A DNA stretch of 64,000 bases. Source: a virus. Both the position numbers and the translations under genes were made by a program. The notes beneath the pieces were generated by a model. It searched no databases and was not told the DNA's origin. It saw only the letters and a list, made by a program, of their open reading frames with translations. This document shows positions 1-64,000 of this stretch, piece after piece. The stretch's first letter is position 1. Each line of letters opens with the position of its first letter. Where the stretch lies: the IMG/VR virus record IMGVR_UViG_3300045988_120820, positions 64,001 through 128,000 of that record, one strand, 5' to 3'.

Positions 1-2
1 AA

Positions 3-230
3 AATGACACAGTTAATCATCCTTCACATTACACAGATACCAAGATAGAAGTTATGGATTATATAGAAGATAAACAATTAAATTTTGCTAGAGGAAATGT
101 AATAAAATATGTGTCCCGAGCAGGAAAAAAAGACCCAAATAAAGAACTCGAAGACCTTCAAAAAGGATTTTGGTATTTAAATAGAGAGATAGAAAGACTT
201 AAAAAATTGCAAGACAAAAATAATGAATAA
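3..230 (+). CDS. DUF3310-like phage protein, 5' end cut by window edge
   Basis: Frame open from window start to TAA at 228-230. Translation NHPSHYTDTKIEVMDYI..FARGNVIKYVSRAGKK..DLQKGFWYL shows the HPxHY / GNxxKYxxR pattern typical of DUF3310 proteins. Confidence 0.6.
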   Translation, partial: NDTVNHPSHYTDTKIEVMDYIEDKQLNFARGNVIKYVSRAGKKDPNKELEDLQKGFWYLNREIERLKKLQDKNNE

Positions 231-257
231 GTTTTTAATAATCTAAATAGAAAGGAG

Positions 258-755
258 GTGATTATTATACCAAATAAAAGTAATAAAATAGGTGCTAAAT
301 TTGAAAATAGATTAACAAAACAATTTGAAAAATACAGGAATGAAGGGAAGGCTTATATATTTAAAATTCCAACAGAATTTGTAGTATTAAGAAAAGGAGC
401 TAAAATCGTATCGGCTTTTCCTAAAAAACAATCACCTTGTCTAGATTACATAGGTATATTACCTAATGGAAAAAGCATAGTATTTGAGGCTAAAACAACA
501 GCTAATAAAACTTCATTTCCTCTTTCAAATATAAAAGACTATCAATATGATTTAATTGATGAGATTCAAAACTATGCAAATAATGTATTCTTTATAATAG
601 AATTTAGAGAATTTAAAGAAGTGTATTTAGTGAGTGGGCTAGCAATCAAAAAGTTTAAAGAAAATAACAAGCGTAAAAGTATACCGTATAAAGAGTTCAA
701 AAATATAGGTATATTAATGAATGATTTAGATGTGTTAAAATATATAAATTATTAA
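258..755 (+). CDS. recU: RecU-like Holliday junction resolvase
   Basis: 165 aa with GAKFENRLTKQFEKYRNEGKAYIFKIPT..DYIGILPNGKSIVFEAKTT, the RecU-type layout (FE..Y..G.A...K.PT, D-x-G, FE-x-K). No ATG at the 5' end: the GTG at 258 abuts the AGGAGG SD, so the exact start is uncertain. Confidence 0.6.
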   Translation: MIIIPNKSNKIGAKFENRLTKQFEKYRNEGKAYIFKIPTEFVVLRKGAKIVSAFPKKQSPCLDYIGILPNGKSIVFEAKTTANKTSFPLSNIKDYQYDLIDEIQNYANNVFFIIEFREFKEVYLVSGLAIKKFKENNKRKSIPYKEFKNIGILMNDLDVLKYINY

Positions 756-777
756 TAAAGGAGAGATGTAATATGAA
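735..777. repeat. 43-nt perfect direct repeat, copy 1 (gene-junction sequence)
   Basis: ttaaaatatataaattattaataaaggagagatgtaatatgaa is identical to 1443-1485. It spans the RecU 3' end, SD and start of the next gene. Confidence 0.9.
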
Positions 778-1432
778 AATGAATGAATGGGCTAAGCAAG
801 AAGTTAAAATATATAAAAAAGAGAATTCTACAGAAGAAGGTTTTGATTATGGAGGAGCTTGTGCGGAAAGTGCATTAAGAGCATTTAATTCATTATGCGA
901 GGACGGACATAGTGGACTATCTATTCAAGTAACACAGATAATGTTAAACAGATTAATTGATGGAAAGCCACTTACAGCAATAGAGGATATTCCAGAGAAT
1001 TGGAGTGAACCATACCAAACTACAAACAGTATGGAAGAAAATGGTGTTTGGAAATATGCATGTAAAAGAATGAGTGATTTATTCAAAACAGTATATCCAG
1101 ACGGAAAAGTGGAATATTTAGATATGAACAGAGATATAGCAGTAGATATAAATTCAGAAGTAACATATGGTTGGGGAGGAGCTACAAGATTAGTGAATGA
1201 ACTATTTCCTATAAAATTTCCATATTATCCACCAACTAAGCCATATAAAGTATATGTTGAGGACTTTTTAACAGACCCAGAACATGGAGATTTTGACACA
1301 GTAGGATATTTTTATATAATAACTCCAGATGGAGAAAGGGTTGAAGTTAATAAATTCTACTATTACCCAGATGGAAATAACAAAGTTGAAATAACAAGAG
1401 AAGAATACGATAAATTAAAAGCAAAAAAATAA
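773..1432 (+). CDS. hypothetical protein
   Basis: 219-aa ORF with GGAGAG SD 7 nt upstream of the ATG. No recognisable motifs. Confidence 0.7.
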   Translation: MKMNEWAKQEVKIYKKENSTEEGFDYGGACAESALRAFNSLCEDGHSGLSIQVTQIMLNRLIDGKPLTAIEDIPENWSEPYQTTNSMEENGVWKYACKRMSDLFKTVYPDGKVEYLDMNRDIAVDINSEVTYGWGGATRLVNELFPIKFPYYPPTKPYKVYVEDFLTDPEHGDFDTVGYFYIITPDGERVEVNKFYYYPDGNNKVEITREEYDKLKAKK

Positions 1433-1442
1433 ACCACAATAA

Positions 1443-1485
1443 TTAAAATATATAAATTATTAATAAAGGAGAGATGTAATATGAA
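1443..1485. repeat. 43-nt perfect direct repeat, copy 2
   Basis: Identical to 735-777. Here it is intergenic sequence plus the start of the dUTPase gene. Confidence 0.9.
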
Positions 1486-2218
1486 TTTTAATATAGGTGA
1501 TAAAGTAAGAATAAGAGAGGATTTAAATGAATATAATTTTCATGATATAATTCCAGAGATGTTAAAATATAGAGGGAAGGAATTTGAAATAATAGATATA
1601 CGTTATAATGCTATCTTTGGTAAATGTTATGTGTTAAACGATGTTGATTATTTTTGGTATGGAGATGCGTTAGAATTAGTAAATGAATCAGAAATTAAAA
1701 TATTAGGTGTCGATTATACAACAAGCACATTAAAAATAGAAGAAAGTGTCTCACAAAAAGTAAGGGGATTTGAAATTGTGTCTGATGAATTTAGAAAACA
1801 TCCAGACGTAGATATACAATTGCCTAAACGTGGAACTAAAAAATCAGCAGGATATGATATATGTACTCCTATAGATATAATTATCCCTCCCAATGGTATA
1901 TCTGATGCAATTCAAACTGATTTAAAAGCATATATGTTAGAAGACGAAGTATTAGAAATAGTACCAAGAAGTAGTATAGGATTTAAAAAAGGATTGATGT
2001 TGATTAATACTGTAGGAATAATAGATTCAGATTATTATAGCAACCCAGATAACGATGGTAATATAGGATTTAAATTTAAAAATTTAACAGATAAAACAGT
2101 AGAAATAAAAGCTGGAGAAAGAATATTACAAGGGATATTTAAAAAATATTTAACAACAGATTATGACGATTGTGATATTGAGAGAATGGGCGGAATAGGA
2201 AGTACGGGGATTGAATAA
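1481..2218 (+). CDS. dut: dUTP diphosphatase with ~100-aa N-terminal extension
   Basis: C-terminal half carries the five trimeric dUTPase motifs: AGYDI, PRSSIG, GIIDSDYY, GERILQGIF, RMGGIGSTG. The first ~100 aa have no recognisable motif. Confidence 0.8.
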   Translation: MNFNIGDKVRIREDLNEYNFHDIIPEMLKYRGKEFEIIDIRYNAIFGKCYVLNDVDYFWYGDALELVNESEIKILGVDYTTSTLKIEESVSQKVRGFEIVSDEFRKHPDVDIQLPKRGTKKSAGYDICTPIDIIIPPNGISDAIQTDLKAYMLEDEVLEIVPRSSIGFKKGLMLINTVGIIDSDYYSNPDNDGNIGFKFKNLTDKTVEIKAGERILQGIFKKYLTTDYDDCDIERMGGIGSTGIE

Positions 2219-2301
2219 AAAATAATTAATAAAATTTTTATCGGATAGGTAATTTTAGTTGCTTATCCGATAATATATAAGTGTAGAAAGGACGTGATAA
2301 A

Positions 2302-2478
2302 ATGAACAGATATGATATATTACATGAATTAACATTAGAACAATTAGCCGAAGTATTGGGCAAATATAAATTATGTAATATATGTAAATACCAATCAGAT
2401 AATAAATGTCTAAGTATTTCACATAAAGAAAGTAATTGTTATGAAGGTATAGAACTATTTTTAAGAGAGGAGATATAG
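2302..2478 (+). CDS. hypothetical small Cys-rich protein (58 aa), below the ORF-track size cutoff
   Basis: Hand translation gives MNRYDILHELTLEQLAEVLGKYKLCNICKYQSDNKCLSISHKESNCYEGIELFLREEI. AAAGGA SD upstream. Co-oriented and tightly packed with its neighbours. Confidence 0.5.
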   Translation: MNRYDILHELTLEQLAEVLGKYKLCNICKYQSDNKCLSISHKESNCYEGIELFLREEI

Positions 2479-2480
2479 AT

Positions 2481-2708
2481 ATGAAAATAGGAGATAAGGT
2501 TAAATTAATAATAACTGAAAGTGAATTGGATAAAATATTAAAAGATAACAAAGATTTGGAAAATGAAATCATGGAATGTTACAATGTAAAGATAGGAATA
2601 ATAGTTGATAAATTTTTACCAAGTAAATTCATTTCAGAAAATTATTATTGTTTAAATACAAATGACAATGTGGCTTGGAAAGAGAGTGAATTAGAATTAA
2701 TAGATTAG
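2481..2708 (+). CDS. hypothetical protein
   Basis: 75-aa ORF with GAGAGGAG SD upstream; packed in the + operon. Confidence 0.6.
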   Translation: MKIGDKVKLIITESELDKILKDNKDLENEIMECYNVKIGIIVDKFLPSKFISENYYCLNTNDNVAWKESELELID

Positions 2709-2718
2709 GAGGTATGAT

Positions 2719-2868
2719 ATGCTTGTGTTAACTCTAGTTTTAATGGGGCTTTTGATTGGAATAATATTCAGTTGTTTAGGTTATACCGTAGATTTACCAA
2801 CGTATATTTTTACTTGTGTGAGTTGGTTTATAGGTACACTTATAGTTGAATGGTGGGATAAGAAATGA
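2719..2868 (+). CDS. small hydrophobic (2-TM-like) protein, 49 aa
   Basis: Hand translation MLVLTLVLMGLLIGIIFSCLGYTVDLPTYIFTCVSWFIGTLIVEWWDKK. TAGGAGG SD at 2705-2711. Confidence 0.45.
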   Translation: MLVLTLVLMGLLIGIIFSCLGYTVDLPTYIFTCVSWFIGTLIVEWWDKK

Positions 2869-3020
2869 AACTTTTAATTAATTTTATATTATTAATTATA
2901 CTTAGTTATGTTTTAGAAGAATCTTTTAAATTAGTAAAACCATACAAACATATAATGATTGCAACCATTATTTTCTTTGCTATATTAATATTTTTTAATA
3001 GTTTTGATTTATTATTTTAG
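2865..3020 (+). CDS. small hydrophobic protein, 51 aa
   Basis: ATGA start/stop overlap with the previous ORF. Translation MKLLINFILLIILSYVLEESFKLVKPYKHIMIATIIFFAILIFFNSFDLLF. Confidence 0.4.
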   Translation: MKLLINFILLIILSYVLEESFKLVKPYKHIMIATIIFFAILIFFNSFDLLF

Positions 3021-3032
3021 GGAGGATATATT

Positions 3033-3383
3033 ATGAAAATGAATAAAAAAGAATTACAACAGTTTGATAGTTATGTAGAAGAACTAGGAAGAGGACTTAA
3101 AAATACAATATTATGGGAATCAAGTGATAAATATTTAAGACAGCAATGCGAATACAAATATGATTCATTTTTAGTAAATTATATTGAACGCTATATGGAT
3201 ATTCAATATGAAGATATAAAAAACGATATGAAATTAAAATCAAGATTTGATAAAATTTTATTTCCAGTATTAAAAGATATGAGAGAAGAGTTAAAAGTTG
3301 AACACGAAGAAAAAATAAAGGAAGAAAGAAAAAGAGCAAGAGAAAAAGAAATGAAAAAAGGACATAAACGTAAAAAGAAATAG
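3033..3383 (+). CDS. hypothetical protein with basic Lys/Arg-rich C-terminus
   Basis: 116-aa ORF with GGGAGGA SD. It is the last gene of the + block. Confidence 0.65.
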   Translation: MKMNKKELQQFDSYVEELGRGLKNTILWESSDKYLRQQCEYKYDSFLVNYIERYMDIQYEDIKNDMKLKSRFDKILFPVLKDMREELKVEHEEKIKEERKRAREKEMKKGHKRKKK

Positions 3384-3402
3384 TCCAAAAAATAAAAAAG
3401 TT

Positions 3403-3440
3403 GGGATAGATGTTAATTTAAAACACCTATCCCTTTATTT
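3403..3440. terminator. bidirectional intrinsic terminator between convergent gene blocks
   Basis: GGGATAG (3403-3409) pairs with CTATCCC (3427-3433). T-runs follow the hairpin on both strands. Confidence 0.6.
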
Positions 3441-3534
3441 ATGTTTATTTTTACAGGTATAAATACCTTATGAGAAATTTCAAACGCCTTAGAATCGATT
3501 TTACAGCGTCGTTATTTCTGCAATACTCGGAAAT

Positions 3535-4449
3535 TTATATAATTTCTAAATATTTTTTATTGACAAACCCATAATCTGTATTTGTATAAACAGATACCCA
3601 TCCATTCAATGAATATCCTATAGTTACAATTTCACCTTTCTTTAATACAAATTTAACTTTACCTAAATTACCATTTTTATCTGGTCGTGTATCTCTAACA
3701 TTTAAAGTTGTGCAATTAATTACTTTCGCTTGAACATTATAAGCTTTCTTGTCTTCTATTGTTTTATTGGCAACTGTAGTTTCATTTGAAGTTTTTACTT
3801 CTTCTCCATATTTATATGCTTTTAATAATGGATAGAAATTATTTTCAAATGCTTTTTTAGTATTTCCAAATCCCATAAAGTTAGTACCAGGACATGATTT
3901 TCTTGATTTACCAGGATAATAATTCCATAAACAAGTACCACCAGAAGTAAACCATGCATGAGGTCTTATATAAGTAGAAGTTATAGGTATATTGCATTTT
4001 TTAGCTAGTAAAGCATATACAAATATAACAGCTTTCTTTTGTTCTTTTGTCATTATATCTTGCCCTTTATCAAAATTACCATATATTTCAATACAAATCG
4101 CATTAGTATTCCATCCTGCTATACCTATAGGTGTACTATTTAAGTGTCTACCAGTTGTTATTTTCCCATTAGGAAATATAGAAAAATGTTGTGCTATATA
4201 ATGTCCATAACCGTCAGAACTATGCCAAGTTTGTTTTCCATATGCATCTAAAGCTAAAGTTCTCCCTAATTCTCTATTATCACCATACACTCTTTTATCT
4301 GTATTATTCCAAGTTGAATAATCGGGTAATCCCATATGGTGTACTTGTAATCTAGTTATTTTTCTAGTTGGATGTTGTTTATCTAACCATTCTTTGAATT
4401 CTTTTTCAGTTTCTAATAATGTGAATCCATTTTGTGTTTTCATTATCAA
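3535..4449 (-). CDS. endolysin: N-acetylmuramoyl-L-alanine amidase (Amidase_2/PGRP type) + C-terminal SH3-like wall-binding domain
   Basis: Motifs VHHMG, GWNTNAICIEIYGNF, RPHAW..KSCPGTNF. C-terminus NVRDTRPDKNGNLGKVKFVLKKGEIVTIGYSLNGWVSVY is SH3-like. It lies next to the holin. Confidence 0.85.
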   Translation of the reverse strand: MIMKTQNGFTLLETEKEFKEWLDKQHPTRKITRLQVHHMGLPDYSTWNNTDKRVYGDNRELGRTLALDAYGKQTWHSSDGYGHYIAQHFSIFPNGKITTGRHLNSTPIGIAGWNTNAICIEIYGNFDKGQDIMTKEQKKAVIFVYALLAKKCNIPITSTYIRPHAWFTSGGTCLWNYYPGKSRKSCPGTNFMGFGNTKKAFENNFYPLLKAYKYGEEVKTSNETTVANKTIEDKKAYNVQAKVINCTTLNVRDTRPDKNGNLGKVKFVLKKGEIVTIGYSLNGWVSVYTNTDYGFVNKKYLEII

Positions 4450-4463
4450 TCAACTCCTTTATA

Positions 4464-4500
4464 AAATAAAAAAAAGAGTAGACAAATTAACATCTACTCT
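4464..4500 (-). terminator. intrinsic terminator between holin and endolysin
   Basis: AGAGTAGA (4475-4482) pairs with TCTACTCT (4493-4500). On the minus strand the hairpin is followed by a T8-containing run. Confidence 0.55.
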
Positions 4501-4510
4501 TTAGTAATTA

Positions 4511-4777
4511 TTATTTTTTATCTTTATTAATTAAATTTCTATAAGCCTCATACAATCCAGTACTTGCTAATCCTGTAATTAAACCACTTAAAATTACATT
4601 AAAATTATAACTTTGAGCATTAACTATTGCAACAAGCATACCTACAATTCCCATAATTAAAGGTATATATCTATTTGGTATTTTAGGTATTGAAGTTTTA
4701 ATTATATACCCAATCGCTAAGCAAAATAACATTACACCACCATTTATTAAACTCATGTATAAATCTAAATCAATCAT
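4511..4777 (-). CDS. holin (small multi-TM protein with charged C-terminus)
   Basis: 88 aa with hydrophobic segments and a KDKK tail. It sits immediately upstream of the endolysin. Confidence 0.7.
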   Translation of the reverse strand: MIDLDLYMSLINGGVMLFCLAIGYIIKTSIPKIPNRYIPLIMGIVGMLVAIVNAQSYNFNVILSGLITGLASTGLYEAYRNLINKDKK

Positions 4778-5079
4778 TATTTTTCACCTTCTCTTTCATG
4801 TTGTTTTATATCTCTAATATCCAATTTTAAATCATCCATATCATGTTTTAAATCGTCAATTTTAACATTTGTATCTCTTACTTCATTACTTATTCCTTTT
4901 ATGGTCAATGAGAATTCATTTACAGTTTTATGAAATTCTTCTACTGAAGTTTTATATAAGTCTCTATTTTGATTAGCCTCGTTTAAAACTTGTTGTATTA
5001 AAATCCATACTAATATTACAAAAACACCCATTGCACCATAATTACTTAACACCTCCAATAAATCCATTATTAGCACCAC
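4777..5079 (-). CDS. BhlA/UviB-like holin-associated protein (N-terminal TM + coiled coil)
   Basis: 100 aa: GAMGVFVILVWILIQQVL followed by a charged coiled coil. The architecture matches BhlA/UviB family proteins. 1-nt overlap with the holin start. Confidence 0.55.
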   Translation of the reverse strand: MVLIMDLLEVLSNYGAMGVFVILVWILIQQVLNEANQNRDLYKTSVEEFHKTVNEFSLTIKGISNEVRDTNVKIDDLKHDMDDLKLDIRDIKQHEREGEK

Positions 5080-5099
5080 CTTTCTTTATTAATTATTTA

Positions 5100-5795
5100 T
5101 TATAAGGTTATAGTTATTTCAATATATGGTCGAGTACTACCCGTACCACTAAAATATCCATAATCTGTAACTGCGAATCCAGTTGGTGCTAATAGTCTAA
5201 AACCATCAATAGTACCATTTTGGATAGATTGTATTGCTGTACTATTTAATGTTAATGTTAAAGTTCCTCCTTTATTAAAATGAGTACTACTACAATATTG
5301 AGTAGAATTAACATTATTCATTGAAAAGTTTGTAGGTCTATAAGTATTCATATTAGTTGCTCCACTTATTATAGTGTTTAATCCTGCATAATAATACGAA
5401 TGTAAATTAGTTAATTTTAATTTCACGCTTGATATTGTTCCTAATTGTCTAGCTTGTTCAAATAAACTTTTAAAACATATTATTCCTAAATAATTAAAAT
5501 TAGGATAATAACCTTGATATATTCTATCTCTTCTATCATCGTTGAAATTATCTGTAAATGTTCCAGTTGTACTAGAGCCACGATAACTTCCACTCCAATC
5601 AGCATAACCTTTTATAATATATGGTGAAGATGGAGTTGAACCTCCACCTCCAGAAGAGCCATTGCCTAAATCTATTCTTTCCATACCATTAGAAGTTTTT
5701 TTATAAACAGGACAAATTTCCATACCATTAGAAGTTTTTCTATAGATAAGTATGTTATTTAATGAACCATTTTTATTGATGTATATACCACTCAT
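5100..5795 (-). CDS. hypothetical tail-fibre-module protein with internal 13-codon duplication and Gly/Ser linker
   Basis: 231 aa. Contains YRKTSNGMEICPVYKKTSNGMERID followed by GSSGGGGS. Last structural gene before the lysis cassette. Confidence 0.6.
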   Translation of the reverse strand: MSGIYINKNGSLNNILIYRKTSNGMEICPVYKKTSNGMERIDLGNGSSGGGGSTPSSPYIIKGYADWSGSYRGSSTTGTFTDNFNDDRRDRIYQGYYPNFNYLGIICFKSLFEQARQLGTISSVKLKLTNLHSYYYAGLNTIISGATNMNTYRPTNFSMNNVNSTQYCSSTHFNKGGTLTLTLNSTAIQSIQNGTIDGFRLLAPTGFAVTDYGYFSGTGSTRPYIEITITL

Positions 5796-5806
5796 AAAAA
5801 TCCCTC

Positions 5807-8089
5807 CTAATTAATATTTGAAATTTGTGAATCTGTTAAAACTGAATCATATACTTTAATGTACTCATAATCAGAATAACTATTTGTAGCATTATATAAG
5901 TATTTTAATGTTGAAGCTCGTTTTGTATAAATTCCTTGATATTTAGTACCACCTACATTTAAAGTTAATTGCTTTTTAGATGAATCACATCTCATAATTA
6001 AAATTATTTCTCCTGTAGCAACTTTACCTTTTACACTATCACCATTGATTGTAGCTTGATAAACTGTATTTGAAGGCATTATATTACAAGCCATATTATC
6101 AGTCCAATTTCCTGTTCCTGCTCCTAAAGTCACAATGTTATCGCCAGAAGATGATACACTTGCATTTGTAGGATTAACTAATATTTTAGCCACCAATGTA
6201 TAACTATTTAAATTTAATGAACTAACATTGCATAAGAAATATTTGTTTCCATCAAATCTAACTCTACCATTAACCTTTTGCACAGTGCCATTAATTGTAG
6301 CTGATTTATCTCCTACTAAATCCACCCATTTACTTGCTCCACTCGTAAAATTAGATGCATTTAATTCAAATACAGGATTAGGAACAGTTGTGATAGTTGT
6401 CACTGTAGCACTTGCTGTAATTGCTACATTACCAGTAACTTTAGATATGTTAATTGTATTGTTTGCCACTGAAGTAGAAGTTATATTTGTTCCACCCATT
6501 GTAACTACTATAGAATTAATAGTATATCCATTATAAGCTGTTAATTTTGCACTATATGATTTATTTTTTTCTATACTTGTCATATCATTATTTGTAATTA
6601 CATTAGTTAAGTTATTTGAAATAACATATTTATCAATACTTGGAGTAGTACTTCCTCCACTAGAAGCTCCATCTATTTTTATTAATATATCATTTACCCT
6701 AGCATCTGAAGGAAATTCTGAACCTGTATAAATTCTGATTCCATTTATTTCAATACAACCTAATGCTAATCTACTATTATTGATTTCTCCATTTTTCTTC
6801 ATTTCAAATTGAGAATTGTCAACGTTATAATCTATTTTTCCTTCAACTGAAACATTTATATCTCCGTTAACATCTAATCTATCTGTTACATTTTTTACCG
6901 AATTAACTTCATTTATATCAGCTTTGTTAACATAAGCTTTATCAAATCTATATTTTTCTGAACCTAAACTAGAACTTATCCCTCTTCCGTAGGGTATTAA
7001 ACCTTCTTTGGTTGTACGAATAGCTCTAGTTTCATTGCCATCTTCAGTAATCATACCTTTGTAACCGTCTATCTCTTTAACTAATAAACCTTTTGTTTCA
7101 TTTATTTTTTCGATGTAATTATCATGTGTATGATTTATATCAGCATATTTTTTATCGCAATTATTTTTAAAATCTGTTAGAGTAGTTTTAACACTATCTT
7201 GTAAATCTTTTATGTCTTTTTCACTAGCAAATCCATCAAAATCAATATTGTTATTGTCCATAATTATTTCAACTAACCATGTACCTATATAACTTAATCT
7301 ACACTTATAATAACCTCTAGCAAGTCTATAAATATAATCTTTTTCTGCACTTCTAAATGTTGCATAAATCACTTCTGATGTATTTATGTATAGTATAAAT
7401 TCATTATGAAAGCTTATACTAGGAAGTTTTATAACCAAATCATTATTTGTAGTTACACTTTGATATTTATCTAAAGATAAACTTATTTCTCCGTTTACAG
7501 GAAGTTTATTTACAACTAAATTGTCTAATGAATAATATAAAGCATCTTCTATTTTATTCATTTTTTGTGCTGTTATAGTGTCTTTATCATACCATGTAGT
7601 TTTATTATATCTTTTATTTACATCAAATATATTTATGGGGTCTCCTATAGTTATATGAGAACTTCCTACACCACCTTGATTTATTCCACTTGAAGTATCT
7701 TCTGAATAATCAATTATGGGATTTACATGAAATTGATTATAAACTATAGGTAAATGGATTTCACTGTTATCCTTACCAAATAATTTTATTTGAAAATTAT
7801 AATCTCCTATTTCTACAACTTCATCAACTATATCTTCTGTTACTTTTAAAATTATTTCGTTGATATCCACTGCTGTTTTAGGAAGAACTACTTTAGTTTT
7901 ATTAGGTTTTTCTAATGTTATTTGAGAATAACTAGCACCTTCTATACCTTCACCATTGGAAAACTTATAAGGAAAGCCATCAACAGTAAAATAAAGTACT
8001 ATATCTTTATCTTTTTTACTTAAAAATACATCTCTATCTAATGTCGCTTTACCACTTTTTATTTTTATATTAAATTTACCGTACATCAT
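5807..8089 (-). CDS. tail fibre / receptor-binding protein (BppU-like N-terminus, ~75-aa repeat module, C-terminal LamG/ConA-like lectin domain)
   Basis: 760 aa. N-terminus KFNIKIKSGKATLDRDVFLSKKDKDIVLYFTVDG. The C-terminus ends YIKVYDSVLTDSQISNIN, typical of LamG-type domains. Its repeat module is shared with 37349-39166. Confidence 0.7.
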   Translation of the reverse strand: MMYGKFNIKIKSGKATLDRDVFLSKKDKDIVLYFTVDGFPYKFSNGEGIEGASYSQITLEKPNKTKVVLPKTAVDINEIILKVTEDIVDEVVEIGDYNFQIKLFGKDNSEIHLPIVYNQFHVNPIIDYSEDTSSGINQGGVGSSHITIGDPINIFDVNKRYNKTTWYDKDTITAQKMNKIEDALYYSLDNLVVNKLPVNGEISLSLDKYQSVTTNNDLVIKLPSISFHNEFILYINTSEVIYATFRSAEKDYIYRLARGYYKCRLSYIGTWLVEIIMDNNNIDFDGFASEKDIKDLQDSVKTTLTDFKNNCDKKYADINHTHDNYIEKINETKGLLVKEIDGYKGMITEDGNETRAIRTTKEGLIPYGRGISSSLGSEKYRFDKAYVNKADINEVNSVKNVTDRLDVNGDINVSVEGKIDYNVDNSQFEMKKNGEINNSRLALGCIEINGIRIYTGSEFPSDARVNDILIKIDGASSGGSTTPSIDKYVISNNLTNVITNNDMTSIEKNKSYSAKLTAYNGYTINSIVVTMGGTNITSTSVANNTINISKVTGNVAITASATVTTITTVPNPVFELNASNFTSGASKWVDLVGDKSATINGTVQKVNGRVRFDGNKYFLCNVSSLNLNSYTLVAKILVNPTNASVSSSGDNIVTLGAGTGNWTDNMACNIMPSNTVYQATINGDSVKGKVATGEIILIMRCDSSKKQLTLNVGGTKYQGIYTKRASTLKYLYNATNSYSDYEYIKVYDSVLTDSQISNIN

Positions 8090-8097
8090 ATCACCTC

Positions 8098-8487
8098 CTA
8101 TTTACCAAAACAAGTTAAAAACACTGTAAAACTACCTTCTAATTTTATCTTTGAATCCAAATGTCTTAATCCTATTTTTACTTTATCTTTTCCAGACGGA
8201 ACAGCTACAACATTTAGATTGCTATAAATGTATTTTGTAGATTCACAACTACAAGCTACTGTGAGAATCACATTAGGAAATGATTTTTTTAATGTGATTT
8301 CTTGTGTTATATTTTCCGAACTACCATCAGCAGTTAATGAAATAGTCATACATTCTACTATCATTCCATTTATGTTATTGTAAATATAATCGTCACCTAA
8401 TGTAACTGAACTTGAATTATCTCCAACTGTAGTTGTTCCTAATGATTGCCATGCCCCATCAACCTTGCCTAATATTGATAAATTCAT
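8098..8487 (-). CDS. hypothetical structural-module protein
   Basis: 129-aa ORF, tightly packed, with SD present. Confidence 0.6.
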   Translation of the reverse strand: MNLSILGKVDGAWQSLGTTTVGDNSSSVTLGDDYIYNNINGMIVECMTISLTADGSSENITQEITLKKSFPNVILTVACSCESTKYIYSNLNVVAVPSGKDKVKIGLRHLDSKIKLEGSFTVFLTCFGK

Positions 8488-8498
8488 TAAATCACCTC

Positions 8499-10268
8499 CT
8501 AAAATCCATTTTTGTGATTAGCTCTTACATATGTTGGATAATCGAAATAGCAAGTATCGTAATCTAAATCTCCATTGTGTCCTGGAAGTCTTTTAGTAGC
8601 TGACATTTGCCATAACTTAACCTCGGTTCTAGTCCAAGTACAAGCTGAACTCCATTGAGCTACCCATATGTGGTCAGTATATTTTATATTACTCCAATTC
8701 ACATAACTTGTTGCCCATGAGTTATTAGTGTAAATTCCTGCCATATAACCTGCATCATTTATTATTTGACAGAAAGTATTCATACAATTAGTTAACACTG
8801 TTTTTCCTGGATTACCCATTTTATCAACTAAGTCATTTTCTTGGTCAAAGAACACTGGGAATTCAAATGTTTGAGAATATTTATTTAATTGTTGAACCAC
8901 CCAATTCGCTTCTATTTTAACCTTTTCAACTGTATTTGCATATGAGAAGAAATAAACACCTACAGGGATTTTATTTTCAACACACAATTTTAAATATTCT
9001 TCAAATTTTGGGTCTATTATAGGTTGTCCACCTTTTCTGCTACCATAACCAATTCTTAATATCACAAAATTTATACTACCATTTTCTTTTAAAGTTTTTA
9101 AATCTATTGTACCTTGCCATCTTGATATATCTATTCCATAACAAGGCACTGTGAATCCTGTACTACCTCCTACTTCTCCTGTTCCTCCTGCATCAACTGT
9201 TATCGTAGATATACTTACATATGAACTACTAGCATTTATATATCCTATACTATTATTATAGCTTACTTTAACCCATGAAGTATTTGTATAAGTTTCAAGT
9301 ATTGGTAGTGTATATCCCTTAGGTACTGCTCCTAATACACTATATTTTACACCCATTCCACTTCTAACATTTAAAGCATTACAAATTACTTTTGCAACTT
9401 TAGTAGTAGAAGATAATAATAATCCCACATACGCTTTACCTGTATTTTCTCCTATTGCAGTAGCAGTAGGTTGGTCTTTACAGTTTATAGCGAATACGGG
9501 AAGACTGTGTGAAGAACTTAATCCTAAAGCATCATTACTTATTGTTCCTGTTATTTGGAATACCTTACCGTCTATATCCTTTCCAGTGTCTGCAAATTTA
9601 ACATATTGTCCAACATATCTTTGGTCAGTAGTTAAACATACATTTTTATCTGGATATTTATCACTTGTAAATTCTGAATCTATATAATAACCCATTATAG
9701 TTGAGTCTAAAGTTAAATTAGACACCCATACAGTTTTATCTTCAGCGGGTGGCTTTACAGGTGTTGGATTACTTGGGACATCTTTTCCATCATCGTCATC
9801 ATCTTTAGGTTCTTCATAAATTCTTATCCATAATTTATATTTTGGGTCATTAGGAATATCACTACCAATATATATTTCTTCTTCTGTAAAATGTTCAAAC
9901 ATATATTTAAATATATCATTAAGAGAATCAAATTTAGTTCCTTCAACTAAACCCTCTTTGTAACTACATAATTCTTTTCTCATAGTTTCAATTAATTCGT
10001 CTTTAGTCATATCATTGTTATCTAATAAAGCTCCTATACCTTTTACTTCATACGCAACTTTAATTTCCGTATCCAACTCTTCAAAAGAGGAAACTATCAA
10101 GCATTCTTTTTCTTCGTCATATTCTGGTTCTACTCCGTTTATTTTTTTAAACCCATATTTTTTCATTAGGTCTTCATTTGTATTAAAGTTAGTTATTAAA
10201 TTCCCTTCTGAAGTTTTATAATTCATAGGAGCATATACTAATTGATTATTTATAATTTTTCCGTACAT
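8499..10268 (-). CDS. GH25 muramidase with central SH3-like domain and N-terminal fibre-associated domain
   Basis: C-terminus GIDISRWQGTIDLKTL..FVILRIGYGS..DPKFEEY..VGVYFFSYA is the GH25 pattern. NVRSGMGVKYSVLGAVPKGYTLPI..WVKVSY is SH3-like. Confidence 0.8.
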   Translation of the reverse strand: MYGKIINNQLVYAPMNYKTSEGNLITNFNTNEDLMKKYGFKKINGVEPEYDEEKECLIVSSFEELDTEIKVAYEVKGIGALLDNNDMTKDELIETMRKELCSYKEGLVEGTKFDSLNDIFKYMFEHFTEEEIYIGSDIPNDPKYKLWIRIYEEPKDDDDDGKDVPSNPTPVKPPAEDKTVWVSNLTLDSTIMGYYIDSEFTSDKYPDKNVCLTTDQRYVGQYVKFADTGKDIDGKVFQITGTISNDALGLSSSHSLPVFAINCKDQPTATAIGENTGKAYVGLLLSSTTKVAKVICNALNVRSGMGVKYSVLGAVPKGYTLPILETYTNTSWVKVSYNNSIGYINASSSYVSISTITVDAGGTGEVGGSTGFTVPCYGIDISRWQGTIDLKTLKENGSINFVILRIGYGSRKGGQPIIDPKFEEYLKLCVENKIPVGVYFFSYANTVEKVKIEANWVVQQLNKYSQTFEFPVFFDQENDLVDKMGNPGKTVLTNCMNTFCQIINDAGYMAGIYTNNSWATSYVNWSNIKYTDHIWVAQWSSACTWTRTEVKLWQMSATKRLPGHNGDLDYDTCYFDYPTYVRANHKNGF

Positions 10269-10295
10269 ATAATACCTCCTTTATTAATTATTAAA

Positions 10296-11642
10296 TTATT
10301 TTAGATTTTTTTCAATCAATGGTATATAAAAAGTGTTATATCCTAATTCATTTGGATGTGTTCCATCTGAATTATTTGTGTATGTGTTTTTATGTTCTGA
10401 AATATATGTATTTAAACCACCACAGTCATATACATCTATAATTGGTATAGACCATCTTTTACATAATACTTTGGCTCTTTTACTATAAGTATTCTGTAAT
10501 TCTGTATCCCTAGAACTCATTTTATGAACACAAACATAGAATACTGGCACACCTTTCCAATAAGTTTTTAATCTATAACAAATTTCTTCAAAAGCACCAG
10601 AAAATGTATTTGTATTTTTTGTTTGGCTATATCCATCAGATATTTCACCTAAATCTTTCACAGCGCCATTATTAATATCATTTGTAAATCCATCAAATAA
10701 TATATAATCTGCTGTTTTTTTATCATTTTTTGCTTTTTCAATTTGAGTTAATATATCGTTTGTAGAAGTTGTTATTGTAGCACCACCCACAGCATAATCA
10801 TAACAAATCATATCATTCTTCTTAGCTAATAATTCGGCATATCCAATACCGTTATTGCCATCTCCAGCACCTATGCTATCACCAAAATTTAAAATAGTCT
10901 TACCTTTTAATATGTTATTTAATAAATATATTTCATTTTTTACTTCTTCTTTTAAGCTTTCATTTAATTTTAATTTATCTATTATTATTTTATTTTCTTC
11001 GTATTCCATTTTTTCATCACCAAAATATAACATTGAATTATCCGCAAGATTCTTTTCAAAAGAGACTCTGATATATGCTACTTCTTTATTTCCATTATAA
11101 GTTATTGACTCTTTTGTAAAATTTGTATTATCATAATAATAATCTGTTAATACATTATAAGAATTATCATAAAAACACGCAGTTCTTATAGCTCTTCTTG
11201 TCATATTTGTATTCTGTGTTGGGTTATCCATCCTAGATAGGTTTATTTTATCACCTTTGCTAAACGGTATATATGTAGTCGTTACATAATTTCCATTTTT
11301 TATTTCCCCATTAGAATATACATATCCACCAACTAATTCATCAATATTTAATATATTATTTCCATATTTGGCAAAATTAGTTTTGTATGGAGTTACTTGT
11401 TCATCTACTATATTTTCACTTAATATAGTATTTTTTCCCACTACTGCTACACTTCCACCAGTTATTGCCTCTTTTATATCTTGCCCCATATTAGCCATAG
11501 TGAATACCTCATTTTTATCAGCTTTATTATTTAAATTTTCTCTTAATGTCTTACTATCTTTACACAATACATTGTCATCAGTAGACCAAAATGAAATGAC
11601 ATTTCCATTCTCATCACCATATTTATTCTTCATATACTTCAT
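10296..11642 (-). CDS. tail-fibre protein with C-terminal SGNH/GDSL hydrolase domain
   Basis: LNFGDSIGAGDG (block I), GGATI, and DGTHPNELGY (block V). The N-terminal motif ISFWSTDDNVLCKDSKTLRENL is shared with 32078-32725. Confidence 0.75.
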   Translation of the reverse strand: MKYMKNKYGDENGNVISFWSTDDNVLCKDSKTLRENLNNKADKNEVFTMANMGQDIKEAITGGSVAVVGKNTILSENIVDEQVTPYKTNFAKYGNNILNIDELVGGYVYSNGEIKNGNYVTTTYIPFSKGDKINLSRMDNPTQNTNMTRRAIRTACFYDNSYNVLTDYYYDNTNFTKESITYNGNKEVAYIRVSFEKNLADNSMLYFGDEKMEYEENKIIIDKLKLNESLKEEVKNEIYLLNNILKGKTILNFGDSIGAGDGNNGIGYAELLAKKNDMICYDYAVGGATITTSTNDILTQIEKAKNDKKTADYILFDGFTNDINNGAVKDLGEISDGYSQTKNTNTFSGAFEEICYRLKTYWKGVPVFYVCVHKMSSRDTELQNTYSKRAKVLCKRWSIPIIDVYDCGGLNTYISEHKNTYTNNSDGTHPNELGYNTFYIPLIEKNLK

Positions 11643-11656
11643 TGCTTCATACCTCC

Positions 11657-12898
11657 CTAATTTATATAACTCTCTTCAGAAGAAATTTTATTAAAAGGAA
11701 TTTTTGTAATAGTTCCTGTTACCCCTCCTGATGTGTCTTCCTTAACTATTGGTACATTTTCATCATGTATTAAAGTATCTCCATACCAAATTTCATTTAA
11801 ATAACTTAATTTTATTTGACATAATACATCTTTTTTTAATATCGGTTGCGTTCTCCATGATATACTCGGAAATATTAAAATTAAGTTATCCACTGTTGGT
11901 CTAATAAATAAATTCAATTCCATAAATTCATCCACATCTGGTAATACGATAGTCGATAATGTTTCTGTTTTTAAATATTGATATTTATCTCCGGTTAAAT
12001 TTAATTTATCTTCATCATCGGCGATAACTACATTTAAATAATCTACTATTTGTTCTTTTTTATTTTTTATTTTATTAAATTTATATAGTTTGAAATAATC
12101 TTCATTAAAACAACATAAACCGTATGTATAAGTATCTGTATTACTTGTTATATATGCATAATTTCTATTACCATCTAAATATATTATTTCAGTACTAGAA
12201 TTAAAATCTTTTGCCCAACCTTTTAATATATAAGAACTTTTACTTAATTCTGATATTATTATAGGTGTATCTTCTGTACCTTTTTTAATTGTATAGCCTT
12301 TACTTTCTTCTAATTCTATTAATTTTGTCTTATGCTGTAATATCTCATCTTTAATTTCGCTAGTTGCTTGTTCTAATTTGTTCAATTTAGAATCGGTAAT
12401 TACATCTCCAGATATCCAAATAGTTCTATTATAAGACCCGTCGTCATTGAAAGTTTTTAATTCTTTTCCATATTTAGCAACTTTTGTGTTGTCTATTGCT
12501 GTTCCATCAACTGTTCCATAAGATAAATCGTCATCGTCCACTTCACATTCTTCAACTGACATTATAAAATAAGGTAATTTTATTCTTCCACCTTTATCGT
12601 CATAAATTCTAATATGAACATGATAATTTCCTATTTCATCAATTTGATTCATTATTTCATTATTAATTGTAAATAATATTTTATTATCTATAATAGGTAC
12701 TATATCTGATTTTATTTGTTTTTTTAAAGGACTAACTAATACTATATCAGATAATAAATAATTAGAACTTAAATCTAAATAATCAGTATCCATCAATTTG
12801 AAATATATATCTATACCTTTATCGTGTTGAAATATTGATAGCTGACGATTTAAAATACTCTTTTGTTTATTAATAATTATCGAATATTCTTTTTTCAT
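11657..12898 (-). CDS. baseplate/fibre protein with BppU-like N-terminal domain
   Basis: 413 aa. N-terminus IIINKQKSILNRQLSIFQHDKGIDIYFKL resembles the N-termini of 5807-8089 and 34306-35475. Confidence 0.55.
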   Translation of the reverse strand: MKKEYSIIINKQKSILNRQLSIFQHDKGIDIYFKLMDTDYLDLSSNYLLSDIVLVSPLKKQIKSDIVPIIDNKILFTINNEIMNQIDEIGNYHVHIRIYDDKGGRIKLPYFIMSVEECEVDDDDLSYGTVDGTAIDNTKVAKYGKELKTFNDDGSYNRTIWISGDVITDSKLNKLEQATSEIKDEILQHKTKLIELEESKGYTIKKGTEDTPIIISELSKSSYILKGWAKDFNSSTEIIYLDGNRNYAYITSNTDTYTYGLCCFNEDYFKLYKFNKIKNKKEQIVDYLNVVIADDEDKLNLTGDKYQYLKTETLSTIVLPDVDEFMELNLFIRPTVDNLILIFPSISWRTQPILKKDVLCQIKLSYLNEIWYGDTLIHDENVPIVKEDTSGGVTGTITKIPFNKISSEESYIN

Positions 12899-12912
12899 CT
12901 ATTTGCTCCTTT

Positions 12913-14448
12913 CTAAACATTTGTATTATTTTCAAGAGCATCTAATCTTGATTCTATGTTAGATAATCTTGAATTTATATTTCCTATTTTAGAATTTAAA
13001 TCATTGACTTGATTTTGAACTTCTAAGATTTTATCATTTAATCTTTTTTCAATTTGTTGTAAATTAACTTCACTCGTTGCTGAATTAATTAAGTTTATAC
13101 AGTTTAACATTTGTGAGTTCAATTTATTTCTAGCTTCCCTATATAATGCTAATCTTATAGTGAATCTTTTTCTTTCATCTTTATTAAAAATTAAATCTTT
13201 CATATCTACTTTTATTGAATTAATAAAATCTGTGTGTTTTGCTTTAAAATCATCAAAATATTCTTTTAATAATTGTTTATTATTATCGCCTAACTTCTCA
13301 TTATTATAGTAAGATTGATAACTAGCTTCTATTTTAGAAACGTAATTAACCATTCCATTTGCTAAAGCGTCCAACGAATTATATTGTGCTACCGTTAATT
13401 TCCCATCCACGTTTAACAATGAATTAATTATAGGTAACATGTCATTTGAGTACTTTTGATTTGCATCAAAATATCCTTGAATAGTTTGTTGTTCTTTAGC
13501 GAAAGAATTAATCAATGAAGCTTGTAATTCACTCATATTACTAGATAAATCATCTATTCTAGCATTTGTATTATAAACTTCATCTGATATAGTACTTGAA
13601 GCCCCTAATGTTTTTTCGCCTTCTGAACCTATAGACAATATTGTACTACATGAATCTTTAAAAGAAGATAATGTTATCAATATCGTAGTTATATTAGATG
13701 TTATGGAAGAAATATCTGCTAATGTTATATTTTCTCTATCATCCTCTGTGACGATTTTAATTTCTACAATTAAATCAGCCAGCATTTTTTGCAAAGATAG
13801 TTGATATTCTAAAAAAGATGTTGTGTCTACATCATTAGAATTTTCTGCCATCATATCAATTAAAGCATCACTATATCCTAGCATTTCTTCAAATTTATTA
13901 TTGATTGTATCTAACCTATAATTGACATCTGCTTTTTCTGCTGAATTAAATGTCTCATCGGAAAGTCTATCGGTTAATGTGGTTTTTAAATCTATCATTA
14001 AAGAATTGGAATTTATTATTGCTGTATTTAATAATTCTTTAATTTGTTCAAATGATAAGTTTTCTTGATATTCTTTTGATAAACTTTCTATATTATCTTG
14101 AGTGATTTCAAGTTGTTTTTTATAAAATTTATTGTTTTCAGTGACTCCTTTTAATTTCTCTGCTATCGACTTTTTATTATATCCATCAAATAACATTTCC
14201 AATGTATCTGTTGTAGTTGTAACACTAACACCCTCTATATTTTTAATTATAAATATCAAGTCTTCTTTGTCATCTAATTTATTATTTGAACTTACTAAAT
14301 CAGAAGTTTCTATCTTCCAATAGATATACTTGTCTTTTGTATATATATTATTTATAGGAAATATTTGTTCATTATATTTAATGGATAAATCCTTTATGTA
14401 AATGTATCCTTGAGTTGGTGCGTTATTAATTATTGCCATGCATTTCAC
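12913..14448 (-). CDS. coiled-coil structural protein
   Basis: 511 aa, long heptad-like Asn/Leu/Glu-rich C-terminal region. The real start may be the internal MAIINN. Confidence 0.6.
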   Translation of the reverse strand: MKCMAIINNAPTQGYIYIKDLSIKYNEQIFPINNIYTKDKYIYWKIETSDLVSSNNKLDDKEDLIFIIKNIEGVSVTTTTDTLEMLFDGYNKKSIAEKLKGVTENNKFYKKQLEITQDNIESLSKEYQENLSFEQIKELLNTAIINSNSLMIDLKTTLTDRLSDETFNSAEKADVNYRLDTINNKFEEMLGYSDALIDMMAENSNDVDTTSFLEYQLSLQKMLADLIVEIKIVTEDDRENITLADISSITSNITTILITLSSFKDSCSTILSIGSEGEKTLGASSTISDEVYNTNARIDDLSSNMSELQASLINSFAKEQQTIQGYFDANQKYSNDMLPIINSLLNVDGKLTVAQYNSLDALANGMVNYVSKIEASYQSYYNNEKLGDNNKQLLKEYFDDFKAKHTDFINSIKVDMKDLIFNKDERKRFTIRLALYREARNKLNSQMLNCINLINSATSEVNLQQIEKRLNDKILEVQNQVNDLNSKIGNINSRLSNIESRLDALENNTNV

Positions 14449-14454
14449 CTCCTA

Positions 14455-14486
14455 CATAAAAATAACACCTATAAAATATAGGTGTT
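14455..14486 (-). terminator. intrinsic terminator after endonuclease gene A
   Basis: AACACCTATA (14464-14473) pairs with TATAGGTGTT (14477-14486); T-rich tail on the minus strand. Confidence 0.55.
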
Positions 14487-14499
14487 TATACTAAATTTA

Positions 14500-15729
14500 T
14501 TAATTATTTTTAATCTGTAATGTTTCTAATAAAATTTCTTCTATATTATCTATATCATAATACCAAATTTCTAATAAATTAATATTACGTTCTTTTGCAT
14601 ATTCCTTTTTTCTACGGTCATGTTCTAATTGACGTTCAAATTTTTCTTTAGTTTGCCAACCCTCTTGCCATTTTTCATGTTGAATTCCTTGACATTCTAT
14701 TAATAGATTATAATCTGGTAAATAAAAATCGTAAGATAAATTACCACCTTTTAATCCAATTAAACCATTATATTCTACTTGAATATTATAGTTTATATTA
14801 TATTTTTCTAAAATATCTTTAGTTTTTATTTCTAACTGTGAAGAATTGCACTCTTTACACACTACACCTGTATCTACTTTATTTAAATTTAATAAACTTC
14901 TTTCAAATTCTTGTCCGCATTTTTCACAAATAAATTTATATTTTTTGTTACTCATAGGTGAAACTTCAAAAGGTGATTTTTTATTATTTTTACTCCAATA
15001 TTTAGCTTTTTCGGGATATAAACTACCAAAGCTGTCTTTCGGATGTACTTTATGATTACTACAATATGAACATCTACAACCATTGTAAAATTTACTTGGA
15101 ATGGTTTTATACCCACCATAATCATTATGATAATCTTTTTCTTGACACAATATCCAAATATCTCTCGCATTATTTTTACTTATTTTAAATGGATTTAAAG
15201 TATTTTTGCTACTCCAATATTTCTCTACAGCATCTTCTCCATAAGTATTTATTAAATATTGTCCAAAACTGTCTTTAGGATGAACTTTTTTACTAGAGCA
15301 ATAAGGACATCTTGCTTCTTCTGTGAAATGAGCAGGTGTTATAAAATAACTTCCATGATAATCTTTCTTATCACATTTAATAACCACCTTTTCTTTATAA
15401 TATTTATTTATTAAATAAGGATTGACTGTATTTTTCTCCCAATCCCAATATTTATTTAAAGGTTCTTGTAATTCTTGTTGAATATAATAAGCAAAAGAAT
15501 TTTCATAAGTATTACAGCAGTTAGTACATTTACACTTATGTTTTCCTACAAAACCTCCCAATCGTACATCATATTCTTTACCACAATATGGACATTTTAC
15601 TCTAATATAACTTAAATTTTTAGAATATTTACCGTCGATAGTAATTTCTCCGCAATGATAACTCCCAATATAAATATATCCATCACCACGATTTTCAACT
15701 TTTTCTTTATGCTCTTCATTATAATACAT
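14500..15729 (-). CDS. free-standing endonuclease-like protein A: repeated Zn-ribbon modules + C-terminal PD-(D/E)xK-like domain
   Basis: 409 aa. CPYC..C..CC and three W(D/S)xxKN..P...CPYCS modules. The C-terminus has LSYDFYLPDYNLLIECQGIQH. About 70% identical by eye to 47570-48583. Confidence 0.6.
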   Translation of the reverse strand: MYYNEEHKEKVENRGDGYIYIGSYHCGEITIDGKYSKNLSYIRVKCPYCGKEYDVRLGGFVGKHKCKCTNCCNTYENSFAYYIQQELQEPLNKYWDWEKNTVNPYLINKYYKEKVVIKCDKKDYHGSYFITPAHFTEEARCPYCSSKKVHPKDSFGQYLINTYGEDAVEKYWSSKNTLNPFKISKNNARDIWILCQEKDYHNDYGGYKTIPSKFYNGCRCSYCSNHKVHPKDSFGSLYPEKAKYWSKNNKKSPFEVSPMSNKKYKFICEKCGQEFERSLLNLNKVDTGVVCKECNSSQLEIKTKDILEKYNINYNIQVEYNGLIGLKGGNLSYDFYLPDYNLLIECQGIQHEKWQEGWQTKEKFERQLEHDRRKKEYAKERNINLLEIWYYDIDNIEEILLETLQIKNN

Positions 15730-15812
15730 AATATCTCCCCTTTATTAATTATTTTTGTTTCCCTTTTTATTCTTTCCAATTGCAACTTAAATTAAACCTT
15801 TTGAGAAATTGA

Positions 15813-18800
15813 TTATTTATTCCAGATTTGATTTATCCATGAATTTTCAAAAAATGTTTTATCATCTTCTTTGAATTTCCAGAAATTAATCAAAGTTCCA
15901 CCATATTTCATATAACTTGTAAATCTTGTTTTATACTGACTTATTTTACCATAATAATTCATAGCCCAATTATAAGATTGAGTATAACTCCATGCTAAAG
16001 ATTTATTTCCGTATTCAACAATATAAGCATCCACTCGTAAAGGATTTGTCATTTTTGAACTTACATCAGAATAAGATTTTCCCAAAAATAAATCGAAATC
16101 TGTTCCACCGACACCTGTGTCACAAACAGTTACAATACCATCTTTATTGCCCCATTTTCCTTTTAAGAAAGGGATATAAATCTTACTACCATATGGTAAA
16201 TTGTATGAACCGACACTTTTTGCGACTTCTAATGGTAAACCAGAACCTCCTGTTGTATATTTTGCTGAATAATATCCAGTCATACAACAATTAGTTAATT
16301 TAGCTACATAATTTACTCCATCTATTGTTCCATTTTCATAGAATACATTTGGATGTTCAGAGTCTGAAACATTTGTATTTGTATTTCCATTAGAACTGTT
16401 TTTATCAGCTTCAGCAACTTGAGGTAATCTAAAGAATATCCATTGATTTTTATCAAAAGTTCTTTTTCCTTTTCTTATACCACTTGAGTAACCAGATGCC
16501 TCATACATTTCATAATCTGAATATCCGTAAATCATAACATGATGTGTCCTACAAGTGAATACATTATTTCTATTAAAACTTACTCCATCATTAACACAAA
16601 GAACAATATCTCCTGGTTTTGCATCTTTCAATCCCTCTTCTTTATATAACCAATATTCAGCTCCTAGTTGTTTTAATTTCTGTTGTAAAGTTCCTGCTCC
16701 ACATGACAATCCTTTTAAATCGGGTATACCTGCGTAATCATAACAACATCCTGTATAACTAGAACAATCCCATCCATATGTTTGATTTAACACTACCCAT
16801 GATGGCTGGGAATATGTCACGCCACCAACCGTTTCATAACGTCCTTTAATTGTATTTGGATTCCTGTAATCTACAGTTCTATAATATTGACTGTAATTTG
16901 CTTGATGATTAACACACATTCTAACTATTTCTTCAGCTTTTTCCATAATTTTTTGTCTTATGAAATTTACTCCATTTGTCTCATTATCTTCATCATCTGG
17001 AGGAATAAATGTGCCAACATTATTTTTGATTTGATATTTAATATTATTTAATAACATTTTACATCCTACTACATTTAAGTCTAATCCATTATAAGTATAA
17101 TGTGAGGCTAATACTTCATTTTCCACCATTCCACCTTGAACTGTTATAGATTTTAACCCTAATTCATTTGCGATTTTTTGTAACATATTATTATAATTTT
17201 TAATTTGACTATTTAATTGTTCATAGTTATAATCTACAGTTGCATAATTTATACCGACAGGTAATTCATTTGCTACAAATATATATTTTCCTGTGTATTT
17301 AGTTTTTATAGAATTTAACAATGTCTTTATTTTACTTATGTCACATAGAGAGTCATTGTTTAATCCTAACATAACAACGATAGCTTTTGGGTCTGATGGA
17401 TAAGTTGTAATATCAAAATCTTCAACAATATTTCCAAAATACGTCATTTTTGGGGCTAAGTTATACTCTTGTAGATTTTGAATTCTTTTTGTTCCTATAA
17501 TTAATACTTCATCTAAATCATCTATATTTATTTCTGCCTCTTTACCACTAACCGTAACAGTACAAGATGCTTTTATTTTAGTATTTTTATTTGATATAGC
17601 TGTTATAGTGCATTTTCCTTGACCTACACCTGTTATTAATCCCTCATTTGATACTTTGGCTATATTACCATCAGAACTAATATATGTTATTGATTGATTT
17701 GCATTAGTAGGGATTACTGTAGGCAATAAATAAACTGATTCATGTTTATCTATTTCTAATGAATTTGTATTCAATCTAATGCCCGTAACGTTAACATTAC
17801 TACTATCTCCCATATCAACTTCTACGACTACTTTACAAGTATCTGTTTTATTACCATCTTCTGTTATTACAGTTATTATACAAGCTCCATATCCATTTCC
17901 TACTATTACACCATCACTTACACTTGCAATGTTTTCATCACTACTAATCCATATTACATTTTTATTTTTAGCTGTATCTGGTAGTATTGTCGCCTTTAAA
18001 ATATATTCTTCATTTAAATTTATATTTAAAGTATGCTGACTTAAATCCACACTTGAAACACTGTCAACGTAAGCTTTATTAGGGGAAAAATCTAAGTCTA
18101 AATCCATACCAGTCATTAATGTACTATTAACTTTATTGTATTTTTGTTTATTCCATAACCATTTATTAACTGATACAATTTTTTTTGTTTCTTTTGATTT
18201 TTTTAATAAATCAGCAATTACTCTAGTATCTTCTTTATTAGTTTTTTTATTTGAGAAGGTTAAACTTAATTTATTATCTTCGTAATTCATAGCCCAACCT
18301 GTAAAGAAAACTAATTCTTCTTTATCTCTTTCTTTATCGTAAGTAGATATAACGTCTCCTAAACCTAATTGAATTTCTGGACTTAATCTAATTTTGTCAC
18401 CTAGCAATCTATTCACAAAATTTGCAGAATCTATCGAGAATTCTACTGTAGGTTTACATTTAGATTCTAAAATATGTTTTCCTGTTTTTATTAATTCGTT
18501 AGCATCTACAAAACTATCATCTGAATATGTATCATAATAAATGTAATCTTTTAATTCACTTAATAAATTTTCATTGAATAATAAATTACCTGCGTCGTCT
18601 TCTGACGTTTCTCTTCTACATAATTTATTTAATCTATTAATTTTAATATCTAATTCTTTTAATTCTTTTTCTATTTTATATATTTGACTTGAAACAGATT
18701 GCAATTCTAAATTAGATACATCTAATTCACTTTTTATATCGTCTAATAAATAATATTCTTCTTCAGTTTCCATATCCGTATAACCGTCTATTATATTTTG

Positions 18801-19781
18801 TAATTGATTACATTTAGTCATAAGTATATTCTCTGAAGAATCCAATGTAGACAATTCTGAATTTTTTTGTGCTTTTAAACTTACATATTCTTTCCATTTT
18901 TTCATTCTTTTAGGTGTTAATACTTCAAATAGTTTTAAAGCTCTAATTAATTCTTTGCTCATATCTTCGTTTTCTATAAAGTATGAATAATTTTCAATAT
19001 AATTTAATCCTGTTGGATTTGCTTCTTCTACTATACACTCTTCTTCATTGCCTTCAAGGATTAATCTAGTTACAATGTCAGAAGAATTAAAAGTTTTTTC
19101 CAATGATTTTAAATAATTATCTTTATTTAGAACTAATTTTAAATCATTTCCAAATCCGTCAATATCGTATAGATTTATTAATTTATTTTTTCTATCAAAT
19201 ATAGGAACACAACAAAATTGTTCTGCAATAGTTTCAGTTATAAATGAATAAAAGGAAGTATTTGTTTCCTCTTGCATACGCATTTTAGGTTCTCCATTAT
19301 CCATGTATCTAACTGAATCGTCTATATGACCTAATCTCCAACCCGTTTGTTGATATAAATATTCATCAAAAGAATAAACATATGTATCTTCGTCTTTATC
19401 TTTTAACATAAGTCCACAATCTGATAAAGCTATTGTATTCTTTTCTAATTTCTTTTCCAATCCATAAGCTGTAATTGTTTTCGTATGATTTGATTGATTT
19501 TCATTTATTTCTTTAATTACAAAATACTCACCATCAACGCATATTAATCTTTCTGCTATAACTTCATCATATACATAATAATTTACCATTTTCTTTGAAA
19601 AATTATCTCTATATCTCAAAGGTATTGTAAAAGTTATCGTGTCTACTTCATCGATATTTCTACTTTCTTCTGTTAAATAAAATATAGGTATTTCTGCAAT
19701 AACGTCTCCGTTTAATTTTGTCAATGTAATCTCTTGTATTGGTTTTAATTCCTTAATAATTATATCGTTCATATTTATCAC
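15813..19781 (-). CDS. tail-associated lysin (Tal): prophage-tail N-domain, coiled coil, 2x Big_2, degenerate SGNH-like, NlpC/P60, 3D/RlpA-like domains
   Basis: 1322 aa directly after Dit. Big_2-like ATILPDTAKNKNVIWISSDENIASV appears twice. YGWDCSSYTGCCYDYAG..HHVMIYGY is P60-like. GSKIYIP..VCDTGVGGTDFDLFL is 3D-like. Confidence 0.8.
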   Translation of the reverse strand: MINMNDIIIKELKPIQEITLTKLNGDVIAEIPIFYLTEESRNIDEVDTITFTIPLRYRDNFSKKMVNYYVYDEVIAERLICVDGEYFVIKEINENQSNHTKTITAYGLEKKLEKNTIALSDCGLMLKDKDEDTYVYSFDEYLYQQTGWRLGHIDDSVRYMDNGEPKMRMQEETNTSFYSFITETIAEQFCCVPIFDRKNKLINLYDIDGFGNDLKLVLNKDNYLKSLEKTFNSSDIVTRLILEGNEEECIVEEANPTGLNYIENYSYFIENEDMSKELIRALKLFEVLTPKRMKKWKEYVSLKAQKNSELSTLDSSENILMTKCNQLQNIIDGYTDMETEEEYYLLDDIKSELDVSNLELQSVSSQIYKIEKELKELDIKINRLNKLCRRETSEDDAGNLLFNENLLSELKDYIYYDTYSDDSFVDANELIKTGKHILESKCKPTVEFSIDSANFVNRLLGDKIRLSPEIQLGLGDVISTYDKERDKEELVFFTGWAMNYEDNKLSLTFSNKKTNKEDTRVIADLLKKSKETKKIVSVNKWLWNKQKYNKVNSTLMTGMDLDLDFSPNKAYVDSVSSVDLSQHTLNINLNEEYILKATILPDTAKNKNVIWISSDENIASVSDGVIVGNGYGACIITVITEDGNKTDTCKVVVEVDMGDSSNVNVTGIRLNTNSLEIDKHESVYLLPTVIPTNANQSITYISSDGNIAKVSNEGLITGVGQGKCTITAISNKNTKIKASCTVTVSGKEAEINIDDLDEVLIIGTKRIQNLQEYNLAPKMTYFGNIVEDFDITTYPSDPKAIVVMLGLNNDSLCDISKIKTLLNSIKTKYTGKYIFVANELPVGINYATVDYNYEQLNSQIKNYNNMLQKIANELGLKSITVQGGMVENEVLASHYTYNGLDLNVVGCKMLLNNIKYQIKNNVGTFIPPDDEDNETNGVNFIRQKIMEKAEEIVRMCVNHQANYSQYYRTVDYRNPNTIKGRYETVGGVTYSQPSWVVLNQTYGWDCSSYTGCCYDYAGIPDLKGLSCGAGTLQQKLKQLGAEYWLYKEEGLKDAKPGDIVLCVNDGVSFNRNNVFTCRTHHVMIYGYSDYEMYEASGYSSGIRKGKRTFDKNQWIFFRLPQVAEADKNSSNGNTNTNVSDSEHPNVFYENGTIDGVNYVAKLTNCCMTGYYSAKYTTGGSGLPLEVAKSVGSYNLPYGSKIYIPFLKGKWGNKDGIVTVCDTGVGGTDFDLFLGKSYSDVSSKMTNPLRVDAYIVEYGNKSLAWSYTQSYNWAMNYYGKISQYKTRFTSYMKYGGTLINFWKFKEDDKTFFENSWINQIWNK

Positions 19782-20522
19782 CTATATTACTTCTGGGAAA
19801 CTACAATAAATAATTATATTGCATTCTCCTTCAACAATTAATTGGTTATCTCCTTGTTTTAAATTAATCCATTTTCTATTACAATCTGATATGGGATAAT
19901 ATCGCTTATCGGATTTAACCAAACACATTTTATTGTCTATTTTAATAGTTTCCTCTTCAAGTAAATTATTTATTACAAAATTGTTTATTCTTACTATTTG
20001 ATTTCTTTTACAATTACTTTCAATTACAATTACAGGTTCACAATTTAAATCTCCACTATTATGTATATCTATTAATTCTTTACCTTTTACTTCTTTTTCT
20101 ATAATTACTTTTTTATATGCATATTGGCTTAAAGGTTTAAATGTGACTTCTATACAACCTTTAGGTTCACCGTATGTAAATTTTTTTTGTATTTTCGTAC
20201 ATTTTAAATAATACACATAATTTAAGTTGTCATAAGAAATAAATTCCTCAAAGTTATCACTTATTAACCATTTTTTAATCTCTCTAAAATTTTCACTAGT
20301 CCATATTAAAGGCACTCCGTCTTTTTCTAAATATAATTGCAATATTATATCTTCGGGTTCTTCTTCTTTTTCATTATATAAATCTAAATTATCTTCTTTT
20401 TCTAATGTTTTATTATATGGAACTCCAAAATCATTTAGAACATCATTATCAGTGGTTAATATACTTAAAAATTTATCTTTAGATTGTTTTCCTTTCCAAA
20501 TAAAATATTGACTTTTAAACAA
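19782..20522 (-). CDS. distal tail protein (Dit)
   Basis: 246 aa between TMP and Tal, the canonical siphovirus position. Confidence 0.65.
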   Translation of the reverse strand: MFKSQYFIWKGKQSKDKFLSILTTDNDVLNDFGVPYNKTLEKEDNLDLYNEKEEEPEDIILQLYLEKDGVPLIWTSENFREIKKWLISDNFEEFISYDNLNYVYYLKCTKIQKKFTYGEPKGCIEVTFKPLSQYAYKKVIIEKEVKGKELIDIHNSGDLNCEPVIVIESNCKRNQIVRINNFVINNLLEEETIKIDNKMCLVKSDKRYYPISDCNRKWINLKQGDNQLIVEGECNIIIYCSFPEVI

Positions 20523-20565
20523 TTACATCACCCTCCTTATAATAGAGGGCTAATATATTAACCCT

Positions 20566-23500
20566 CTATAATGATTTATTAACAATATCTTTTAAAGTTT
20601 TATTAATCATTTCTTGCATGTCATCAAGAACATTTTCATCAACACTTCCTTCAACATTAATATTGATATCACCCACATTTAATGTTTTAGAAGTTGTATC
20701 TTTATTCATACCTTCTTTATAATTTACATTTCCTAATTGTTTGAATCCAAGTTCTTTAAATATATCTTTATAGTCTTTTAAATAATCCAAAGCTACTTCA
20801 AGATTATCACACAATTCTGTTTTAATTGAATCACCTAATATTCCTACTGCGTCTCCACTTGTTTCTGCAAAGTCAATCAATTTATCTTGTAAATTGGTAA
20901 TATTACCATTTAAATCAGTAAAAGTATTAGTCATCATCGCATCTTTAACCATTTGTGCTATTTTTTGTGGAGTATAAGTGTCATCTATATTTTGTGTCAT
21001 ATCTTCTTTCTTTTTATCTAAAGCGTCTAATTGTTCTTGGAACATATTATCGATGTCTTCATCAACCTTATTTTGAACTGTTTCATCTAATTTATCTTGA
21101 GCTTCTTTTAAATCGTCTAATAATTCTTTCAACTTAGATTTACCACTCATAGAATTATCTCGTTTTGCTAATTCTATTTTTTTATTAATAGTGTCAATTT
21201 CGTCTTGTTGTTCTTTTAAATTTTTTGCATAATCATCTTCATCACGTTGTTTTTTATAATCATCTCTTCTTTTTTCTATTAATTCTTTTTCTTTGTCATA
21301 TTGTTTTTCTATAGCGTCTTTACGTTTATCTATTTCATCTTTTATTACATCTGTGATTTTATCTTCTATGTCTTTCACTTTATTAAGTTTATCTTTTTGT
21401 AAATCTACTATGTTTTTTTGTAAATCAGCATAATTTTTTTCTGCGTCAGCTAAATCGTCATTTATTAAAGAAGTATATTCTTCTAATAAATCATTAACCT
21501 TTTCCAAATCTTCACTGTTTTGAAAACTGTTTAATACTTCGTCTATATTGCTTACATTTCCTTCTACATCAAATGTGAAACCATATTTAGATAAACTTTC
21601 TTGATATGTAGGAATCTTATTTTTCATATTAGTCATTAAATCCATTTGTTTAGATAGTTGTTCATTCATAAGTTTTAATTTTTCTTCTGTCAATTTAATT
21701 GTATCTACTCCATTTGAATTTTCTAGTTTAACATCTATTATATCAATTTTATTTCCTAGTATATCGAATTGATTTTTTAATTGAGTTATGGCGTTGCTAA
21801 ATTTATACAATTTATCTTCTCTAGTTAGTTTTTCAATTTCGTCATTATTTTCTTTAATTGTATTTTTCATTTCTTGCCATTGTTCTTCACAACTAAATAT
21901 ATCACTTTGTTGTATATCATAATATTTATTAGCTAAGTTTGTAAGTTTATCCAATTCTTCTTTATATTTACTAGCTTTATCGCTTGCTGTATTATTTGAA
22001 GAACCACTAGAAGAGCTACTTTTAGAAGATTTATCGGCTACATCTTGAAGTCGTTTATATTCTTTTTGCATAGCCAATAATTTTTCTTCATAGTTAGTCA
22101 TATTCCCATCTTCATTAAATTTGAATCCTTCTTTTTGAAGTTTTTGTTGAAGTGTTTCTCTTTCAGAAATTAAATCGTCATAATATTCTTTTTGAAGTTT
22201 AGCCTGTTCTTCTAATAATTTATTTTTTTGTTTAAGATATTTAATTTTTTCAGTACCTACTGCTTTTTCCATTTGTTTATCTAATAATGAAGTTTTCTTA
22301 GTTACTGTTTCAATTCTATATTGCAACTCTTTAAATAATTCAACAGAGTACTCAATCATATCTAATACATTTTGATATTCAAGGCTTATAGGAGTTAAAG
22401 CTGTTTCTATATCACCTATACTATTAAAATCTCTCGTAGCATAAGTACTTATTCCACCAGAACTATCTGAAGTAGAATTTGTTGTGCTTATATCATTTGC
22501 AGTTACTACAGGTTGTGAAGTCACCATTGGTGTAGCACTCAATTGCTCTACAGAATAAGGATTATCTTCTATATTAGAAAATTCACCTATAGAATCTCCC
22601 CACATTACTGATTTTCCCTTTCCACTATGAGGAACTTTTGATTTACCTTTTTCTGTATAGCTTAACGTAGCCATTATTGATATACTTCGTGGTATTTCGT
22701 TTATTTTTTGTTTTAAACTATCTAATTTATTTGATATATCGGCACTATTACTAATTATTTTAATATATTTCTCTGGAATTTTTAATCCTTGAAGTGCATA
22801 AAGTTGCTGTAATGCTTGAAAAGCCATTACGGTAACATCTACAACTTTATTTTTTAATTGTATAGCATCTACAGTTCCAAGTTCATCTAATGCATTAGAT
22901 AATGCTACTCCAACTTCAATTTGTTTTTCTGCTGGTAGTTGCCCTATTAAGTCCATTACGGTTGCTATGTCACCTTGAGCTAAAGCTTTATCTATTTTTA
23001 CTTTTATGTCTTTTTCATCTTTTTCATTTAATAGACTATCTATTTCAGCCTTAGCAGTTTTTATTGTATCTTCACCTAAAACATTTATATGACAACTTGT
23101 TACTGCTTCTGGATGGTCAAATACCCATTGAATCATGTCTTCATAAGATTTCAATTCAGATAAATCTTGAATGTTATTTTTAAAAAATGTTTCAATGTTT
23201 TTATCTTTACCTCTTAAATTATCCATTAATTTGGCATAATTTTCAACTTGGTCGGTATTTTCTATATTCGCTCTTAAAGTTTTTACTATTTCATCTTTTC
23301 CGTCAAATTGTTTAAAACTCGCAAAAGCGTCATCTATTTTCTTTTTATCGTCATCAGATACAGCATATTCTCCTGTAACAAACAGTTTACCTACATCTAT
23401 TTTACCTTTTCCAAATTGTTTATCTACAAGATTTTGAACGTCTTGAATTAAATTATTTCTAGTTTCTTCATCATCTTCTACATAAATTTGAGATAATTTA

Positions 23501-24519
23501 GCTGTTAATTCCATATCGTCTAAAGAAAATTCATTGTCGTCCATCAATCGATTAACCAAATCTTTTACTTTGTCTGGTAAATTACTATCTTCTAAAGTGG
23601 CTTTAACTTCTTTGATGTTGTAAACCATTTTTCCGTCTTTTTCTACTGTATCAAGACCACTTAAATCTTGAAGAAAATTATTGTAAGCGTCCCATGTTGC
23701 CATTAAATCTTTAGTTTCTTTATCTGTCATGTTTATGTTTTTACCAAAAGAACGTAAATAAGCATCCATAGCATTTTGAGCCATTTTAGCACTTTCTGGT
23801 AACTCTACCATACTTCTAGCTACATCTTCATTTACTCCCCATAATTTGGCTAAAGAAGGGATTAATTTTTCAATTCCTTGTTCATAAGCAGTAATGTCAC
23901 TTGTGTCTGCGTATGCTTGTTGTAAATCATACAATTTTCTTATTGATTTATCTATTGTTCCAGAATCAAACATTTTTTTCATATTCGATTCAAATAAACT
24001 TTGTTGTCCACTTGTTAATTGAGAAAAATCTAATCCATTTACAACTTCTATCATTTCAGATTGAACGTCACTTTTTAATTTACTGAAACCATCACCTATA
24101 GACAAAGAGTTTACTATACTTTTATTAATTTTTTGAGATTCGGCACTTATTTTTGCTTCAGCATCTACAACTGCCTCTTTAGCACTAGCATACGTATCAC
24201 TTAATTTAGCAAGCCTTTCTGAATAATCTTCTAGCCATGCTGAATCACCTGTTTGAACAAATGTGTTATTAAGTTCATCTTTCTTTTTTCTGATGTTTTC
24301 TATTTGTCTATTATATTCCTTAATTGCTTGTTTATTGAAAGCCCCATCTTTACCAGCAAATCCTTGTCCTTCATTCATTTTGTCTGTAGCATTTCTTTGT
24401 TGGTCTTTATATTCTTGATTCAGAGCCTCTTGTTGTTTCTTGATTAATTTATCATATTTTGCAATTAATTTATCAATATCTCCACCCATCGATAAAATCG
24501 GGTTATTATCTTTATCATA
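20566..24519 (-). CDS. tape measure protein, exon 5 (C-terminal 1317 aa)
   Basis: Long coiled-coil ORF. The proposed 3' splice acceptor lies after G at 24520, and the frame continues from exon 4 (..DIVLG|YDKDNNPILSMGG..). Confidence 0.75.
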   Translation of the reverse strand, partial: YDKDNNPILSMGGDIDKLIAKYDKLIKKQQEALNQEYKDQQRNATDKMNEGQGFAGKDGAFNKQAIKEYNRQIENIRKKKDELNNTFVQTGDSAWLEDYSERLAKLSDTYASAKEAVVDAEAKISAESQKINKSIVNSLSIGDGFSKLKSDVQSEMIEVVNGLDFSQLTSGQQSLFESNMKKMFDSGTIDKSIRKLYDLQQAYADTSDITAYEQGIEKLIPSLAKLWGVNEDVARSMVELPESAKMAQNAMDAYLRSFGKNINMTDKETKDLMATWDAYNNFLQDLSGLDTVEKDGKMVYNIKEVKATLEDSNLPDKVKDLVNRLMDDNEFSLDDMELTAKLSQIYVEDDEETRNNLIQDVQNLVDKQFGKGKIDVGKLFVTGEYAVSDDDKKKIDDAFASFKQFDGKDEIVKTLRANIENTDQVENYAKLMDNLRGKDKNIETFFKNNIQDLSELKSYEDMIQWVFDHPEAVTSCHINVLGEDTIKTAKAEIDSLLNEKDEKDIKVKIDKALAQGDIATVMDLIGQLPAEKQIEVGVALSNALDELGTVDAIQLKNKVVDVTVMAFQALQQLYALQGLKIPEKYIKIISNSADISNKLDSLKQKINEIPRSISIMATLSYTEKGKSKVPHSGKGKSVMWGDSIGEFSNIEDNPYSVEQLSATPMVTSQPVVTANDISTTNSTSDSSGGISTYATRDFNSIGDIETALTPISLEYQNVLDMIEYSVELFKELQYRIETVTKKTSLLDKQMEKAVGTEKIKYLKQKNKLLEEQAKLQKEYYDDLISERETLQQKLQKEGFKFNEDGNMTNYEEKLLAMQKEYKRLQDVADKSSKSSSSSGSSNNTASDKASKYKEELDKLTNLANKYYDIQQSDIFSCEEQWQEMKNTIKENNDEIEKLTREDKLYKFSNAITQLKNQFDILGNKIDIIDVKLENSNGVDTIKLTEEKLKLMNEQLSKQMDLMTNMKNKIPTYQESLSKYGFTFDVEGNVSNIDEVLNSFQNSEDLEKVNDLLEEYTSLINDDLADAEKNYADLQKNIVDLQKDKLNKVKDIEDKITDVIKDEIDKRKDAIEKQYDKEKELIEKRRDDYKKQRDEDDYAKNLKEQQDEIDTINKKIELAKRDNSMSGKSKLKELLDDLKEAQDKLDETVQNKVDEDIDNMFQEQLDALDKKKEDMTQNIDDTYTPQKIAQMVKDAMMTNTFTDLNGNITNLQDKLIDFAETSGDAVGILGDSIKTELCDNLEVALDYLKDYKDIFKELGFKQLGNVNYKEGMNKDTTSKTLNVGDININVEGSVDENVLDDMQEMINKTLKDIVNKSL

Positions 24520-25568
24520 CAATATCTTCAATTAGGTTCGCTACTTCCTAATCAGTTCTCTTATGAACTTCTCTATGTTTCCATAGAAGTTGAGACTATA
24601 TCTTTACCTTTATTAAAGGCACATACCACTTCCACTCGCTTGAGTGTACGAGCATTTGCTCTAGTCGTTGAAGTTTACTTTTATTAATTGCTTAAATTAT
24701 ATTTTTTTGAAAATTCAATACTATTTTTTAATCTATTAGGTTTATATTTCATATCAAATTTATAATAAAATTCTTTTGGTATATATTTTAAATAAGGTCT
24801 GACTACATCAAAAAATTTTCTAAAATTTGTAGCGTTAAAATACAATCTATAATATGTTCTATTCTTATATCCTTTGATTCCAGATTTATCAGTATGTATT
24901 TTTAAATCTATATCAAACCTTCTCTTAAACATGTCTTTAATTCTTACATTATCTTTATAACTGAAGCCTTGAGTATTTAGATACCCAAATCTTTTAGCAT
25001 AATTATTTTTAAACGAAACATGCCAGTTTCCATCATCTAAAAACCAAAGTAATAAACCAAAAGAATTTATATTGTTTAAAACTGTGTCTGATAAATATTT
25101 TTTACCATTTAATAATGTATTCTTTTTAAATTCTTCTTTATTAGGAATTTTTATTCTAACATTAGAATAAATATAAATACCAAATGTTGTATTTTTTTCA
25201 TAATCATATTTAGAATGAGTGTCTATTCCTAAAGAACTAAACGTATATTCTAACCATTCAACATAAAATCTTTGTTTATTGGTATGGACACAACGAATAT
25301 ACTCTCCATTGATATCACCATCCCCTAACATCAATCCATATAAACTATTTATTATTTCTTTCTCATTTTTAATCATGTGAATACTCACTCCTTTTTTTAT
25401 TTTCGCAATTAACTTAAAGTCTTACCTGCTGATTGCCCAATCCTTAAACTTTTTAAAACCATCACGCTCATCATTACTGATTACGTTGTGGTATTAAGGC
25501 TCTAAGGGGTTTCCAGCAATTCAATATGTTTTCTAATAATAATTTCTTATTATAGGGGCTATTTATTA
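24520..25568 (-). mobile_element. group-I-like intron TMP-I4 (family A, 1049 nt) carrying a LAGLIDADG ORF
   Basis: The exon ends GGU with UAA immediately after. A P1-like pairing GGGU|UAAUAAAUA-GCCC is present. The core ACGACUAG..AUAUAGUCUC is P7-like. The insert ends ..AAGAUAUUG. It is homologous to 26451-26860 and 43379-43748. Confidence 0.75.
24684..25376 (-). CDS. LAGLIDADG homing endonuclease (intron-encoded)
   Basis: Two motifs, LYGLMLGDGDI and LLLWFLDDGNW. AAGGAGTG SD upstream. ATG at 25376 is preferred over the track's non-ATG start at 25388. Confidence 0.85.
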   Translation of the reverse strand: MIKNEKEIINSLYGLMLGDGDINGEYIRCVHTNKQRFYVEWLEYTFSSLGIDTHSKYDYEKNTTFGIYIYSNVRIKIPNKEEFKKNTLLNGKKYLSDTVLNNINSFGLLLWFLDDGNWHVSFKNNYAKRFGYLNTQGFSYKDNVRIKDMFKRRFDIDLKIHTDKSGIKGYKNRTYYRLYFNATNFRKFFDVVRPYLKYIPKEFYYKFDMKYKPNRLKNSIEFSKKYNLSN

Positions 25569-26450
25569 ACCCAAGACAATATCTTCACCACAAATATCAA
25601 TTATTTGTTGTTGTAACTCTTTAAATCTTTCTTGTTGTGCAGAAGTTTTATCTACTGTATCGTATAATTTTTTATATTCATCTCTAATATTGGATAAATT
25701 TGTTTTTGCTTTTGTTGAGCTAGTTACTTTATTATTTAAATTGGTTATATTTTCTGCATTTTTTTCTAAAGCGTCATTAAGTTTATTAGCCTCGTCTGTA
25801 AAATGTTGAATAACTTTACCTATTCCCCATGATACGAGCATACCTATACCCATATTTATAACGCCCATAGCTAAATTCATAGCTCCTAAAGCTACTTTTG
25901 TTCCTAATGCTTTAGCCTCTACACCTGCTAAAGCACTTCTAACTGCTGTTAATCCAGAGGCAAATACTCCAGATGATTGACGAGCCTCTTTAAATGAAGT
26001 ACCTATCCCTTTTATTACATTCCAAGATTTTCCAAGATAACTAGCTTGAAATCCTTCTTTTATTGTTGCAAAGAATCCTGGATTAGCAGTCCCAACCATC
26101 GTAGCACTAGATGCTTGTCGTGTTGCAGTGGCTTGTCCTTCTAGTGCAGTAGTTGTACTCAAAGCTTCGGCTTTTAATCTTCTTTCTTGATTAATTAATG
26201 CTTCAAATCCACCACTTTGATTAAATTTTATTGATTCAAAAATACCAGAAATTGCCCCTGCTATTACGGGTAATCCTACACCCATGTCATCTATATACTT
26301 AACAAATTTATCTAACATGTCTAAAGCACTTATACCAATGTCTAAAAATCCTTTTGCCGTATTTCCACTTACAGCTGTATTGACTATACTTCTCCATTTT
26401 TCTTGGAGTAATGTAAGTTTCCCTTGCACGGAGTCTATATATCTTGCATT
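25569..26450 (-). CDS. tape measure protein, exon 4 (294 aa)
   Basis: NARYIDSVQGKLTLLQEKW.. continues the TMP core, followed by hydrophobic Gly/Ala-rich segments typical of TMPs. Confidence 0.75.
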
Positions 26451-26860
26451 CGTTATCTTCACATAAATTCGCTACATTTACGCAGTTCTCTTATGAACTT
26501 CCTATACTTTCATATAGAGTCGAGACTATTTCTTCACCTTCAGCATTATCTGTTAAGGGCAAAGTATTTCCACTATCAATAGCTTATAGTGTACGGTTTC
26601 ACAACCTAGTCGTTGAAAGTTTAATCTAATTTATTAATTATTTTTTAAATCTTTTAAATGATTTTTAATTATATTAGATTAATACTTGCATGAACACCCA
26701 TTGTTTAAGATTACTTAGGATTTAACCATATAATCATCCTTACGTTTTTTCTACTTTCGTACCTTCACGTTTATTGTTACCAATTACGTTGTGGTGTAAG
26801 GCTTTAGGGATTACCTGCTTTTAACTTTGTGTCCTACGCACATTTCTGTACGTACGGAGA
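26451..26860 (-). mobile_element. group-I-like intron TMP-I3 (family A, ~410 nt, ORF-less); 5' junction uncertain (26861 or 26870)
   Basis: Shares UAGGACACAA, GCAGGUAAUCCC..ACACCACAACGUAAU, CAACGACUAG, AAAUAGUCUC and the ..AAGAUAACG 3' end with the capsid and I4 introns. Confidence 0.7.
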
Positions 26861-26977
26861 ATGTTGTTTCTCTTTCATTGAACTTCCGAAAGTGTCGCCA
26901 TTTTCGTACTCTTTCATAAATTTTTCTGCTTGACTCCAGTTACTCATTATTGCTGTGAAAACGTTCAGTTGGTTTTT
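26861..26977 (-). CDS. tape measure protein, exon 3 (mini-exon, ~36-39 aa)
   Basis: Hand translation KNQLNVFTAIMSNWSQAEKFMKEYENGDTFGSSMKE(KQH). This is the xxQxNxFxAxMxNW segment expected after AIAG in TP901-type TMPs. It is not in the ORF track. Confidence 0.7.
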
Positions 26978-28142
26978 CGGTTTGTTATCGTAAAGGCTTT
27001 TTATCCTCTACTTCTTATAGTTTCCTATAAGCCCAGCATACATTTTCACCCTCGTTTAACGTTAGGTATTGATGGTTGCAAACCCATCTCAAGTATTACT
27101 ATATAATACTGTGGAGGAGGCTCGTGATAGGATTATTGCTAACAATATCGCTCACCTATTATGCGTTACGGATGTTCTCTGTTAAGACACCCTCGGTATT
27201 ACCATATCCGTTAAGGACTTAGGCTCTCTTACCACCTTAATCTTTCGATTTAGTTGACCGATACACCCCTCTAATCTACATGATATTTCTACCATGAGTG
27301 GCATAATATTTAATTAATAGTTTATATTTTTTAAATTTTCTTTCTAAATATATATTTGAATTTTTATAAATATAATCACAAAAAGTTAATACATCTTCTT
27401 TTTTATTAGTTACTAATCTAAAGATATCATTGGATTTACAATTCGTTTTGTAAATTCTCCCCAATGGAATATTTGTATTCAAACATATACCTTCTAGGAT
27501 ATTTTTAGTTCCTAATATTTCTATACTTTGATGTTTTTCAGTACAAACAATACAACCATCTCCATCTAAATACCCTCTTATAAAATGAGGTGTTAATTCT
27601 TTAGGAACTTGTTCTTCTGTTGGAAAAGTTAATGTCAATGATTTTCTAGGAGTACATCCTAATTTAATTAAATCTTGCTTCATTTTTTTATTTTTAAAAG
27701 ATACTCTACATCTAAAATCATCTACAATTAATTTTCCCTCAAACCCTATAAAATCTTTGAATTTTTGAAGATGCTCTTTATCTGATAATTGTAAAGAAAG
27801 TTCTATATCATTTCTTTTACCACTTGAAATACTTCCATCGGCATATAAAAATCCTAACCAATAAGCTTTTTCTTCAGAGTCTATTTTCTCAAATATATCA
27901 TCGTTTATCTTCTTTTTATGTGGCATAATATTAACTTTTATACCTTGGTTTTTTAAATAAGAAGAAAATCTACTTCTTGAAATTTTTAATTCTTTACTGA
28001 TTCTAGCTGTAGATACTCCTTCTAAATACATTTTTAAACCCAAATTATATTTTTCTAAAGTTTCCTCCATCATAATATTCACCCCCTTTTTATTCTTTCC
28101 TTTATTAATTATTTTTAAACCTTTTAAACTATTAATTTATAT
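26978..28142 (-). mobile_element. group-I-like intron TMP-I2 (family B, 1165 nt) carrying a LAGLIDADG ORF near its 5' end
   Basis: The exon ends GGU and the insert ends GAUAACAAACCG. It shares AUUAGAGGGGUGUAUCGGU and GGUGAAAAUGUAUGCUGG with the terminase intron 51617-51968. Confidence 0.75.
27276..28073 (-). CDS. LAGLIDADG homing endonuclease with N-terminal HTH (intron-encoded)
   Basis: Motifs WLGFLYADGSI and FIRGYLDGDGCI. N-terminal TARISKELKISRSRFSSYLKNQG is HTH-like. GGGGGTG SD lies 8 nt before the ATG at 28073. Confidence 0.85.
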   Translation of the reverse strand: MMEETLEKYNLGLKMYLEGVSTARISKELKISRSRFSSYLKNQGIKVNIMPHKKKINDDIFEKIDSEEKAYWLGFLYADGSISSGKRNDIELSLQLSDKEHLQKFKDFIGFEGKLIVDDFRCRVSFKNKKMKQDLIKLGCTPRKSLTLTFPTEEQVPKELTPHFIRGYLDGDGCIVCTEKHQSIEILGTKNILEGICLNTNIPLGRIYKTNCKSNDIFRLVTNKKEDVLTFCDYIYKNSNIYLERKFKKYKLLIKYYATHGRNIM

Positions 28143-28313
28143 ACCTGCAATCGCTTCAGCTACAGAAGATTTACTTTTTTTATCTAATTTATCCCACATT
28201 CCTGCTATATCGCCCATGATGTCATAGAAATCTCTAACTTGGCCATTTGAATCGTGCATATCAATTCCAGTTATTTTTTCTATGGCCATTGCTGTTTTAT
28301 TCATTGAAATACT
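28143..28313 (-). CDS. tape measure protein, exon 2 (mini-exon, 57 aa)
   Basis: Hand translation SISMNKTAMAIEKITGIDMHDSNGQVRDFYDIMGDIAGMWDKLDKKSKSSVAEAIAG, the conserved TMP core segment. It is not in the ORF track. Confidence 0.75.
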
Positions 28314-28623
28314 CGAATTGTTATTAACGTTAAGTTTTTTATCTTAACCTCTGGAAGTTTCCTTCATTTTCATCGATTGGTCATTTCCAATCCAGTCTGG
28401 CGTACATATTCCATCTCATATAAGACAGTCGGAGACTCTTGGAGGAATTATATTCTATTTAAATAGTTTCATCCTCTACGCTCTACATTATTGAATAAGT
28501 TTTAATTTATTCAATTAACTCGGTATTAACTTATCTTTATTAATTATTTTTAAGACTTAGTCTTTCTTACCATATGTATTACTACATATATGACCGAATT
28601 TCCCCGAACCGGCAATATTATTT
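28314..28623 (-). mobile_element. group-I-like intron TMP-I1 (divergent family B, 310 nt, ORF-less)
   Basis: A P1-like pairing CGGU|AAAUAAUAUU-GCCG is present. The 3' end AAUAACAAUUCG parallels GAUAACAAAUCG and GAUAACAAACCG of the other family B members. GNRA hairpin GAAG-GAAA-CUUC. Confidence 0.65.
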
Positions 28624-30654
28624 ACCGTCTTTAGCACTTGTTTTCCAACCTGCCATATTTTGCATGATTGTTTTTAAACCATTACCTAATTTACTTGCAT
28701 TTTGTAATGGTTCTTGCCCTGCAATTATAATAGCAACCAACTCTTGCATACTAACACCTAATGTTTTCGCAACAGAAGATGAACGCATCATTGCTTCAGA
28801 TACGTCTTTACCTGTAACAGCATAGTTGTTGTTTGCATAGTTGACCATATCCATCATTTGCATCATTTTGGTAGTTTCTTTGGTGTTACCTTTGACTTTC
28901 ATTGTGACTTTATCTAATGAGTTTGCAACACCACCATAAGATGCTAATGTTGATTTCAAGTATTTATCTGCATCTGCTTGGCTTGTATCTATAACGTTGG
29001 CAAACATAGATGCATTTTTAGCATATTGTAAAGCTTTACTAACATTATGGAAACCAGATTGTAATGCCTCGGCAGTGGAATCAATTATATCAATACTACT
29101 TCTGGCAACCTCTTGACCTGCCTCACTTGCTTTTTGAGTTAACCAATCTAATTGCTTGGCTGTTCCTGTAAAGGTGTCTGGTGCAACTTTTAATAATTTT
29201 TTAATAGCCGTATCTGTATCAATAATAGTACTAGGAATTGAAGATATACCTTGAGTGATAAGTCTACCAATCATATTTGGTATTGAATACATTGATAACA
29301 TAGAGGCTAAATTACTGAAAAATCCAGACGTTTTCTTGGTTGCATTTCCTAATATATTCATTGCTTGAGTTGCACTTCTAGCACCATTAGCAACTCCGTT
29401 TATACCATTTCCGTTAATATTAGATAGACTACTAGAAAAAGTACTTACGTCTTTAGTCAGTGCTTTTAACTCTGCGTCTCTATCTTTTAAATTACTTATA
29501 CTAGCTATAGTTTGTAGTCTTTGTTTAAATTCTTCTACCTTAGATGATGAAGCTCCTAATTCTTGACATCTTCTTGTTAAGTTTGTTAAATCTTGAGATA
29601 CTTTATTAAAATCTGCATCAAATTTTACATTAGCTCTTTTAGTAGAAATTTCACTTTCAAATTGTTTATATTTATTTTCACATTGTGCTATTTTATCTTT
29701 TAAACCATCAAATTCAGCTTTAGCACCTTCTGTATTAGGGTCTATATTTCGTAATTTTGATTGATATTGTTCTATTTGAGTTATTAGTTCTTGTATTCCA
29801 GATGTATTAGCAAATTTACTCGTTCCTAATTCAGCAAGTTTAGCTTTAAGAGATTCTAACTTAGCAACAGATGTATTTATCTTATCGGTGAATGTAATTG
29901 AACCATTCAATCCTTTTAATGACACCGACACATTACTAATCTCTGCATTTAAATTATGTATTTGTTCATATGCCTTGTCAGATTTTAATATTTGACTTAA
30001 ATCAGCACCTTTAACATTATTGATTTTATTTTGAAGTTCTTGAAGTTGTCCCATCTGTGAACTTGTTAAGTTTTTATTTTTGAACATATTATTAATTTGT
30101 TCAGAGGTATTATTAGCCTTTTGTTGAATTTTATCAAATGAACTTATTAAATCTCTACTTATATCTATATTAGATTTATTTTTTAAGTTGTCCATTTTTT
30201 GTGCAGTAGATTGCATCTCACTGTTAATTTTTGATAACTTAGATTCTAACTCGTTATAAGCTTGAGTATTTATAGTTTTAGACATTTGTTTTTGAAGTGA
30301 TTCTGATTGTTTTTGTAAAACTTTATATTTAGCTATAGTATTATCTAATTCTTTATTACCTGTAGAAGTCTTAGTAGAACCACTGCCAAATAAATTTTTT
30401 TGCACGTCTTTACTTAAAGAATTTATTTCTTTTAAAGTGTTTTGTATTTGTTTAAGATTGTTTAATTGGTCATCTTTAAGTTTAAAGGCATTGTTTAGTA
30501 CTTTTTGAAGTTCTTCCATTTGAGCTTTCATTTTAGTAGTATCAAATTTTAGATTAACTTCTTTTTTCTCTAGCTTTTCCTTCAACTTAGCAACTTCTTG
30601 CTCTGCACCACTTCCATCTACAGAAGTTTTTAACCTAATAGTTAAATCTGCCAT
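28624..30654 (-). CDS. tape measure protein, exon 1 (N-terminal 677 aa)
   Basis: Coiled-coil N-terminus, then ..GVSMQELVAIIIAGQEPLQNASKLGNGLKTIMQNMAGWKTSAKDG, the start of the TP901-type TMP core. A stop follows one codon after the proposed GGU splice donor. Confidence 0.8.
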
Positions 30655-30675
30655 ATATTATCCTCACCTACCTTT

Positions 30676-31119
30676 CTATATAACATCCAATCCTTGCCCA
30701 ATCAAATATCGTTTTAATTCTTCTGGTATTTGTTGAGCTATTTTAACTTGTGAATCTGGTATAATCGTTGTTGGAGGATAATAAGCAACCGTAGAATCAC
30801 TTTTAAAACTCCAAACTTTACCTGCTTCCCAACCTATAATTGGAAAGAAATGTTCTCCCGTTTTTACACTTGTCCAATCCCCATTATCTTGAAATTCTAC
30901 TACAGCACAATTCATATCAATACTTGATATCTGTGCTATTTCTCCCATTTGCCCTGTACGTTCATATACAGATGGTTCATGGTCGGCATATATTTGTTCA
31001 TTTACTTCTTGTTGCATTATATCTACCATTTTATTCGCCATAGGTGTCATAGCCGTAGAAACAACGGATTTAATATAATTGACTGCACTTTCAATATCAT
31101 TTACAACCAAATTAATCAC
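30676..31119 (-). CDS. second tail-chaperone-position ORF (possible T part of G/GT, or an independent protein)
   Basis: 147 aa immediately upstream of the TMP. It overlaps the end of 31112-31576 and is in its +1 frame. An alternative TTG start at 31110 has a GGTGAT SD. Confidence 0.55.
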   Translation of the reverse strand: MINLVVNDIESAVNYIKSVVSTAMTPMANKMVDIMQQEVNEQIYADHEPSVYERTGQMGEIAQISSIDMNCAVVEFQDNGDWTSVKTGEHFFPIIGWEAGKVWSFKSDSTVAYYPPTTIIPDSQVKIAQQIPEELKRYLIGQGLDVI

Positions 31120-31576
31120 CTTTTTTCATTTCTTTTATTTCCTCTTCTAATTTCTCACATTGTTTATTTAATATTTCTAATTTTTCGGCTTCTAATAATA
31201 TTCTTTTACTTAAAGTTAACGAAGTCATATTTGCTAATAGGTTTTGTTTTTCTAACATGGCTTCTATAACAATTTCACTTACTATTTCATCTACATCTTG
31301 TGCAATAAACATTAATTCTTTTTTACCTTTATTTATTGATTCTATTAAATCTTCGTCTAATTCTAAATCCGTAGCTAATTCAAATGCTTCTTTATATATA
31401 AGTTCCATTAATGCTTTTTCTTCTAATCCTTGTTCTAGTCCTTTAGATATTTTTTCTTTTAATTCGTTTCTATTCTTACCAAATATATTATAAACTAAAA
31501 CAGTTTCTATTTCGTCATTTACTTCCACGTCATATGAACTTCTAATCATATCTAATGTTAAATCACTTAATTTCAT
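31112..31576 (-). CDS. tail assembly chaperone (gpG-like)
   Basis: 154 aa, acidic and helical, in the canonical position upstream of the TMP. An A6G run lies 8 nt before its stop. Confidence 0.6.
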   Translation of the reverse strand: MKLSDLTLDMIRSSYDVEVNDEIETVLVYNIFGKNRNELKEKISKGLEQGLEEKALMELIYKEAFELATDLELDEDLIESINKGKKELMFIAQDVDEIVSEIVIEAMLEKQNLLANMTSLTLSKRILLEAEKLEILNKQCEKLEEEIKEMKKGD

Positions 31577-31714
31577 TTCTTAATCTCCCTTCTTTATTAA
31601 TTATTTTAATACATCTTCTCCTATTTCACACATTATACAAATAGTAATTAGAGTTATAACACAACTGGCTTTGTGTACGATTATATTATATGATTATTTT
31701 AAATTTATATTCAC

Positions 31715-31735
31715 AATATTTTTAAATTGCGAACT
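31715..31735. repeat. 21-nt conserved intergenic motif, copy 1
   Basis: aatatttttaaattgcgaact is identical to 35624-35644. Confidence 0.85.
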
Positions 31736-31753
31736 TAATGGATATTAAACGAA

Positions 31754-31882
31754 CTATTCAACTATTAATTCTTCACATCCGCTTTCTATTAATATTTGTT
31801 TAACTTGCTCCTTTAACTTTGTAGGTACTTTTTTATAAGTTAATTTACCTTGTATTATTCTATAAGCTAAAAATTCAGCCAT
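31754..31882 (-). CDS. XkdX-like small phage protein (42 aa), below the ORF-track cutoff
   Basis: Hand translation MAEFLAYRIIQGKLTYKKVPTKLKEQVKQILIESGCEELIVE. GAAGGAGGTG SD upstream. This gene type normally closes a tail-fibre module. Confidence 0.55.
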   Translation of the reverse strand: MAEFLAYRIIQGKLTYKKVPTKLKEQVKQILIESGCEELIVE

Positions 31883-31883
31883 A

Positions 31884-32069
31884 TTATTCACCTCCTTCTA
31901 AAGTTAACATAATCAAATCTTGTATTGCCTGTGCTTGTCTTTCTTGTTCTTCTTGCATTAAATCAAGTTGAGATTTAGGCTGTTCAATTGTATTTTCCTG
32001 AAGTTCTTTAAAAAAAATCAATTCTTCTGTTGTCATTTCACGTATTATACCATTTTCATATATTTTCAT
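31884..32069 (-). CDS. hypothetical small protein (61 aa from MKIYENG)
   Basis: AGGTGG SD precedes the internal ATG at 32069. The track's longer start overlaps the upstream gene. Confidence 0.5.
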   Translation of the reverse strand: MKIYENGIIREMTTEELIFFKELQENTIEQPKSQLDLMQEEQERQAQAIQDLIMLTLEGGE

Positions 32070-32077
32070 TTTACCAC

Positions 32078-32725
32078 CTATCTTCCATAAACCCAAAATT
32101 CTAAATTATTAATAGCAGTATTAAAAACTAAAAATAATTTATCTACTTTTTTTACATTACAAGACCCAGGTTTCCAAACATTTGAAACCAAATCACTACC
32201 AAAGCTTACATTTAAAACATATGTGGATGCATTACCCATATATCTTGTAGCATGAACTGTATCAGCACCAATTGTTATATTATATCTTATATATTTTTCT
32301 CTTGTCGTATCACCAAAACTATTATCTGACATTAACATATCACTATTATCAGTCAAAGTACCCCTCAATAATTTAAATGTTTTCTTTTCACTTAATTTTG
32401 GTACTTTAAAAAATACCATAACTTCATTATATAAAAAAGAGTTGCCTTTATCATTTTGAGTTAATGACACAGTAGTTACATCTGCTGACAACACGTCATG
32501 TTTAACTAACTCCCAATCTTGTAATGTAAAACGATTATTTAAAACATTTAATTGAGAATTTATATTGGTTATATTTCCAGTTATATCAGTTATTTTATCA
32601 TTCATATTTGATATATTTTTTCTTAAATAATTTCCATCTTCACATAATACATTATTATCTGTACTAAAAAAAGATATATTTTTTTTTGATTGTTTATCTC
32701 TAAACATTTTTTTTAAAAAGTCCAT
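32078..32725 (-). CDS. fibre-type protein with conserved N-terminal anchor motif
   Basis: 215 aa. ISFFSTDNNVLCEDGNYLRKNISNMNDKI parallels ISFWSTDDNVLCKDSKTLRENLNNKADK of 10296-11642. Confidence 0.6.
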   Translation of the reverse strand: MDFLKKMFRDKQSKKNISFFSTDNNVLCEDGNYLRKNISNMNDKITDITGNITNINSQLNVLNNRFTLQDWELVKHDVLSADVTTVSLTQNDKGNSFLYNEVMVFFKVPKLSEKKTFKLLRGTLTDNSDMLMSDNSFGDTTREKYIRYNITIGADTVHATRYMGNASTYVLNVSFGSDLVSNVWKPGSCNVKKVDKLFLVFNTAINNLEFWVYGR

Positions 32726-32729
32726 TTTA

Positions 32730-34322
32730 TCACATCCATTTTTTATTTAATAAATTTTTATAATTTGTAATAAATATCTCAGCATTAGTTTTTTCTTCAC
32801 CATCGTTTGCATGATAATGAGTAACAGGTTTATCATTATTATTATTAACTTTATTTATTGTAGAATTGATACTAGCTATATTGCATCTTACACCATTAAT
32901 ATTTATTGAATTTATATATGAATTTATAATTGTAGGGAAATGTATATTATTATGAAAAACAGCAGATTGCAATATACAATTTACACCAGTCCATCCTTGA
33001 ACGCCATGATATATTGAATTTCCTAAAATGAAAGAATTAGATATCACGCTATTAATGCAACTATTCCATGCATCTTCCATATCTAATGACCAATCATATT
33101 TCCATCCATTATTTGGTTGAATTATTTTATTTATATGTAAATCTTGATTCCCACCAACTACATTAACAATCCCCGTTGCTGAAGAAATACAATTTATATT
33201 TTCTATGATACAATCTTTGTTCAAATTGCAAGGAAATATTCTCATAATACATACATCATCTCTAGGCTGTTTATTTTTAGGTTCTTTTTCTTGATAAATG
33301 CCTAGCTTATAATATGTAGCGTTTATAGGATATTGATACTCTCTATAGTATTGACAATCTTCTAATAATTCTATAAAATTACCTTCTGCGTCATAAAAAG
33401 CAATATTATACAATCTGACGTTTGTTGGAATCCATGCATTAGAACATCCTACAACAAAAGTATTATTATCACATATAGGTAATTCAGAATATTCATTCAT
33501 ACACCAACATTTATTATTTGCAATTAACTTTCCTGTTATTTTATCTATGTATCCATTATAATTATTTTTATCAGACCATCTACCATGTGCTATTGTAGGT
33601 TTTATTGTTACATAATCCATATCAGAATAAATAAGAAAATTAAAACCGCATACATTTTTAAATTGTATATTTTTAATTATAGAATTTTCAGCATTTGCTA
33701 ATTCGACAGTAAAACAATTATCACTATATTCATCTTTTTTACCATACATATCGTTTGAACCGTAAATTTTTACGTTAATTAAACCACTATAATCAGAATC
33801 TATTTTAAATCCTTTGTAATGAATGGGCGTTTTTATAGTTGTTCCATCTTCTTCATATTCAACTTGTTCTGCGTGAGATATATTTATTGTTGAAAAATTA
33901 AAATCAATTATAGTTCCTTTTGGAATTGGATAACTCTCATTAGTCAATTCAAAATTATAAATATCTTTTGGAATTGAAATATAAGAATCTTCTCCACATT
34001 GAGTAACAAATGATTTAAAATCTTCCCATGATGTTGGTGTATATTCATAATATTCTCTATTAATATTATTAAAAGGATTTTTTATAGCTTTTATAGTCTT
34101 ACTATCTGTATTACCATATTGGTCTATACAATTTATAGTGAAATTACCTTCATCTTTAATATAAATTGTATCATGAATAAGCACAACATTTTCATCATTA
34201 CAAGTATACTTACACCAATATTGCAAAGGAGTATAGAATCTAGGATATGCTATTATTTTATACCATCTACCAACAATCATCTTATCAGCACAACAAATCT
34301 TACACTTATTTTGTATCGTCAT
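32730..34322 (-). CDS. beta-helix-type tailspike/depolymerase-like protein (paralogue of 35643-37280)
   Basis: 530 aa. LYNIAFYDAEGNFIELLEDCQYYREYQYPINATYYKLGIYQEKEP aligns with IYNIYFYDENKTFISKLKNCIQHEFYERPSGSAYCKIDFYQDYLP. Confidence 0.55.
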   Translation of the reverse strand: MTIQNKCKICCADKMIVGRWYKIIAYPRFYTPLQYWCKYTCNDENVVLIHDTIYIKDEGNFTINCIDQYGNTDSKTIKAIKNPFNNINREYYEYTPTSWEDFKSFVTQCGEDSYISIPKDIYNFELTNESYPIPKGTIIDFNFSTINISHAEQVEYEEDGTTIKTPIHYKGFKIDSDYSGLINVKIYGSNDMYGKKDEYSDNCFTVELANAENSIIKNIQFKNVCGFNFLIYSDMDYVTIKPTIAHGRWSDKNNYNGYIDKITGKLIANNKCWCMNEYSELPICDNNTFVVGCSNAWIPTNVRLYNIAFYDAEGNFIELLEDCQYYREYQYPINATYYKLGIYQEKEPKNKQPRDDVCIMRIFPCNLNKDCIIENINCISSATGIVNVVGGNQDLHINKIIQPNNGWKYDWSLDMEDAWNSCINSVISNSFILGNSIYHGVQGWTGVNCILQSAVFHNNIHFPTIINSYINSININGVRCNIASINSTINKVNNNNDKPVTHYHANDGEEKTNAEIFITNYKNLLNKKWM

Positions 34323-35475
34323 AATTAATCACTCCACTTTGAGAAAGATTGCATATTCCATTTTGATAATTACGTTCTGTTATATCTATATTTCCTTCGT
34401 CATAAGCTATTATATTTCCCTCTTCATCATATGCTAATGGTGAACCGCACCCTTTTGTTCCTTGTAATAAAGCTGTCGCATTTACAGTTTCATTTATAGT
34501 ACACTCTTCTGAACTAACCTCTTCAAATATATTATCTCCACTACTTGAAGATGTAGGTAAATCAGTTCCTTCATCTAATTTAGTTCCATCTGCTTTTGCT
34601 AAATATATTTTATTTCCTTCAATAATAGTTTTTTTCGCAATCTCTTTAAGTTGCGAATTAACCTCATTTATTGCAGGTATTATTTTTTTATTTGTAGTAG
34701 TTAATGTATCATGTGAAATATCATCTATGCCATTAAATGAAACATCATCTTTATCAAGTTCAATTTGATTCTCTTGTACTTCCTTTATTTTATTATTTAC
34801 CTCATTTATCCCACCAGTAATTGTTTTTTCGTCGGTATTTAAAAATTCATCATTTTTCTTTTGATAATTCGTTAAATCTACAGTTCCTCCACCGATTCCA
34901 GAATTAACATCTTCTCTTAATTGATTTATCGCACCTACTATAGTTTTGTTATCGCCAACTAAATTTTCATCTCGTTTCATCTGAATTTCATTTTTACTTA
35001 TTCCATCAGTTATTTCTTTAACATCTTTTATTAATTTTTCTAATATAGGGAGGTTTTTATCATTTTTTATTTTTTTATTTAACTTAGCAGTAATATTTGG
35101 TCTAACTACATAATCAAATTCTTCAGATGTAAAACATTTTAATTCATTTTCTATTGTTCCAGAAACTCTTATTTCACATTCATAAGTTCCAATTATATCA
35201 AAATAATCTGTAGTTAAATCAACTTGATATAATAAATCTTCTTTAGATATTAATGTTGCGTCTAAAGGTTTGAATTCATCTGTCTCTGGTTTTAATACTG
35301 CAAGTTTAACTATTAAATCATCTGGTATGGTTTTATCTTCATCAGTACAAATTAATTTTATAAAAATATTACATATATTTAAATCTGTATTATAGAAAAA
35401 TATAGTTTTATCGGATTTAACTTTTGTATTTTTTAAATCTACGGTAATTAAATAATCTTTATCTATATTAATCAT
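34306..35475 (-). CDS. fibre/baseplate protein with BppU-like N-terminus
   Basis: 389 aa. N-terminus YLITVDLKNTKVKSDKTIFFYNTDLNICNIFIKL, followed by a coiled-coil middle. Confidence 0.55.
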   Translation of the reverse strand: MINIDKDYLITVDLKNTKVKSDKTIFFYNTDLNICNIFIKLICTDEDKTIPDDLIVKLAVLKPETDEFKPLDATLISKEDLLYQVDLTTDYFDIIGTYECEIRVSGTIENELKCFTSEEFDYVVRPNITAKLNKKIKNDKNLPILEKLIKDVKEITDGISKNEIQMKRDENLVGDNKTIVGAINQLREDVNSGIGGGTVDLTNYQKKNDEFLNTDEKTITGGINEVNNKIKEVQENQIELDKDDVSFNGIDDISHDTLTTTNKKIIPAINEVNSQLKEIAKKTIIEGNKIYLAKADGTKLDEGTDLPTSSSSGDNIFEEVSSEECTINETVNATALLQGTKGCGSPLAYDEEGNIIAYDEGNIDITERNYQNGICNLSQSGVINYDDTK

Positions 35476-35494
35476 TTAATCATCCTCCTTTTTG

Positions 35495-35526
35495 TATATT
35501 TTAAAAGGGTTATATAACATAACCCT
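35495..35526 (-). terminator. intrinsic terminator-like hairpin upstream of 34306-35475
   Basis: AGGGTTA (35506-35512) pairs with TAACCCT (35520-35526). A TTTTAAAATA tail follows on the minus strand. Confidence 0.45.
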
Positions 35527-35623
35527 CTAATTTACATTTTTCTTTCTATATAAGTGTAAGCGATATGTATTTTTAGAAACATACATTACTATTTATTGTG
35601 TGTATTAATGTGTGAGTGTTCGT

Positions 35624-35644
35624 AATATTTTTAAATTGCGAACT
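35624..35644. repeat. 21-nt conserved motif, copy 2 (overlaps the stop of 35643-37280)
   Basis: aatatttttaaattgcgaact is identical to 31715-31735. Confidence 0.85.
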
Positions 35645-37280
35645 AAATTTCTATATTACTAAAATTCCAAATGGTATTATCTCCATATGTTGTTCCTATG
35701 TTAAAAGGTATTCCTTTAATATAACTGTTATATGCTACAACTGCATCAGTTTTTGCACTAAACCCAAGTTTAACAAGATTTGAATCATTTGAAGTCCAAT
35801 TATTTTTAAATATTCTATAGTTCTCGCTATTAACTCTAAAATCTAAAATTGTATCTCGAAATTCATTATTATGTAATACTATATTTCTACTATTTACTGA
35901 TATAACAAAACTAACCCCATCATTATTATTAATAAATCTTGAATTTCTAACGATATGTCCATGCATATAATGAGAATTATCTTCCCAATCTATTTGAGCC
36001 GAAGGGTCGTAATAACCACAATTTATGAAATCGCAATCATCAATTAAAACATTTGTTCCACCTTGTGGTGAAAGACCAGTAGACATAGCTTCTTTAAATT
36101 TACATTTTTTAAAAGTAATATTTTTTAATTCTTCAATTGCTAAAATATGAACAACTCCACCAAAATCGGGGTCTGCTTCCGTAGGAAGATAGTCTTGATA
36201 AAAATCTATTTTACAATAAGCAGAACCAGAAGGTCTTTCATAAAATTCATGTTGTATGCAATTTTTTAATTTGCTAATAAAAGTTTTGTTTTCATCATAA
36301 AAATAAATATTGTATATTCTACTTGTGACATATGGATATCCTAAACCTCCTTGAACATTCCCGACACTAAATTTTAAAGTAATATCTTTAATTTTATTAA
36401 GGGAGTCTAAAGATAAAAAATCTTTTGTTCTAAATCTTGTTGAAATATCTTTATTTTCACCAAAATCATTTATTCCACCAATTTCTATATTATTCAATTT
36501 TAATGAAACTATGGTTTCTCTATGTTGTCTTTGCATTAATCCAACATTAAATCCAGGAGCATAATTAAATTCACAATTTTCAATAAGTATATTATCACCA
36601 CCACAAATATCTAAAGTTTCTTCTGCTTCAATATGATAATTTTTATCCGTCATATAGTTTTCCCCATAAAACTTACCATTTAAGATTGTTAAATTTTTAG
36701 TACAATAAATTTTAAACATATGATATGCGTATTTATTTCCAGGATTTACATGATTGTAATTTTTAATATCAATTGTTTTTCTTAATTCTAATTGTATTAT
36801 AGAATTATTCCAATCAACTATCATATTACTTGGATATTCTATAGTACCTACATCTCCTTGAACATTATATGTTCCAGTAGGGAATATTATTTTATTATAA
36901 TTATTTTCTGATGCATATTTAAAAAGATTGATAATACTTTGTGTGTTAGTTGTACCACTATCCTTTGCGCCAGTATTGTCTAATCCATATGTTTCTAAGT
37001 CTACATTTAATATTTTTAAATCATCAGAATTTATATTAGAACGTTCTATTACTTTTACTTCCATTTGTTTTGAAATATTTTGTCCTACATATTTTACAGT
37101 TATAATAGCAGTTCCAATATTATTGGCACGAAGTACTCCAAATTGACATGATATAACAGAATTATTAGATGATGTTATAGAAACACTATTATTATCACCC
37201 CTCATATCCCATCTAAAAGGATGTTCTGATTCGTCTTGCAATCCTATTGCCCATAAAACATATTCATCACCAATATACAT
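35643..37280 (-). CDS. tailspike-like protein: Big_2-like N-domain + pectate-lyase-type beta-helix (putative polysaccharide depolymerase)
   Basis: ITSSNNSVISCQFGVLRANNIGTAIITVKYVG is Big_2-like. LETYGLDNTGAKDSGTTNTQSIINLFKYASENNYNKIIFPTGTYNV resembles beta-helix glycanase N-caps. The frame stays open 27 codons upstream of the ATG. Confidence 0.65.
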   Translation of the reverse strand: MYIGDEYVLWAIGLQDESEHPFRWDMRGDNNSVSITSSNNSVISCQFGVLRANNIGTAIITVKYVGQNISKQMEVKVIERSNINSDDLKILNVDLETYGLDNTGAKDSGTTNTQSIINLFKYASENNYNKIIFPTGTYNVQGDVGTIEYPSNMIVDWNNSIIQLELRKTIDIKNYNHVNPGNKYAYHMFKIYCTKNLTILNGKFYGENYMTDKNYHIEAEETLDICGGDNILIENCEFNYAPGFNVGLMQRQHRETIVSLKLNNIEIGGINDFGENKDISTRFRTKDFLSLDSLNKIKDITLKFSVGNVQGGLGYPYVTSRIYNIYFYDENKTFISKLKNCIQHEFYERPSGSAYCKIDFYQDYLPTEADPDFGGVVHILAIEELKNITFKKCKFKEAMSTGLSPQGGTNVLIDDCDFINCGYYDPSAQIDWEDNSHYMHGHIVRNSRFINNNDGVSFVISVNSRNIVLHNNEFRDTILDFRVNSENYRIFKNNWTSNDSNLVKLGFSAKTDAVVAYNSYIKGIPFNIGTTYGDNTIWNFSNIEI

Positions 37281-37348
37281 TTGAGATATAGGGTTAACTA
37301 TTACTATTTCATTAATATTTCTATTCTGTTTTTTTGCTAATTCTGCTT

Positions 37349-39166
37349 TCAGAGATATGCCTCATCTGTACTAGAAATTTCTTTACCTACCACTACAGGA
37401 ATAGTTTTAGTAAAATTCTTTGCAACAAGATTAACCGTAGAAGTGCCGTCTTTTAATGCAGTAATACTATTATCCTTATTAATTTTTATTATATCGTCAG
37501 TATTTGGTTTTTTTAAAGACACACTATCTGAATAATTTATTACCGGTGATGTAGAATATGGTATAGAATATGTTTCACCAATGCCCATATTCAATGTATT
37601 TATTGAATTTACACTTTCCACATCTAATGCTTCAAATATCACATCAGTAGTATAATTATTATTTCCATCAACAACTTTTATTGTTACAGTAAATTCTTTA
37701 TCAGATAATCTTGTTACATTTCCTAAACTATCTATTGTGGCATTATTTTTATCGCAGATAAATTCAATGTCATAAAATGATTTATCTTTTAAAGGAGTGG
37801 TAACAGGATGTAATGTTGTTATACTATTAACGGCACTATTATATGATTTTATTTCAGTTGTAGACGTATCTCCACAATACAAGTTACCATCTACTTTCAA
37901 GTTTTTTACCCCTGTAACACTATTGTTACAATAAGGAGATAAAACATATTTATTATTATTGATAACTACATAACCATTTATAACATCTTTATATAATGGT
38001 TGAATGTTATATACCCATTTATAATTTGATGCTTTTATAAATCCTAATCTAATGAATTTTGTATTATTTCTTAATGTCATATAAGTCTTATCTCCAGTCC
38101 AAGGTGCATATATTATTCCACCTCTTTGACCATAAATTTCACCTATCTTAACTTTATTTTCGTCGTAACACACTATATTTAAAACAAGACCATAATAATT
38201 AGCACTAATTATTATTTCATTAGTATCAACCTCGATGTATTCTTCGCTATAACATCCTGTTGACCAAGTATTGCCATAGTCGCCACTACTCATTACCGTA
38301 TTGTGACCTCTTACCATAGTCAATGTCTCTTCTTTATTTATAATAGTTTCAGGTATTTTTTCACCTTTAACAGTTATTATTATATCACCAGTAACCTTGT
38401 CTATTGAAACAGTTCTTGATTCTTTACTATATGCTATATCAGTTATATTTATTCCTCCCATTGTAATAGACAACGAAGTTGGTTCATATTCCAAAATAGG
38501 TTCTAATTTAGCTACATACTTAGTATTTGGGTCGATAGAAGTTTTCTTATTATCATTGGTATAATTAGTTAAATTGTTTATTATAGAATAACTTGTAGGC
38601 TGAACAATTTCTGTACATTTTACAGTTATAACTAAATCACCTGTAACACTAGATATATTAATATTACCATTATTATAAACAGTATTGGTGATGTCTGTAC
38701 CACCCATAGTAATAATAACACTATTAATAGAATATCCTTCATTAGCAGTAATAGTTGCAGTATAAGATTGATTCTCCTCTATTTCAGTTGCATTATTATT
38801 ATTAATTGCATTAGATAATGTATTTGTTATAGTATATTTTATTACAGTAGGTGTAGTAGAACCTAATGGTATTTCTGCTATTACTTTATTTCCGCATTTT
38901 ATTTTGTAAGAATTAGTAGTTTGTTCTGTACTAAATAAGTTCGCAATATCTTTAAATTGTGCATCAATTTTACTTGATGACCAAGTCTTATCAGTGCTGG
39001 TATTCACATCATCTATAGAAACACCGCCACCTGTTTCTATCTTGGTTTCTAATTCATTAAATTTAGTGGTAGCAGACTTCCCATTTTTATCTACAACTAA
39101 ATCTGGTGAAGTGTAAGGGTAAGAATAGCCGTCATTCCCGTCTCTCACTTTCATTTTATCGCTCAT
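37349..39166 (-). CDS. fibre protein with two ~75-aa repeat modules and C-terminal Big_2-like domain
   Basis: 605 aa. YTITNTLSNAINNNNATEIEENQSYTATITANEGYSINSVIITMGGTDITN.. occurs twice, and a related copy is in 5807-8089. Confidence 0.65.
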   Translation of the reverse strand: MSDKMKVRDGNDGYSYPYTSPDLVVDKNGKSATTKFNELETKIETGGGVSIDDVNTSTDKTWSSSKIDAQFKDIANLFSTEQTTNSYKIKCGNKVIAEIPLGSTTPTVIKYTITNTLSNAINNNNATEIEENQSYTATITANEGYSINSVIITMGGTDITNTVYNNGNINISSVTGDLVITVKCTEIVQPTSYSIINNLTNYTNDNKKTSIDPNTKYVAKLEPILEYEPTSLSITMGGINITDIAYSKESRTVSIDKVTGDIIITVKGEKIPETIINKEETLTMVRGHNTVMSSGDYGNTWSTGCYSEEYIEVDTNEIIISANYYGLVLNIVCYDENKVKIGEIYGQRGGIIYAPWTGDKTYMTLRNNTKFIRLGFIKASNYKWVYNIQPLYKDVINGYVVINNNKYVLSPYCNNSVTGVKNLKVDGNLYCGDTSTTEIKSYNSAVNSITTLHPVTTPLKDKSFYDIEFICDKNNATIDSLGNVTRLSDKEFTVTIKVVDGNNNYTTDVIFEALDVESVNSINTLNMGIGETYSIPYSTSPVINYSDSVSLKKPNTDDIIKINKDNSITALKDGTSTVNLVAKNFTKTIPVVVGKEISSTDEAYL

Positions 39167-39270
39167 TTAATCATCCTCCATTTCTATATTTTGTAAGAGC
39201 AATAATTTGCCCCCATATAATTTATATACTTTTGTAAAATCATTAATTCAAATATTCTTACAAAAGCATA

Positions 39271-39301
39271 TAAAAAAATATGGGGACATTTCTGCCCCCA
39301 T
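39271..39301 (-). terminator. intrinsic terminator after the major tail protein gene
   Basis: ATGGGG (39280-39285) pairs with CCCCAT (39296-39301), followed on the minus strand by T7. Confidence 0.6.
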
Positions 39302-39325
39302 AAGTTAAAATTTATTAATTATTTT

Positions 39326-39835
39326 TTATATATCTGTTTTATCTTCTTCAAATGTCATAAAATCTCCATTTGTATCAGTACCTACATCAAAAGTTACAGA
39401 ATAAGTTTGTAAATCTAATGAACTTGTACCAAAATCTTCAGTTATTTGTGGAGTACAGTTAGGTATTGTTGCATTTAATATTTTTCTTGTACCGTCTGGG
39501 AATTTTAATTTCATTTTTCCTGTATAAGTATAAGTAGTAGATGGAGAATCACCTATATGTATTTTACCTTCTGCATCTTTTGTAGCTCCTAAAGTAACTA
39601 AGAACATATCGAAATTCATAACTTCCATTTCTGCTGTGAAAGTCATAGCTTTATTTGCTTTTAATGTTATTTTATTTTTACCATCAGCTCTAGCATTTAA
39701 AGTATCTTCTGATTGACCTAAATTAAATGCATTTACATAATCTAATGCTACGTCTTTATCTGCTCCAGTTTCACCATTTGGATGAAGTTTCCCTTGCATA
39801 GCACCTTCTATTACGAATAAAGTTTCTTGTGCCAT
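39326..39835 (-). CDS. major tail (tube) protein
   Basis: 169 aa, strong GGAGG SD, followed by its own terminator. The call rests on position after the connector genes and on size. Confidence 0.55.
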   Translation of the reverse strand: MAQETLFVIEGAMQGKLHPNGETGADKDVALDYVNAFNLGQSEDTLNARADGKNKITLKANKAMTFTAEMEVMNFDMFLVTLGATKDAEGKIHIGDSPSTTYTYTGKMKLKFPDGTRKILNATIPNCTPQITEDFGTSSLDLQTYSVTFDVGTDTNGDFMTFEEDKTDI

Positions 39836-39863
39836 TTCACATTACCTCCGTTTTATTAATTAT

Positions 39864-40604
39864 TTATTCATCCCTCATTAGTCTTGTACCCATATACCAA
39901 GGAGGAATTTCTTTACCTTTATATGCTCCCGCAATAGCAAGTTTCCAAGCCAACTCGCAATCTTCCATTGCTTTCATTGATTTATAAGTGTCTTGTAATT
40001 GCCAAGCAGTCCAATTTTTTATTTCTTCATACGTAGTTTTTCTTGTATGTATCACTTGTCTTACTATTTCTTCAAAATATATAGCATTTTTTTTCATTTG
40101 TTTTTCTTTGTATTCTTTTTCATACTTTTCAAACAATGCTATATCTTCAGCTGAACCTTCAATCTTTTGTTTAATTTCTTTTTTAGGTTCATCATAATAC
40201 ATTATTTCTAAAACAATTTTAGACAATATATTAAAATTACTATCGTCTATAAAAGATTCAATATTATCTTGAGATTTAATAAATATACTATATCCTTTAT
40301 CTCCACAATTTTTTAACTTTATATCTTTTGTATCATATAAAATCATAAGATACAATATTAAATCTACTAATAAAGATTTATTCTTTTGAGATAAGGTATA
40401 ATATATATTAAAAGGCATTTCCACTTCTTCAAAAGCACCATTATTATTCCAATATCGAACCATGTAAAAAGGTTTTATAAACTCTATGCTATCCACCACC
40501 TCTATAAAGGTTTGAATCTTGGGCTGTTTAATAATGCCTAAATTAAATTCTCTTAAATCAATATCTTTACCAGATAATAATTCTTTAGTGAATTTACATT
40601 TCAT
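39864..40604 (-). CDS. hypothetical head-tail/tail-module protein
   Basis: 246-aa ORF, overlapping gene packing. Confidence 0.55.
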   Translation of the reverse strand: MKCKFTKELLSGKDIDLREFNLGIIKQPKIQTFIEVVDSIEFIKPFYMVRYWNNNGAFEEVEMPFNIYYTLSQKNKSLLVDLILYLMILYDTKDIKLKNCGDKGYSIFIKSQDNIESFIDDSNFNILSKIVLEIMYYDEPKKEIKQKIEGSAEDIALFEKYEKEYKEKQMKKNAIYFEEIVRQVIHTRKTTYEEIKNWTAWQLQDTYKSMKAMEDCELAWKLAIAGAYKGKEIPPWYMGTRLMRDE

Positions 40605-41121
40605 TGAAATATCTCACTGTGACACTTGTTATATAAGTGTTATAATCAATTGGTATTGAATAGTTTTGAGATGTAGTTCCTATAATTGGTTTTCCAATAG
40701 CTTCCAACCTTTCATCTTCTCTAAGAATTTCATTTATTCTTTTGTAAATGATAATGTCTCTTGACCCATTTAATGTATTGGAGCAACTATTGTGACAAAC
40801 TACACCTATATCTAATCTAAAAGAACTTATAAATGAAGAAGTTTTACCATTATTTAAAGAAGCTGGTTCATCTTTATACATATTTAAAAATATATAACAA
40901 TCGGATTCAAATATAGCGTCAAAGAGTTTATTAACTCTACGGTCTATAAATATTTTTTTATCATTAAGGTTTTTTATAGGCTCTTTTACTTTAGGTAAAG
41001 ATAAAATATCATCTTCGGTAGTGTTTGTATAATACAACATTTTATTAATTGTATCATCAAGCATTAAAAGAGTTCCCACTTTATTTATATATCTATCGGG
41101 AAATGTTATTAACTTACCCAT
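40594..41121 (-). CDS. hypothetical head-tail joining/tail completion protein
   Basis: 175-aa ORF; call by position only. Confidence 0.5.
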   Translation of the reverse strand: MGKLITFPDRYINKVGTLLMLDDTINKMLYYTNTTEDDILSLPKVKEPIKNLNDKKIFIDRRVNKLFDAIFESDCYIFLNMYKDEPASLNNGKTSSFISSFRLDIGVVCHNSCSNTLNGSRDIIIYKRINEILREDERLEAIGKPIIGTTSQNYSIPIDYNTYITSVTVRYFNEM

Positions 41122-41122
41122 T

Positions 41123-42118
41123 TTAAGACGCCCCCAATCCTCTTATTGTTATATTTTTAATATCTATAGTTTCACCATTTTTATTTTTTGCTATTAAAGT
41201 AATAACCTCTCCAATAATATCAAAATCTAAATCTACAGATATAGTACATTCTTTATTGTTTGTATTAGTAATTTTACAAAAACCATAATCAAAGTCTAAT
41301 TCAAAATTTACTTCTTCGTCATATTGGATTTTATAAATTAAATCTTCACCTATATGTATTTTATCGTTTCCTTCTATCTTTCCGTATTTAACAGACGAAT
41401 CATAAAAAGGATTGTAAGCAACTAAATTATCGTTATCATCTTCCACTAATTGAGTAGTTTCAAGTAATAACCATTTGATTAATCCATCACCAGGAGTTTC
41501 TCTTCTAGTATACTCAAAATCATTTTTATGAGTTATTTTATAAGCTTGTCTATCTTTTCCCATAAGTCTTGCACCGACGTTCAAACTAGAAGTTATCGGA
41601 TTAGAACCTACTAAAACAGTTCTTTTTGCATCTAGGTTAGAAATATATTTATAATCGTGAATACCTTTAGAATACATCGTTAAGTTTGTGATATTAACTG
41701 GTGTTCTATAAATCTCACCTTTGTATCCAATATTGAACCATTCATTACATCGTTTTAATGTATACTTTTTATGAGTCATTGTACTTATTACTTCTTCAAA
41801 TTCTAATATGTAATATGATTTATTCCAATATATATAGCTACCTACATCTACAGGACATTCTAATCTACAAACTAAATATTTTTCATCAAATGCTGTTTTA
41901 TCATTATCAGCCACATCTTTTATAACCATTCTTTCATATGAATTAGTTTCTTTATTTATTAATTCATCTGGTCTTGTATATTGGATTTCATAAGCACTTC
42001 GAGCCTCTTTAGTTAAGTAAAACTCAAAGTCGTTAATCATATCATTTCTTTCTTTTTCCTCTATTGTATTAAAATCTTTTAGATTTCTTTTTCTATATTT
42101 TTCAAAGTAATTACTCAT
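41123..42118 (-). CDS. hypothetical virion protein
   Basis: 331-aa ORF in the connector region. Confidence 0.5.
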   Translation of the reverse strand: MSNYFEKYRKRNLKDFNTIEEKERNDMINDFEFYLTKEARSAYEIQYTRPDELINKETNSYERMVIKDVADNDKTAFDEKYLVCRLECPVDVGSYIYWNKSYYILEFEEVISTMTHKKYTLKRCNEWFNIGYKGEIYRTPVNITNLTMYSKGIHDYKYISNLDAKRTVLVGSNPITSSLNVGARLMGKDRQAYKITHKNDFEYTRRETPGDGLIKWLLLETTQLVEDDNDNLVAYNPFYDSSVKYGKIEGNDKIHIGEDLIYKIQYDEEVNFELDFDYGFCKITNTNNKECTISVDLDFDIIGEVITLIAKNKNGETIDIKNITIRGLGAS

Positions 42119-42521
42119 TTATGTCAACTCCTCTTGTGGCATAACCTATTCTTAACTTTCTCAATTCTTTAACATACATTTCTCTAGTTTTTAAAAGGTT
42201 ATTTAATAAGGTTGCAGGTGACTTAATAGAATACTCACTATCTGTTATATGAATAGTTAAAGCGTCTCTATTAAGTATTTTTGTATCCACAAAAGGAATC
42301 AACATACCTTTAGCTAATATTTGTTTTTCTTTCCAATTTAATTTAGATTTAAAATAGCCGTCCTCTATAGTTAAATCCTGTTTGCATTGTTCAAAATTAG
42401 ATATTGAAACATATAAGTAGGATTCTAATAAATCTTCAAGGACGGATTCATCTATTTCTAATAAATCATCTTTACCTAAATGTTTTAGAAACAAATCATA
42501 AATTTCTGTAACAGGTGTCAT
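42111..42521 (-). CDS. head-tail connector/adaptor-position protein
   Basis: 136-aa ORF downstream of the capsid gene; call by position only. Confidence 0.45.
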   Translation of the reverse strand: MTPVTEIYDLFLKHLGKDDLLEIDESVLEDLLESYLYVSISNFEQCKQDLTIEDGYFKSKLNWKEKQILAKGMLIPFVDTKILNRDALTIHITDSEYSIKSPATLLNNLLKTREMYVKELRKLRIGYATRGVDINE

Positions 42522-42531
42522 TTAATCACCT

Positions 42532-43152
42532 CTAATCAATATCTAGTAATTGTTCTCTACCTAGTAAATCACATAATATTTTTTCTTTTCTTCTTGATAA
42601 CTCGAAATCAGTTTCTTCTGATTTAGTCATCATTATCGCTTTACAAGCTAGATTTCTTAGGAATGACTCTTTTCTATTTTGAATTTTTCTTTCAAATCTA
42701 TCATCTGGAAGATTTAATAATTCTTCAGCTTTAGCAGTTAATTGATTTTCTTCGCTATTATAAATAGAAGCTATACCAACATAATCTACAACATTATCTA
42801 TTGTGTATTCATCTGATAATACGTCTGTTACAATTATCATATAATCTTTAAAAAAAGATTTACATTTATTTGCAACTTCCCATAATTCTGCTAAAGATAT
42901 TTCAGTATATTCGTTTGGAAGTAAATCAAAATATACTTCTTCATTCTTATTCATATAAATAACACTCATAAAAGACATATTACAAATCTGAACATATATT
43001 TCATCTTGATTCTTTTTTAATTCCATATTAATTTGTCTTTTAGTTTTTTTCTTTTCTATTTTTTCTTCTACCTTTTCCATAACATCTTTAGTTACTTCAT
43101 TGGCAGTTTTCGCTTTAGTTGATTTAGTAGTAGCTTTTTTTACTTTTTCCAT
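42532..43152 (-). CDS. hypothetical protein with Lys-rich N-terminus
   Basis: 206-aa ORF, first gene after the capsid terminator. Confidence 0.55.
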   Translation of the reverse strand: MEKVKKATTKSTKAKTANEVTKDVMEKVEEKIEKKKTKRQINMELKKNQDEIYVQICNMSFMSVIYMNKNEEVYFDLLPNEYTEISLAELWEVANKCKSFFKDYMIIVTDVLSDEYTIDNVVDYVGIASIYNSEENQLTAKAEELLNLPDDRFERKIQNRKESFLRNLACKAIMMTKSEETDFELSRRKEKILCDLLGREQLLDID

Positions 43153-43171
43153 TTTGTTTATTCTCCCTTCT

Positions 43172-43205
43172 AAATTAAATAAAGCACTACCAACAAAGTA
43201 GTGCT
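43172..43205 (-). terminator. intrinsic terminator after the major capsid gene
   Basis: AGCACTAC (43183-43190) pairs with GTAGTGCT (43198-43205); TTTATTTAATTT follows on the minus strand. Confidence 0.6.
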
Positions 43206-43229
43206 ATGTTAATTATTAATTATTTTTGA

Positions 43230-43378
43230 TTAGTTTTGTATTTTTATTATAGCGTAAGTAGAAGCTATAGCTACACCTAAATGTACCATACGGTTCATTT
43301 CCATTTCGATTTGATAATCTTTTCTAGCTCCAGTAGTATCTTCGTTTAATTCTACATCGCCTAATCTTCGCATAAGGT
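43230..43378 (-). CDS. major capsid protein, exon 2 (C-terminal 49 aa)
   Basis: Hand translation (Y)LMRRLGDVELNEDTTGARKDYQIEMEMNRMVHLGVAIASTYAIIKIQN. The frame is restored when joined after U at 43749. It is not in the ORF track. Confidence 0.7.
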
Positions 43379-43748
43379 CGTTATTCTTATACCGTTCTCT
43401 AAGGAACTGCTCATGCTTTCACATGAGAGGAGACTATTTCTTCACCCTATATTTATAGGGGCAACCCACTTCCACCCACTTGGGTGTACGAACTTGCGTT
43501 CTAGTCGTTGGAGTTTTTCCTCGTTATATTATAAATTTATTTATAACAGGGGAACTTACCTGCATGAACAGGGATTGTAATGAATTTAATCATTTAGTGT
43601 TTAGGATTTAACCATGCACCATCTCTACGTTTTTTCTACTTTCGTGCCGTTACGTTTTAGTTTTCACTATCCGCTTTGGTGTAGAGCTTTACCCATTACC
43701 TGCAATTCAAGTTGTGTCCTATACCGATTGCTCGATATACGAGGCGTT
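43379..43748 (-). mobile_element. group-I-like intron in the major capsid gene (family A, 370 nt, ORF-less)
   Basis: A P1-like GCUU|..GAGC pairing is present. It shares UAGGACACAA, GCAGGUAAUGGG, CAACGACUAG, AAAUAGUCUC and the ..AAGAAUAACG end with TMP-I3 and TMP-I4. Confidence 0.75.
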
Positions 43749-44640
43749 AAGCTACGTTTAGCTCGTTACCTTCATATCCTAATTTTACAATTGACTCACC
43801 GGCTGGTAGTAAAATTAAGTATTTATCTTCTATATCAAATTTACCTACTTCTTTATCATAATAGTTTGGTAATGGAACTAATGGAGTACCTTCAAACACT
43901 CTAGTATAACCATAATTCCTTCTATCATCTTTTTCTGCGTCAGATAAGAAAGTAGCATCAGTTTTTACATGAGCTAATGCTGATTTAGTACCTAATATTT
44001 GTACTTCTGCACCTGTATAGTCAGAAACTTTAGCTATCATTTCTCTTAATGTTTCTGCTAAAGCAGTATCTGGAGTAGCCTTGCATAAATTTGGATTTCC
44101 GGCAGTATCATAAGCCCCATATAAAGTTTTAGTTACTAAAGTACATATTTTTTTATCAAAAGATTTAGAAACTCTTTCTACGAATAATGTCCAATCTATA
44201 GCACCTTTTAAGAAATCGAACATTTCTGCATAGATTTTGATACCTAGTCTAAAACCTTTAGTATCAACTTTTCTATCAAAAATTCTTTGTCTATGAACAG
44301 TCTTGACACCAGTAGCCATTAAACTAACTTTAAATAATTCATCATTTTGTACTAAATATTCTTTTTTATCACCTAAGTCGAATGTTTCAACATCAACTAA
44401 ATCTCCATAAGATTCCATAGTTATTTCATTATGTGTTACTGTTATTAATTCTTCTAATAATTCAAATACAATAGTACCATTTCTATCTAACCATCTTTTA
44501 TATTTAGATTTCTTTTCTGGTAATGGTTCTACTTTTTCAAATATCATATTTCTGATTATATCAGATGCTTCTTTTTTAGAATAATTACATACTCCATTAT
44601 GTAAATCTACTATCATTTGTCTAACATCGTTATCTATCAT
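43749..44640 (-). CDS. major capsid protein, exon 1 (297 aa + 1 nt)
   Basis: Abundant-protein context: strong SD, a terminator after exon 2, and position after scaffold/decoration genes. The ORF ends ..LGYEGNELNVA with UAA spanning the splice donor. Confidence 0.7.
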
Positions 44641-44679
44641 TATTTATAACCTCCTAATTTTATTAATTGTTTTTTGATT

Positions 44680-45189
44680 TTAATAGAATAATATTTTAAC
44701 CATATCTCTACCTTGTACTGTAAGTACTTCTACAACTTCACCAACTATTCTTTTAGCTCCTGTTTCACCAACACCTGGAGCAGTGTATTTTTTAAGATTA
44801 TGTGAACTAGCTTTAACAGTTAATTGGTCTCCTACGGCAACAGTTTCGTCTATAAGTGTTTTTTCTATAGTGACAACCATTCCTTTATGTAAAAAATAAC
44901 CTCTCACAGGGTTTCCTGCTTCTGTATCTGGATAATCTCCATGATTCCACATATCTCTTTTATCATATCTATGACCGTCAGATGCTACCATAGCTAATAT
45001 TTTATTAGCGTCATCTTCTAAATCAGTTACTTCATAACATTCACCTTCTGCCCCTATATCAGATACTTTAGCTAAAGTATTATCAGCAAGTCCTTTTACT
45101 AATACTACTTCTCCATTTTTTAATGCTTCATCTTCGCATATTATTGATTTGGCAAAATTATCTTCTACATAATTTAATATTTGTATCAT
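44680..45189 (-). CDS. possible head decoration protein
   Basis: 169 aa between the scaffold and capsid genes; call by position only. Confidence 0.4.
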   Translation of the reverse strand: MIQILNYVEDNFAKSIICEDEALKNGEVVLVKGLADNTLAKVSDIGAEGECYEVTDLEDDANKILAMVASDGHRYDKRDMWNHGDYPDTEAGNPVRGYFLHKGMVVTIEKTLIDETVAVGDQLTVKASSHNLKKYTAPGVGETGAKRIVGEVVEVLTVQGRDMVKILFY

Positions 45190-45214
45190 TATTTATACCT
45201 CCTAATTTTGTTAA

Positions 45215-46468
45215 TTATTTTTTGTTTTTCCATTTTTCCAATCTACCACCGTAAGGTGCATTAGAATCTGTAAATTCTTCATTTGGATTTATTATACCTA
45301 CTGAATTAGTTTTTCCATTTTTAGGTTTACTAAATGATTGAGTTTCTCTAACTTGATTAGCCCACATTATAGCTAATTTTCCTTCATATTCTTCTTTAGA
45401 TATTTCATGTTTTAATGCTTTATCTTGAAGTGCTTTAGCATCTTCTGTATCTAAAGAATATTTTTCAGTTATAGAATCAATTTCTAATTTAAATTGTTTA
45501 GCATCGCTATCAGCTTTAAATTGTTTTAATTCTTCATAATCACTCATGCTTTCTAATTGAGCTTTTAATTCTTCGTATTCAATTTTTAATTGGTCAAAAG
45601 CAGTTTTTAATTGTGTATATTTTTCATCTTCTGTGTTATCTTCAACAGAATGATTTTCCTTATCTTTATCTTCTTTCTTTTCTTCAGAATCATCTTGAGA
45701 ACATTCTTCTTTTTGTTCTTCTTCATCCGGAGTGAAATCTTCTTGTTGAGTTCCCTCTTGATTTTCAAACTCTTCAGTTTCTTGAACTTCTTGATTTTCA
45801 AACTCTTTATCCATTGTTTCACCTCCCTTTTCTAAAGAATAAATTTTCTTCATTTCTTCTAATTCAGTTTTAACATCTCCACAAGTGAACAGAGATAAGT
45901 TAGCTCCTGCCATAGCAGGTTGAACACCTACACCAAGCATTGTTATACCTAAAAAAGTAAAATCAGTTATTTCAAAGAATCCATCTTCTCTAAAGCTGAA
46001 ATCGTCAACATTTATTTCCATAGATACTTCTAATGCACCATCGTTAGAATCTAATACATCAAGTAATTGTTGGGAATACTCCCTCCATATTAATGCTGTG
46101 CAAGATAAATATTTCTTACCGTCTTTTTCTACTTGTGTAATTATAGTATCTTCTGGAACGAATCCATAAGCTTTTTCAAGATATATTAACTGATAATCGT
46201 AACCATCTGGAGTATCAGTAGCCTCCACTTTAGTATCATGTCCACCTAAAACCCATTCGTCATCTTCATTTTTATAAACATGAGCTAATAAGGGTATACC
46301 TCTAATACTTTTTTCAGCACATTTCATTTGTGTTTCTGAATCAAACCAAGAACCATTTAAATTATCTTGGTCGTGACATACAAGTATTCTACATCCTACA
46401 AATCTACTATCACTTGAAGATTTAAAAACTTCCATTTCACTATATAATTTTAAATGTTTATTTCCCAA
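45215..46468 (-). CDS. scaffolding protein (acidic coiled-coil C-half; N-half may be a prohead-protease-like domain)
   Basis: 417 aa. Highly acidic EFENQEVQETEEFENQEG..DSEEKKEDKDKE segment plus coiled coil. It lies upstream of the capsid gene. Confidence 0.55.
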   Translation of the reverse strand: MGNKHLKLYSEMEVFKSSSDSRFVGCRILVCHDQDNLNGSWFDSETQMKCAEKSIRGIPLLAHVYKNEDDEWVLGGHDTKVEATDTPDGYDYQLIYLEKAYGFVPEDTIITQVEKDGKKYLSCTALIWREYSQQLLDVLDSNDGALEVSMEINVDDFSFREDGFFEITDFTFLGITMLGVGVQPAMAGANLSLFTCGDVKTELEEMKKIYSLEKGGETMDKEFENQEVQETEEFENQEGTQQEDFTPDEEEQKEECSQDDSEEKKEDKDKENHSVEDNTEDEKYTQLKTAFDQLKIEYEELKAQLESMSDYEELKQFKADSDAKQFKLEIDSITEKYSLDTEDAKALQDKALKHEISKEEYEGKLAIMWANQVRETQSFSKPKNGKTNSVGIINPNEEFTDSNAPYGGRLEKWKNKK

Positions 46469-46492
46469 TTCTAATTCACACCCCCTTTCTTC

Positions 46493-46678
46493 TTAGAAAA
46501 ATAATTTATTAGAAAACATGAATTTTCTTTTATCTTCATTACTGAATTTAACTTTAGTACTATTAAGAAAAATATAAACAGTTTTATTGTCTATAATACC
46601 TTCAGATAAAAACACTAATCCTCGATTTAAAAGTTCATGTTTATCTTCTTCATTAAATGCATATATGAATTTATTCAT
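46493..46678 (-). CDS. hypothetical small protein
   Basis: 61 aa; overlaps the protease gene end by 8 nt. Confidence 0.5.
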   Translation of the reverse strand: MNKFIYAFNEEDKHELLNRGLVFLSEGIIDNKTVYIFLNSTKVKFSNEDKRKFMFSNKLFF

Positions 46679-47570
46679 AATGTATCACTCCATTACCTTG
46701 GAATCTAAAATCTAAATTTAAATCCCTACAATGTTTTATTAATTCAGCATATAACTCCATTTCACTAGGATTTCTACCTCTTTTAAATTTAAATTTTTGT
46801 TTTAATAAAGCTAAAAATCCCGCAACATGAGGTGATGCTTGACTTGTACCACTAGCAGTGGCAAATTTATTATTTAAATAACAACCCCTTATATTGTAAC
46901 CTGGAGCTACCAAATCTATTTCATCATTTGAATTAGAGAATTTTGTTATTTTATCATCTATACTTATTGCTCCTATTGCTATTGAATTATTTAAATATGC
47001 TGGGTAAGATATTTCATTAGTATTAAACTTACCATCTCCACTGTTACCACTACTAACACAACATAAGATATCATTATCTATTGCTAATTCAATTAATTTA
47101 TCTAATTCTTTATCATAAACATTTGTACCTAAACTCATATTAATTATATCTACTTTTTCTTCTATCATATATTTAATACCATTAGTTATACATTCCATAT
47201 CACCATTACCTTTTTTATTAAGTACTTTTCCAACTACTAATTTAGCATTAGGTGCTACACCATAAATGCCTAAATGTTCGCCGTCAGGTTTTGCACATAT
47301 TATAGAAGAAACATGAGTTCCATGCCCATTTAAATCCTCAAAATTATCAGAATTACCTTCGGAAGTGAAATTTTTCCCTTTTAAAATATTATCTTTTAAA
47401 CAATAATGAGAAGTACTTATTCCTGTGTCTAATACACCTATCACTATATCTTCTCCTTTATATCCTTCATTCCATAAATTTTCAGTTCCAATATGTTTAA
47501 TATTATCGGGAATTAAATCTGGAAGATTGTCGCTTATAGATTCTATTTTATAGTCTGCAATTTTAAACAT
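46671..47570 (-). CDS. subtilisin-family (S8) serine protease, intracellular-type (no signal peptide)
   Basis: Catalytic triad contexts VIGVLDTGI, HGTHVSS, GTSQASPHVAG, plus oxyanion SSGNSG. Its start overlaps the stop of endonuclease gene B (TAATG). Confidence 0.85.
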   Translation of the reverse strand: MFKIADYKIESISDNLPDLIPDNIKHIGTENLWNEGYKGEDIVIGVLDTGISTSHYCLKDNILKGKNFTSEGNSDNFEDLNGHGTHVSSIICAKPDGEHLGIYGVAPNAKLVVGKVLNKKGNGDMECITNGIKYMIEEKVDIINMSLGTNVYDKELDKLIELAIDNDILCCVSSGNSGDGKFNTNEISYPAYLNNSIAIGAISIDDKITKFSNSNDEIDLVAPGYNIRGCYLNNKFATASGTSQASPHVAGFLALLKQKFKFKRGRNPSEMELYAELIKHCRDLNLDFRFQGNGVIHYE

Positions 47571-48583
47571 TATATCACCTCCTTATTTATTTTATTTAAT
47601 TCTTTAATTAATATCTCTTCAATATTATCTATATCATAATACCAAATCTCTAATAATCTAATATTATTTTCTTTAGCATAATTTCTTTTTCTTTTATCGT
47701 GTTCAAGTTGTCTTTCAAAATCTTCCTTAGTTATCCAAGTTTTTTGCCATGATTCATGTTGCTCACCTTGACATTCTATAAGTAAGTTGTAATTTGGTAG
47801 ATAAAAATCATAAGATAAATTGCCGTTTCCTAATCCTAATAATCCTTCATATTTTATTTGTGTCTTATAGTCTATATTATATTTTTCTAATATATTCTTA
47901 GTTTTTATTTCTAATTGAGAAGAATTACATTCTCTACAAAACACACCTCTATCAACTTGATTTAAATTTGCTAAATTCCTTTCAAATTCACCACCACATT
48001 CTTGACATATAAATTTATACTTGTTACCACTTCTAGGGGTTACTTCAAATGGTGATTTTTTATTATTAGGAGACCAATATTTAGCCTTATCTGGATATAA
48101 ACTTCCAAAACTATCTTTTGGATGAATTTTTCCTACTTTTTTAGAACAATAAGGACATCTTTTTCCTTCTAAAAAATGAGCAGGAGTTGTAATATAATTG
48201 CCATGATAATATTTTTCATTACATATTAAAATAATCTTTTCGTGACTTCTACGAGTTATACAATAAGGATTTATACCTCTTTTTTCGTTTTCCTCAAAAT
48301 CCCAATAATCTTCTAATTTTTCATTTAATTCTTCTTCAATATAATATGCGAAACTATTATCGTAAGTATGACAACAACTAGAGCATTTACTTCCACGATT
48401 AAAATGATTAAATATAACGTCATATTCTCTTTTACAATAAGGACATTTAACTCTAATATATACATTATTATTTTTCTTATTTTTATCATCTATAGTCACT
48501 TCATTTTTATGATAACTTCCTATATAGACATAACCATCTCTACGATTTTCAACTTTTTCTTTGTGTTTTTCATTAAAATACAT
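47570..48583 (-). CDS. free-standing endonuclease-like protein B (paralogue of 14500-15729)
   Basis: 337 aa. Same N-terminus (MYFNEKHKEKVENRRDGYVYIGSYH), Zn-ribbon modules and C-terminus (LSYDFYLPNYNLLIECQGEQH..LLEIWYYDIDNIEEIL). Confidence 0.6.
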   Translation of the reverse strand: MYFNEKHKEKVENRRDGYVYIGSYHKNEVTIDDKNKKNNNVYIRVKCPYCKREYDVIFNHFNRGSKCSSCCHTYDNSFAYYIEEELNEKLEDYWDFEENEKRGINPYCITRRSHEKIILICNEKYYHGNYITTPAHFLEGKRCPYCSKKVGKIHPKDSFGSLYPDKAKYWSPNNKKSPFEVTPRSGNKYKFICQECGGEFERNLANLNQVDRGVFCRECNSSQLEIKTKNILEKYNIDYKTQIKYEGLLGLGNGNLSYDFYLPNYNLLIECQGEQHESWQKTWITKEDFERQLEHDKRKRNYAKENNIRLLEIWYYDIDNIEEILIKELNKINKEVI

Positions 48584-48611
48584 ATATATTCCTCCTCAAT
48601 ATTTTATTAAT

Positions 48612-48660
48612 TACTATATTATTGTATTAACATTTCTATATTATAAATCACCTATGATTT
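48612..48660 (-). promoter_or_regulatory. promoter/operator element, copy 5 (upstream of endonuclease gene B)
   Basis: Minus-sense AAATCATAGGTGATTT-N14-ATGTTAATAC matches the four elements at 58.15-60.02 kb. Confidence 0.5.
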
Positions 48661-48665
48661 ATTAA

Positions 48666-48842
48666 TTATTTTTTATTCCATTTATTTAATGCTAAGTCTA
48701 AATCTCTATTTCTCATAAATACCCAAAATGTTTTATGATTATTAGGATTTAAACCACAAACATAATATTTAAGTCCTTCATTTATTAAAAATTTCTTTTG
48801 TTTAGCGTCATAACATATATATAATGGATTTTTATAATTCAT
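48666..48842 (-). CDS. hypothetical small protein (58 aa), below the ORF-track cutoff
   Basis: Hand translation MNYKNPLYICYDAKQKKFLINEGLKYYVCGLNPNNHKTFWVFMRNRDLDLALNKWNKK. GGAGGAAG SD upstream. Confidence 0.5.
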   Translation of the reverse strand: MNYKNPLYICYDAKQKKFLINEGLKYYVCGLNPNNHKTFWVFMRNRDLDLALNKWNKK

Positions 48843-48859
48843 ATTTCTTCCTCCTTATT

Positions 48860-50338
48860 TTAATAATCTCCAGCATTATCCGCTTCTGGCGCTCTATTCG
48901 GGTCACCAGACTCCTCTGATGCACTCGGTCTACCACCTGTATTTTCAATATCTGCTCCCGACATTGTATGCGAATTAGCTAACGGACTCATAAGAGTTCC
49001 AAAATCTAATATACTTTCTATTTGAAGTATATTTAACGCTTCTAATGGTGAATATCCACATATTCCTAAATGTTCTAGCTTGCTTGTCCACGTTGTTAAT
49101 CTATTGCAACTAGATTGAATTTTTTCCTCTTTATTAAATTTGGTTGTATCACAGAAATATAATTGAAAATTTTTTAATGATGAATTTTTACTAAAAACAT
49201 AATTTAACCATATTTTGATTCTATCTAATAAATTCAATGGTACTAAACTATCTACAATTGTCCCATAGATTACAGATTGAGTGCTACTTCTATTATCTCC
49301 GTTAAATAAATTGCTATCTATACCTGCTGTATCATATACATTATTAGTTAAATTGTTTATTTCTTCATAATCAGAAACTTTATTGGTTTGTAATGAAACG
49401 GAATCTATTTTATAAGGAGAACTCACCACCCCTATTCCGTCTCTAACATTTCTAACTAATGCTCTATGATAAAACATTGCCGTTTCTGGCTCTATGCTTA
49501 ATTCACCATCATCATCTGTAGGTAGCAATTGATGAATTAATTTAAAGTTATTAGCTTCAATATTTTCCATACTAGCGTCAGCTAAATCTTTTATTCTACT
49601 TAAATCTAAAAGCAACCCAGAATAATATGGAATACCTTTACTTTCTATTACTTCTGGAAGAAAAGCTATTGCATTTTCAAGTGGTAATTTGTAATAGTTA
49701 TCTACGAAATTTTCATCATTCTTTAAATTACCTGCTTTATAATCGGCATATAAATTTTGAATATCTGTTGGGTAATATCCTAATTGTTTAGTATTAATAC
49801 CACTAAGTTTTATACTATAACCCAACATAAAAGATTCAGTATAAGTGACTTTACATAAATCTTCGGGTAAAGAAACAAATGTAATACTATCGCTTGTTTC
49901 CTGTTTATATAAATATATTTCTCCTTTTCTAAATTCACTTTCTAAAACCCAAGGACAAAAAGTTTTTAGATTATATTTTTCTAATTCTAAACACGCTTTT
50001 CTATAAGATTTAAAAAAGTTATCCTGTCCTTTAGTTATAAATTTACTAGCATCTAATGGAACTAAATAATGGTCGTAAGTTAACAAATTCGATTTATAAT
50101 TTATTATTTCTTTTAAATTACCATTAATTACTCTCATAAGTTCGGCTTGCTGTTGTAGTGTAGAAACATTAGAATAAGGATTTTCTAAAGCACTAGCTAT
50201 AGTGTCAGTATCCACCTTGCTTCTTTTCCTATTACTAGATATTTTGTCTATGTTACTTATATCAACCATCGAAGCTTGTTGTGCAAAACTTAAATTTTTC
50301 TTTTTATTATCTTTCTCTTCGCTCAAACATCTCACCAC
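48860..50338 (-). CDS. portal protein
   Basis: 492 aa immediately downstream of the large terminase, with an acidic C-terminal tail. The call rests on position and size. Confidence 0.65.
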   Translation of the reverse strand: MVRCLSEEKDNKKKNLSFAQQASMVDISNIDKISSNRKRSKVDTDTIASALENPYSNVSTLQQQAELMRVINGNLKEIINYKSNLLTYDHYLVPLDASKFITKGQDNFFKSYRKACLELEKYNLKTFCPWVLESEFRKGEIYLYKQETSDSITFVSLPEDLCKVTYTESFMLGYSIKLSGINTKQLGYYPTDIQNLYADYKAGNLKNDENFVDNYYKLPLENAIAFLPEVIESKGIPYYSGLLLDLSRIKDLADASMENIEANNFKLIHQLLPTDDDGELSIEPETAMFYHRALVRNVRDGIGVVSSPYKIDSVSLQTNKVSDYEEINNLTNNVYDTAGIDSNLFNGDNRSSTQSVIYGTIVDSLVPLNLLDRIKIWLNYVFSKNSSLKNFQLYFCDTTKFNKEEKIQSSCNRLTTWTSKLEHLGICGYSPLEALNILQIESILDFGTLMSPLANSHTMSGADIENTGGRPSASEESGDPNRAPEADNAGDY

Positions 50339-50341
50339 CTT

Positions 50342-51616
50342 TTAATTAGCTAAGAAAATATGTCTTTTTCTCTTGTTTCTATTTTTCTTTCTTATATCTT
50401 TTTCTATTAATTCAGCTAAATAATTACCATAAGTAATAGAAGAATATCTATCTTTACGATTTCTTCCTTTTTCTTTAAGAACTATATCACCATTTCCCAT
50501 AGTTTCATAATCTAAGTTTATTGATTCAAATATAAAATTAGATGTTTGAATAAATGGTGCTATTTTATTAGCATGGTATTCAGCGTCTTGATGATATTTT
50601 AAGTCTTTACTAAAGTCTCCTCTTTTTTCATTTTCTTCTATTAATAATCTTATTTTTTTACTACCAAAAGCATTTTTAAGATATACTGCACAATCATTAT
50701 TTATTTTTTGATTCCCTTTAATTACATATATACAATTTATACCATTTTTTAAAGGTTGAAAATCTTTTGATTGTGTACTCATATCATAAATGCCAAAAGG
50801 TTCGTAATGTTCATCAATATTTTCGTCATAAGATGATTTTTCCATCTCTTGTATTACTGCTATACCTAAACCACCACCATCTATAATGATTTTATCAGCT
50901 TTAAATTCTGTATATAATCTCTTAATTCTAGTGGCTTGTTTTTCAAATTTCATACCATTATGTGATTCCATATAAACAACTTCTCTAATAATATTATTTC
51001 CACTAGGAAGTAATCTCCATAAAGTAAAAATAGAGTTATCATTTTTATTTGATTTGTTAGCTTTTGCTGTGGCTACATCGACCGAAATTATTCTTATTTC
51101 GTCTTTCTTTTTAGGCATTTGTCTTAATTTCTTTTTCTTCTCTTCCGGATTTCTATAGTCGTCATCTGTTAATGGATAATAACAATTCTTTAAAACTCTA
51201 GCATTTAACATATCAGATGTATTAAAGAAGCAATCACCACTTTGTCCATGCCATATAGCACCATATTCCATATTAAATACAAATTCGCCCATGTCCTCTT
51301 TATCTTCTTCAATCTTATCTTTTAATACAAGTTTATGGTCTAAAGAAGCTAAATAAGGAATAGCACATGCAAATGATTTTCCACCCTCAAACATTCTATT
51401 TAGTATAGTCATAAACTTTTCATAACTCCAATGAACTTTCATCCATGCAGAACTTAGATATATCTCCATATTAGCTTCTAATGGATAATCTGCATATTCG
51501 GGTTTTTCTAAAAATGGAGGTTTTCTTGGATTTGTTAAGAATTGTTTTAAAACTGAATTTATTATATCTAATTTGATAAGCCTAAATTCGTCTGCAACCA
51601 ATACGTTACCTCTCAA
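50342..51616 (-). CDS. terL: terminase large subunit, exon 2 (Walker B + nuclease domain)
   Basis: Begins LRGNVLVADEFRLI (Walker B-like); ISVDVATAK and IIDGGGLG are nuclease-domain-like. It has no start codon of its own (TTG in frame after the intron's terminal G). Confidence 0.75.
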   Translation of the reverse strand: MRGNVLVADEFRLIKLDIINSVLKQFLTNPRKPPFLEKPEYADYPLEANMEIYLSSAWMKVHWSYEKFMTILNRMFEGGKSFACAIPYLASLDHKLVLKDKIEEDKEDMGEFVFNMEYGAIWHGQSGDCFFNTSDMLNARVLKNCYYPLTDDDYRNPEEKKKKLRQMPKKKDEIRIISVDVATAKANKSNKNDNSIFTLWRLLPSGNNIIREVVYMESHNGMKFEKQATRIKRLYTEFKADKIIIDGGGLGIAVIQEMEKSSYDENIDEHYEPFGIYDMSTQSKDFQPLKNGINCIYVIKGNQKINNDCAVYLKNAFGSKKIRLLIEENEKRGDFSKDLKYHQDAEYHANKIAPFIQTSNFIFESINLDYETMGNGDIVLKEKGRNRKDRYSSITYGNYLAELIEKDIRKKNRNKRKRHIFLAN

Positions 51617-51968
51617 CGATTTGTTATCCTATAGGCTTTTTATCCCATAGTTCTTACATTTTACCATCATGTAAGTCCAGCATACATTTTCACCTTCAGC
51701 ATTATCTGTTAAGGGGAGGAGGCTCGTGAGAAAATTATTGCTCTCATATTATCGCTCATTTCTTATGCGTTACAAACAGTATTAGATATTACTGCTCTCG
51801 GTATTGTCCCTTGTGAATTGGAGGATTCTCTTTTAATTTTATACAAATTCAAAATGAAGATTTCCTGTGCTTTTTCTTCTCTTAATATAAAATTATTATT
51901 CATTTTATGAACCGATACACCCCTCTAATTATCTAAAAAATTTCTCTTTTAGACGGCTATACTTTTTA
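51617..51968 (-). mobile_element. group-I-like intron in terL (family B, 352 nt, ORF-less)
   Basis: The exon ends GGU followed by UAA, and the insert ends GAUAACAAAUCG. Long blocks are shared with TMP-I2 (27000-27275). Confidence 0.75.
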
Positions 51969-52481
51969 ACCTCTCGCTCCATCATTAGAAGCTATAGCTG
52001 TTATTACAGAACCATTTTTAAAAATACATTTAACATTATCCTTATTATTTTGAACTTTTTTAATTTCTTTTGCTAACGCAGGGTAATCCCTGCGTAAATC
52101 TTCAATCTTTTCGGTTATAATTAATCCTGCTTGGTCTTTATTACCAGATGCAACTACTATCTTTGAACCCGGATATAATATTGCTCTACAACATACAAAT
52201 ATCGCGGTTATAAAACTTTTTCCCAAACCCCTCGATGCAATCCAGCACACACTTGTACATATATTCATCATGTAAAGCAATACTTGTTGAAACCAATACA
52301 AATTAATTCCTAACCAATCCATACAAAATCTATGTGGATTTTTTCTAAAATATTCAGTCCATATTTTTACACCATCTAATAAGTTTTCATATGAATCCTT
52401 TTTTAAGTTTTTTCTTTGTTTACATTTTAATTTATTTTCCATATCCACGCTCATCCTCCTCTGTATAAGGAGTTGAATCAT
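51969..52481 (-). CDS. terL: terminase large subunit, exon 1 (Walker A ATPase part)
   Basis: IASRGLGKSFITAIFV is a Walker A motif, and the exon ends ..ASNDGARG. The true start is probably at 52442-52454, overlapping terS; the coordinates give the track's longest ORF. Confidence 0.75.
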
Positions 52482-53277
52482 TGTTCATTAACTTCTTAAT
52501 AGGGTTTAAGAAGTAACGATTTAACCACCATTTGATTCTATCAACATCATCATATTCTGGATGAACATCTGGGATAGGTTCATTTTTTTCTATTTTAGCA
52601 ATTAATGTCCCATAACTTAAGTTATCGTCTTCACCATATTTACTCATCTTAGACGGTAAAACATTTAATTCTTCCATACGTTTGGAAATTTGATTAGTTA
52701 AGTTTTCAAATGCTTTTTGGTCATTCTTGACTATAGCTCTTTCTCTTAGAACCTCTAACATACATATTGTTTTAATTAAATTAACTTCTTGAATGGCTTT
52801 AGATGGGTAATTATCTGTGTATTGTTCATATTTTCTTTGGAGTAATTCATACTCATCATCTTGAAATCCCTTACCCCAAAAGTTAACAACCTCACTTGAA
52901 GTAACTGTTTCCCCAGTAATAATATTAGTTACACCATCATAAGTAAGTATATTATCTAAAGATGTTAATCCTTTAAATGCTTTGTCTCTATTGATTATTC
53001 TAGTATAATTACCTAAAAAATTATTACCATATTTTTCAACACATTTTAAATACGTTTCTTCATCATAATACATATCTAAAACCATACATAAATGTATGAA
53101 AGCTAACCTATGGTCGTTATTATAATTCTTTAACAACTTTTTAAAATACTTGTCAACTACTTCCTTACTCATAGGTAATTTCTTATCATGTTCATAAAGC
53201 ATTGATTGTGTAGAGTAGAAATCTCTAACGGTGGGTTTAAATTTACCTGTAGCTGAACATTGTTTTGTGTCTGCCAT
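52432..53277 (-). CDS. terminase small subunit (by position)
   Basis: 281 aa directly upstream of and overlapping terL. No diagnostic motif recognised. Confidence 0.45.
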   Translation of the reverse strand: MADTKQCSATGKFKPTVRDFYSTQSMLYEHDKKLPMSKEVVDKYFKKLLKNYNNDHRLAFIHLCMVLDMYYDEETYLKCVEKYGNNFLGNYTRIINRDKAFKGLTSLDNILTYDGVTNIITGETVTSSEVVNFWGKGFQDDEYELLQRKYEQYTDNYPSKAIQEVNLIKTICMLEVLRERAIVKNDQKAFENLTNQISKRMEELNVLPSKMSKYGEDDNLSYGTLIAKIEKNEPIPDVHPEYDDVDRIKWWLNRYFLNPIKKLMNNDSTPYTEEDERGYGK

Positions 53278-53428
53278 TTTATCACTCTCCTTTTAAAAAT
53301 GAAAAAAAATGGTTACGACTAATGGAAGGAGTTTTTAGCCGTAACCTAAAGGGGAGAAATTATTTTTTGAGCCTTATTTTAAAGACTCAAAAAATACTGA
53401 TATAATTATCAATATCATTTCAATCCTT

Positions 53429-53458
53429 AAAATAAAAATACCACTCTTATTTGAGTGG
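53429..53458 (-). terminator. intrinsic terminator after the metallophosphatase gene
   Basis: CCACTC (53441-53446) pairs with GAGTGG (53453-53458); TATTTTTATTTT follows on the minus strand. Confidence 0.6.
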
Positions 53459-53467
53459 CTTAATTAA

Positions 53468-54607
53468 TTATTCAACTTTCATTACGTAACTTGCAACTAC
53501 TCCATCTTCATCAAGTATTAATAATGTTTGAGAAGGTTTGTTATATAATTTTTTCTTCATAGCATAATCATCTGTTGAAATTAAACTACCATTTATATAT
53601 ATATTTGTATTATATTGTGAAAACATTTTAGGTTGATGATAATGTCCTAATAAAATTAAATCTATGTTTTCACCACCTATAACCATAGATAATTCTTCAC
53701 TTACTTTATTTAAATTAACTTGGTCGCCATGACATGAAACAACTGTATTTCCTTTTACATTCATTACAGATAGTTCACCATTATTTATCGAATCTAAAAA
53801 TACAACATTAGATAAATTTGATGTTCTCATTTTAATCATTTCATTTAATAACATAGAATAATTGTTACTATTACTTCTATCATCTTTCATCATTTCTACT
53901 GCTTCATGGTTACCATTGTTTTGAGTTACAGTTAAATAAAAATAATTTGATAATTTTTCTATTACCTGTGATATTATTTCACTAACACTTACTATTTGTT
54001 TTACCAAAGATTCTTGATTAGATAATTTAATACTATTATGTAATTCACCAGATATTAAATCTCCGTTCAATACTAAATGTAATTTATCTATGTTATTATC
54101 AATACAATGTTCTATTGTTTTATTAATTATTTTATCTAACCTTTTTATAGCTATATCTTTATTATATTTATTTATTGAATTTTCTACAGTCATAGAAATA
54201 TGTAAATCGCTTAATATCAAAATTCCGTCTTTCCCACTAGAATCTTCTTTTGGAACATAGCGATTCAACAATGGATTTCTTGAATTTAAATTATTAATTT
54301 CTTCACTTATTAAATTCATTACATTTTCCATCCTAGATAACCCTCTTAATTGTCTATTCACTTCTGTCCTTAAATCAGTTAACTTTATTTTTTCCTTTTT
54401 TATTTCAGCTAATGTTTTGCTATCTACATCATTTTCATCTATAGTTTCAGAATATAATTTAAATCCATATGCTAATTTTCTTAAATGGTCGTCTGAATAA
54501 TCTGTTTCATATTTTCTATTTATATCTTCCCATGACATATCATTTAATTTATTAAGTTTATTTAAACAATCCTGTATTAATCCCTTTTTATTCATAATTC
54601 CCTCCAA
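53468..54607 (-). CDS. calcineurin-like metallophosphoesterase with ~125-aa N-terminal helical domain
   Basis: Motifs LILSDLH, LNGDL, NNGNHE, SCHGD, LLGHYH, in canonical order. Confidence 0.7.
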   Translation of the reverse strand: MEGIMNKKGLIQDCLNKLNKLNDMSWEDINRKYETDYSDDHLRKLAYGFKLYSETIDENDVDSKTLAEIKKEKIKLTDLRTEVNRQLRGLSRMENVMNLISEEINNLNSRNPLLNRYVPKEDSSGKDGILILSDLHISMTVENSINKYNKDIAIKRLDKIINKTIEHCIDNNIDKLHLVLNGDLISGELHNSIKLSNQESLVKQIVSVSEIISQVIEKLSNYFYLTVTQNNGNHEAVEMMKDDRSNSNNYSMLLNEMIKMRTSNLSNVVFLDSINNGELSVMNVKGNTVVSCHGDQVNLNKVSEELSMVIGGENIDLILLGHYHQPKMFSQYNTNIYINGSLISTDDYAMKKKLYNKPSQTLLILDEDGVVASYVMKVE

Positions 54608-54611
54608 ATAA

Positions 54612-54645
54612 ACAAAAAAATAATTGGGAGGTTTTTATGCCTCCC
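54612..54645 (-). terminator. intrinsic terminator
   Basis: GGGAGG (54626-54631) pairs with CCTCCC (54640-54645); AATTATTTTTTTG follows on the minus strand. Confidence 0.6.
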
Positions 54646-54653
54646 TTATTTAA

Positions 54654-54845
54654 TTATCTTTCATTTACATTCTCTATCTTAATTTTAACTTTATCTTCTC
54701 CAATAAAATTATTAAATAAATCTTCCAAAGAAAAAGTTTCTAAACTATAACCATCTTTATCTAATTCTTCAACAACAATGCCGTTATCAGTTTCTTTAAC
54801 CTTTGATATTTTTATTTCTAATGTTTTTCCTTCTTTAAAAATCAT
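54654..54845 (-). CDS. hypothetical small protein
   Basis: 63-aa ORF with SD. Confidence 0.55.
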   Translation of the reverse strand: MIFKEGKTLEIKISKVKETDNGIVVEELDKDGYSLETFSLEDLFNNFIGEDKVKIKIENVNER

Positions 54846-54863
54846 ATAATCATTCTCCCTTTA

Positions 54864-55145
54864 TTAATTATTATGAATTAATTGTTCAAGTATATATTCT
54901 AATGACGATTTTATCTCTTCAAAATTATAAGAACGACATATGTCTGTTTTAAATATTCTACCACGTACACCTGTAGGATACATTCTATAAGCCAATACAC
55001 TCTTATCATTTACCATATATGTTATTATTCTATTACAATCATAACATACCATTTCATATGTTAATGTATCATTATTTAATTTAAATCCCAACTCTTTTAA
55101 TTTATTGTCTATATCTTCATTGAAAATATAATATTTATTAAACAT
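54864..55145 (-). CDS. hypothetical protein
   Basis: 93-aa ORF with GGGAGGAG SD. Confidence 0.55.
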   Translation of the reverse strand: MFNKYYIFNEDIDNKLKELGFKLNNDTLTYEMVCYDCNRIITYMVNDKSVLAYRMYPTGVRGRIFKTDICRSYNFEEIKSSLEYILEQLIHNN

Positions 55146-55167
55146 TAAATTCTCCTCCCTTTATTAA

Positions 55168-55473
55168 TTATTCACCTTGTATTCTTTTAGCAACAGACTT
55201 TTTAAGTCTAACCTTAACAACTTCTTTATCTTCAGTTTTAAAAGGTGTTTCTTTTCCTTCTTTAGTTTTCATCACACCTTCTCTACCTTTTTTAACTTTC
55301 TTATCTACTAAGAACATTCCTAGAGAAACAGATTCATCAACATCTATTTGTTCATATACAGAAGCTACAACATCTTCTAATGCTTTTAACACCTCTCTAG
55401 CTTCTGCCTGTGATACTTTTAGACCTCTTTCTTCTAAAGCTCCTTGTAGTTCTTTTATTACGTTTATTTCCAT
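55168..55473 (-). CDS. HU/IHF-like histone-like DNA-binding protein
   Basis: 101 aa. ELQGALEERGLKVSQAEAREVLKALEDVVAS..VSLGMF..KGREG..KTKEGKETPF is colinear with the HU fold (helix-turn-helix, then a beta-arm with R-x-G). Confidence 0.55.
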   Translation of the reverse strand: MEINVIKELQGALEERGLKVSQAEAREVLKALEDVVASVYEQIDVDESVSLGMFLVDKKVKKGREGVMKTKEGKETPFKTEDKEVVKVRLKKSVAKRIQGE

Positions 55474-55610
55474 AAAACATACCCCCTTATAAATTATAAA
55501 ATATTAATAAAAATAACAAATATTATAGGCTTTTTAGCCTTACATAATATATATTATAAATACTAGGAAAAAAAGGTAATATTTTGCAATACGTTTAAAA
55601 TATATTATTT

Positions 55611-56795
55611 TTATCGGCATTTTTTACACATAGGCATTAGTCCTTGTTTACCATTTTTATTAAATTTATTTGTTAATTTAATCTCACCACAAGCATTACA
55701 TTTCTTATACTCTCCTTTTCTTATATTTAAATAGTATATATCTTCTATTTTTTCTTCATATACCATTGTAATTTTTTTAATTATAGTATTCAACATACTT
55801 TCGACACTTTTTCTATCTTTACCCAATTCCTTAGCTATATTTTTAATTGTCATACCATTTTTCCACATATGTAATAATTCTTCCTGTTTATCGGTTAATT
55901 CTACTTCTTTTAATACAGTTTCTAAATCTTGAAACATACATCCTAAATCGCTTTGAAAGTCATATACTTCAGACTCTTTATATAATTGTAATAAAGCTTT
56001 AATGTGAGTAGGGTCTAATTCATCAAATTCATTCCAATCAGCTTGACCATTATCTTTAAGTGGTGCTTTAAAATTTATAGGTCTTATTAATTCTATTTTA
56101 GTTTGAACCATATCGTTTTTTAATTTACCAATATGGTTCATTAAAAATGTTTTAGCTTGTTTATTTGTTTTTATTTTTTTATAACCTTTATTCTGCATAT
56201 ATTCAACAAATTCATTCAGCCTATCTTCTTTAATATAAGCCGACAATCTATCTATTTCTTTTTTATATTCTCTAAGTTCTAGACATCTCTTTAAATCATC
56301 ACTTGTTACGACTTCGTCTTTAGATTTTTTATAATTATCTTTTCTCCTCAATATAATTATTTCATCATTAATTGTATTTTCACCGTATCTATTAATACAT
56401 TTTTTTTCTTTAATTAATGCATTTTTAAAATCTTCTTCATTATTATAAATTTTAATATTTTCTTTTTTATTTTTATTAGGGTCAGCCCAAAAAATATAGT
56501 TGGCTAACATTTCTAATGTTTTAGCAATATTACTGTCAGTATAAAGTTCGGTCTCGTTATTAGGTGTTAAATCAATATAACTTGTCTTATTGGGTCTTTG
56601 TTCAAATACTTCATTCCAAAATTCATCATTGCTAAATTCGACTCCGTTTTCATCTTTTGCTACATTCAATAAATCATATATATATTGTATTCTACCCTCT
56701 AAGTCATCTATAGTAGTATCTAATTTTGTATAATCATAAATATTTTTACCGTCTATTTTGCTGAAAAATCTGTTAAAATATATTCTATTTCCCAT
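55611..56795 (-). CDS. putative late-gene transcription factor: sigma-70 region-4-type HTH + C-terminal Zn ribbon
   Basis: LTDKQEELLHMWKNGMTIKNIAKELGKDRKSVESMLNTIIKKI is r4/LuxR-like. The C-terminus is CNACGE..CKKC. Confidence 0.5.
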   Translation of the reverse strand: MGNRIYFNRFFSKIDGKNIYDYTKLDTTIDDLEGRIQYIYDLLNVAKDENGVEFSNDEFWNEVFEQRPNKTSYIDLTPNNETELYTDSNIAKTLEMLANYIFWADPNKNKKENIKIYNNEEDFKNALIKEKKCINRYGENTINDEIIILRRKDNYKKSKDEVVTSDDLKRCLELREYKKEIDRLSAYIKEDRLNEFVEYMQNKGYKKIKTNKQAKTFLMNHIGKLKNDMVQTKIELIRPINFKAPLKDNGQADWNEFDELDPTHIKALLQLYKESEVYDFQSDLGCMFQDLETVLKEVELTDKQEELLHMWKNGMTIKNIAKELGKDRKSVESMLNTIIKKITMVYEEKIEDIYYLNIRKGEYKKCNACGEIKLTNKFNKNGKQGLMPMCKKCR

Positions 56796-56817
56796 TTTAT
56801 ATCATCTCCCTTATTTA

Positions 56818-57597
56818 TTAATCGTCTATTTCAATTATATAATTGTATAACGCATTATATAATTTTTGTGGTATTTGATTTCTATAATAATCAGCTACCA
56901 CCTTAATATTTTTCTCTTTATAATACTTGTAAACTTGAAATGCCTTTTCTTGACTATTATAATAACCTAGATGTTCTTTTTTTGATTCGCCTGTTCCCAT
57001 ATTAATCATACGACAATGTACTTGATATTTACCGTTTTCAAGAGGACTTGTCCCTATAACTGAATCACCTCTTGATTTATCACATTTAACAAATAAAATA
57101 TTAATTTTTTCTGGTACAAACATACAAGCTTCTGGACTATACATCTTGTTTTTCTTAACCAATATATCCTTGTCGAGACATATTCTCTCTCCTTTAATTT
57201 CATAATAGTTATCATAATACCACTTTGCAAAATTTTGAAAATTATGCCATTCATCACATACAATACAACCTTTATAAGTCGGATATTTTTCTTGATATTT
57301 TTCATCATAACATCTTCTTAACATATCGTGCCATATTTGATAACATTTGGTAATTTTACCATTTTCTTTTGTTTTATATTTTCCTTCGCCTAAATAACCT
57401 ATTCGAAATATACTTTTGTCATATGGTGATTTTATTTTACCTTTTTTAAAATCACCATATTGTGCTCCTTTAGTAGTATAATCATGTTTCGGAAAATATA
57501 CATCTATATTATGACACCCTCTGTATTCAATAATAATCATCTCATTACCAAAATTATTAATATTTTTCTCTCCTATCCTATCAATTTTCTTCGCCAT
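56818..57597 (-). CDS. AP2-domain-like DNA-binding protein (homing-endonuclease-associated type)
   Basis: 259 aa. YQIWHDMLRRCYDEKYQEKYPTYKGCIVCDEWHNFQNFAKW and KEHLGYYNSQEKAFQVYK resemble phage AP2/HNH-associated proteins. No nuclease motif was seen. Confidence 0.4.
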   Translation of the reverse strand: MAKKIDRIGEKNINNFGNEMIIIEYRGCHNIDVYFPKHDYTTKGAQYGDFKKGKIKSPYDKSIFRIGYLGEGKYKTKENGKITKCYQIWHDMLRRCYDEKYQEKYPTYKGCIVCDEWHNFQNFAKWYYDNYYEIKGERICLDKDILVKKNKMYSPEACMFVPEKINILFVKCDKSRGDSVIGTSPLENGKYQVHCRMINMGTGESKKEHLGYYNSQEKAFQVYKYYKEKNIKVVADYYRNQIPQKLYNALYNYIIEIDD

Positions 57598-57625
57598 ATT
57601 CTCTATCTCCCTTTATTAATTATTT

Positions 57626-57784
57626 TTACTTCGCATAATTATTTATTTCATCAATTTTATATTCTATCCTTTCTAGTGAGAAAAACAATCTTTGTATACA
57701 TTCCTTACTCTTGCCTTTTTTAATTGCTTGTTTAATTTTCTCCTCTATTTTTATACTCCTGTCAATATTGGCTACTCTATTCAC
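57626..57784 (-). CDS. possible small ORF (52 aa, GTG start)
   Basis: Hand translation (M)NRVANIDRSIKIEEKIKQAIKKGKSKECIQRLFFSLERIEYKIDEINNYAK. It fills the gap between two genes. The start overlaps the upstream stop (GTGATATGAAGTGA). Confidence 0.35.
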   Translation of the reverse strand: MNRVANIDRSIKIEEKIKQAIKKGKSKECIQRLFFSLERIEYKIDEINNYAK

Positions 57785-57785
57785 T

Positions 57786-58049
57786 TCATATCACCTCCAA
57801 TTCATTTATTTTAAATACAAGCGATTCATACATACTATCTAAAATACACTTATCATCTTCCATTGTTGTTATTGCCCAATCTTCATATTTAAATTGTCCT
57901 TTTATTTGTTTCTTTGCATATTCTTTCATTTTATCTCTAGCTGTATTTTTATCTTTACAAACACATTTAATATCTTTCTGAACTCCTTCTTCGCTATAAT
58001 ATATTTCTGTGACAATATACACTTTCATGTTTACACCCCCTAAATTCAA
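57786..58049 (-). CDS. hypothetical protein, first gene of the long leftward array
   Basis: 87 aa (probably from MKVYIV). GGGGGTG SD upstream. Confidence 0.55.
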   Translation of the reverse strand: MNLGGVNMKVYIVTEIYYSEEGVQKDIKCVCKDKNTARDKMKEYAKKQIKGQFKYEDWAITTMEDDKCILDSMYESLVFKINELEVI

Positions 58050-58150
58050 TTTTAAGCAATCCTATCTCTTTATTGAATAACTAATCCTATTTTCAATTAA
58101 AAGTTTTTAGAAAAGCTCTCATTAGATATTTTAGCTATATCTTGTTTAAC

Positions 58151-58203
58151 CACTCCTTATATTACTATATTAACATTACTGTGCAATAAATTACCTATGA
58201 ATT
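58151..58203 (-). promoter_or_regulatory. promoter/operator element, copy 1 (head of the leftward gene array)
   Basis: Minus-sense AATTCATAGGTAATTT-ATTGCACAGTA-ATGTTAATAT, i.e. a TGnTAATAT extended -10. Confidence 0.5.
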
Positions 58204-58251
58204 TAAATTATTATTAATCTTTCGTATTTATGAATGAAATGAATAAATTAA

Positions 58252-58293
58252 GAAAGAAGAGGAAAGAGTTTAATCGGTTTTGAATTAAACTCT
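58252..58293 (-). terminator. intrinsic terminator
   Basis: 10-bp stem AGAGTTTAAT/ATTAAACTCT, followed on the minus strand by TTCCTCTTCTTTCTT. Confidence 0.5.
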
Positions 58294-58574
58294 TGACGAA
58301 TAATTACAATTCTTTATCCCCTAGTCGTTCATAATAATTAAAAACCAAATTATTACTCACTCCTTCCCCTTATCTCAATAATGGGAATTATTTTATTAAT
58401 TATTTTTAATACTCTCTTATCTTATTCTTCTAACCATTTTAAGAATAAATTTCTATCATCACTTTCTAAATAATCACTCAATCTTATCACTCCTACATCT
58501 TAGTTTCTAGTGTAATATTAATATATAACTAACTTAGGTTTAATATAGTTTTTTTATATTATTTCTCATTTTAG

Positions 58575-58626
58575 TACTGCACAAAATCTTGACCCACAGC
58601 TTATTTTACTGCACAAAATCTTGACC
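58575..58626. repeat. two 20-nt perfect direct repeats, 32 bp apart
   Basis: tactgcacaaaatcttgacc occurs at 58575-58594 and 58607-58626. The second copy overlaps the stop of the 300-aa gene. Confidence 0.85.
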
Positions 58627-59528
58627 TATGGTTTAATGACCAGTTGTTTACAAACATCTTTCATACATTGTATTTTATTACCTGCAAATAGAACTAATGG
58701 GTTAATCACAAAATAAGTTCTAAACTCTTTACCATATTCAAAGGTATGTGCTCCAAATAAGTAATAATCATTACCTTGATAATTTATAGTAAAATTTAAT
58801 AATGATTTCTTAAAAGCACTTATTGATTGCTTGTTATTTGCTGGAATATCTAGTAATTTCATAATGTCTCTTATTTCAGCTTTTTCATCATTAATTAAAA
58901 TATGATTTGTATCAAAATCAACATAAGGTAATAGTTGTAAAACATATCCTAACTGTTTATGTTGTCTTGATGTGCAATGTTCATACAAATATCTAGTTGT
59001 ATCTATGTAAAGTCTTATATAGTTATCTTTATTATCCTTTATCTTACCTTTTGAAATATATTTTTCATTTATATAAAAAGCACCATCTTTTTCAGTTATT
59101 AATTCTTTAGATTTCATTTCTTTGATAAAATTATAATAAGCCCTTTCACTTAGTTTCATCAATTTCATTATATCTTTGTTATTCATAGGTTTTATTTTTC
59201 CTTTTTCTTTTTTGACTAACATATTGCCATCTTTATAGTTATAGCTTATATATGTAGCTAAATAAAGGAATCTACTTACATCTGCTGGATTCAGATTTAA
59301 TTTATTATATAACAATTCATCTTTGACATAGAATACATGAACATATCCACCTAGAGTTTCAGCCATCTCACCCATAACATCCTTCTTTTGTAAATAATCT
59401 TTTTGTCCATCAGATAAGTCTTTTCTAGTTTGCATTTCGATACTTTCACCCTTTTTAATAAAGACATTAGCTAATTCTTCACCTGTATCAACATTAATTG
59501 CTACAACTCTTTCGTATTTATTTTCCAT
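58626..59528 (-). CDS. hypothetical DNA-binding-like protein (possible winged-helix; replication/regulation candidate)
   Basis: 300 aa. The central segment NNKDIMKLMKLSERAYYNFIKEMKSKELITEKDGAFYIN is wHTH-like. It is flanked by operator copy 2 and the 20-nt repeats. Confidence 0.55.
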   Translation of the reverse strand: MENKYERVVAINVDTGEELANVFIKKGESIEMQTRKDLSDGQKDYLQKKDVMGEMAETLGGYVHVFYVKDELLYNKLNLNPADVSRFLYLATYISYNYKDGNMLVKKEKGKIKPMNNKDIMKLMKLSERAYYNFIKEMKSKELITEKDGAFYINEKYISKGKIKDNKDNYIRLYIDTTRYLYEHCTSRQHKQLGYVLQLLPYVDFDTNHILINDEKAEIRDIMKLLDIPANNKQSISAFKKSLLNFTINYQGNDYYLFGAHTFEYGKEFRTYFVINPLVLFAGNKIQCMKDVCKQLVIKP

Positions 59529-59544
59529 ATCATCACCTCCTTTC

Positions 59545-59591
59545 TTATATTATTATATTAACATTAGTTATTTAAAAATTACTTATGATTT
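59545..59591 (-). promoter_or_regulatory. promoter/operator element, copy 2
   Basis: Minus-sense AAATCATAAGTAATTT-N13-ATGTTAATAT, then an AAGGAGGTG SD and the start at 59528. Confidence 0.5.
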
Positions 59592-59809
59592 TTATCTTTT
59601 CTCTTTTTAATTATAGCATCGTGAATTACTACCATTAATAGTAATGTAATCATAGGGAGAAACATAATTCCTGTTAATGTTATTATGAAAGCCACCTCTC
59701 CAAATGCTTCACCAACTATAACTGAATATTTTAAAGCTTTAAATAATACAAATGCAGTTATCACAGCTCCTGATAATGTTGCACTATTTTTACCAGCATA
59801 TCTCCACAT
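59579..59809 (-). CDS. small 2-TM membrane protein
   Basis: 76 aa with two hydrophobic spans and a KKRKDKNHK tail. Confidence 0.55.
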   Translation of the reverse strand: MWRYAGKNSATLSGAVITAFVLFKALKYSVIVGEAFGEVAFIITLTGIMFLPMITLLLMVVIHDAIIKKRKDKNHK

Positions 59810-59839
59810 AATATCAACTCCTTTTTATTTATTTCTTAT

Positions 59840-59880
59840 TTATGTATTAACATAACTGTATAAAAAATTACCTATGAATT
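59840..59880 (-). promoter_or_regulatory. promoter/operator element, copy 3
   Basis: Minus-sense AATTCATAGGTAATTT-N13-ATGTTAATAC, upstream of the 76-aa gene. Confidence 0.5.
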
Positions 59881-59974
59881 ACAAAAAATATGTTTGTCCT
59901 CCAAGATTTTTATTAAGTTTCTTTGACACCATTACAAAAACACTCCGAATATATGTATTATTTTATAATTATAT

Positions 59975-60016
59975 TTATATAATTAACAACTAATAATGAA
60001 AAATTACCTATGAATT
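59975..60016 (-). promoter_or_regulatory. promoter/operator element, copy 4
   Basis: Minus-sense AATTCATAGGTAATTT-N13-TTGTTAATTA (more divergent -10 part). Confidence 0.4.
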
Positions 60017-60105
60017 ATATTATTTAATATATATAGTATTTAATTTAGTATTTAATAGTATTTAAGAAAGCTACTTCTATTGATATTCCTTGTATTCATC
60101 ATATT

Positions 60106-60304
60106 ATATATGAGTTTTAAAGGTTTTAATATGTGTTTTTAAGGGATATATATGTTAAATTAAGTATCATTTCGTTTATAAATATGTGTTTTTAAGGGCA
60201 TTTTTATCTCCTTAATTACTCATAATAATTTAAATATGTTAAAATAAGGGACTATTAATATGAGATATTAAGGGTTATAATATAACTATGAGAAATTAAG
60301 GAGG
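60106..60304. repeat. iteron array of the plasmid-type origin (18-bp AATATG-N7-AAGGG units)
   Basis: Identical aatatgtgtttttaaggg at 60128-60145 and 60181-60198. Variants lie at 60233-60250, 60257-60274 and 60284-60301, with degenerate copies at ~60106 and ~60150. The last unit overlaps the rep SD. Confidence 0.7.
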
Positions 60305-60311
60305 TTTTAAT

Positions 60312-61268
60312 ATGAGTAAAAATCAAATACTTATGAAGAATAACACAATAGTTAGTGCTAGATATAACATATCTCTCATGCATAATAATATATTTATTTT
60401 CATATTGTATAAACTTCAGAAGGCTAAGTCTGGCAATGCATATTGCTATATAAGCAAACAAGAATTTCAAAATCTTATTTCAAATAAAACACAGAAAACA
60501 GTTCCAGGTATTAAAAAAGTATTAGATAATATGCTAGATGAAAAAATATATTTTAGAGAAGATGGTGAGTGGAGCTGTAAATATAGTATTATAGCTGGGT
60601 ATGAATATAATAAAAAAGAAGATTTATTTAAAATAGTTGTCATTGATAAAGTTTATCATCTTCTTATGAATTACAAAGCTTATACACCTATTAATATGAA
60701 AATATTTTTAACTTTAAAATCAATATATAGCCAAAGATTATATGACCTTCTTAGATTATGGAGTAATACAAAAGAAAATATAACATATGAACTAGACGAA
60801 TTAAAAGATTTATTAATGTTAAACAACAAATATAATTTGTATGCTGATTTTAAAAGAAATGTTCTTCAACGAGCTAAAAAGGAATTAAATAATACTGGAA
60901 TGTTTGAATTATCATATACTGAAAATAAAAAAGGACGAAGTGTAAAATCTATAACATTTCATGTAAAAGATTTAGATAAAAGAGTATATTTTAAAAAGAA
61001 ACAAACTGAACAAATTTCACCATTGTCATACATTCCTAATAAGAGTTTAATATCAAATAATTGTATGTCGTCTCTTCAAAAAGATTTTGAGTTAATAGAT
61101 TTCACGTATGAAGATATGAAACAGTCTTTTATTGAATCAGTCAATATAACATTATCTAAATTTAATGTAGATAAAATAGATTATAATGTATATCCTTACT
61201 TTAAAGCTGTGTTAAATAATAAAATTAAGTATTATACTGACTTATTTATAAAGACAAGTATTTTTTAA
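60312..61268 (+). CDS. Rep_3-type (iteron-binding) plasmid replication initiator
   Basis: 318 aa. The N-terminus NNTIVSARYNISLMHNNIFIFILYKLQ is the typical Rep_3 opening (..a.y.ls..e.ri....l..i). It is preceded by iterons and an AAGGAGG SD. Confidence 0.65.
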   Translation: MSKNQILMKNNTIVSARYNISLMHNNIFIFILYKLQKAKSGNAYCYISKQEFQNLISNKTQKTVPGIKKVLDNMLDEKIYFREDGEWSCKYSIIAGYEYNKKEDLFKIVVIDKVYHLLMNYKAYTPINMKIFLTLKSIYSQRLYDLLRLWSNTKENITYELDELKDLLMLNNKYNLYADFKRNVLQRAKKELNNTGMFELSYTENKKGRSVKSITFHVKDLDKRVYFKKKQTEQISPLSYIPNKSLISNNCMSSLQKDFELIDFTYEDMKQSFIESVNITLSKFNVDKIDYNVYPYFKAVLNNKIKYYTDLFIKTSIF

Positions 61269-61276
61269 TTAATCTA

Positions 61277-61305
61277 TTGACAAAATATATTTTCCATGTT
61301 ATCAT
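61277..61305 (+). promoter_or_regulatory. strong sigma-A-type promoter
   Basis: TTGACA (61277-61282), 17-nt spacer, TGtTATCAT extended -10 (61297-61305). Confidence 0.6.
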
Positions 61306-61311
61306 GATATA

Positions 61312-61416
61312 GTACATTCTCATAAGAATTGCAAATATCGCATATAACTTTAATTAAATTATTATATTTTATTTCCAAAATGTAATAATCAGCCCTTTTT
61401 AGGGCTTTTTCTTTTG
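61312..61416 (+). ncRNA. candidate ~100-nt small RNA between promoter and terminator
   Basis: No ORF or SD lies between the promoter and the terminator AGCCCT-TTTT-AGGGCT + TTTTTCTTTT (61391-61416). Confidence 0.4.
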
Positions 61417-61501
61417 TTTTTTATAAAAATAAGCAATTTTTCTTAATTTTTTAATGTTTTTTATGCATTTTTACTCATTTTTTTGCTAAAAATTTAGCAT
61501 T

Positions 61502-61696
61502 TTATTCGTATTTTTTCTTAATAATTTCACCAAATTTAGGAGGTTTTATTAAAATTTTCTCAAGTATTGACCTATCTTTATAAATTTCCATTGATGTTTC
61601 TAACTCCTCTAACGTATCTTCTTTAATTAATCCACCAATTATTTCCATTCTATCTCTTGATTCCATCTTCCATTCTACTTCCCAAAGCTCTCTCAT
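61502..61696 (-). CDS. hypothetical small protein
   Basis: 64-aa ORF with GGAGG SD; last gene of the FtsK-like operon. Confidence 0.5.
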   Translation of the reverse strand: MRELWEVEWKMESRDRMEIIGGLIKEDTLEELETSMEIYKDRSILEKILIKPPKFGEIIKKKYE

Positions 61697-61708
61697 ACCA
61701 TTAACCTC

Positions 61709-61891
61709 CTAAAATAATTTTTTAATTATTCTATATCCATATTCATATGAAGGATTTTTACTACATTTTTCTTTTAATTTATTTATTTCTTCTTCTATTT
61801 CTTTTTTATTTTTTGTTTCAATTTTATTCACATAAATATTTTCATATAAATCATCTCTATCTTCTATAGATTCATATAATGTATACTTCAT
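61709..61891 (-). CDS. hypothetical small protein
   Basis: 60 aa; its start overlaps the stop of the FtsK-like gene by 1 nt. Confidence 0.5.
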   Translation of the reverse strand: MKYTLYESIEDRDDLYENIYVNKIETKNKKEIEEEINKLKEKCSKNPSYEYGYRIIKKLF

Positions 61892-63021
61892 TATTTTACC
61901 TCCTCTTTCTTTTTACTATATTTTTCACTTATTTTTAATACAGTTTCTCTATCAATATAAAATGTCTGTATTTCTGTCCCATATTCTTCACAATCAAACA
62001 CTCTCATATTTCCAGCTCCTCTTAATAAATGTAAATATCCATAGTTAATTATCATATTAGACCTAATTTCATCTTTACATTTACCACCTATAACGATATT
62101 TATATTCTGTTTAGTTATATTAGGTAATATATCTTTAGAAGGTAATTGGGTAGTTAGTATTAGAAACACCCCTGCTCCTGCACCTCTACTAGCTATTAAA
62201 GCTAACATATTGTGAAAATCTTTATTCTTCATATAAGAAGATAACTCCTCTATAACTATAAATCTAATAGGCATTTTTTTAAACTTTCTATATTGCCATA
62301 TATCAGTACAATTTCTATAAGTAAACTGTTCATATCTTTTATCTATATCTTGTATAGCATCAAATAATATATCTTCAGCTTCATCTCTATTTTCTGTATA
62401 ATGAATTACATTTTTACAGTTTCTAAATTCAAATAAATCTACTCTCTTTTCATTGATTAAATCTAACACAACGTCACATTTTCTTTTCATAACTAATTGA
62501 GATATAATAACTCTTAAACAATTAGATTTACCACATCTAGTAGCTCCTGCTAAATACATATGTGCATTAGAAGGCTCACTAAAATCAATATATCTAATAC
62601 TACAATCTTCTAAATTAATTCCAATAGGTATTTTATATCCTTTAGCTTTATGTTTTTCTAAATCAAAGTCAGCACACACTATCTCTTCCTTTTTAATTCT
62701 TAATTGAATATAATATCCATTCTTTTTAAAACTAACATCTTCCTTTTCTTTATTTAATAAATGACAAAACTTATTCTTATTATTATTAAAATCGTCTATA
62801 GTCATCCCTGTAGGTATTATAAATTCATATATTTTATAGTTTTCGTCTTCCCATTTATTTCTTAACTTAGGTATATCTCCAGAAGCATTCTTCATATTGA
62901 TATTATTAAAGAAATCAGTAAAATCAATATGTTTAATATTAAATATATCTAAAACTGATTTACATAATAATGTTATTGTATCCCAAATAGTATTTGTTAA
63001 AGGTTCTATTACATTACTCAT
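61891..63021 (-). CDS. FtsK/SpoIIIE-family DNA translocase ATPase
   Basis: Walker A LAGATRCGKS, Walker B PIRFIVIEELSSY, and RGAGAGVFLILTTQLPSKDILPNITKQNINIVIGGKC, which parallels FtsK RAaGIHlilATQRPs..i...iKaN...Ri. Confidence 0.8.
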   Translation of the reverse strand: MSNVIEPLTNTIWDTITLLCKSVLDIFNIKHIDFTDFFNNINMKNASGDIPKLRNKWEDENYKIYEFIIPTGMTIDDFNNNKNKFCHLLNKEKEDVSFKKNGYYIQLRIKKEEIVCADFDLEKHKAKGYKIPIGINLEDCSIRYIDFSEPSNAHMYLAGATRCGKSNCLRVIISQLVMKRKCDVVLDLINEKRVDLFEFRNCKNVIHYTENRDEAEDILFDAIQDIDKRYEQFTYRNCTDIWQYRKFKKMPIRFIVIEELSSYMKNKDFHNMLALIASRGAGAGVFLILTTQLPSKDILPNITKQNINIVIGGKCKDEIRSNMIINYGYLHLLRGAGNMRVFDCEEYGTEIQTFYIDRETVLKISEKYSKKKEEVK

Positions 63022-63139
63022 ATTATCATCTCCTTTTACTTAACTATATGCAAGTGTGTAGTAAATGTTTCCTAAATATTAAAAAAATATTTTAGTAACA
63101 TTATTTAAATATATACATATACTATATTGAGGTGATAAT

Positions 63140-63733
63140 ATGACGGAAAGAGATTTGAATGTATTAAACTTTATTAATTTAGTTACTATGTGTAGAACAG
63201 AACATATAAGAAACTTATTCTTTGCAGGATTAACTAATACCACTTGGGATAGAAGAGCTAATAAATTAGTAGAATATAAGCAATTAAAACGCTTTAGAAG
63301 TGGAATATACAATAGAGAATATATTTATTATATTGAAAATAAACCTAACGAGAGATTACTTAGGCATGATATGTATATAACTGAATTAATATATAATTTA
63401 TTATTACTAGGTGTAGAAATAATAAACGTAGATAGAAATGTTCAATTAGGTAATGTTATAGCAGATGGTTATATTATAATTAGATATAAAAAAGACAATA
63501 CTATAATAAGGAAAGGTTTATTAATAGAAGTTCAATTGCATGGTAGATTATCAGATTGTATAGATAAATATACAGATATTAATCCTATTAAAGAATATGT
63601 GATTGAACAAGGTATGCAAACTATTCCCTCTCTACTTATTATAAGCGACTTACAGGGCAAGATTAGAAATAAAATTCTTAAAACTATGTGTGTAAACTGT
63701 AACTTAGAGTGTTTAGACAAGTGTATATTATAA
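63140..63733 (+). CDS. Replication-relaxation-family-like protein
   Basis: N-terminus MTERDLNVLNFINLVTMCRTEHIRNLFFAG....DRRANKLVEYKQLKRF....EYIYYI follows the lt.rD..iL.fl...r.lt..qi..lfF....a.rrL.kL pattern of that family. Confidence 0.55.
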   Translation: MTERDLNVLNFINLVTMCRTEHIRNLFFAGLTNTTWDRRANKLVEYKQLKRFRSGIYNREYIYYIENKPNERLLRHDMYITELIYNLLLLGVEIINVDRNVQLGNVIADGYIIIRYKKDNTIIRKGLLIEVQLHGRLSDCIDKYTDINPIKEYVIEQGMQTIPSLLIISDLQGKIRNKILKTMCVNCNLECLDKCIL

Positions 63734-63742
63734 TGTAAAATT

Positions 63743-63787
63743 GAGTGTGTGATACAGCTATTGCTTGTACTACACACTCTTTTATTT
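63743..63787 (+). terminator. intrinsic terminator
   Basis: GAGTGTGT (63743-63750) pairs with ACACACTC (63772-63779), followed by TTTTATTT. Confidence 0.65.
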
Positions 63788-64000
63788 GGTATTTCAATGG
63801 TTTGACAAGGTAAAACTAATGGGTTTATATAGATGAATTAACATGAAATGGCGGTATATTATATCTGATTAAACCCGTATTTTCCCATTTATTTCCAATA
63901 TATTAAATATACTATTAAATTCCCATTAAATCAAGTATTAATTTATAAACGTAAAATAACATATTTATAATATCATTTCCCGAGAGTAAGTACAATACGG

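Follow-up and report, generated by a model that had tools for sequence, protein, structure and literature searches.

The large terminase (TerL) gene in the stretch of viral DNA analysed here (64,000 nt, hereafter the window) is cut within its ATPase domain, just upstream of Walker B, by an insert which we take, at a probability of about 0.9, to be a phage group I intron of Twort/IA2-like type, descended from a mobile form bearing a GIY-YIG gene and splicing the exons in frame. As group I introns are well known in phage genes, this assignment is considered correct but ordinary. The parts of the gene were placed as follows.

51969..52481, minus strand: TerL exon 1, given as the longest open reading frame, with Walker A (ASRGLGKS) and a Terminase_6N match (E 2.7e-7), colinear with the TerL of phage phiCD211
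51617..51968, minus strand: predicted group I intron, Twort/IA2-like, without an endonuclease gene; absent from intron-less alleles, identified by nhmmer, covariance model and canonical helices
50342..51616, minus strand: TerL exon 2, with Walker B (VLVADE) and the nuclease domain, stop codon included

The interrupted gene is that of the phage large terminase, which has its role in DNA packaging, and the joined polypeptide contains both an ATPase domain with Walker A and Walker B and an RNaseH-like nuclease domain. A first-pass annotation of this DNA had placed a 352-nt insert between Walker A, in exon 1, and Walker B, in exon 2, and its length and boundaries (51968..51617) were found to be exactly as claimed. 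Exon 1 ends, as had been described, in ..IASNDGARG with GGT (GGU) as its final codon and TAA (UAA) directly 3' of it, while the first codons of exon 2 are TTG AGA GGT AAC (LRGNVLVADEF). The real start of TerL is more likely GTG 52448 or ATG 52442, directly 3' of GGAGGA, than the longest-ORF start at 52481. In Clostridium phages phiCD211 and LIBA6276 the TerL is unsplit, and the protein from the joined exons aligns to it across the junction without a gap; the Pfam TerL_ATPase match (residues 63-187) crosses that junction. This match passes its cut-off of 23.7 bits only in the joined protein (27.2 bits, as against 20.7 for exon 1 alone). A match to phrog_15503 (6-220) likewise spans the junction; Terminase_6N is also present, phrog_2 is matched at 19-563, and Terminase_6C scores 21.2 bits, just under the Pfam cut-off of 22.6.

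The insert begins with TAAAAAG and ends with GATAACAAATCG (..AAAUCG). As the insert and exon 2 both begin with T, the splice boundary could be moved by 1 nt, and the phase given here is the only one that leaves an exon ending in U together with an intron ending in G. In at least nine related phage contigs exon 2 follows directly on exon 1 at the insert point, the intron-less site being ..GCGAGAGGCTTGAGAGGGAAT..; these contigs include L128-L133, L135 and L143, with exon DNA identity of 85-94%, and the more distant L139 (68-72%). The final codon of exon 1 is GGT in all intron-bearing alleles, and GGC, GGA or GGG in the close intron-less ones.

A complete group I ribozyme could be drawn for the insert. 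Its elements are listed below, and intron position i corresponds to window coordinate 51969-i.

51955..51971, minus strand: P1, exon GGU and intron U1A2 paired with internal guide U10AGCC14, found in the unconstrained MFE fold
51932..51953, minus strand: P2 hairpin, UCUAAAA/UUUUAGA
51920..51925, minus strand: P3 5' strand, GAGGGG, pairing with 51716..51721
51911..51915, minus strand: P4 5' strand, UCGGU, pairing with 51798..51802 (ACCGA), family-invariant
51829..51910, minus strand: peripheral insertion from P4 to J4/5, with a UUCAU/AUGAA mini-hairpin and a second, long hairpin rich in AU
51798..51825, minus strand: P5 hairpin (UCCU/GGGA), J5/4 and P4 3' strand (ACCGA), from the family alignment
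51774..51797, minus strand: P6 hairpin of 8 bp, from the family alignment
51764..51770, minus strand: P7 5' strand, A199, bulged C200, then G201CAUA205
51729..51763, minus strand: P7.1 (with P7.2) peripheral hairpin between P7 and P3', compensatory change in 5/5 pairs
51716..51728, minus strand: conserved CACGAG joiner and P3 3' strand (CUCCUC), P3/P7 pseudoknot
51691..51715, minus strand: P8 hairpin, from the family alignment
51679..51690, minus strand: J8/7 (AAAAUG) and P7 3' strand (UAUGCU), the family-invariant block GAAAAUGUAUGC
51629..51675, minus strand: P9 (CUUACAU/AUGUAAG) and P9.1 (CUAUGGG/CCUAUAG), with the conserved P9.1 loop AUAAAAAG
51617..51628, minus strand: 3' tail GAUAACAAAUCG, with a terminal G (omega G, G352, 51617) at the 3' splice site

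In the window copy P1, P2-P9.1 and the P3/P7 pseudoknot consist of canonical pairs throughout, together with the U·G wobble of P1 at the 5' splice site. In P1, GGU pairs with G12CC14, so that U(-1) stands opposite G12, and U1A2 pairs with U10A11; the guide UAGCC is kept in the same-site introns L134, L136 and L137, and the terminal G in L134, L137 and L140. Within P7, A199 pairs with U290, C200 is bulged and G201-C289, beside the bulge, is the candidate guanosine-binding pair. Folding by minimum free energy, free of constraints, recovers P1, P2, P3, P6, P9 and P9.1, and P10 is weak, at about one pair. The 82-nt peripheral insertion causes the covariance model to misplace the 5' strands of P3 and P4 in the window copy, which were therefore placed by hand and their pairing checked.

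This fold is supported by an alignment of 20 independent members of the same intron family, in which 97.5% of cells are paired, compared with about 40% when the partners are slid, and 33 of the 49 pairs exhibit compensatory change; no measure was reached by any of 500 shuffles. Compensatory change was seen in 6/6 pairs of P3 and in 6/7 pairs of P9.1, and the pair across the P7 bulge is AU in 11 members and GC in 9, with none broken. Compensatory variants of P7 were also found, namely GAAUA/UAUUC in L134, GCGUA/UACGC at window position 28468 and GACUA/UAGUC in phage Twort. Two models from which all window sequence had been left out gave strong matches to the insert: an nhmmer profile (E 6.6e-36) and a covariance model, trimmed to begin at P3 and built from other family members only (118.9 bits, E 5e-35). 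The intron-less alleles, the gap-free joined protein, the covarying fold and these scores together uphold the earlier claim that the insert is an intron, a claim that had named no intron class. Further weak matches of the model, at 9600-9678 and 16444-16561, fall inside long uninterrupted ORFs and were put down to chance.

A search of Rfam 15, at the gathering threshold for the entire window and at E<=10 for the region, returned no intron family, RF00028 (Intron_gpI) included. This was not counted against a group I intron, as in a control the T4 td intron was missed and that of T4 nrdB, with 35.7 bits, fell short of the threshold of 50; Rfam likewise misses the Twort orf142 introns and the TerL intron of phage 2972. 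RF00028 is by this control insensitive to introns of the phage IA type, and matching it is a question of database detection, not one of the biological traits that define a group I intron. The absent Rfam match is also all that could be put forward, and nothing specific, for the insert being an element of another kind (a group II intron, an intein or a translational bypass of the T4 gene 60 type) or an artefact of assembly, readings which we consider barely credible. Group II introns have a 5' GUGYG, six domains with a domain V, usually a reverse-transcriptase ORF, and more than 600 nt, and this identity was rejected on the length of 352 nt, the 5' UAAAAAG and the lack of an Rfam intron match of any kind, the group II family of Rfam being RF00029 (PMC11878797). 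The stop codon directly at the junction and the lack of an in-frame ORF in the insert argue against an intein. A bypass was rejected in view of the structured ribozyme and of an insert far longer than the gap in T4 gene 60, which is 50 nt, and an artefact because the same arrangement recurs on the independent contig L137, with endonuclease-bearing versions on four more.

It was also considered whether the insert is the relic of a dead intron, leaving TerL as two separate polypeptides with exon 2 translated from TTG, in a split terminase or a defective phage. The TTG at 51616 is a legal start under translation table 11, with AGGA of the P9.1 stem approximately 11 nt upstream, and the window probably comes from a metagenome, so that a defective genome could have been sampled. 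However, that codon is CAG or TTA in the relatives and is therefore no conserved start, while the AGGA belongs to a ribozyme stem conserved in every family member, whichever the host gene. The previous statement that exon 2 has no start of its own needs correcting to the extent that formally a start codon is present, though not a conserved one. Two separate polypeptides would moreover divide the ATPase fold, with Walker A in one and Walker B in the other, and the ribozyme is without decay, making the existence of such a relic very improbable.

Close known counterparts of the intron include the introns I1-I3 in orf142 of Staphylococcus phage Twort, which belong to subgroup IA2 and whose self-splicing is experimentally proven. 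The family covariance model aligns full-length to these introns, with 55, 34 and 20 bits, and the helix order P3-P4-P5-P6-P7-P7.1/7.2-P3'-P8-P7'-P9-P9.1 is the same in both. The 3' end is also alike, with CUGAAC.., a hairpin and then ..GUAACAUAAUUG in Twort and ..GAUAACAAAUCG in the window, and the orf142 introns are similarly short, without an endonuclease gene, and situated several to a gene in a late structural gene. They differ in P7, which is GACUA/UAGUC in Twort and GCAUA/UAUGC in the window, a double compensatory swap; a joiner CACGAG and AUAAAAAG as the loop of P9.1 are specific to the family of the window intron; host gene and phage lineage are also different, and the similarity is too low for blastn. 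A P7.1 between P7 and P3' is a signature of subgroup IA. The IA2 features observed in the window intron are this P7.1, present and covarying, the presence of P9.1 and the match to Twort I1-I3, whereas the introns of T4 td and nrdB are unmatched by the family model, with filters off as well. The tie to IA2 is consequently drawn through Twort alone and no close kinship with T4 introns is claimed. Intron I2 of orf142 is identified in PMC3984707 as the crystallised Twort ribozyme, and the IA2 subgroup is heterogeneous (PMC11878797).

We infer that the intron splices, and that it would do so without the help of a protein. The pre-mRNA would fold into the P1-P9.1 ribozyme, and a free guanosine held at the G201-C289 pair of P7 would attack the phosphate after the exon-1 U that is wobble-paired to G12. 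The 3'-OH of exon 1, once freed, would then attack after G352. The exons would thereby be joined in frame (..GARG|LRGNVLVADEF.., with ..GGAGCGAGAGGT|TTGAGAGGTAACG.. at the spliced junction) to give a single TerL of about 582-595 aa. These steps follow the established chemistry of group I introns. We propose that the intron persists in the window because splicing makes it harmless.

A ribozyme of this type might instead have lost the ability to splice by itself and need a protein cofactor, supplied by the host or, as a maturase-like endonuclease, by another intron, or might splice slowly or conditionally and so limit late TerL production. The window does encode two LAGLIDADG proteins, a class that includes maturases, and its copy of the intron no longer has an endonuclease gene; P10 is weak, and the 82-nt insertion beside J4/5 is near the catalytic core, where it might slow folding. 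Against this, all core helices are intact and canonical, and the 118.9 bits of the core are as good as the scores of endonuclease-bearing relatives (111 for L140, 99-111 for L134 and L136). The pairing of the mini-hairpin within the insertion is preserved in L137 by a double change (UUCAC/GUGAA), suggesting that selection still acts on the RNA, and the related Twort introns self-splice. We therefore regard a loss of self-splicing as unlikely, if less so than the other alternatives discussed above, and favour an autonomous group I intron.

The same site carries the ribozyme in several states. A GIY-YIG/NUMOD gene is present in L140 and a LAGLIDADG gene in L134, L136 and L138, while the window and L137 have no such gene. 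The two kinds of endonuclease gene are unrelated and do not share a loop: the GIY-YIG gene of L140 sits beside P4/P5, at the place of the 82-nt insertion, and the LAGLIDADG gene is in the loop of P1. The ORF of L140 was identified by matches to GIY-YIG (E 1.8e-9) and to an I-HmuI NUMOD-like domain (E 3.1e-6). Relative to L140, the window copy has a clean deletion of about 494 nt between near-identical flanks, and one remnant of the gene could be located.

51839..51884, minus strand: remnant of the GIY-YIG/NUMOD gene, the last ~13 codons and the stop (..RKSTGNLHFEFV, then the stop codon)

On this sequence comparison the window intron is a deletion derivative of the GIY-YIG form. It descends from a mobile intron in which a gene for a GIY-YIG homing endonuclease lay in a peripheral loop near P4/P5, and this gene was lost by the single deletion. 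Although derived from a mobile intron, the window copy is itself probably not mobile, since with the endonuclease gene gone it is probably unable to home on its own. The insert had been called ORF-less, which is right as regards an endonuclease gene but overlooks the codons remaining of the deleted one. A 46-aa ORF (51903..51763) also occurs in the insert, but it has no match in a Pfam search and runs across core helices, and was rejected as spurious.

The resemblance noted earlier between the insert and an intron of the tape-measure gene (TMP-I2) is real, with 227 of the 289 ungapped aligned columns identical (78.5%), but the alignment spans the whole ribozyme and extends beyond the 3' part to which it had been assigned. 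The tape-measure gene of the same window is in five pieces. Elsewhere, family members interrupt split tape-measure, helicase, polymerase and capsid genes, lying precisely between the two halves, and IMG/VR has at least 119 copies of the family, whose phages include those of Firmicutes and crAss-like phages among others. The family is marked by a P7 that reads GCAUA/UAUGC, by CACGAG as joiner and by AUAAAAAG in the loop of P9.1, and is undetected by Rfam. We suggest only tentatively, and with some doubt, that the window intron belongs to a large and so far unnamed phage IA-like sub-lineage, in which the TerL-site alleles represent a series of endonuclease genes entering and leaving the ribozyme independently of the spread of the intron.

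Introns in TerL genes are also found in other phages, and a group I intron is known from the TerL gene of Lactobacillus phage LL-H, a phage of Firmicutes. PMC6356513 states, with reference to the original report, that the TerL intron of Streptococcus thermophilus phage 2972 belongs to group I and is spliced out of the mRNA. With the family covariance model it scores 79 bits (E 4e-23), which places it in the same intron family; it is likewise ORF-less and lies in a TerL gene, annotated as two CDS. That TerL is of another family, however, and the site is located after the ATPase region (..YDRDILG|K..), not between Walker A and Walker B. In the Bastillevirinae, group I introns, mostly IA-like, occur in TerL (5/52 genomes) and Pol, with two or three in some genes and with most of them harbouring a homing endonuclease gene in a loop; their splicing has been verified experimentally and they match the group I models of Rfam and GISSD only partially (PMC11878797). 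Those are introns of Bacillus myoviruses and are likened to the window intron by description only.

The intron of T4 td is a group IA intron with the gene for I-TevI (GIY-YIG) in a peripheral loop, and ORF-deleted derivatives of it are known. It thus resembles the present case as a phage group IA intron whose GIY-YIG gene sits in a peripheral loop, as in the L140 relative, and its P7 layout, UAAC-G....../......C-UG, is like that of the window intron, a reading compared solely with the alignment of T4 nrdB in Rfam. The td endonuclease gene is nevertheless in P6a and not beside P4/P5, the host gene is one of nucleotide metabolism, and td was not detected by blastn or by the family model.

When the 16 kb surrounding the gene were compared with GenBank phages by megablast, the only match was one of 90 nt to the intron core, which indicates that this phage is not a deposited one. 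The best genome matches were to an uncultured Firmicutes MAG (96%) and to Terrisporobacter mayombei (62%), and these do not fix the host.

With empty, GIY-YIG, LAGLIDADG and decayed alleles at one position, the TerL site neatly illustrates the life cycle of homing endonucleases, though it adds no new principle. In annotation, the terminase will be called as two fragments, and one TerL of about 582-595 aa is restored once the intron is recognised. As screens based on Rfam miss the whole family, the number of introns in phages of the gut and of Firmicutes is probably underestimated; introns that Rfam misses are recovered by a dedicated model like that built here.

The large terminase (TerL) gene of the window is interrupted between Walker A and Walker B by a 352-nt insert, as the first-pass annotation had proposed, and both the coordinates and the motifs that it gave were confirmed. 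The parts of the gene are as follows:

52481..51969, minus strand: TerL exon 1, an ORF ending in IASNDGARG, with GGT as its last codon and TAA directly after it
51968..51617, minus strand: insert of 352 nt, with 5' end TAAAAAG and 3' end GATAACAAATCG
51616 to the stop at 50342, minus strand: TerL exon 2, whose frame opens TTG AGA GGT AAC

Exon 1 by itself matches Pfam Terminase_6N and carries Walker A (ASRGLGKS), while exon 2 carries Walker B (VLVADE) and gives a match to the RNaseH-like domain of terminases. When the exons are joined, the junction is spanned by Pfam TerL_ATPase (residues 63–187), the curated cut-off of which is reached only by the joined protein, and by phrog_15503 (residues 6–220). 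The joined product predicted from the sequence also aligned without a gap at the junction to the unsplit terminases of the Clostridium phages phiCD211 and LIBA6276 (SNDGARG|LRGNVLVADEF against SNDDARGYRANVLIVDEY); the window phage is related to the phiCD211 group but is not itself a deposited phage. The intron boundary can be slid by one T, with an exon-final U and an intron-final G obtained only in the phase used here. The longest TerL ORF shares 50 nt (52432..52481) with the upstream gene (53277..52432), and GGAGGA at 52462..52457 suggests that the true start is GTG at 52448 or ATG at 52442.

Queried with the joined TerL protein, IMG/VR yielded 18 loci, mostly from related phages of ~114–140 kb. 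The two exons are continuous across the predicted junction in L128–L133, L135 and L143, loci with 85–94% DNA identity over the exons, and in the more distant L139. These intron-less alleles show that the 352-nt stretch is an insertion. The last exon codon is GGT in all intron-bearing alleles and GGC, GGA or GGG in the close intron-less ones.

The insert folds as a group I ribozyme, with canonical pairs in all helices. P1 is formed by exon GGU plus U1A2 with U10AGCC14 (intron numbering, position 1 being 51968) and puts the splice site at a U·G wobble; P3 pairs positions 44–49 with 248–253, P4 54–58 with 167–171, and P7 199 and 201–205 with 285–290. P2, P5, P6, P7.1, P8, P9 and P9.1 are also present and the 3' tail ends in G352. 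P1, P2, P3, P6, P9 and P9.1 already appear in the unconstrained minimum-energy fold. An alignment of 20 non-redundant compact members of the same phage intron family, with the window sequences left out, was given to RNAalifold unguided, which returned P3, P4, P5, P6, P7.1, P8 and P9.1, with compensatory change in 31 of 40 pairs. P7, as a pseudoknot across P3, and the base of P9 were then added. With these included, 97.5% of cells were paired compared to 38–42% when partners were slid by 1–3 columns, both-sided change was found in 33 of 49 pairs, and none of 500 shuffles matched any observed measure. P7 has the group I hallmark, a single bulged nucleotide in its 5' strand beside a G-C pair that never varies; across the bulge, the next pair is A-U in 11 members and G-C in nine, with none broken. 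Four versions of P7 are mutually compensatory, namely GCAUA/UAUGC (window TerL intron), GAAUA/UAUUC (L134, a relative's TerL locus), GCGUA/UACGC (window 28468) and GACUA/UAGUC (Twort).

The 20 outside members detected the insert both as a sequence profile (E 6.6e-36) and as a covariance model (118.9 bits, E 5e-35). With filters off, this model matched full-length all three Twort orf142 introns (55.2, 34.0 and 20.1 bits), annotated as group 1 in GenBank and including the crystallised Twort ribozyme (PMC3984707). It also gave 79 bits on the intron splitting the terminase large subunit gene of Streptococcus phage 2972, described in PMC6356513 as a group I intron that is spliced out of the mRNA. 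As the T4 td and nrdB introns were undetected by the model, the insert is called only Twort/IA2-like; subgroup IA2 is itself heterogeneous (PMC11878797). Rfam 15 gave no match in the whole window and none around the insert at E<=10, and none of the window's five introns was reported even at that level. In a control on T4 135000–146000, the same search scored the nrdB intron at 35.7 bits, below the threshold of 50, and omitted td, and the silence on the insert is therefore uninformative. The RF00028 model of Rfam 15 lacks sensitivity for phage IA introns, and Rfam-based screens overlook this abundant family; the practical value of the present analysis lies in showing this and in correct annotation.

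By established group I chemistry, a guanosine bound at the predicted G201-C289 would attack after the exon U, and the exon 3'-OH would then attack after G352. The weak points for splicing are a poor P10 and an 82-nt insertion beside the core. It is unlikely that the insert is a relic leaving two separate terminase polypeptides: although exon 2 opens with TTG and has AGGA upstream, relatives have CAG or TTA in place of this TTG, the AGGA belongs to a ribozyme stem that is conserved across all host genes, and the ribozyme is without decay. A group II intron, an intein, translational bypass and an assembly artefact were also considered, and none fits the insert sequence. With intron-less alleles, ribozyme fold and model matches all in agreement, the first-pass annotation was right in its interpretation as well as its observation. 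Terminases are among the usual targets of phage group I introns (PMC3984707), and in Bastillevirinae 5 of 52 genomes have terminase group I introns with splicing verified (PMC11878797); such introns are thus already documented, and that of the window is one more member.

Other relatives carry introns at the same site. L137 has the same intron, likewise without an endonuclease gene; L134, L136 and L138 have introns of ~1250 nt with a 280-aa LAGLIDADG ORF, which in L134, where the copy of this ribozyme has diverged, occupies the P1 loop; and L140 has the intron with a GIY-YIG/NUMOD ORF. The window intron is ~494 nt shorter than that of L140, with nearly identical flanks; the deletion starts at the ribosome-binding site of the GIY-YIG gene and extends to codon -13, leaving the last 13 codons and the stop. 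L137 has a larger deletion in the same place. A peripheral insertion between P4 and J4/5 once housed the endonuclease gene, and a mini-hairpin in it (UUCAU/AUGAA) keeps its pairing through a double change in L137 (UUCAC/GUGAA). Taken together, these loci show one TerL site empty, occupied with either of two different endonuclease genes, or in decayed form, as the life cycle of a homing intron would lead one to expect. The first ~670 nt of L140 (L140:1-670) are GC-rich and unrelated and abut the intron at P4, exon 1 being absent, so this contig probably results from chimeric assembly or a rearrangement.

The tape-measure gene (window 20566..30654, minus strand) appears to contain four group I introns:

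~28620..28311, minus strand: intron A, no ORF, TerL-intron family (60 bits)
~28143..26979, minus strand: intron B, TerL-intron family (126.7 bits), LAGLIDADG_3 ORF 28082..27276 in the P1 loop
~26880..26463 (approximate), minus strand: intron C, second, Twort/td-like type, P7 GACUA/UAGUC
~25565..24532 (approximate), minus strand: intron D, second, Twort/td-like type, P7 GACUA/UAGUC, LAGLIDADG_2 ORF 25388..24684

Intron B is probably the TMP-I2 of the first-pass annotation, and the P7 of C and D is canonical. The closely related phage IMGVR_UViG_3300045988_136853 (L030, the same contig as L143) has an ORF-less intron B yet an intron-free TerL, so near-identical phages differ in intron content gene by gene.

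In many unrelated phages, the insert's 3' half has blastn matches to short stretches without annotation, each directly upstream of a split gene's second half and often preceded by an endonuclease ORF. The split genes encode the tape measure (Staphylococcus phage 6ec), RecD helicase (Bacillus phage PJN02), DNA polymerase (Alicyclobacillus phage MMB025) and major capsid protein (a crAss-like phage and bajarodcaudo virus), and at least 119 stretches in IMG/VR have this conserved-3'-block pattern. The intron core (intron positions 161–251) has 88% matches in the Clostridioides phages/plasmids pCD1602_4 and ES-S-0107-01 (CP069348.1 89317-89407; CP067347.1 15446-15533). In pCD1602_4 this match is far from the terminase-like match, and C. 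difficile phages therefore probably carry the same intron lineage in other genes as well.

A second TerL intron site was observed in relatives, in exon 2 at gene position ~1021–1033 (exon-2 nt ~160), where the window gene is uninterrupted. L137 has a family intron of ~420 nt there (L137:3989-4336), and L141, L142 and L145 have a ~1430-nt insert (~1585-3011) with a 326-aa zinc-ribbon/DUF5889-like ORF, possibly a homing endonuclease. Finally, a cultured Peptostreptococcaceae genome, Terrisporobacter mayombei JACRYU010000004.1, encodes a TerL 62% identical to that of the window, which gives a hint of the hosts that this phage group infects; its gene has a family intron (L148:2749-2999, 148 bits) that ends just upstream of residue 75, making this the third site of insertion known here for the terminase family.
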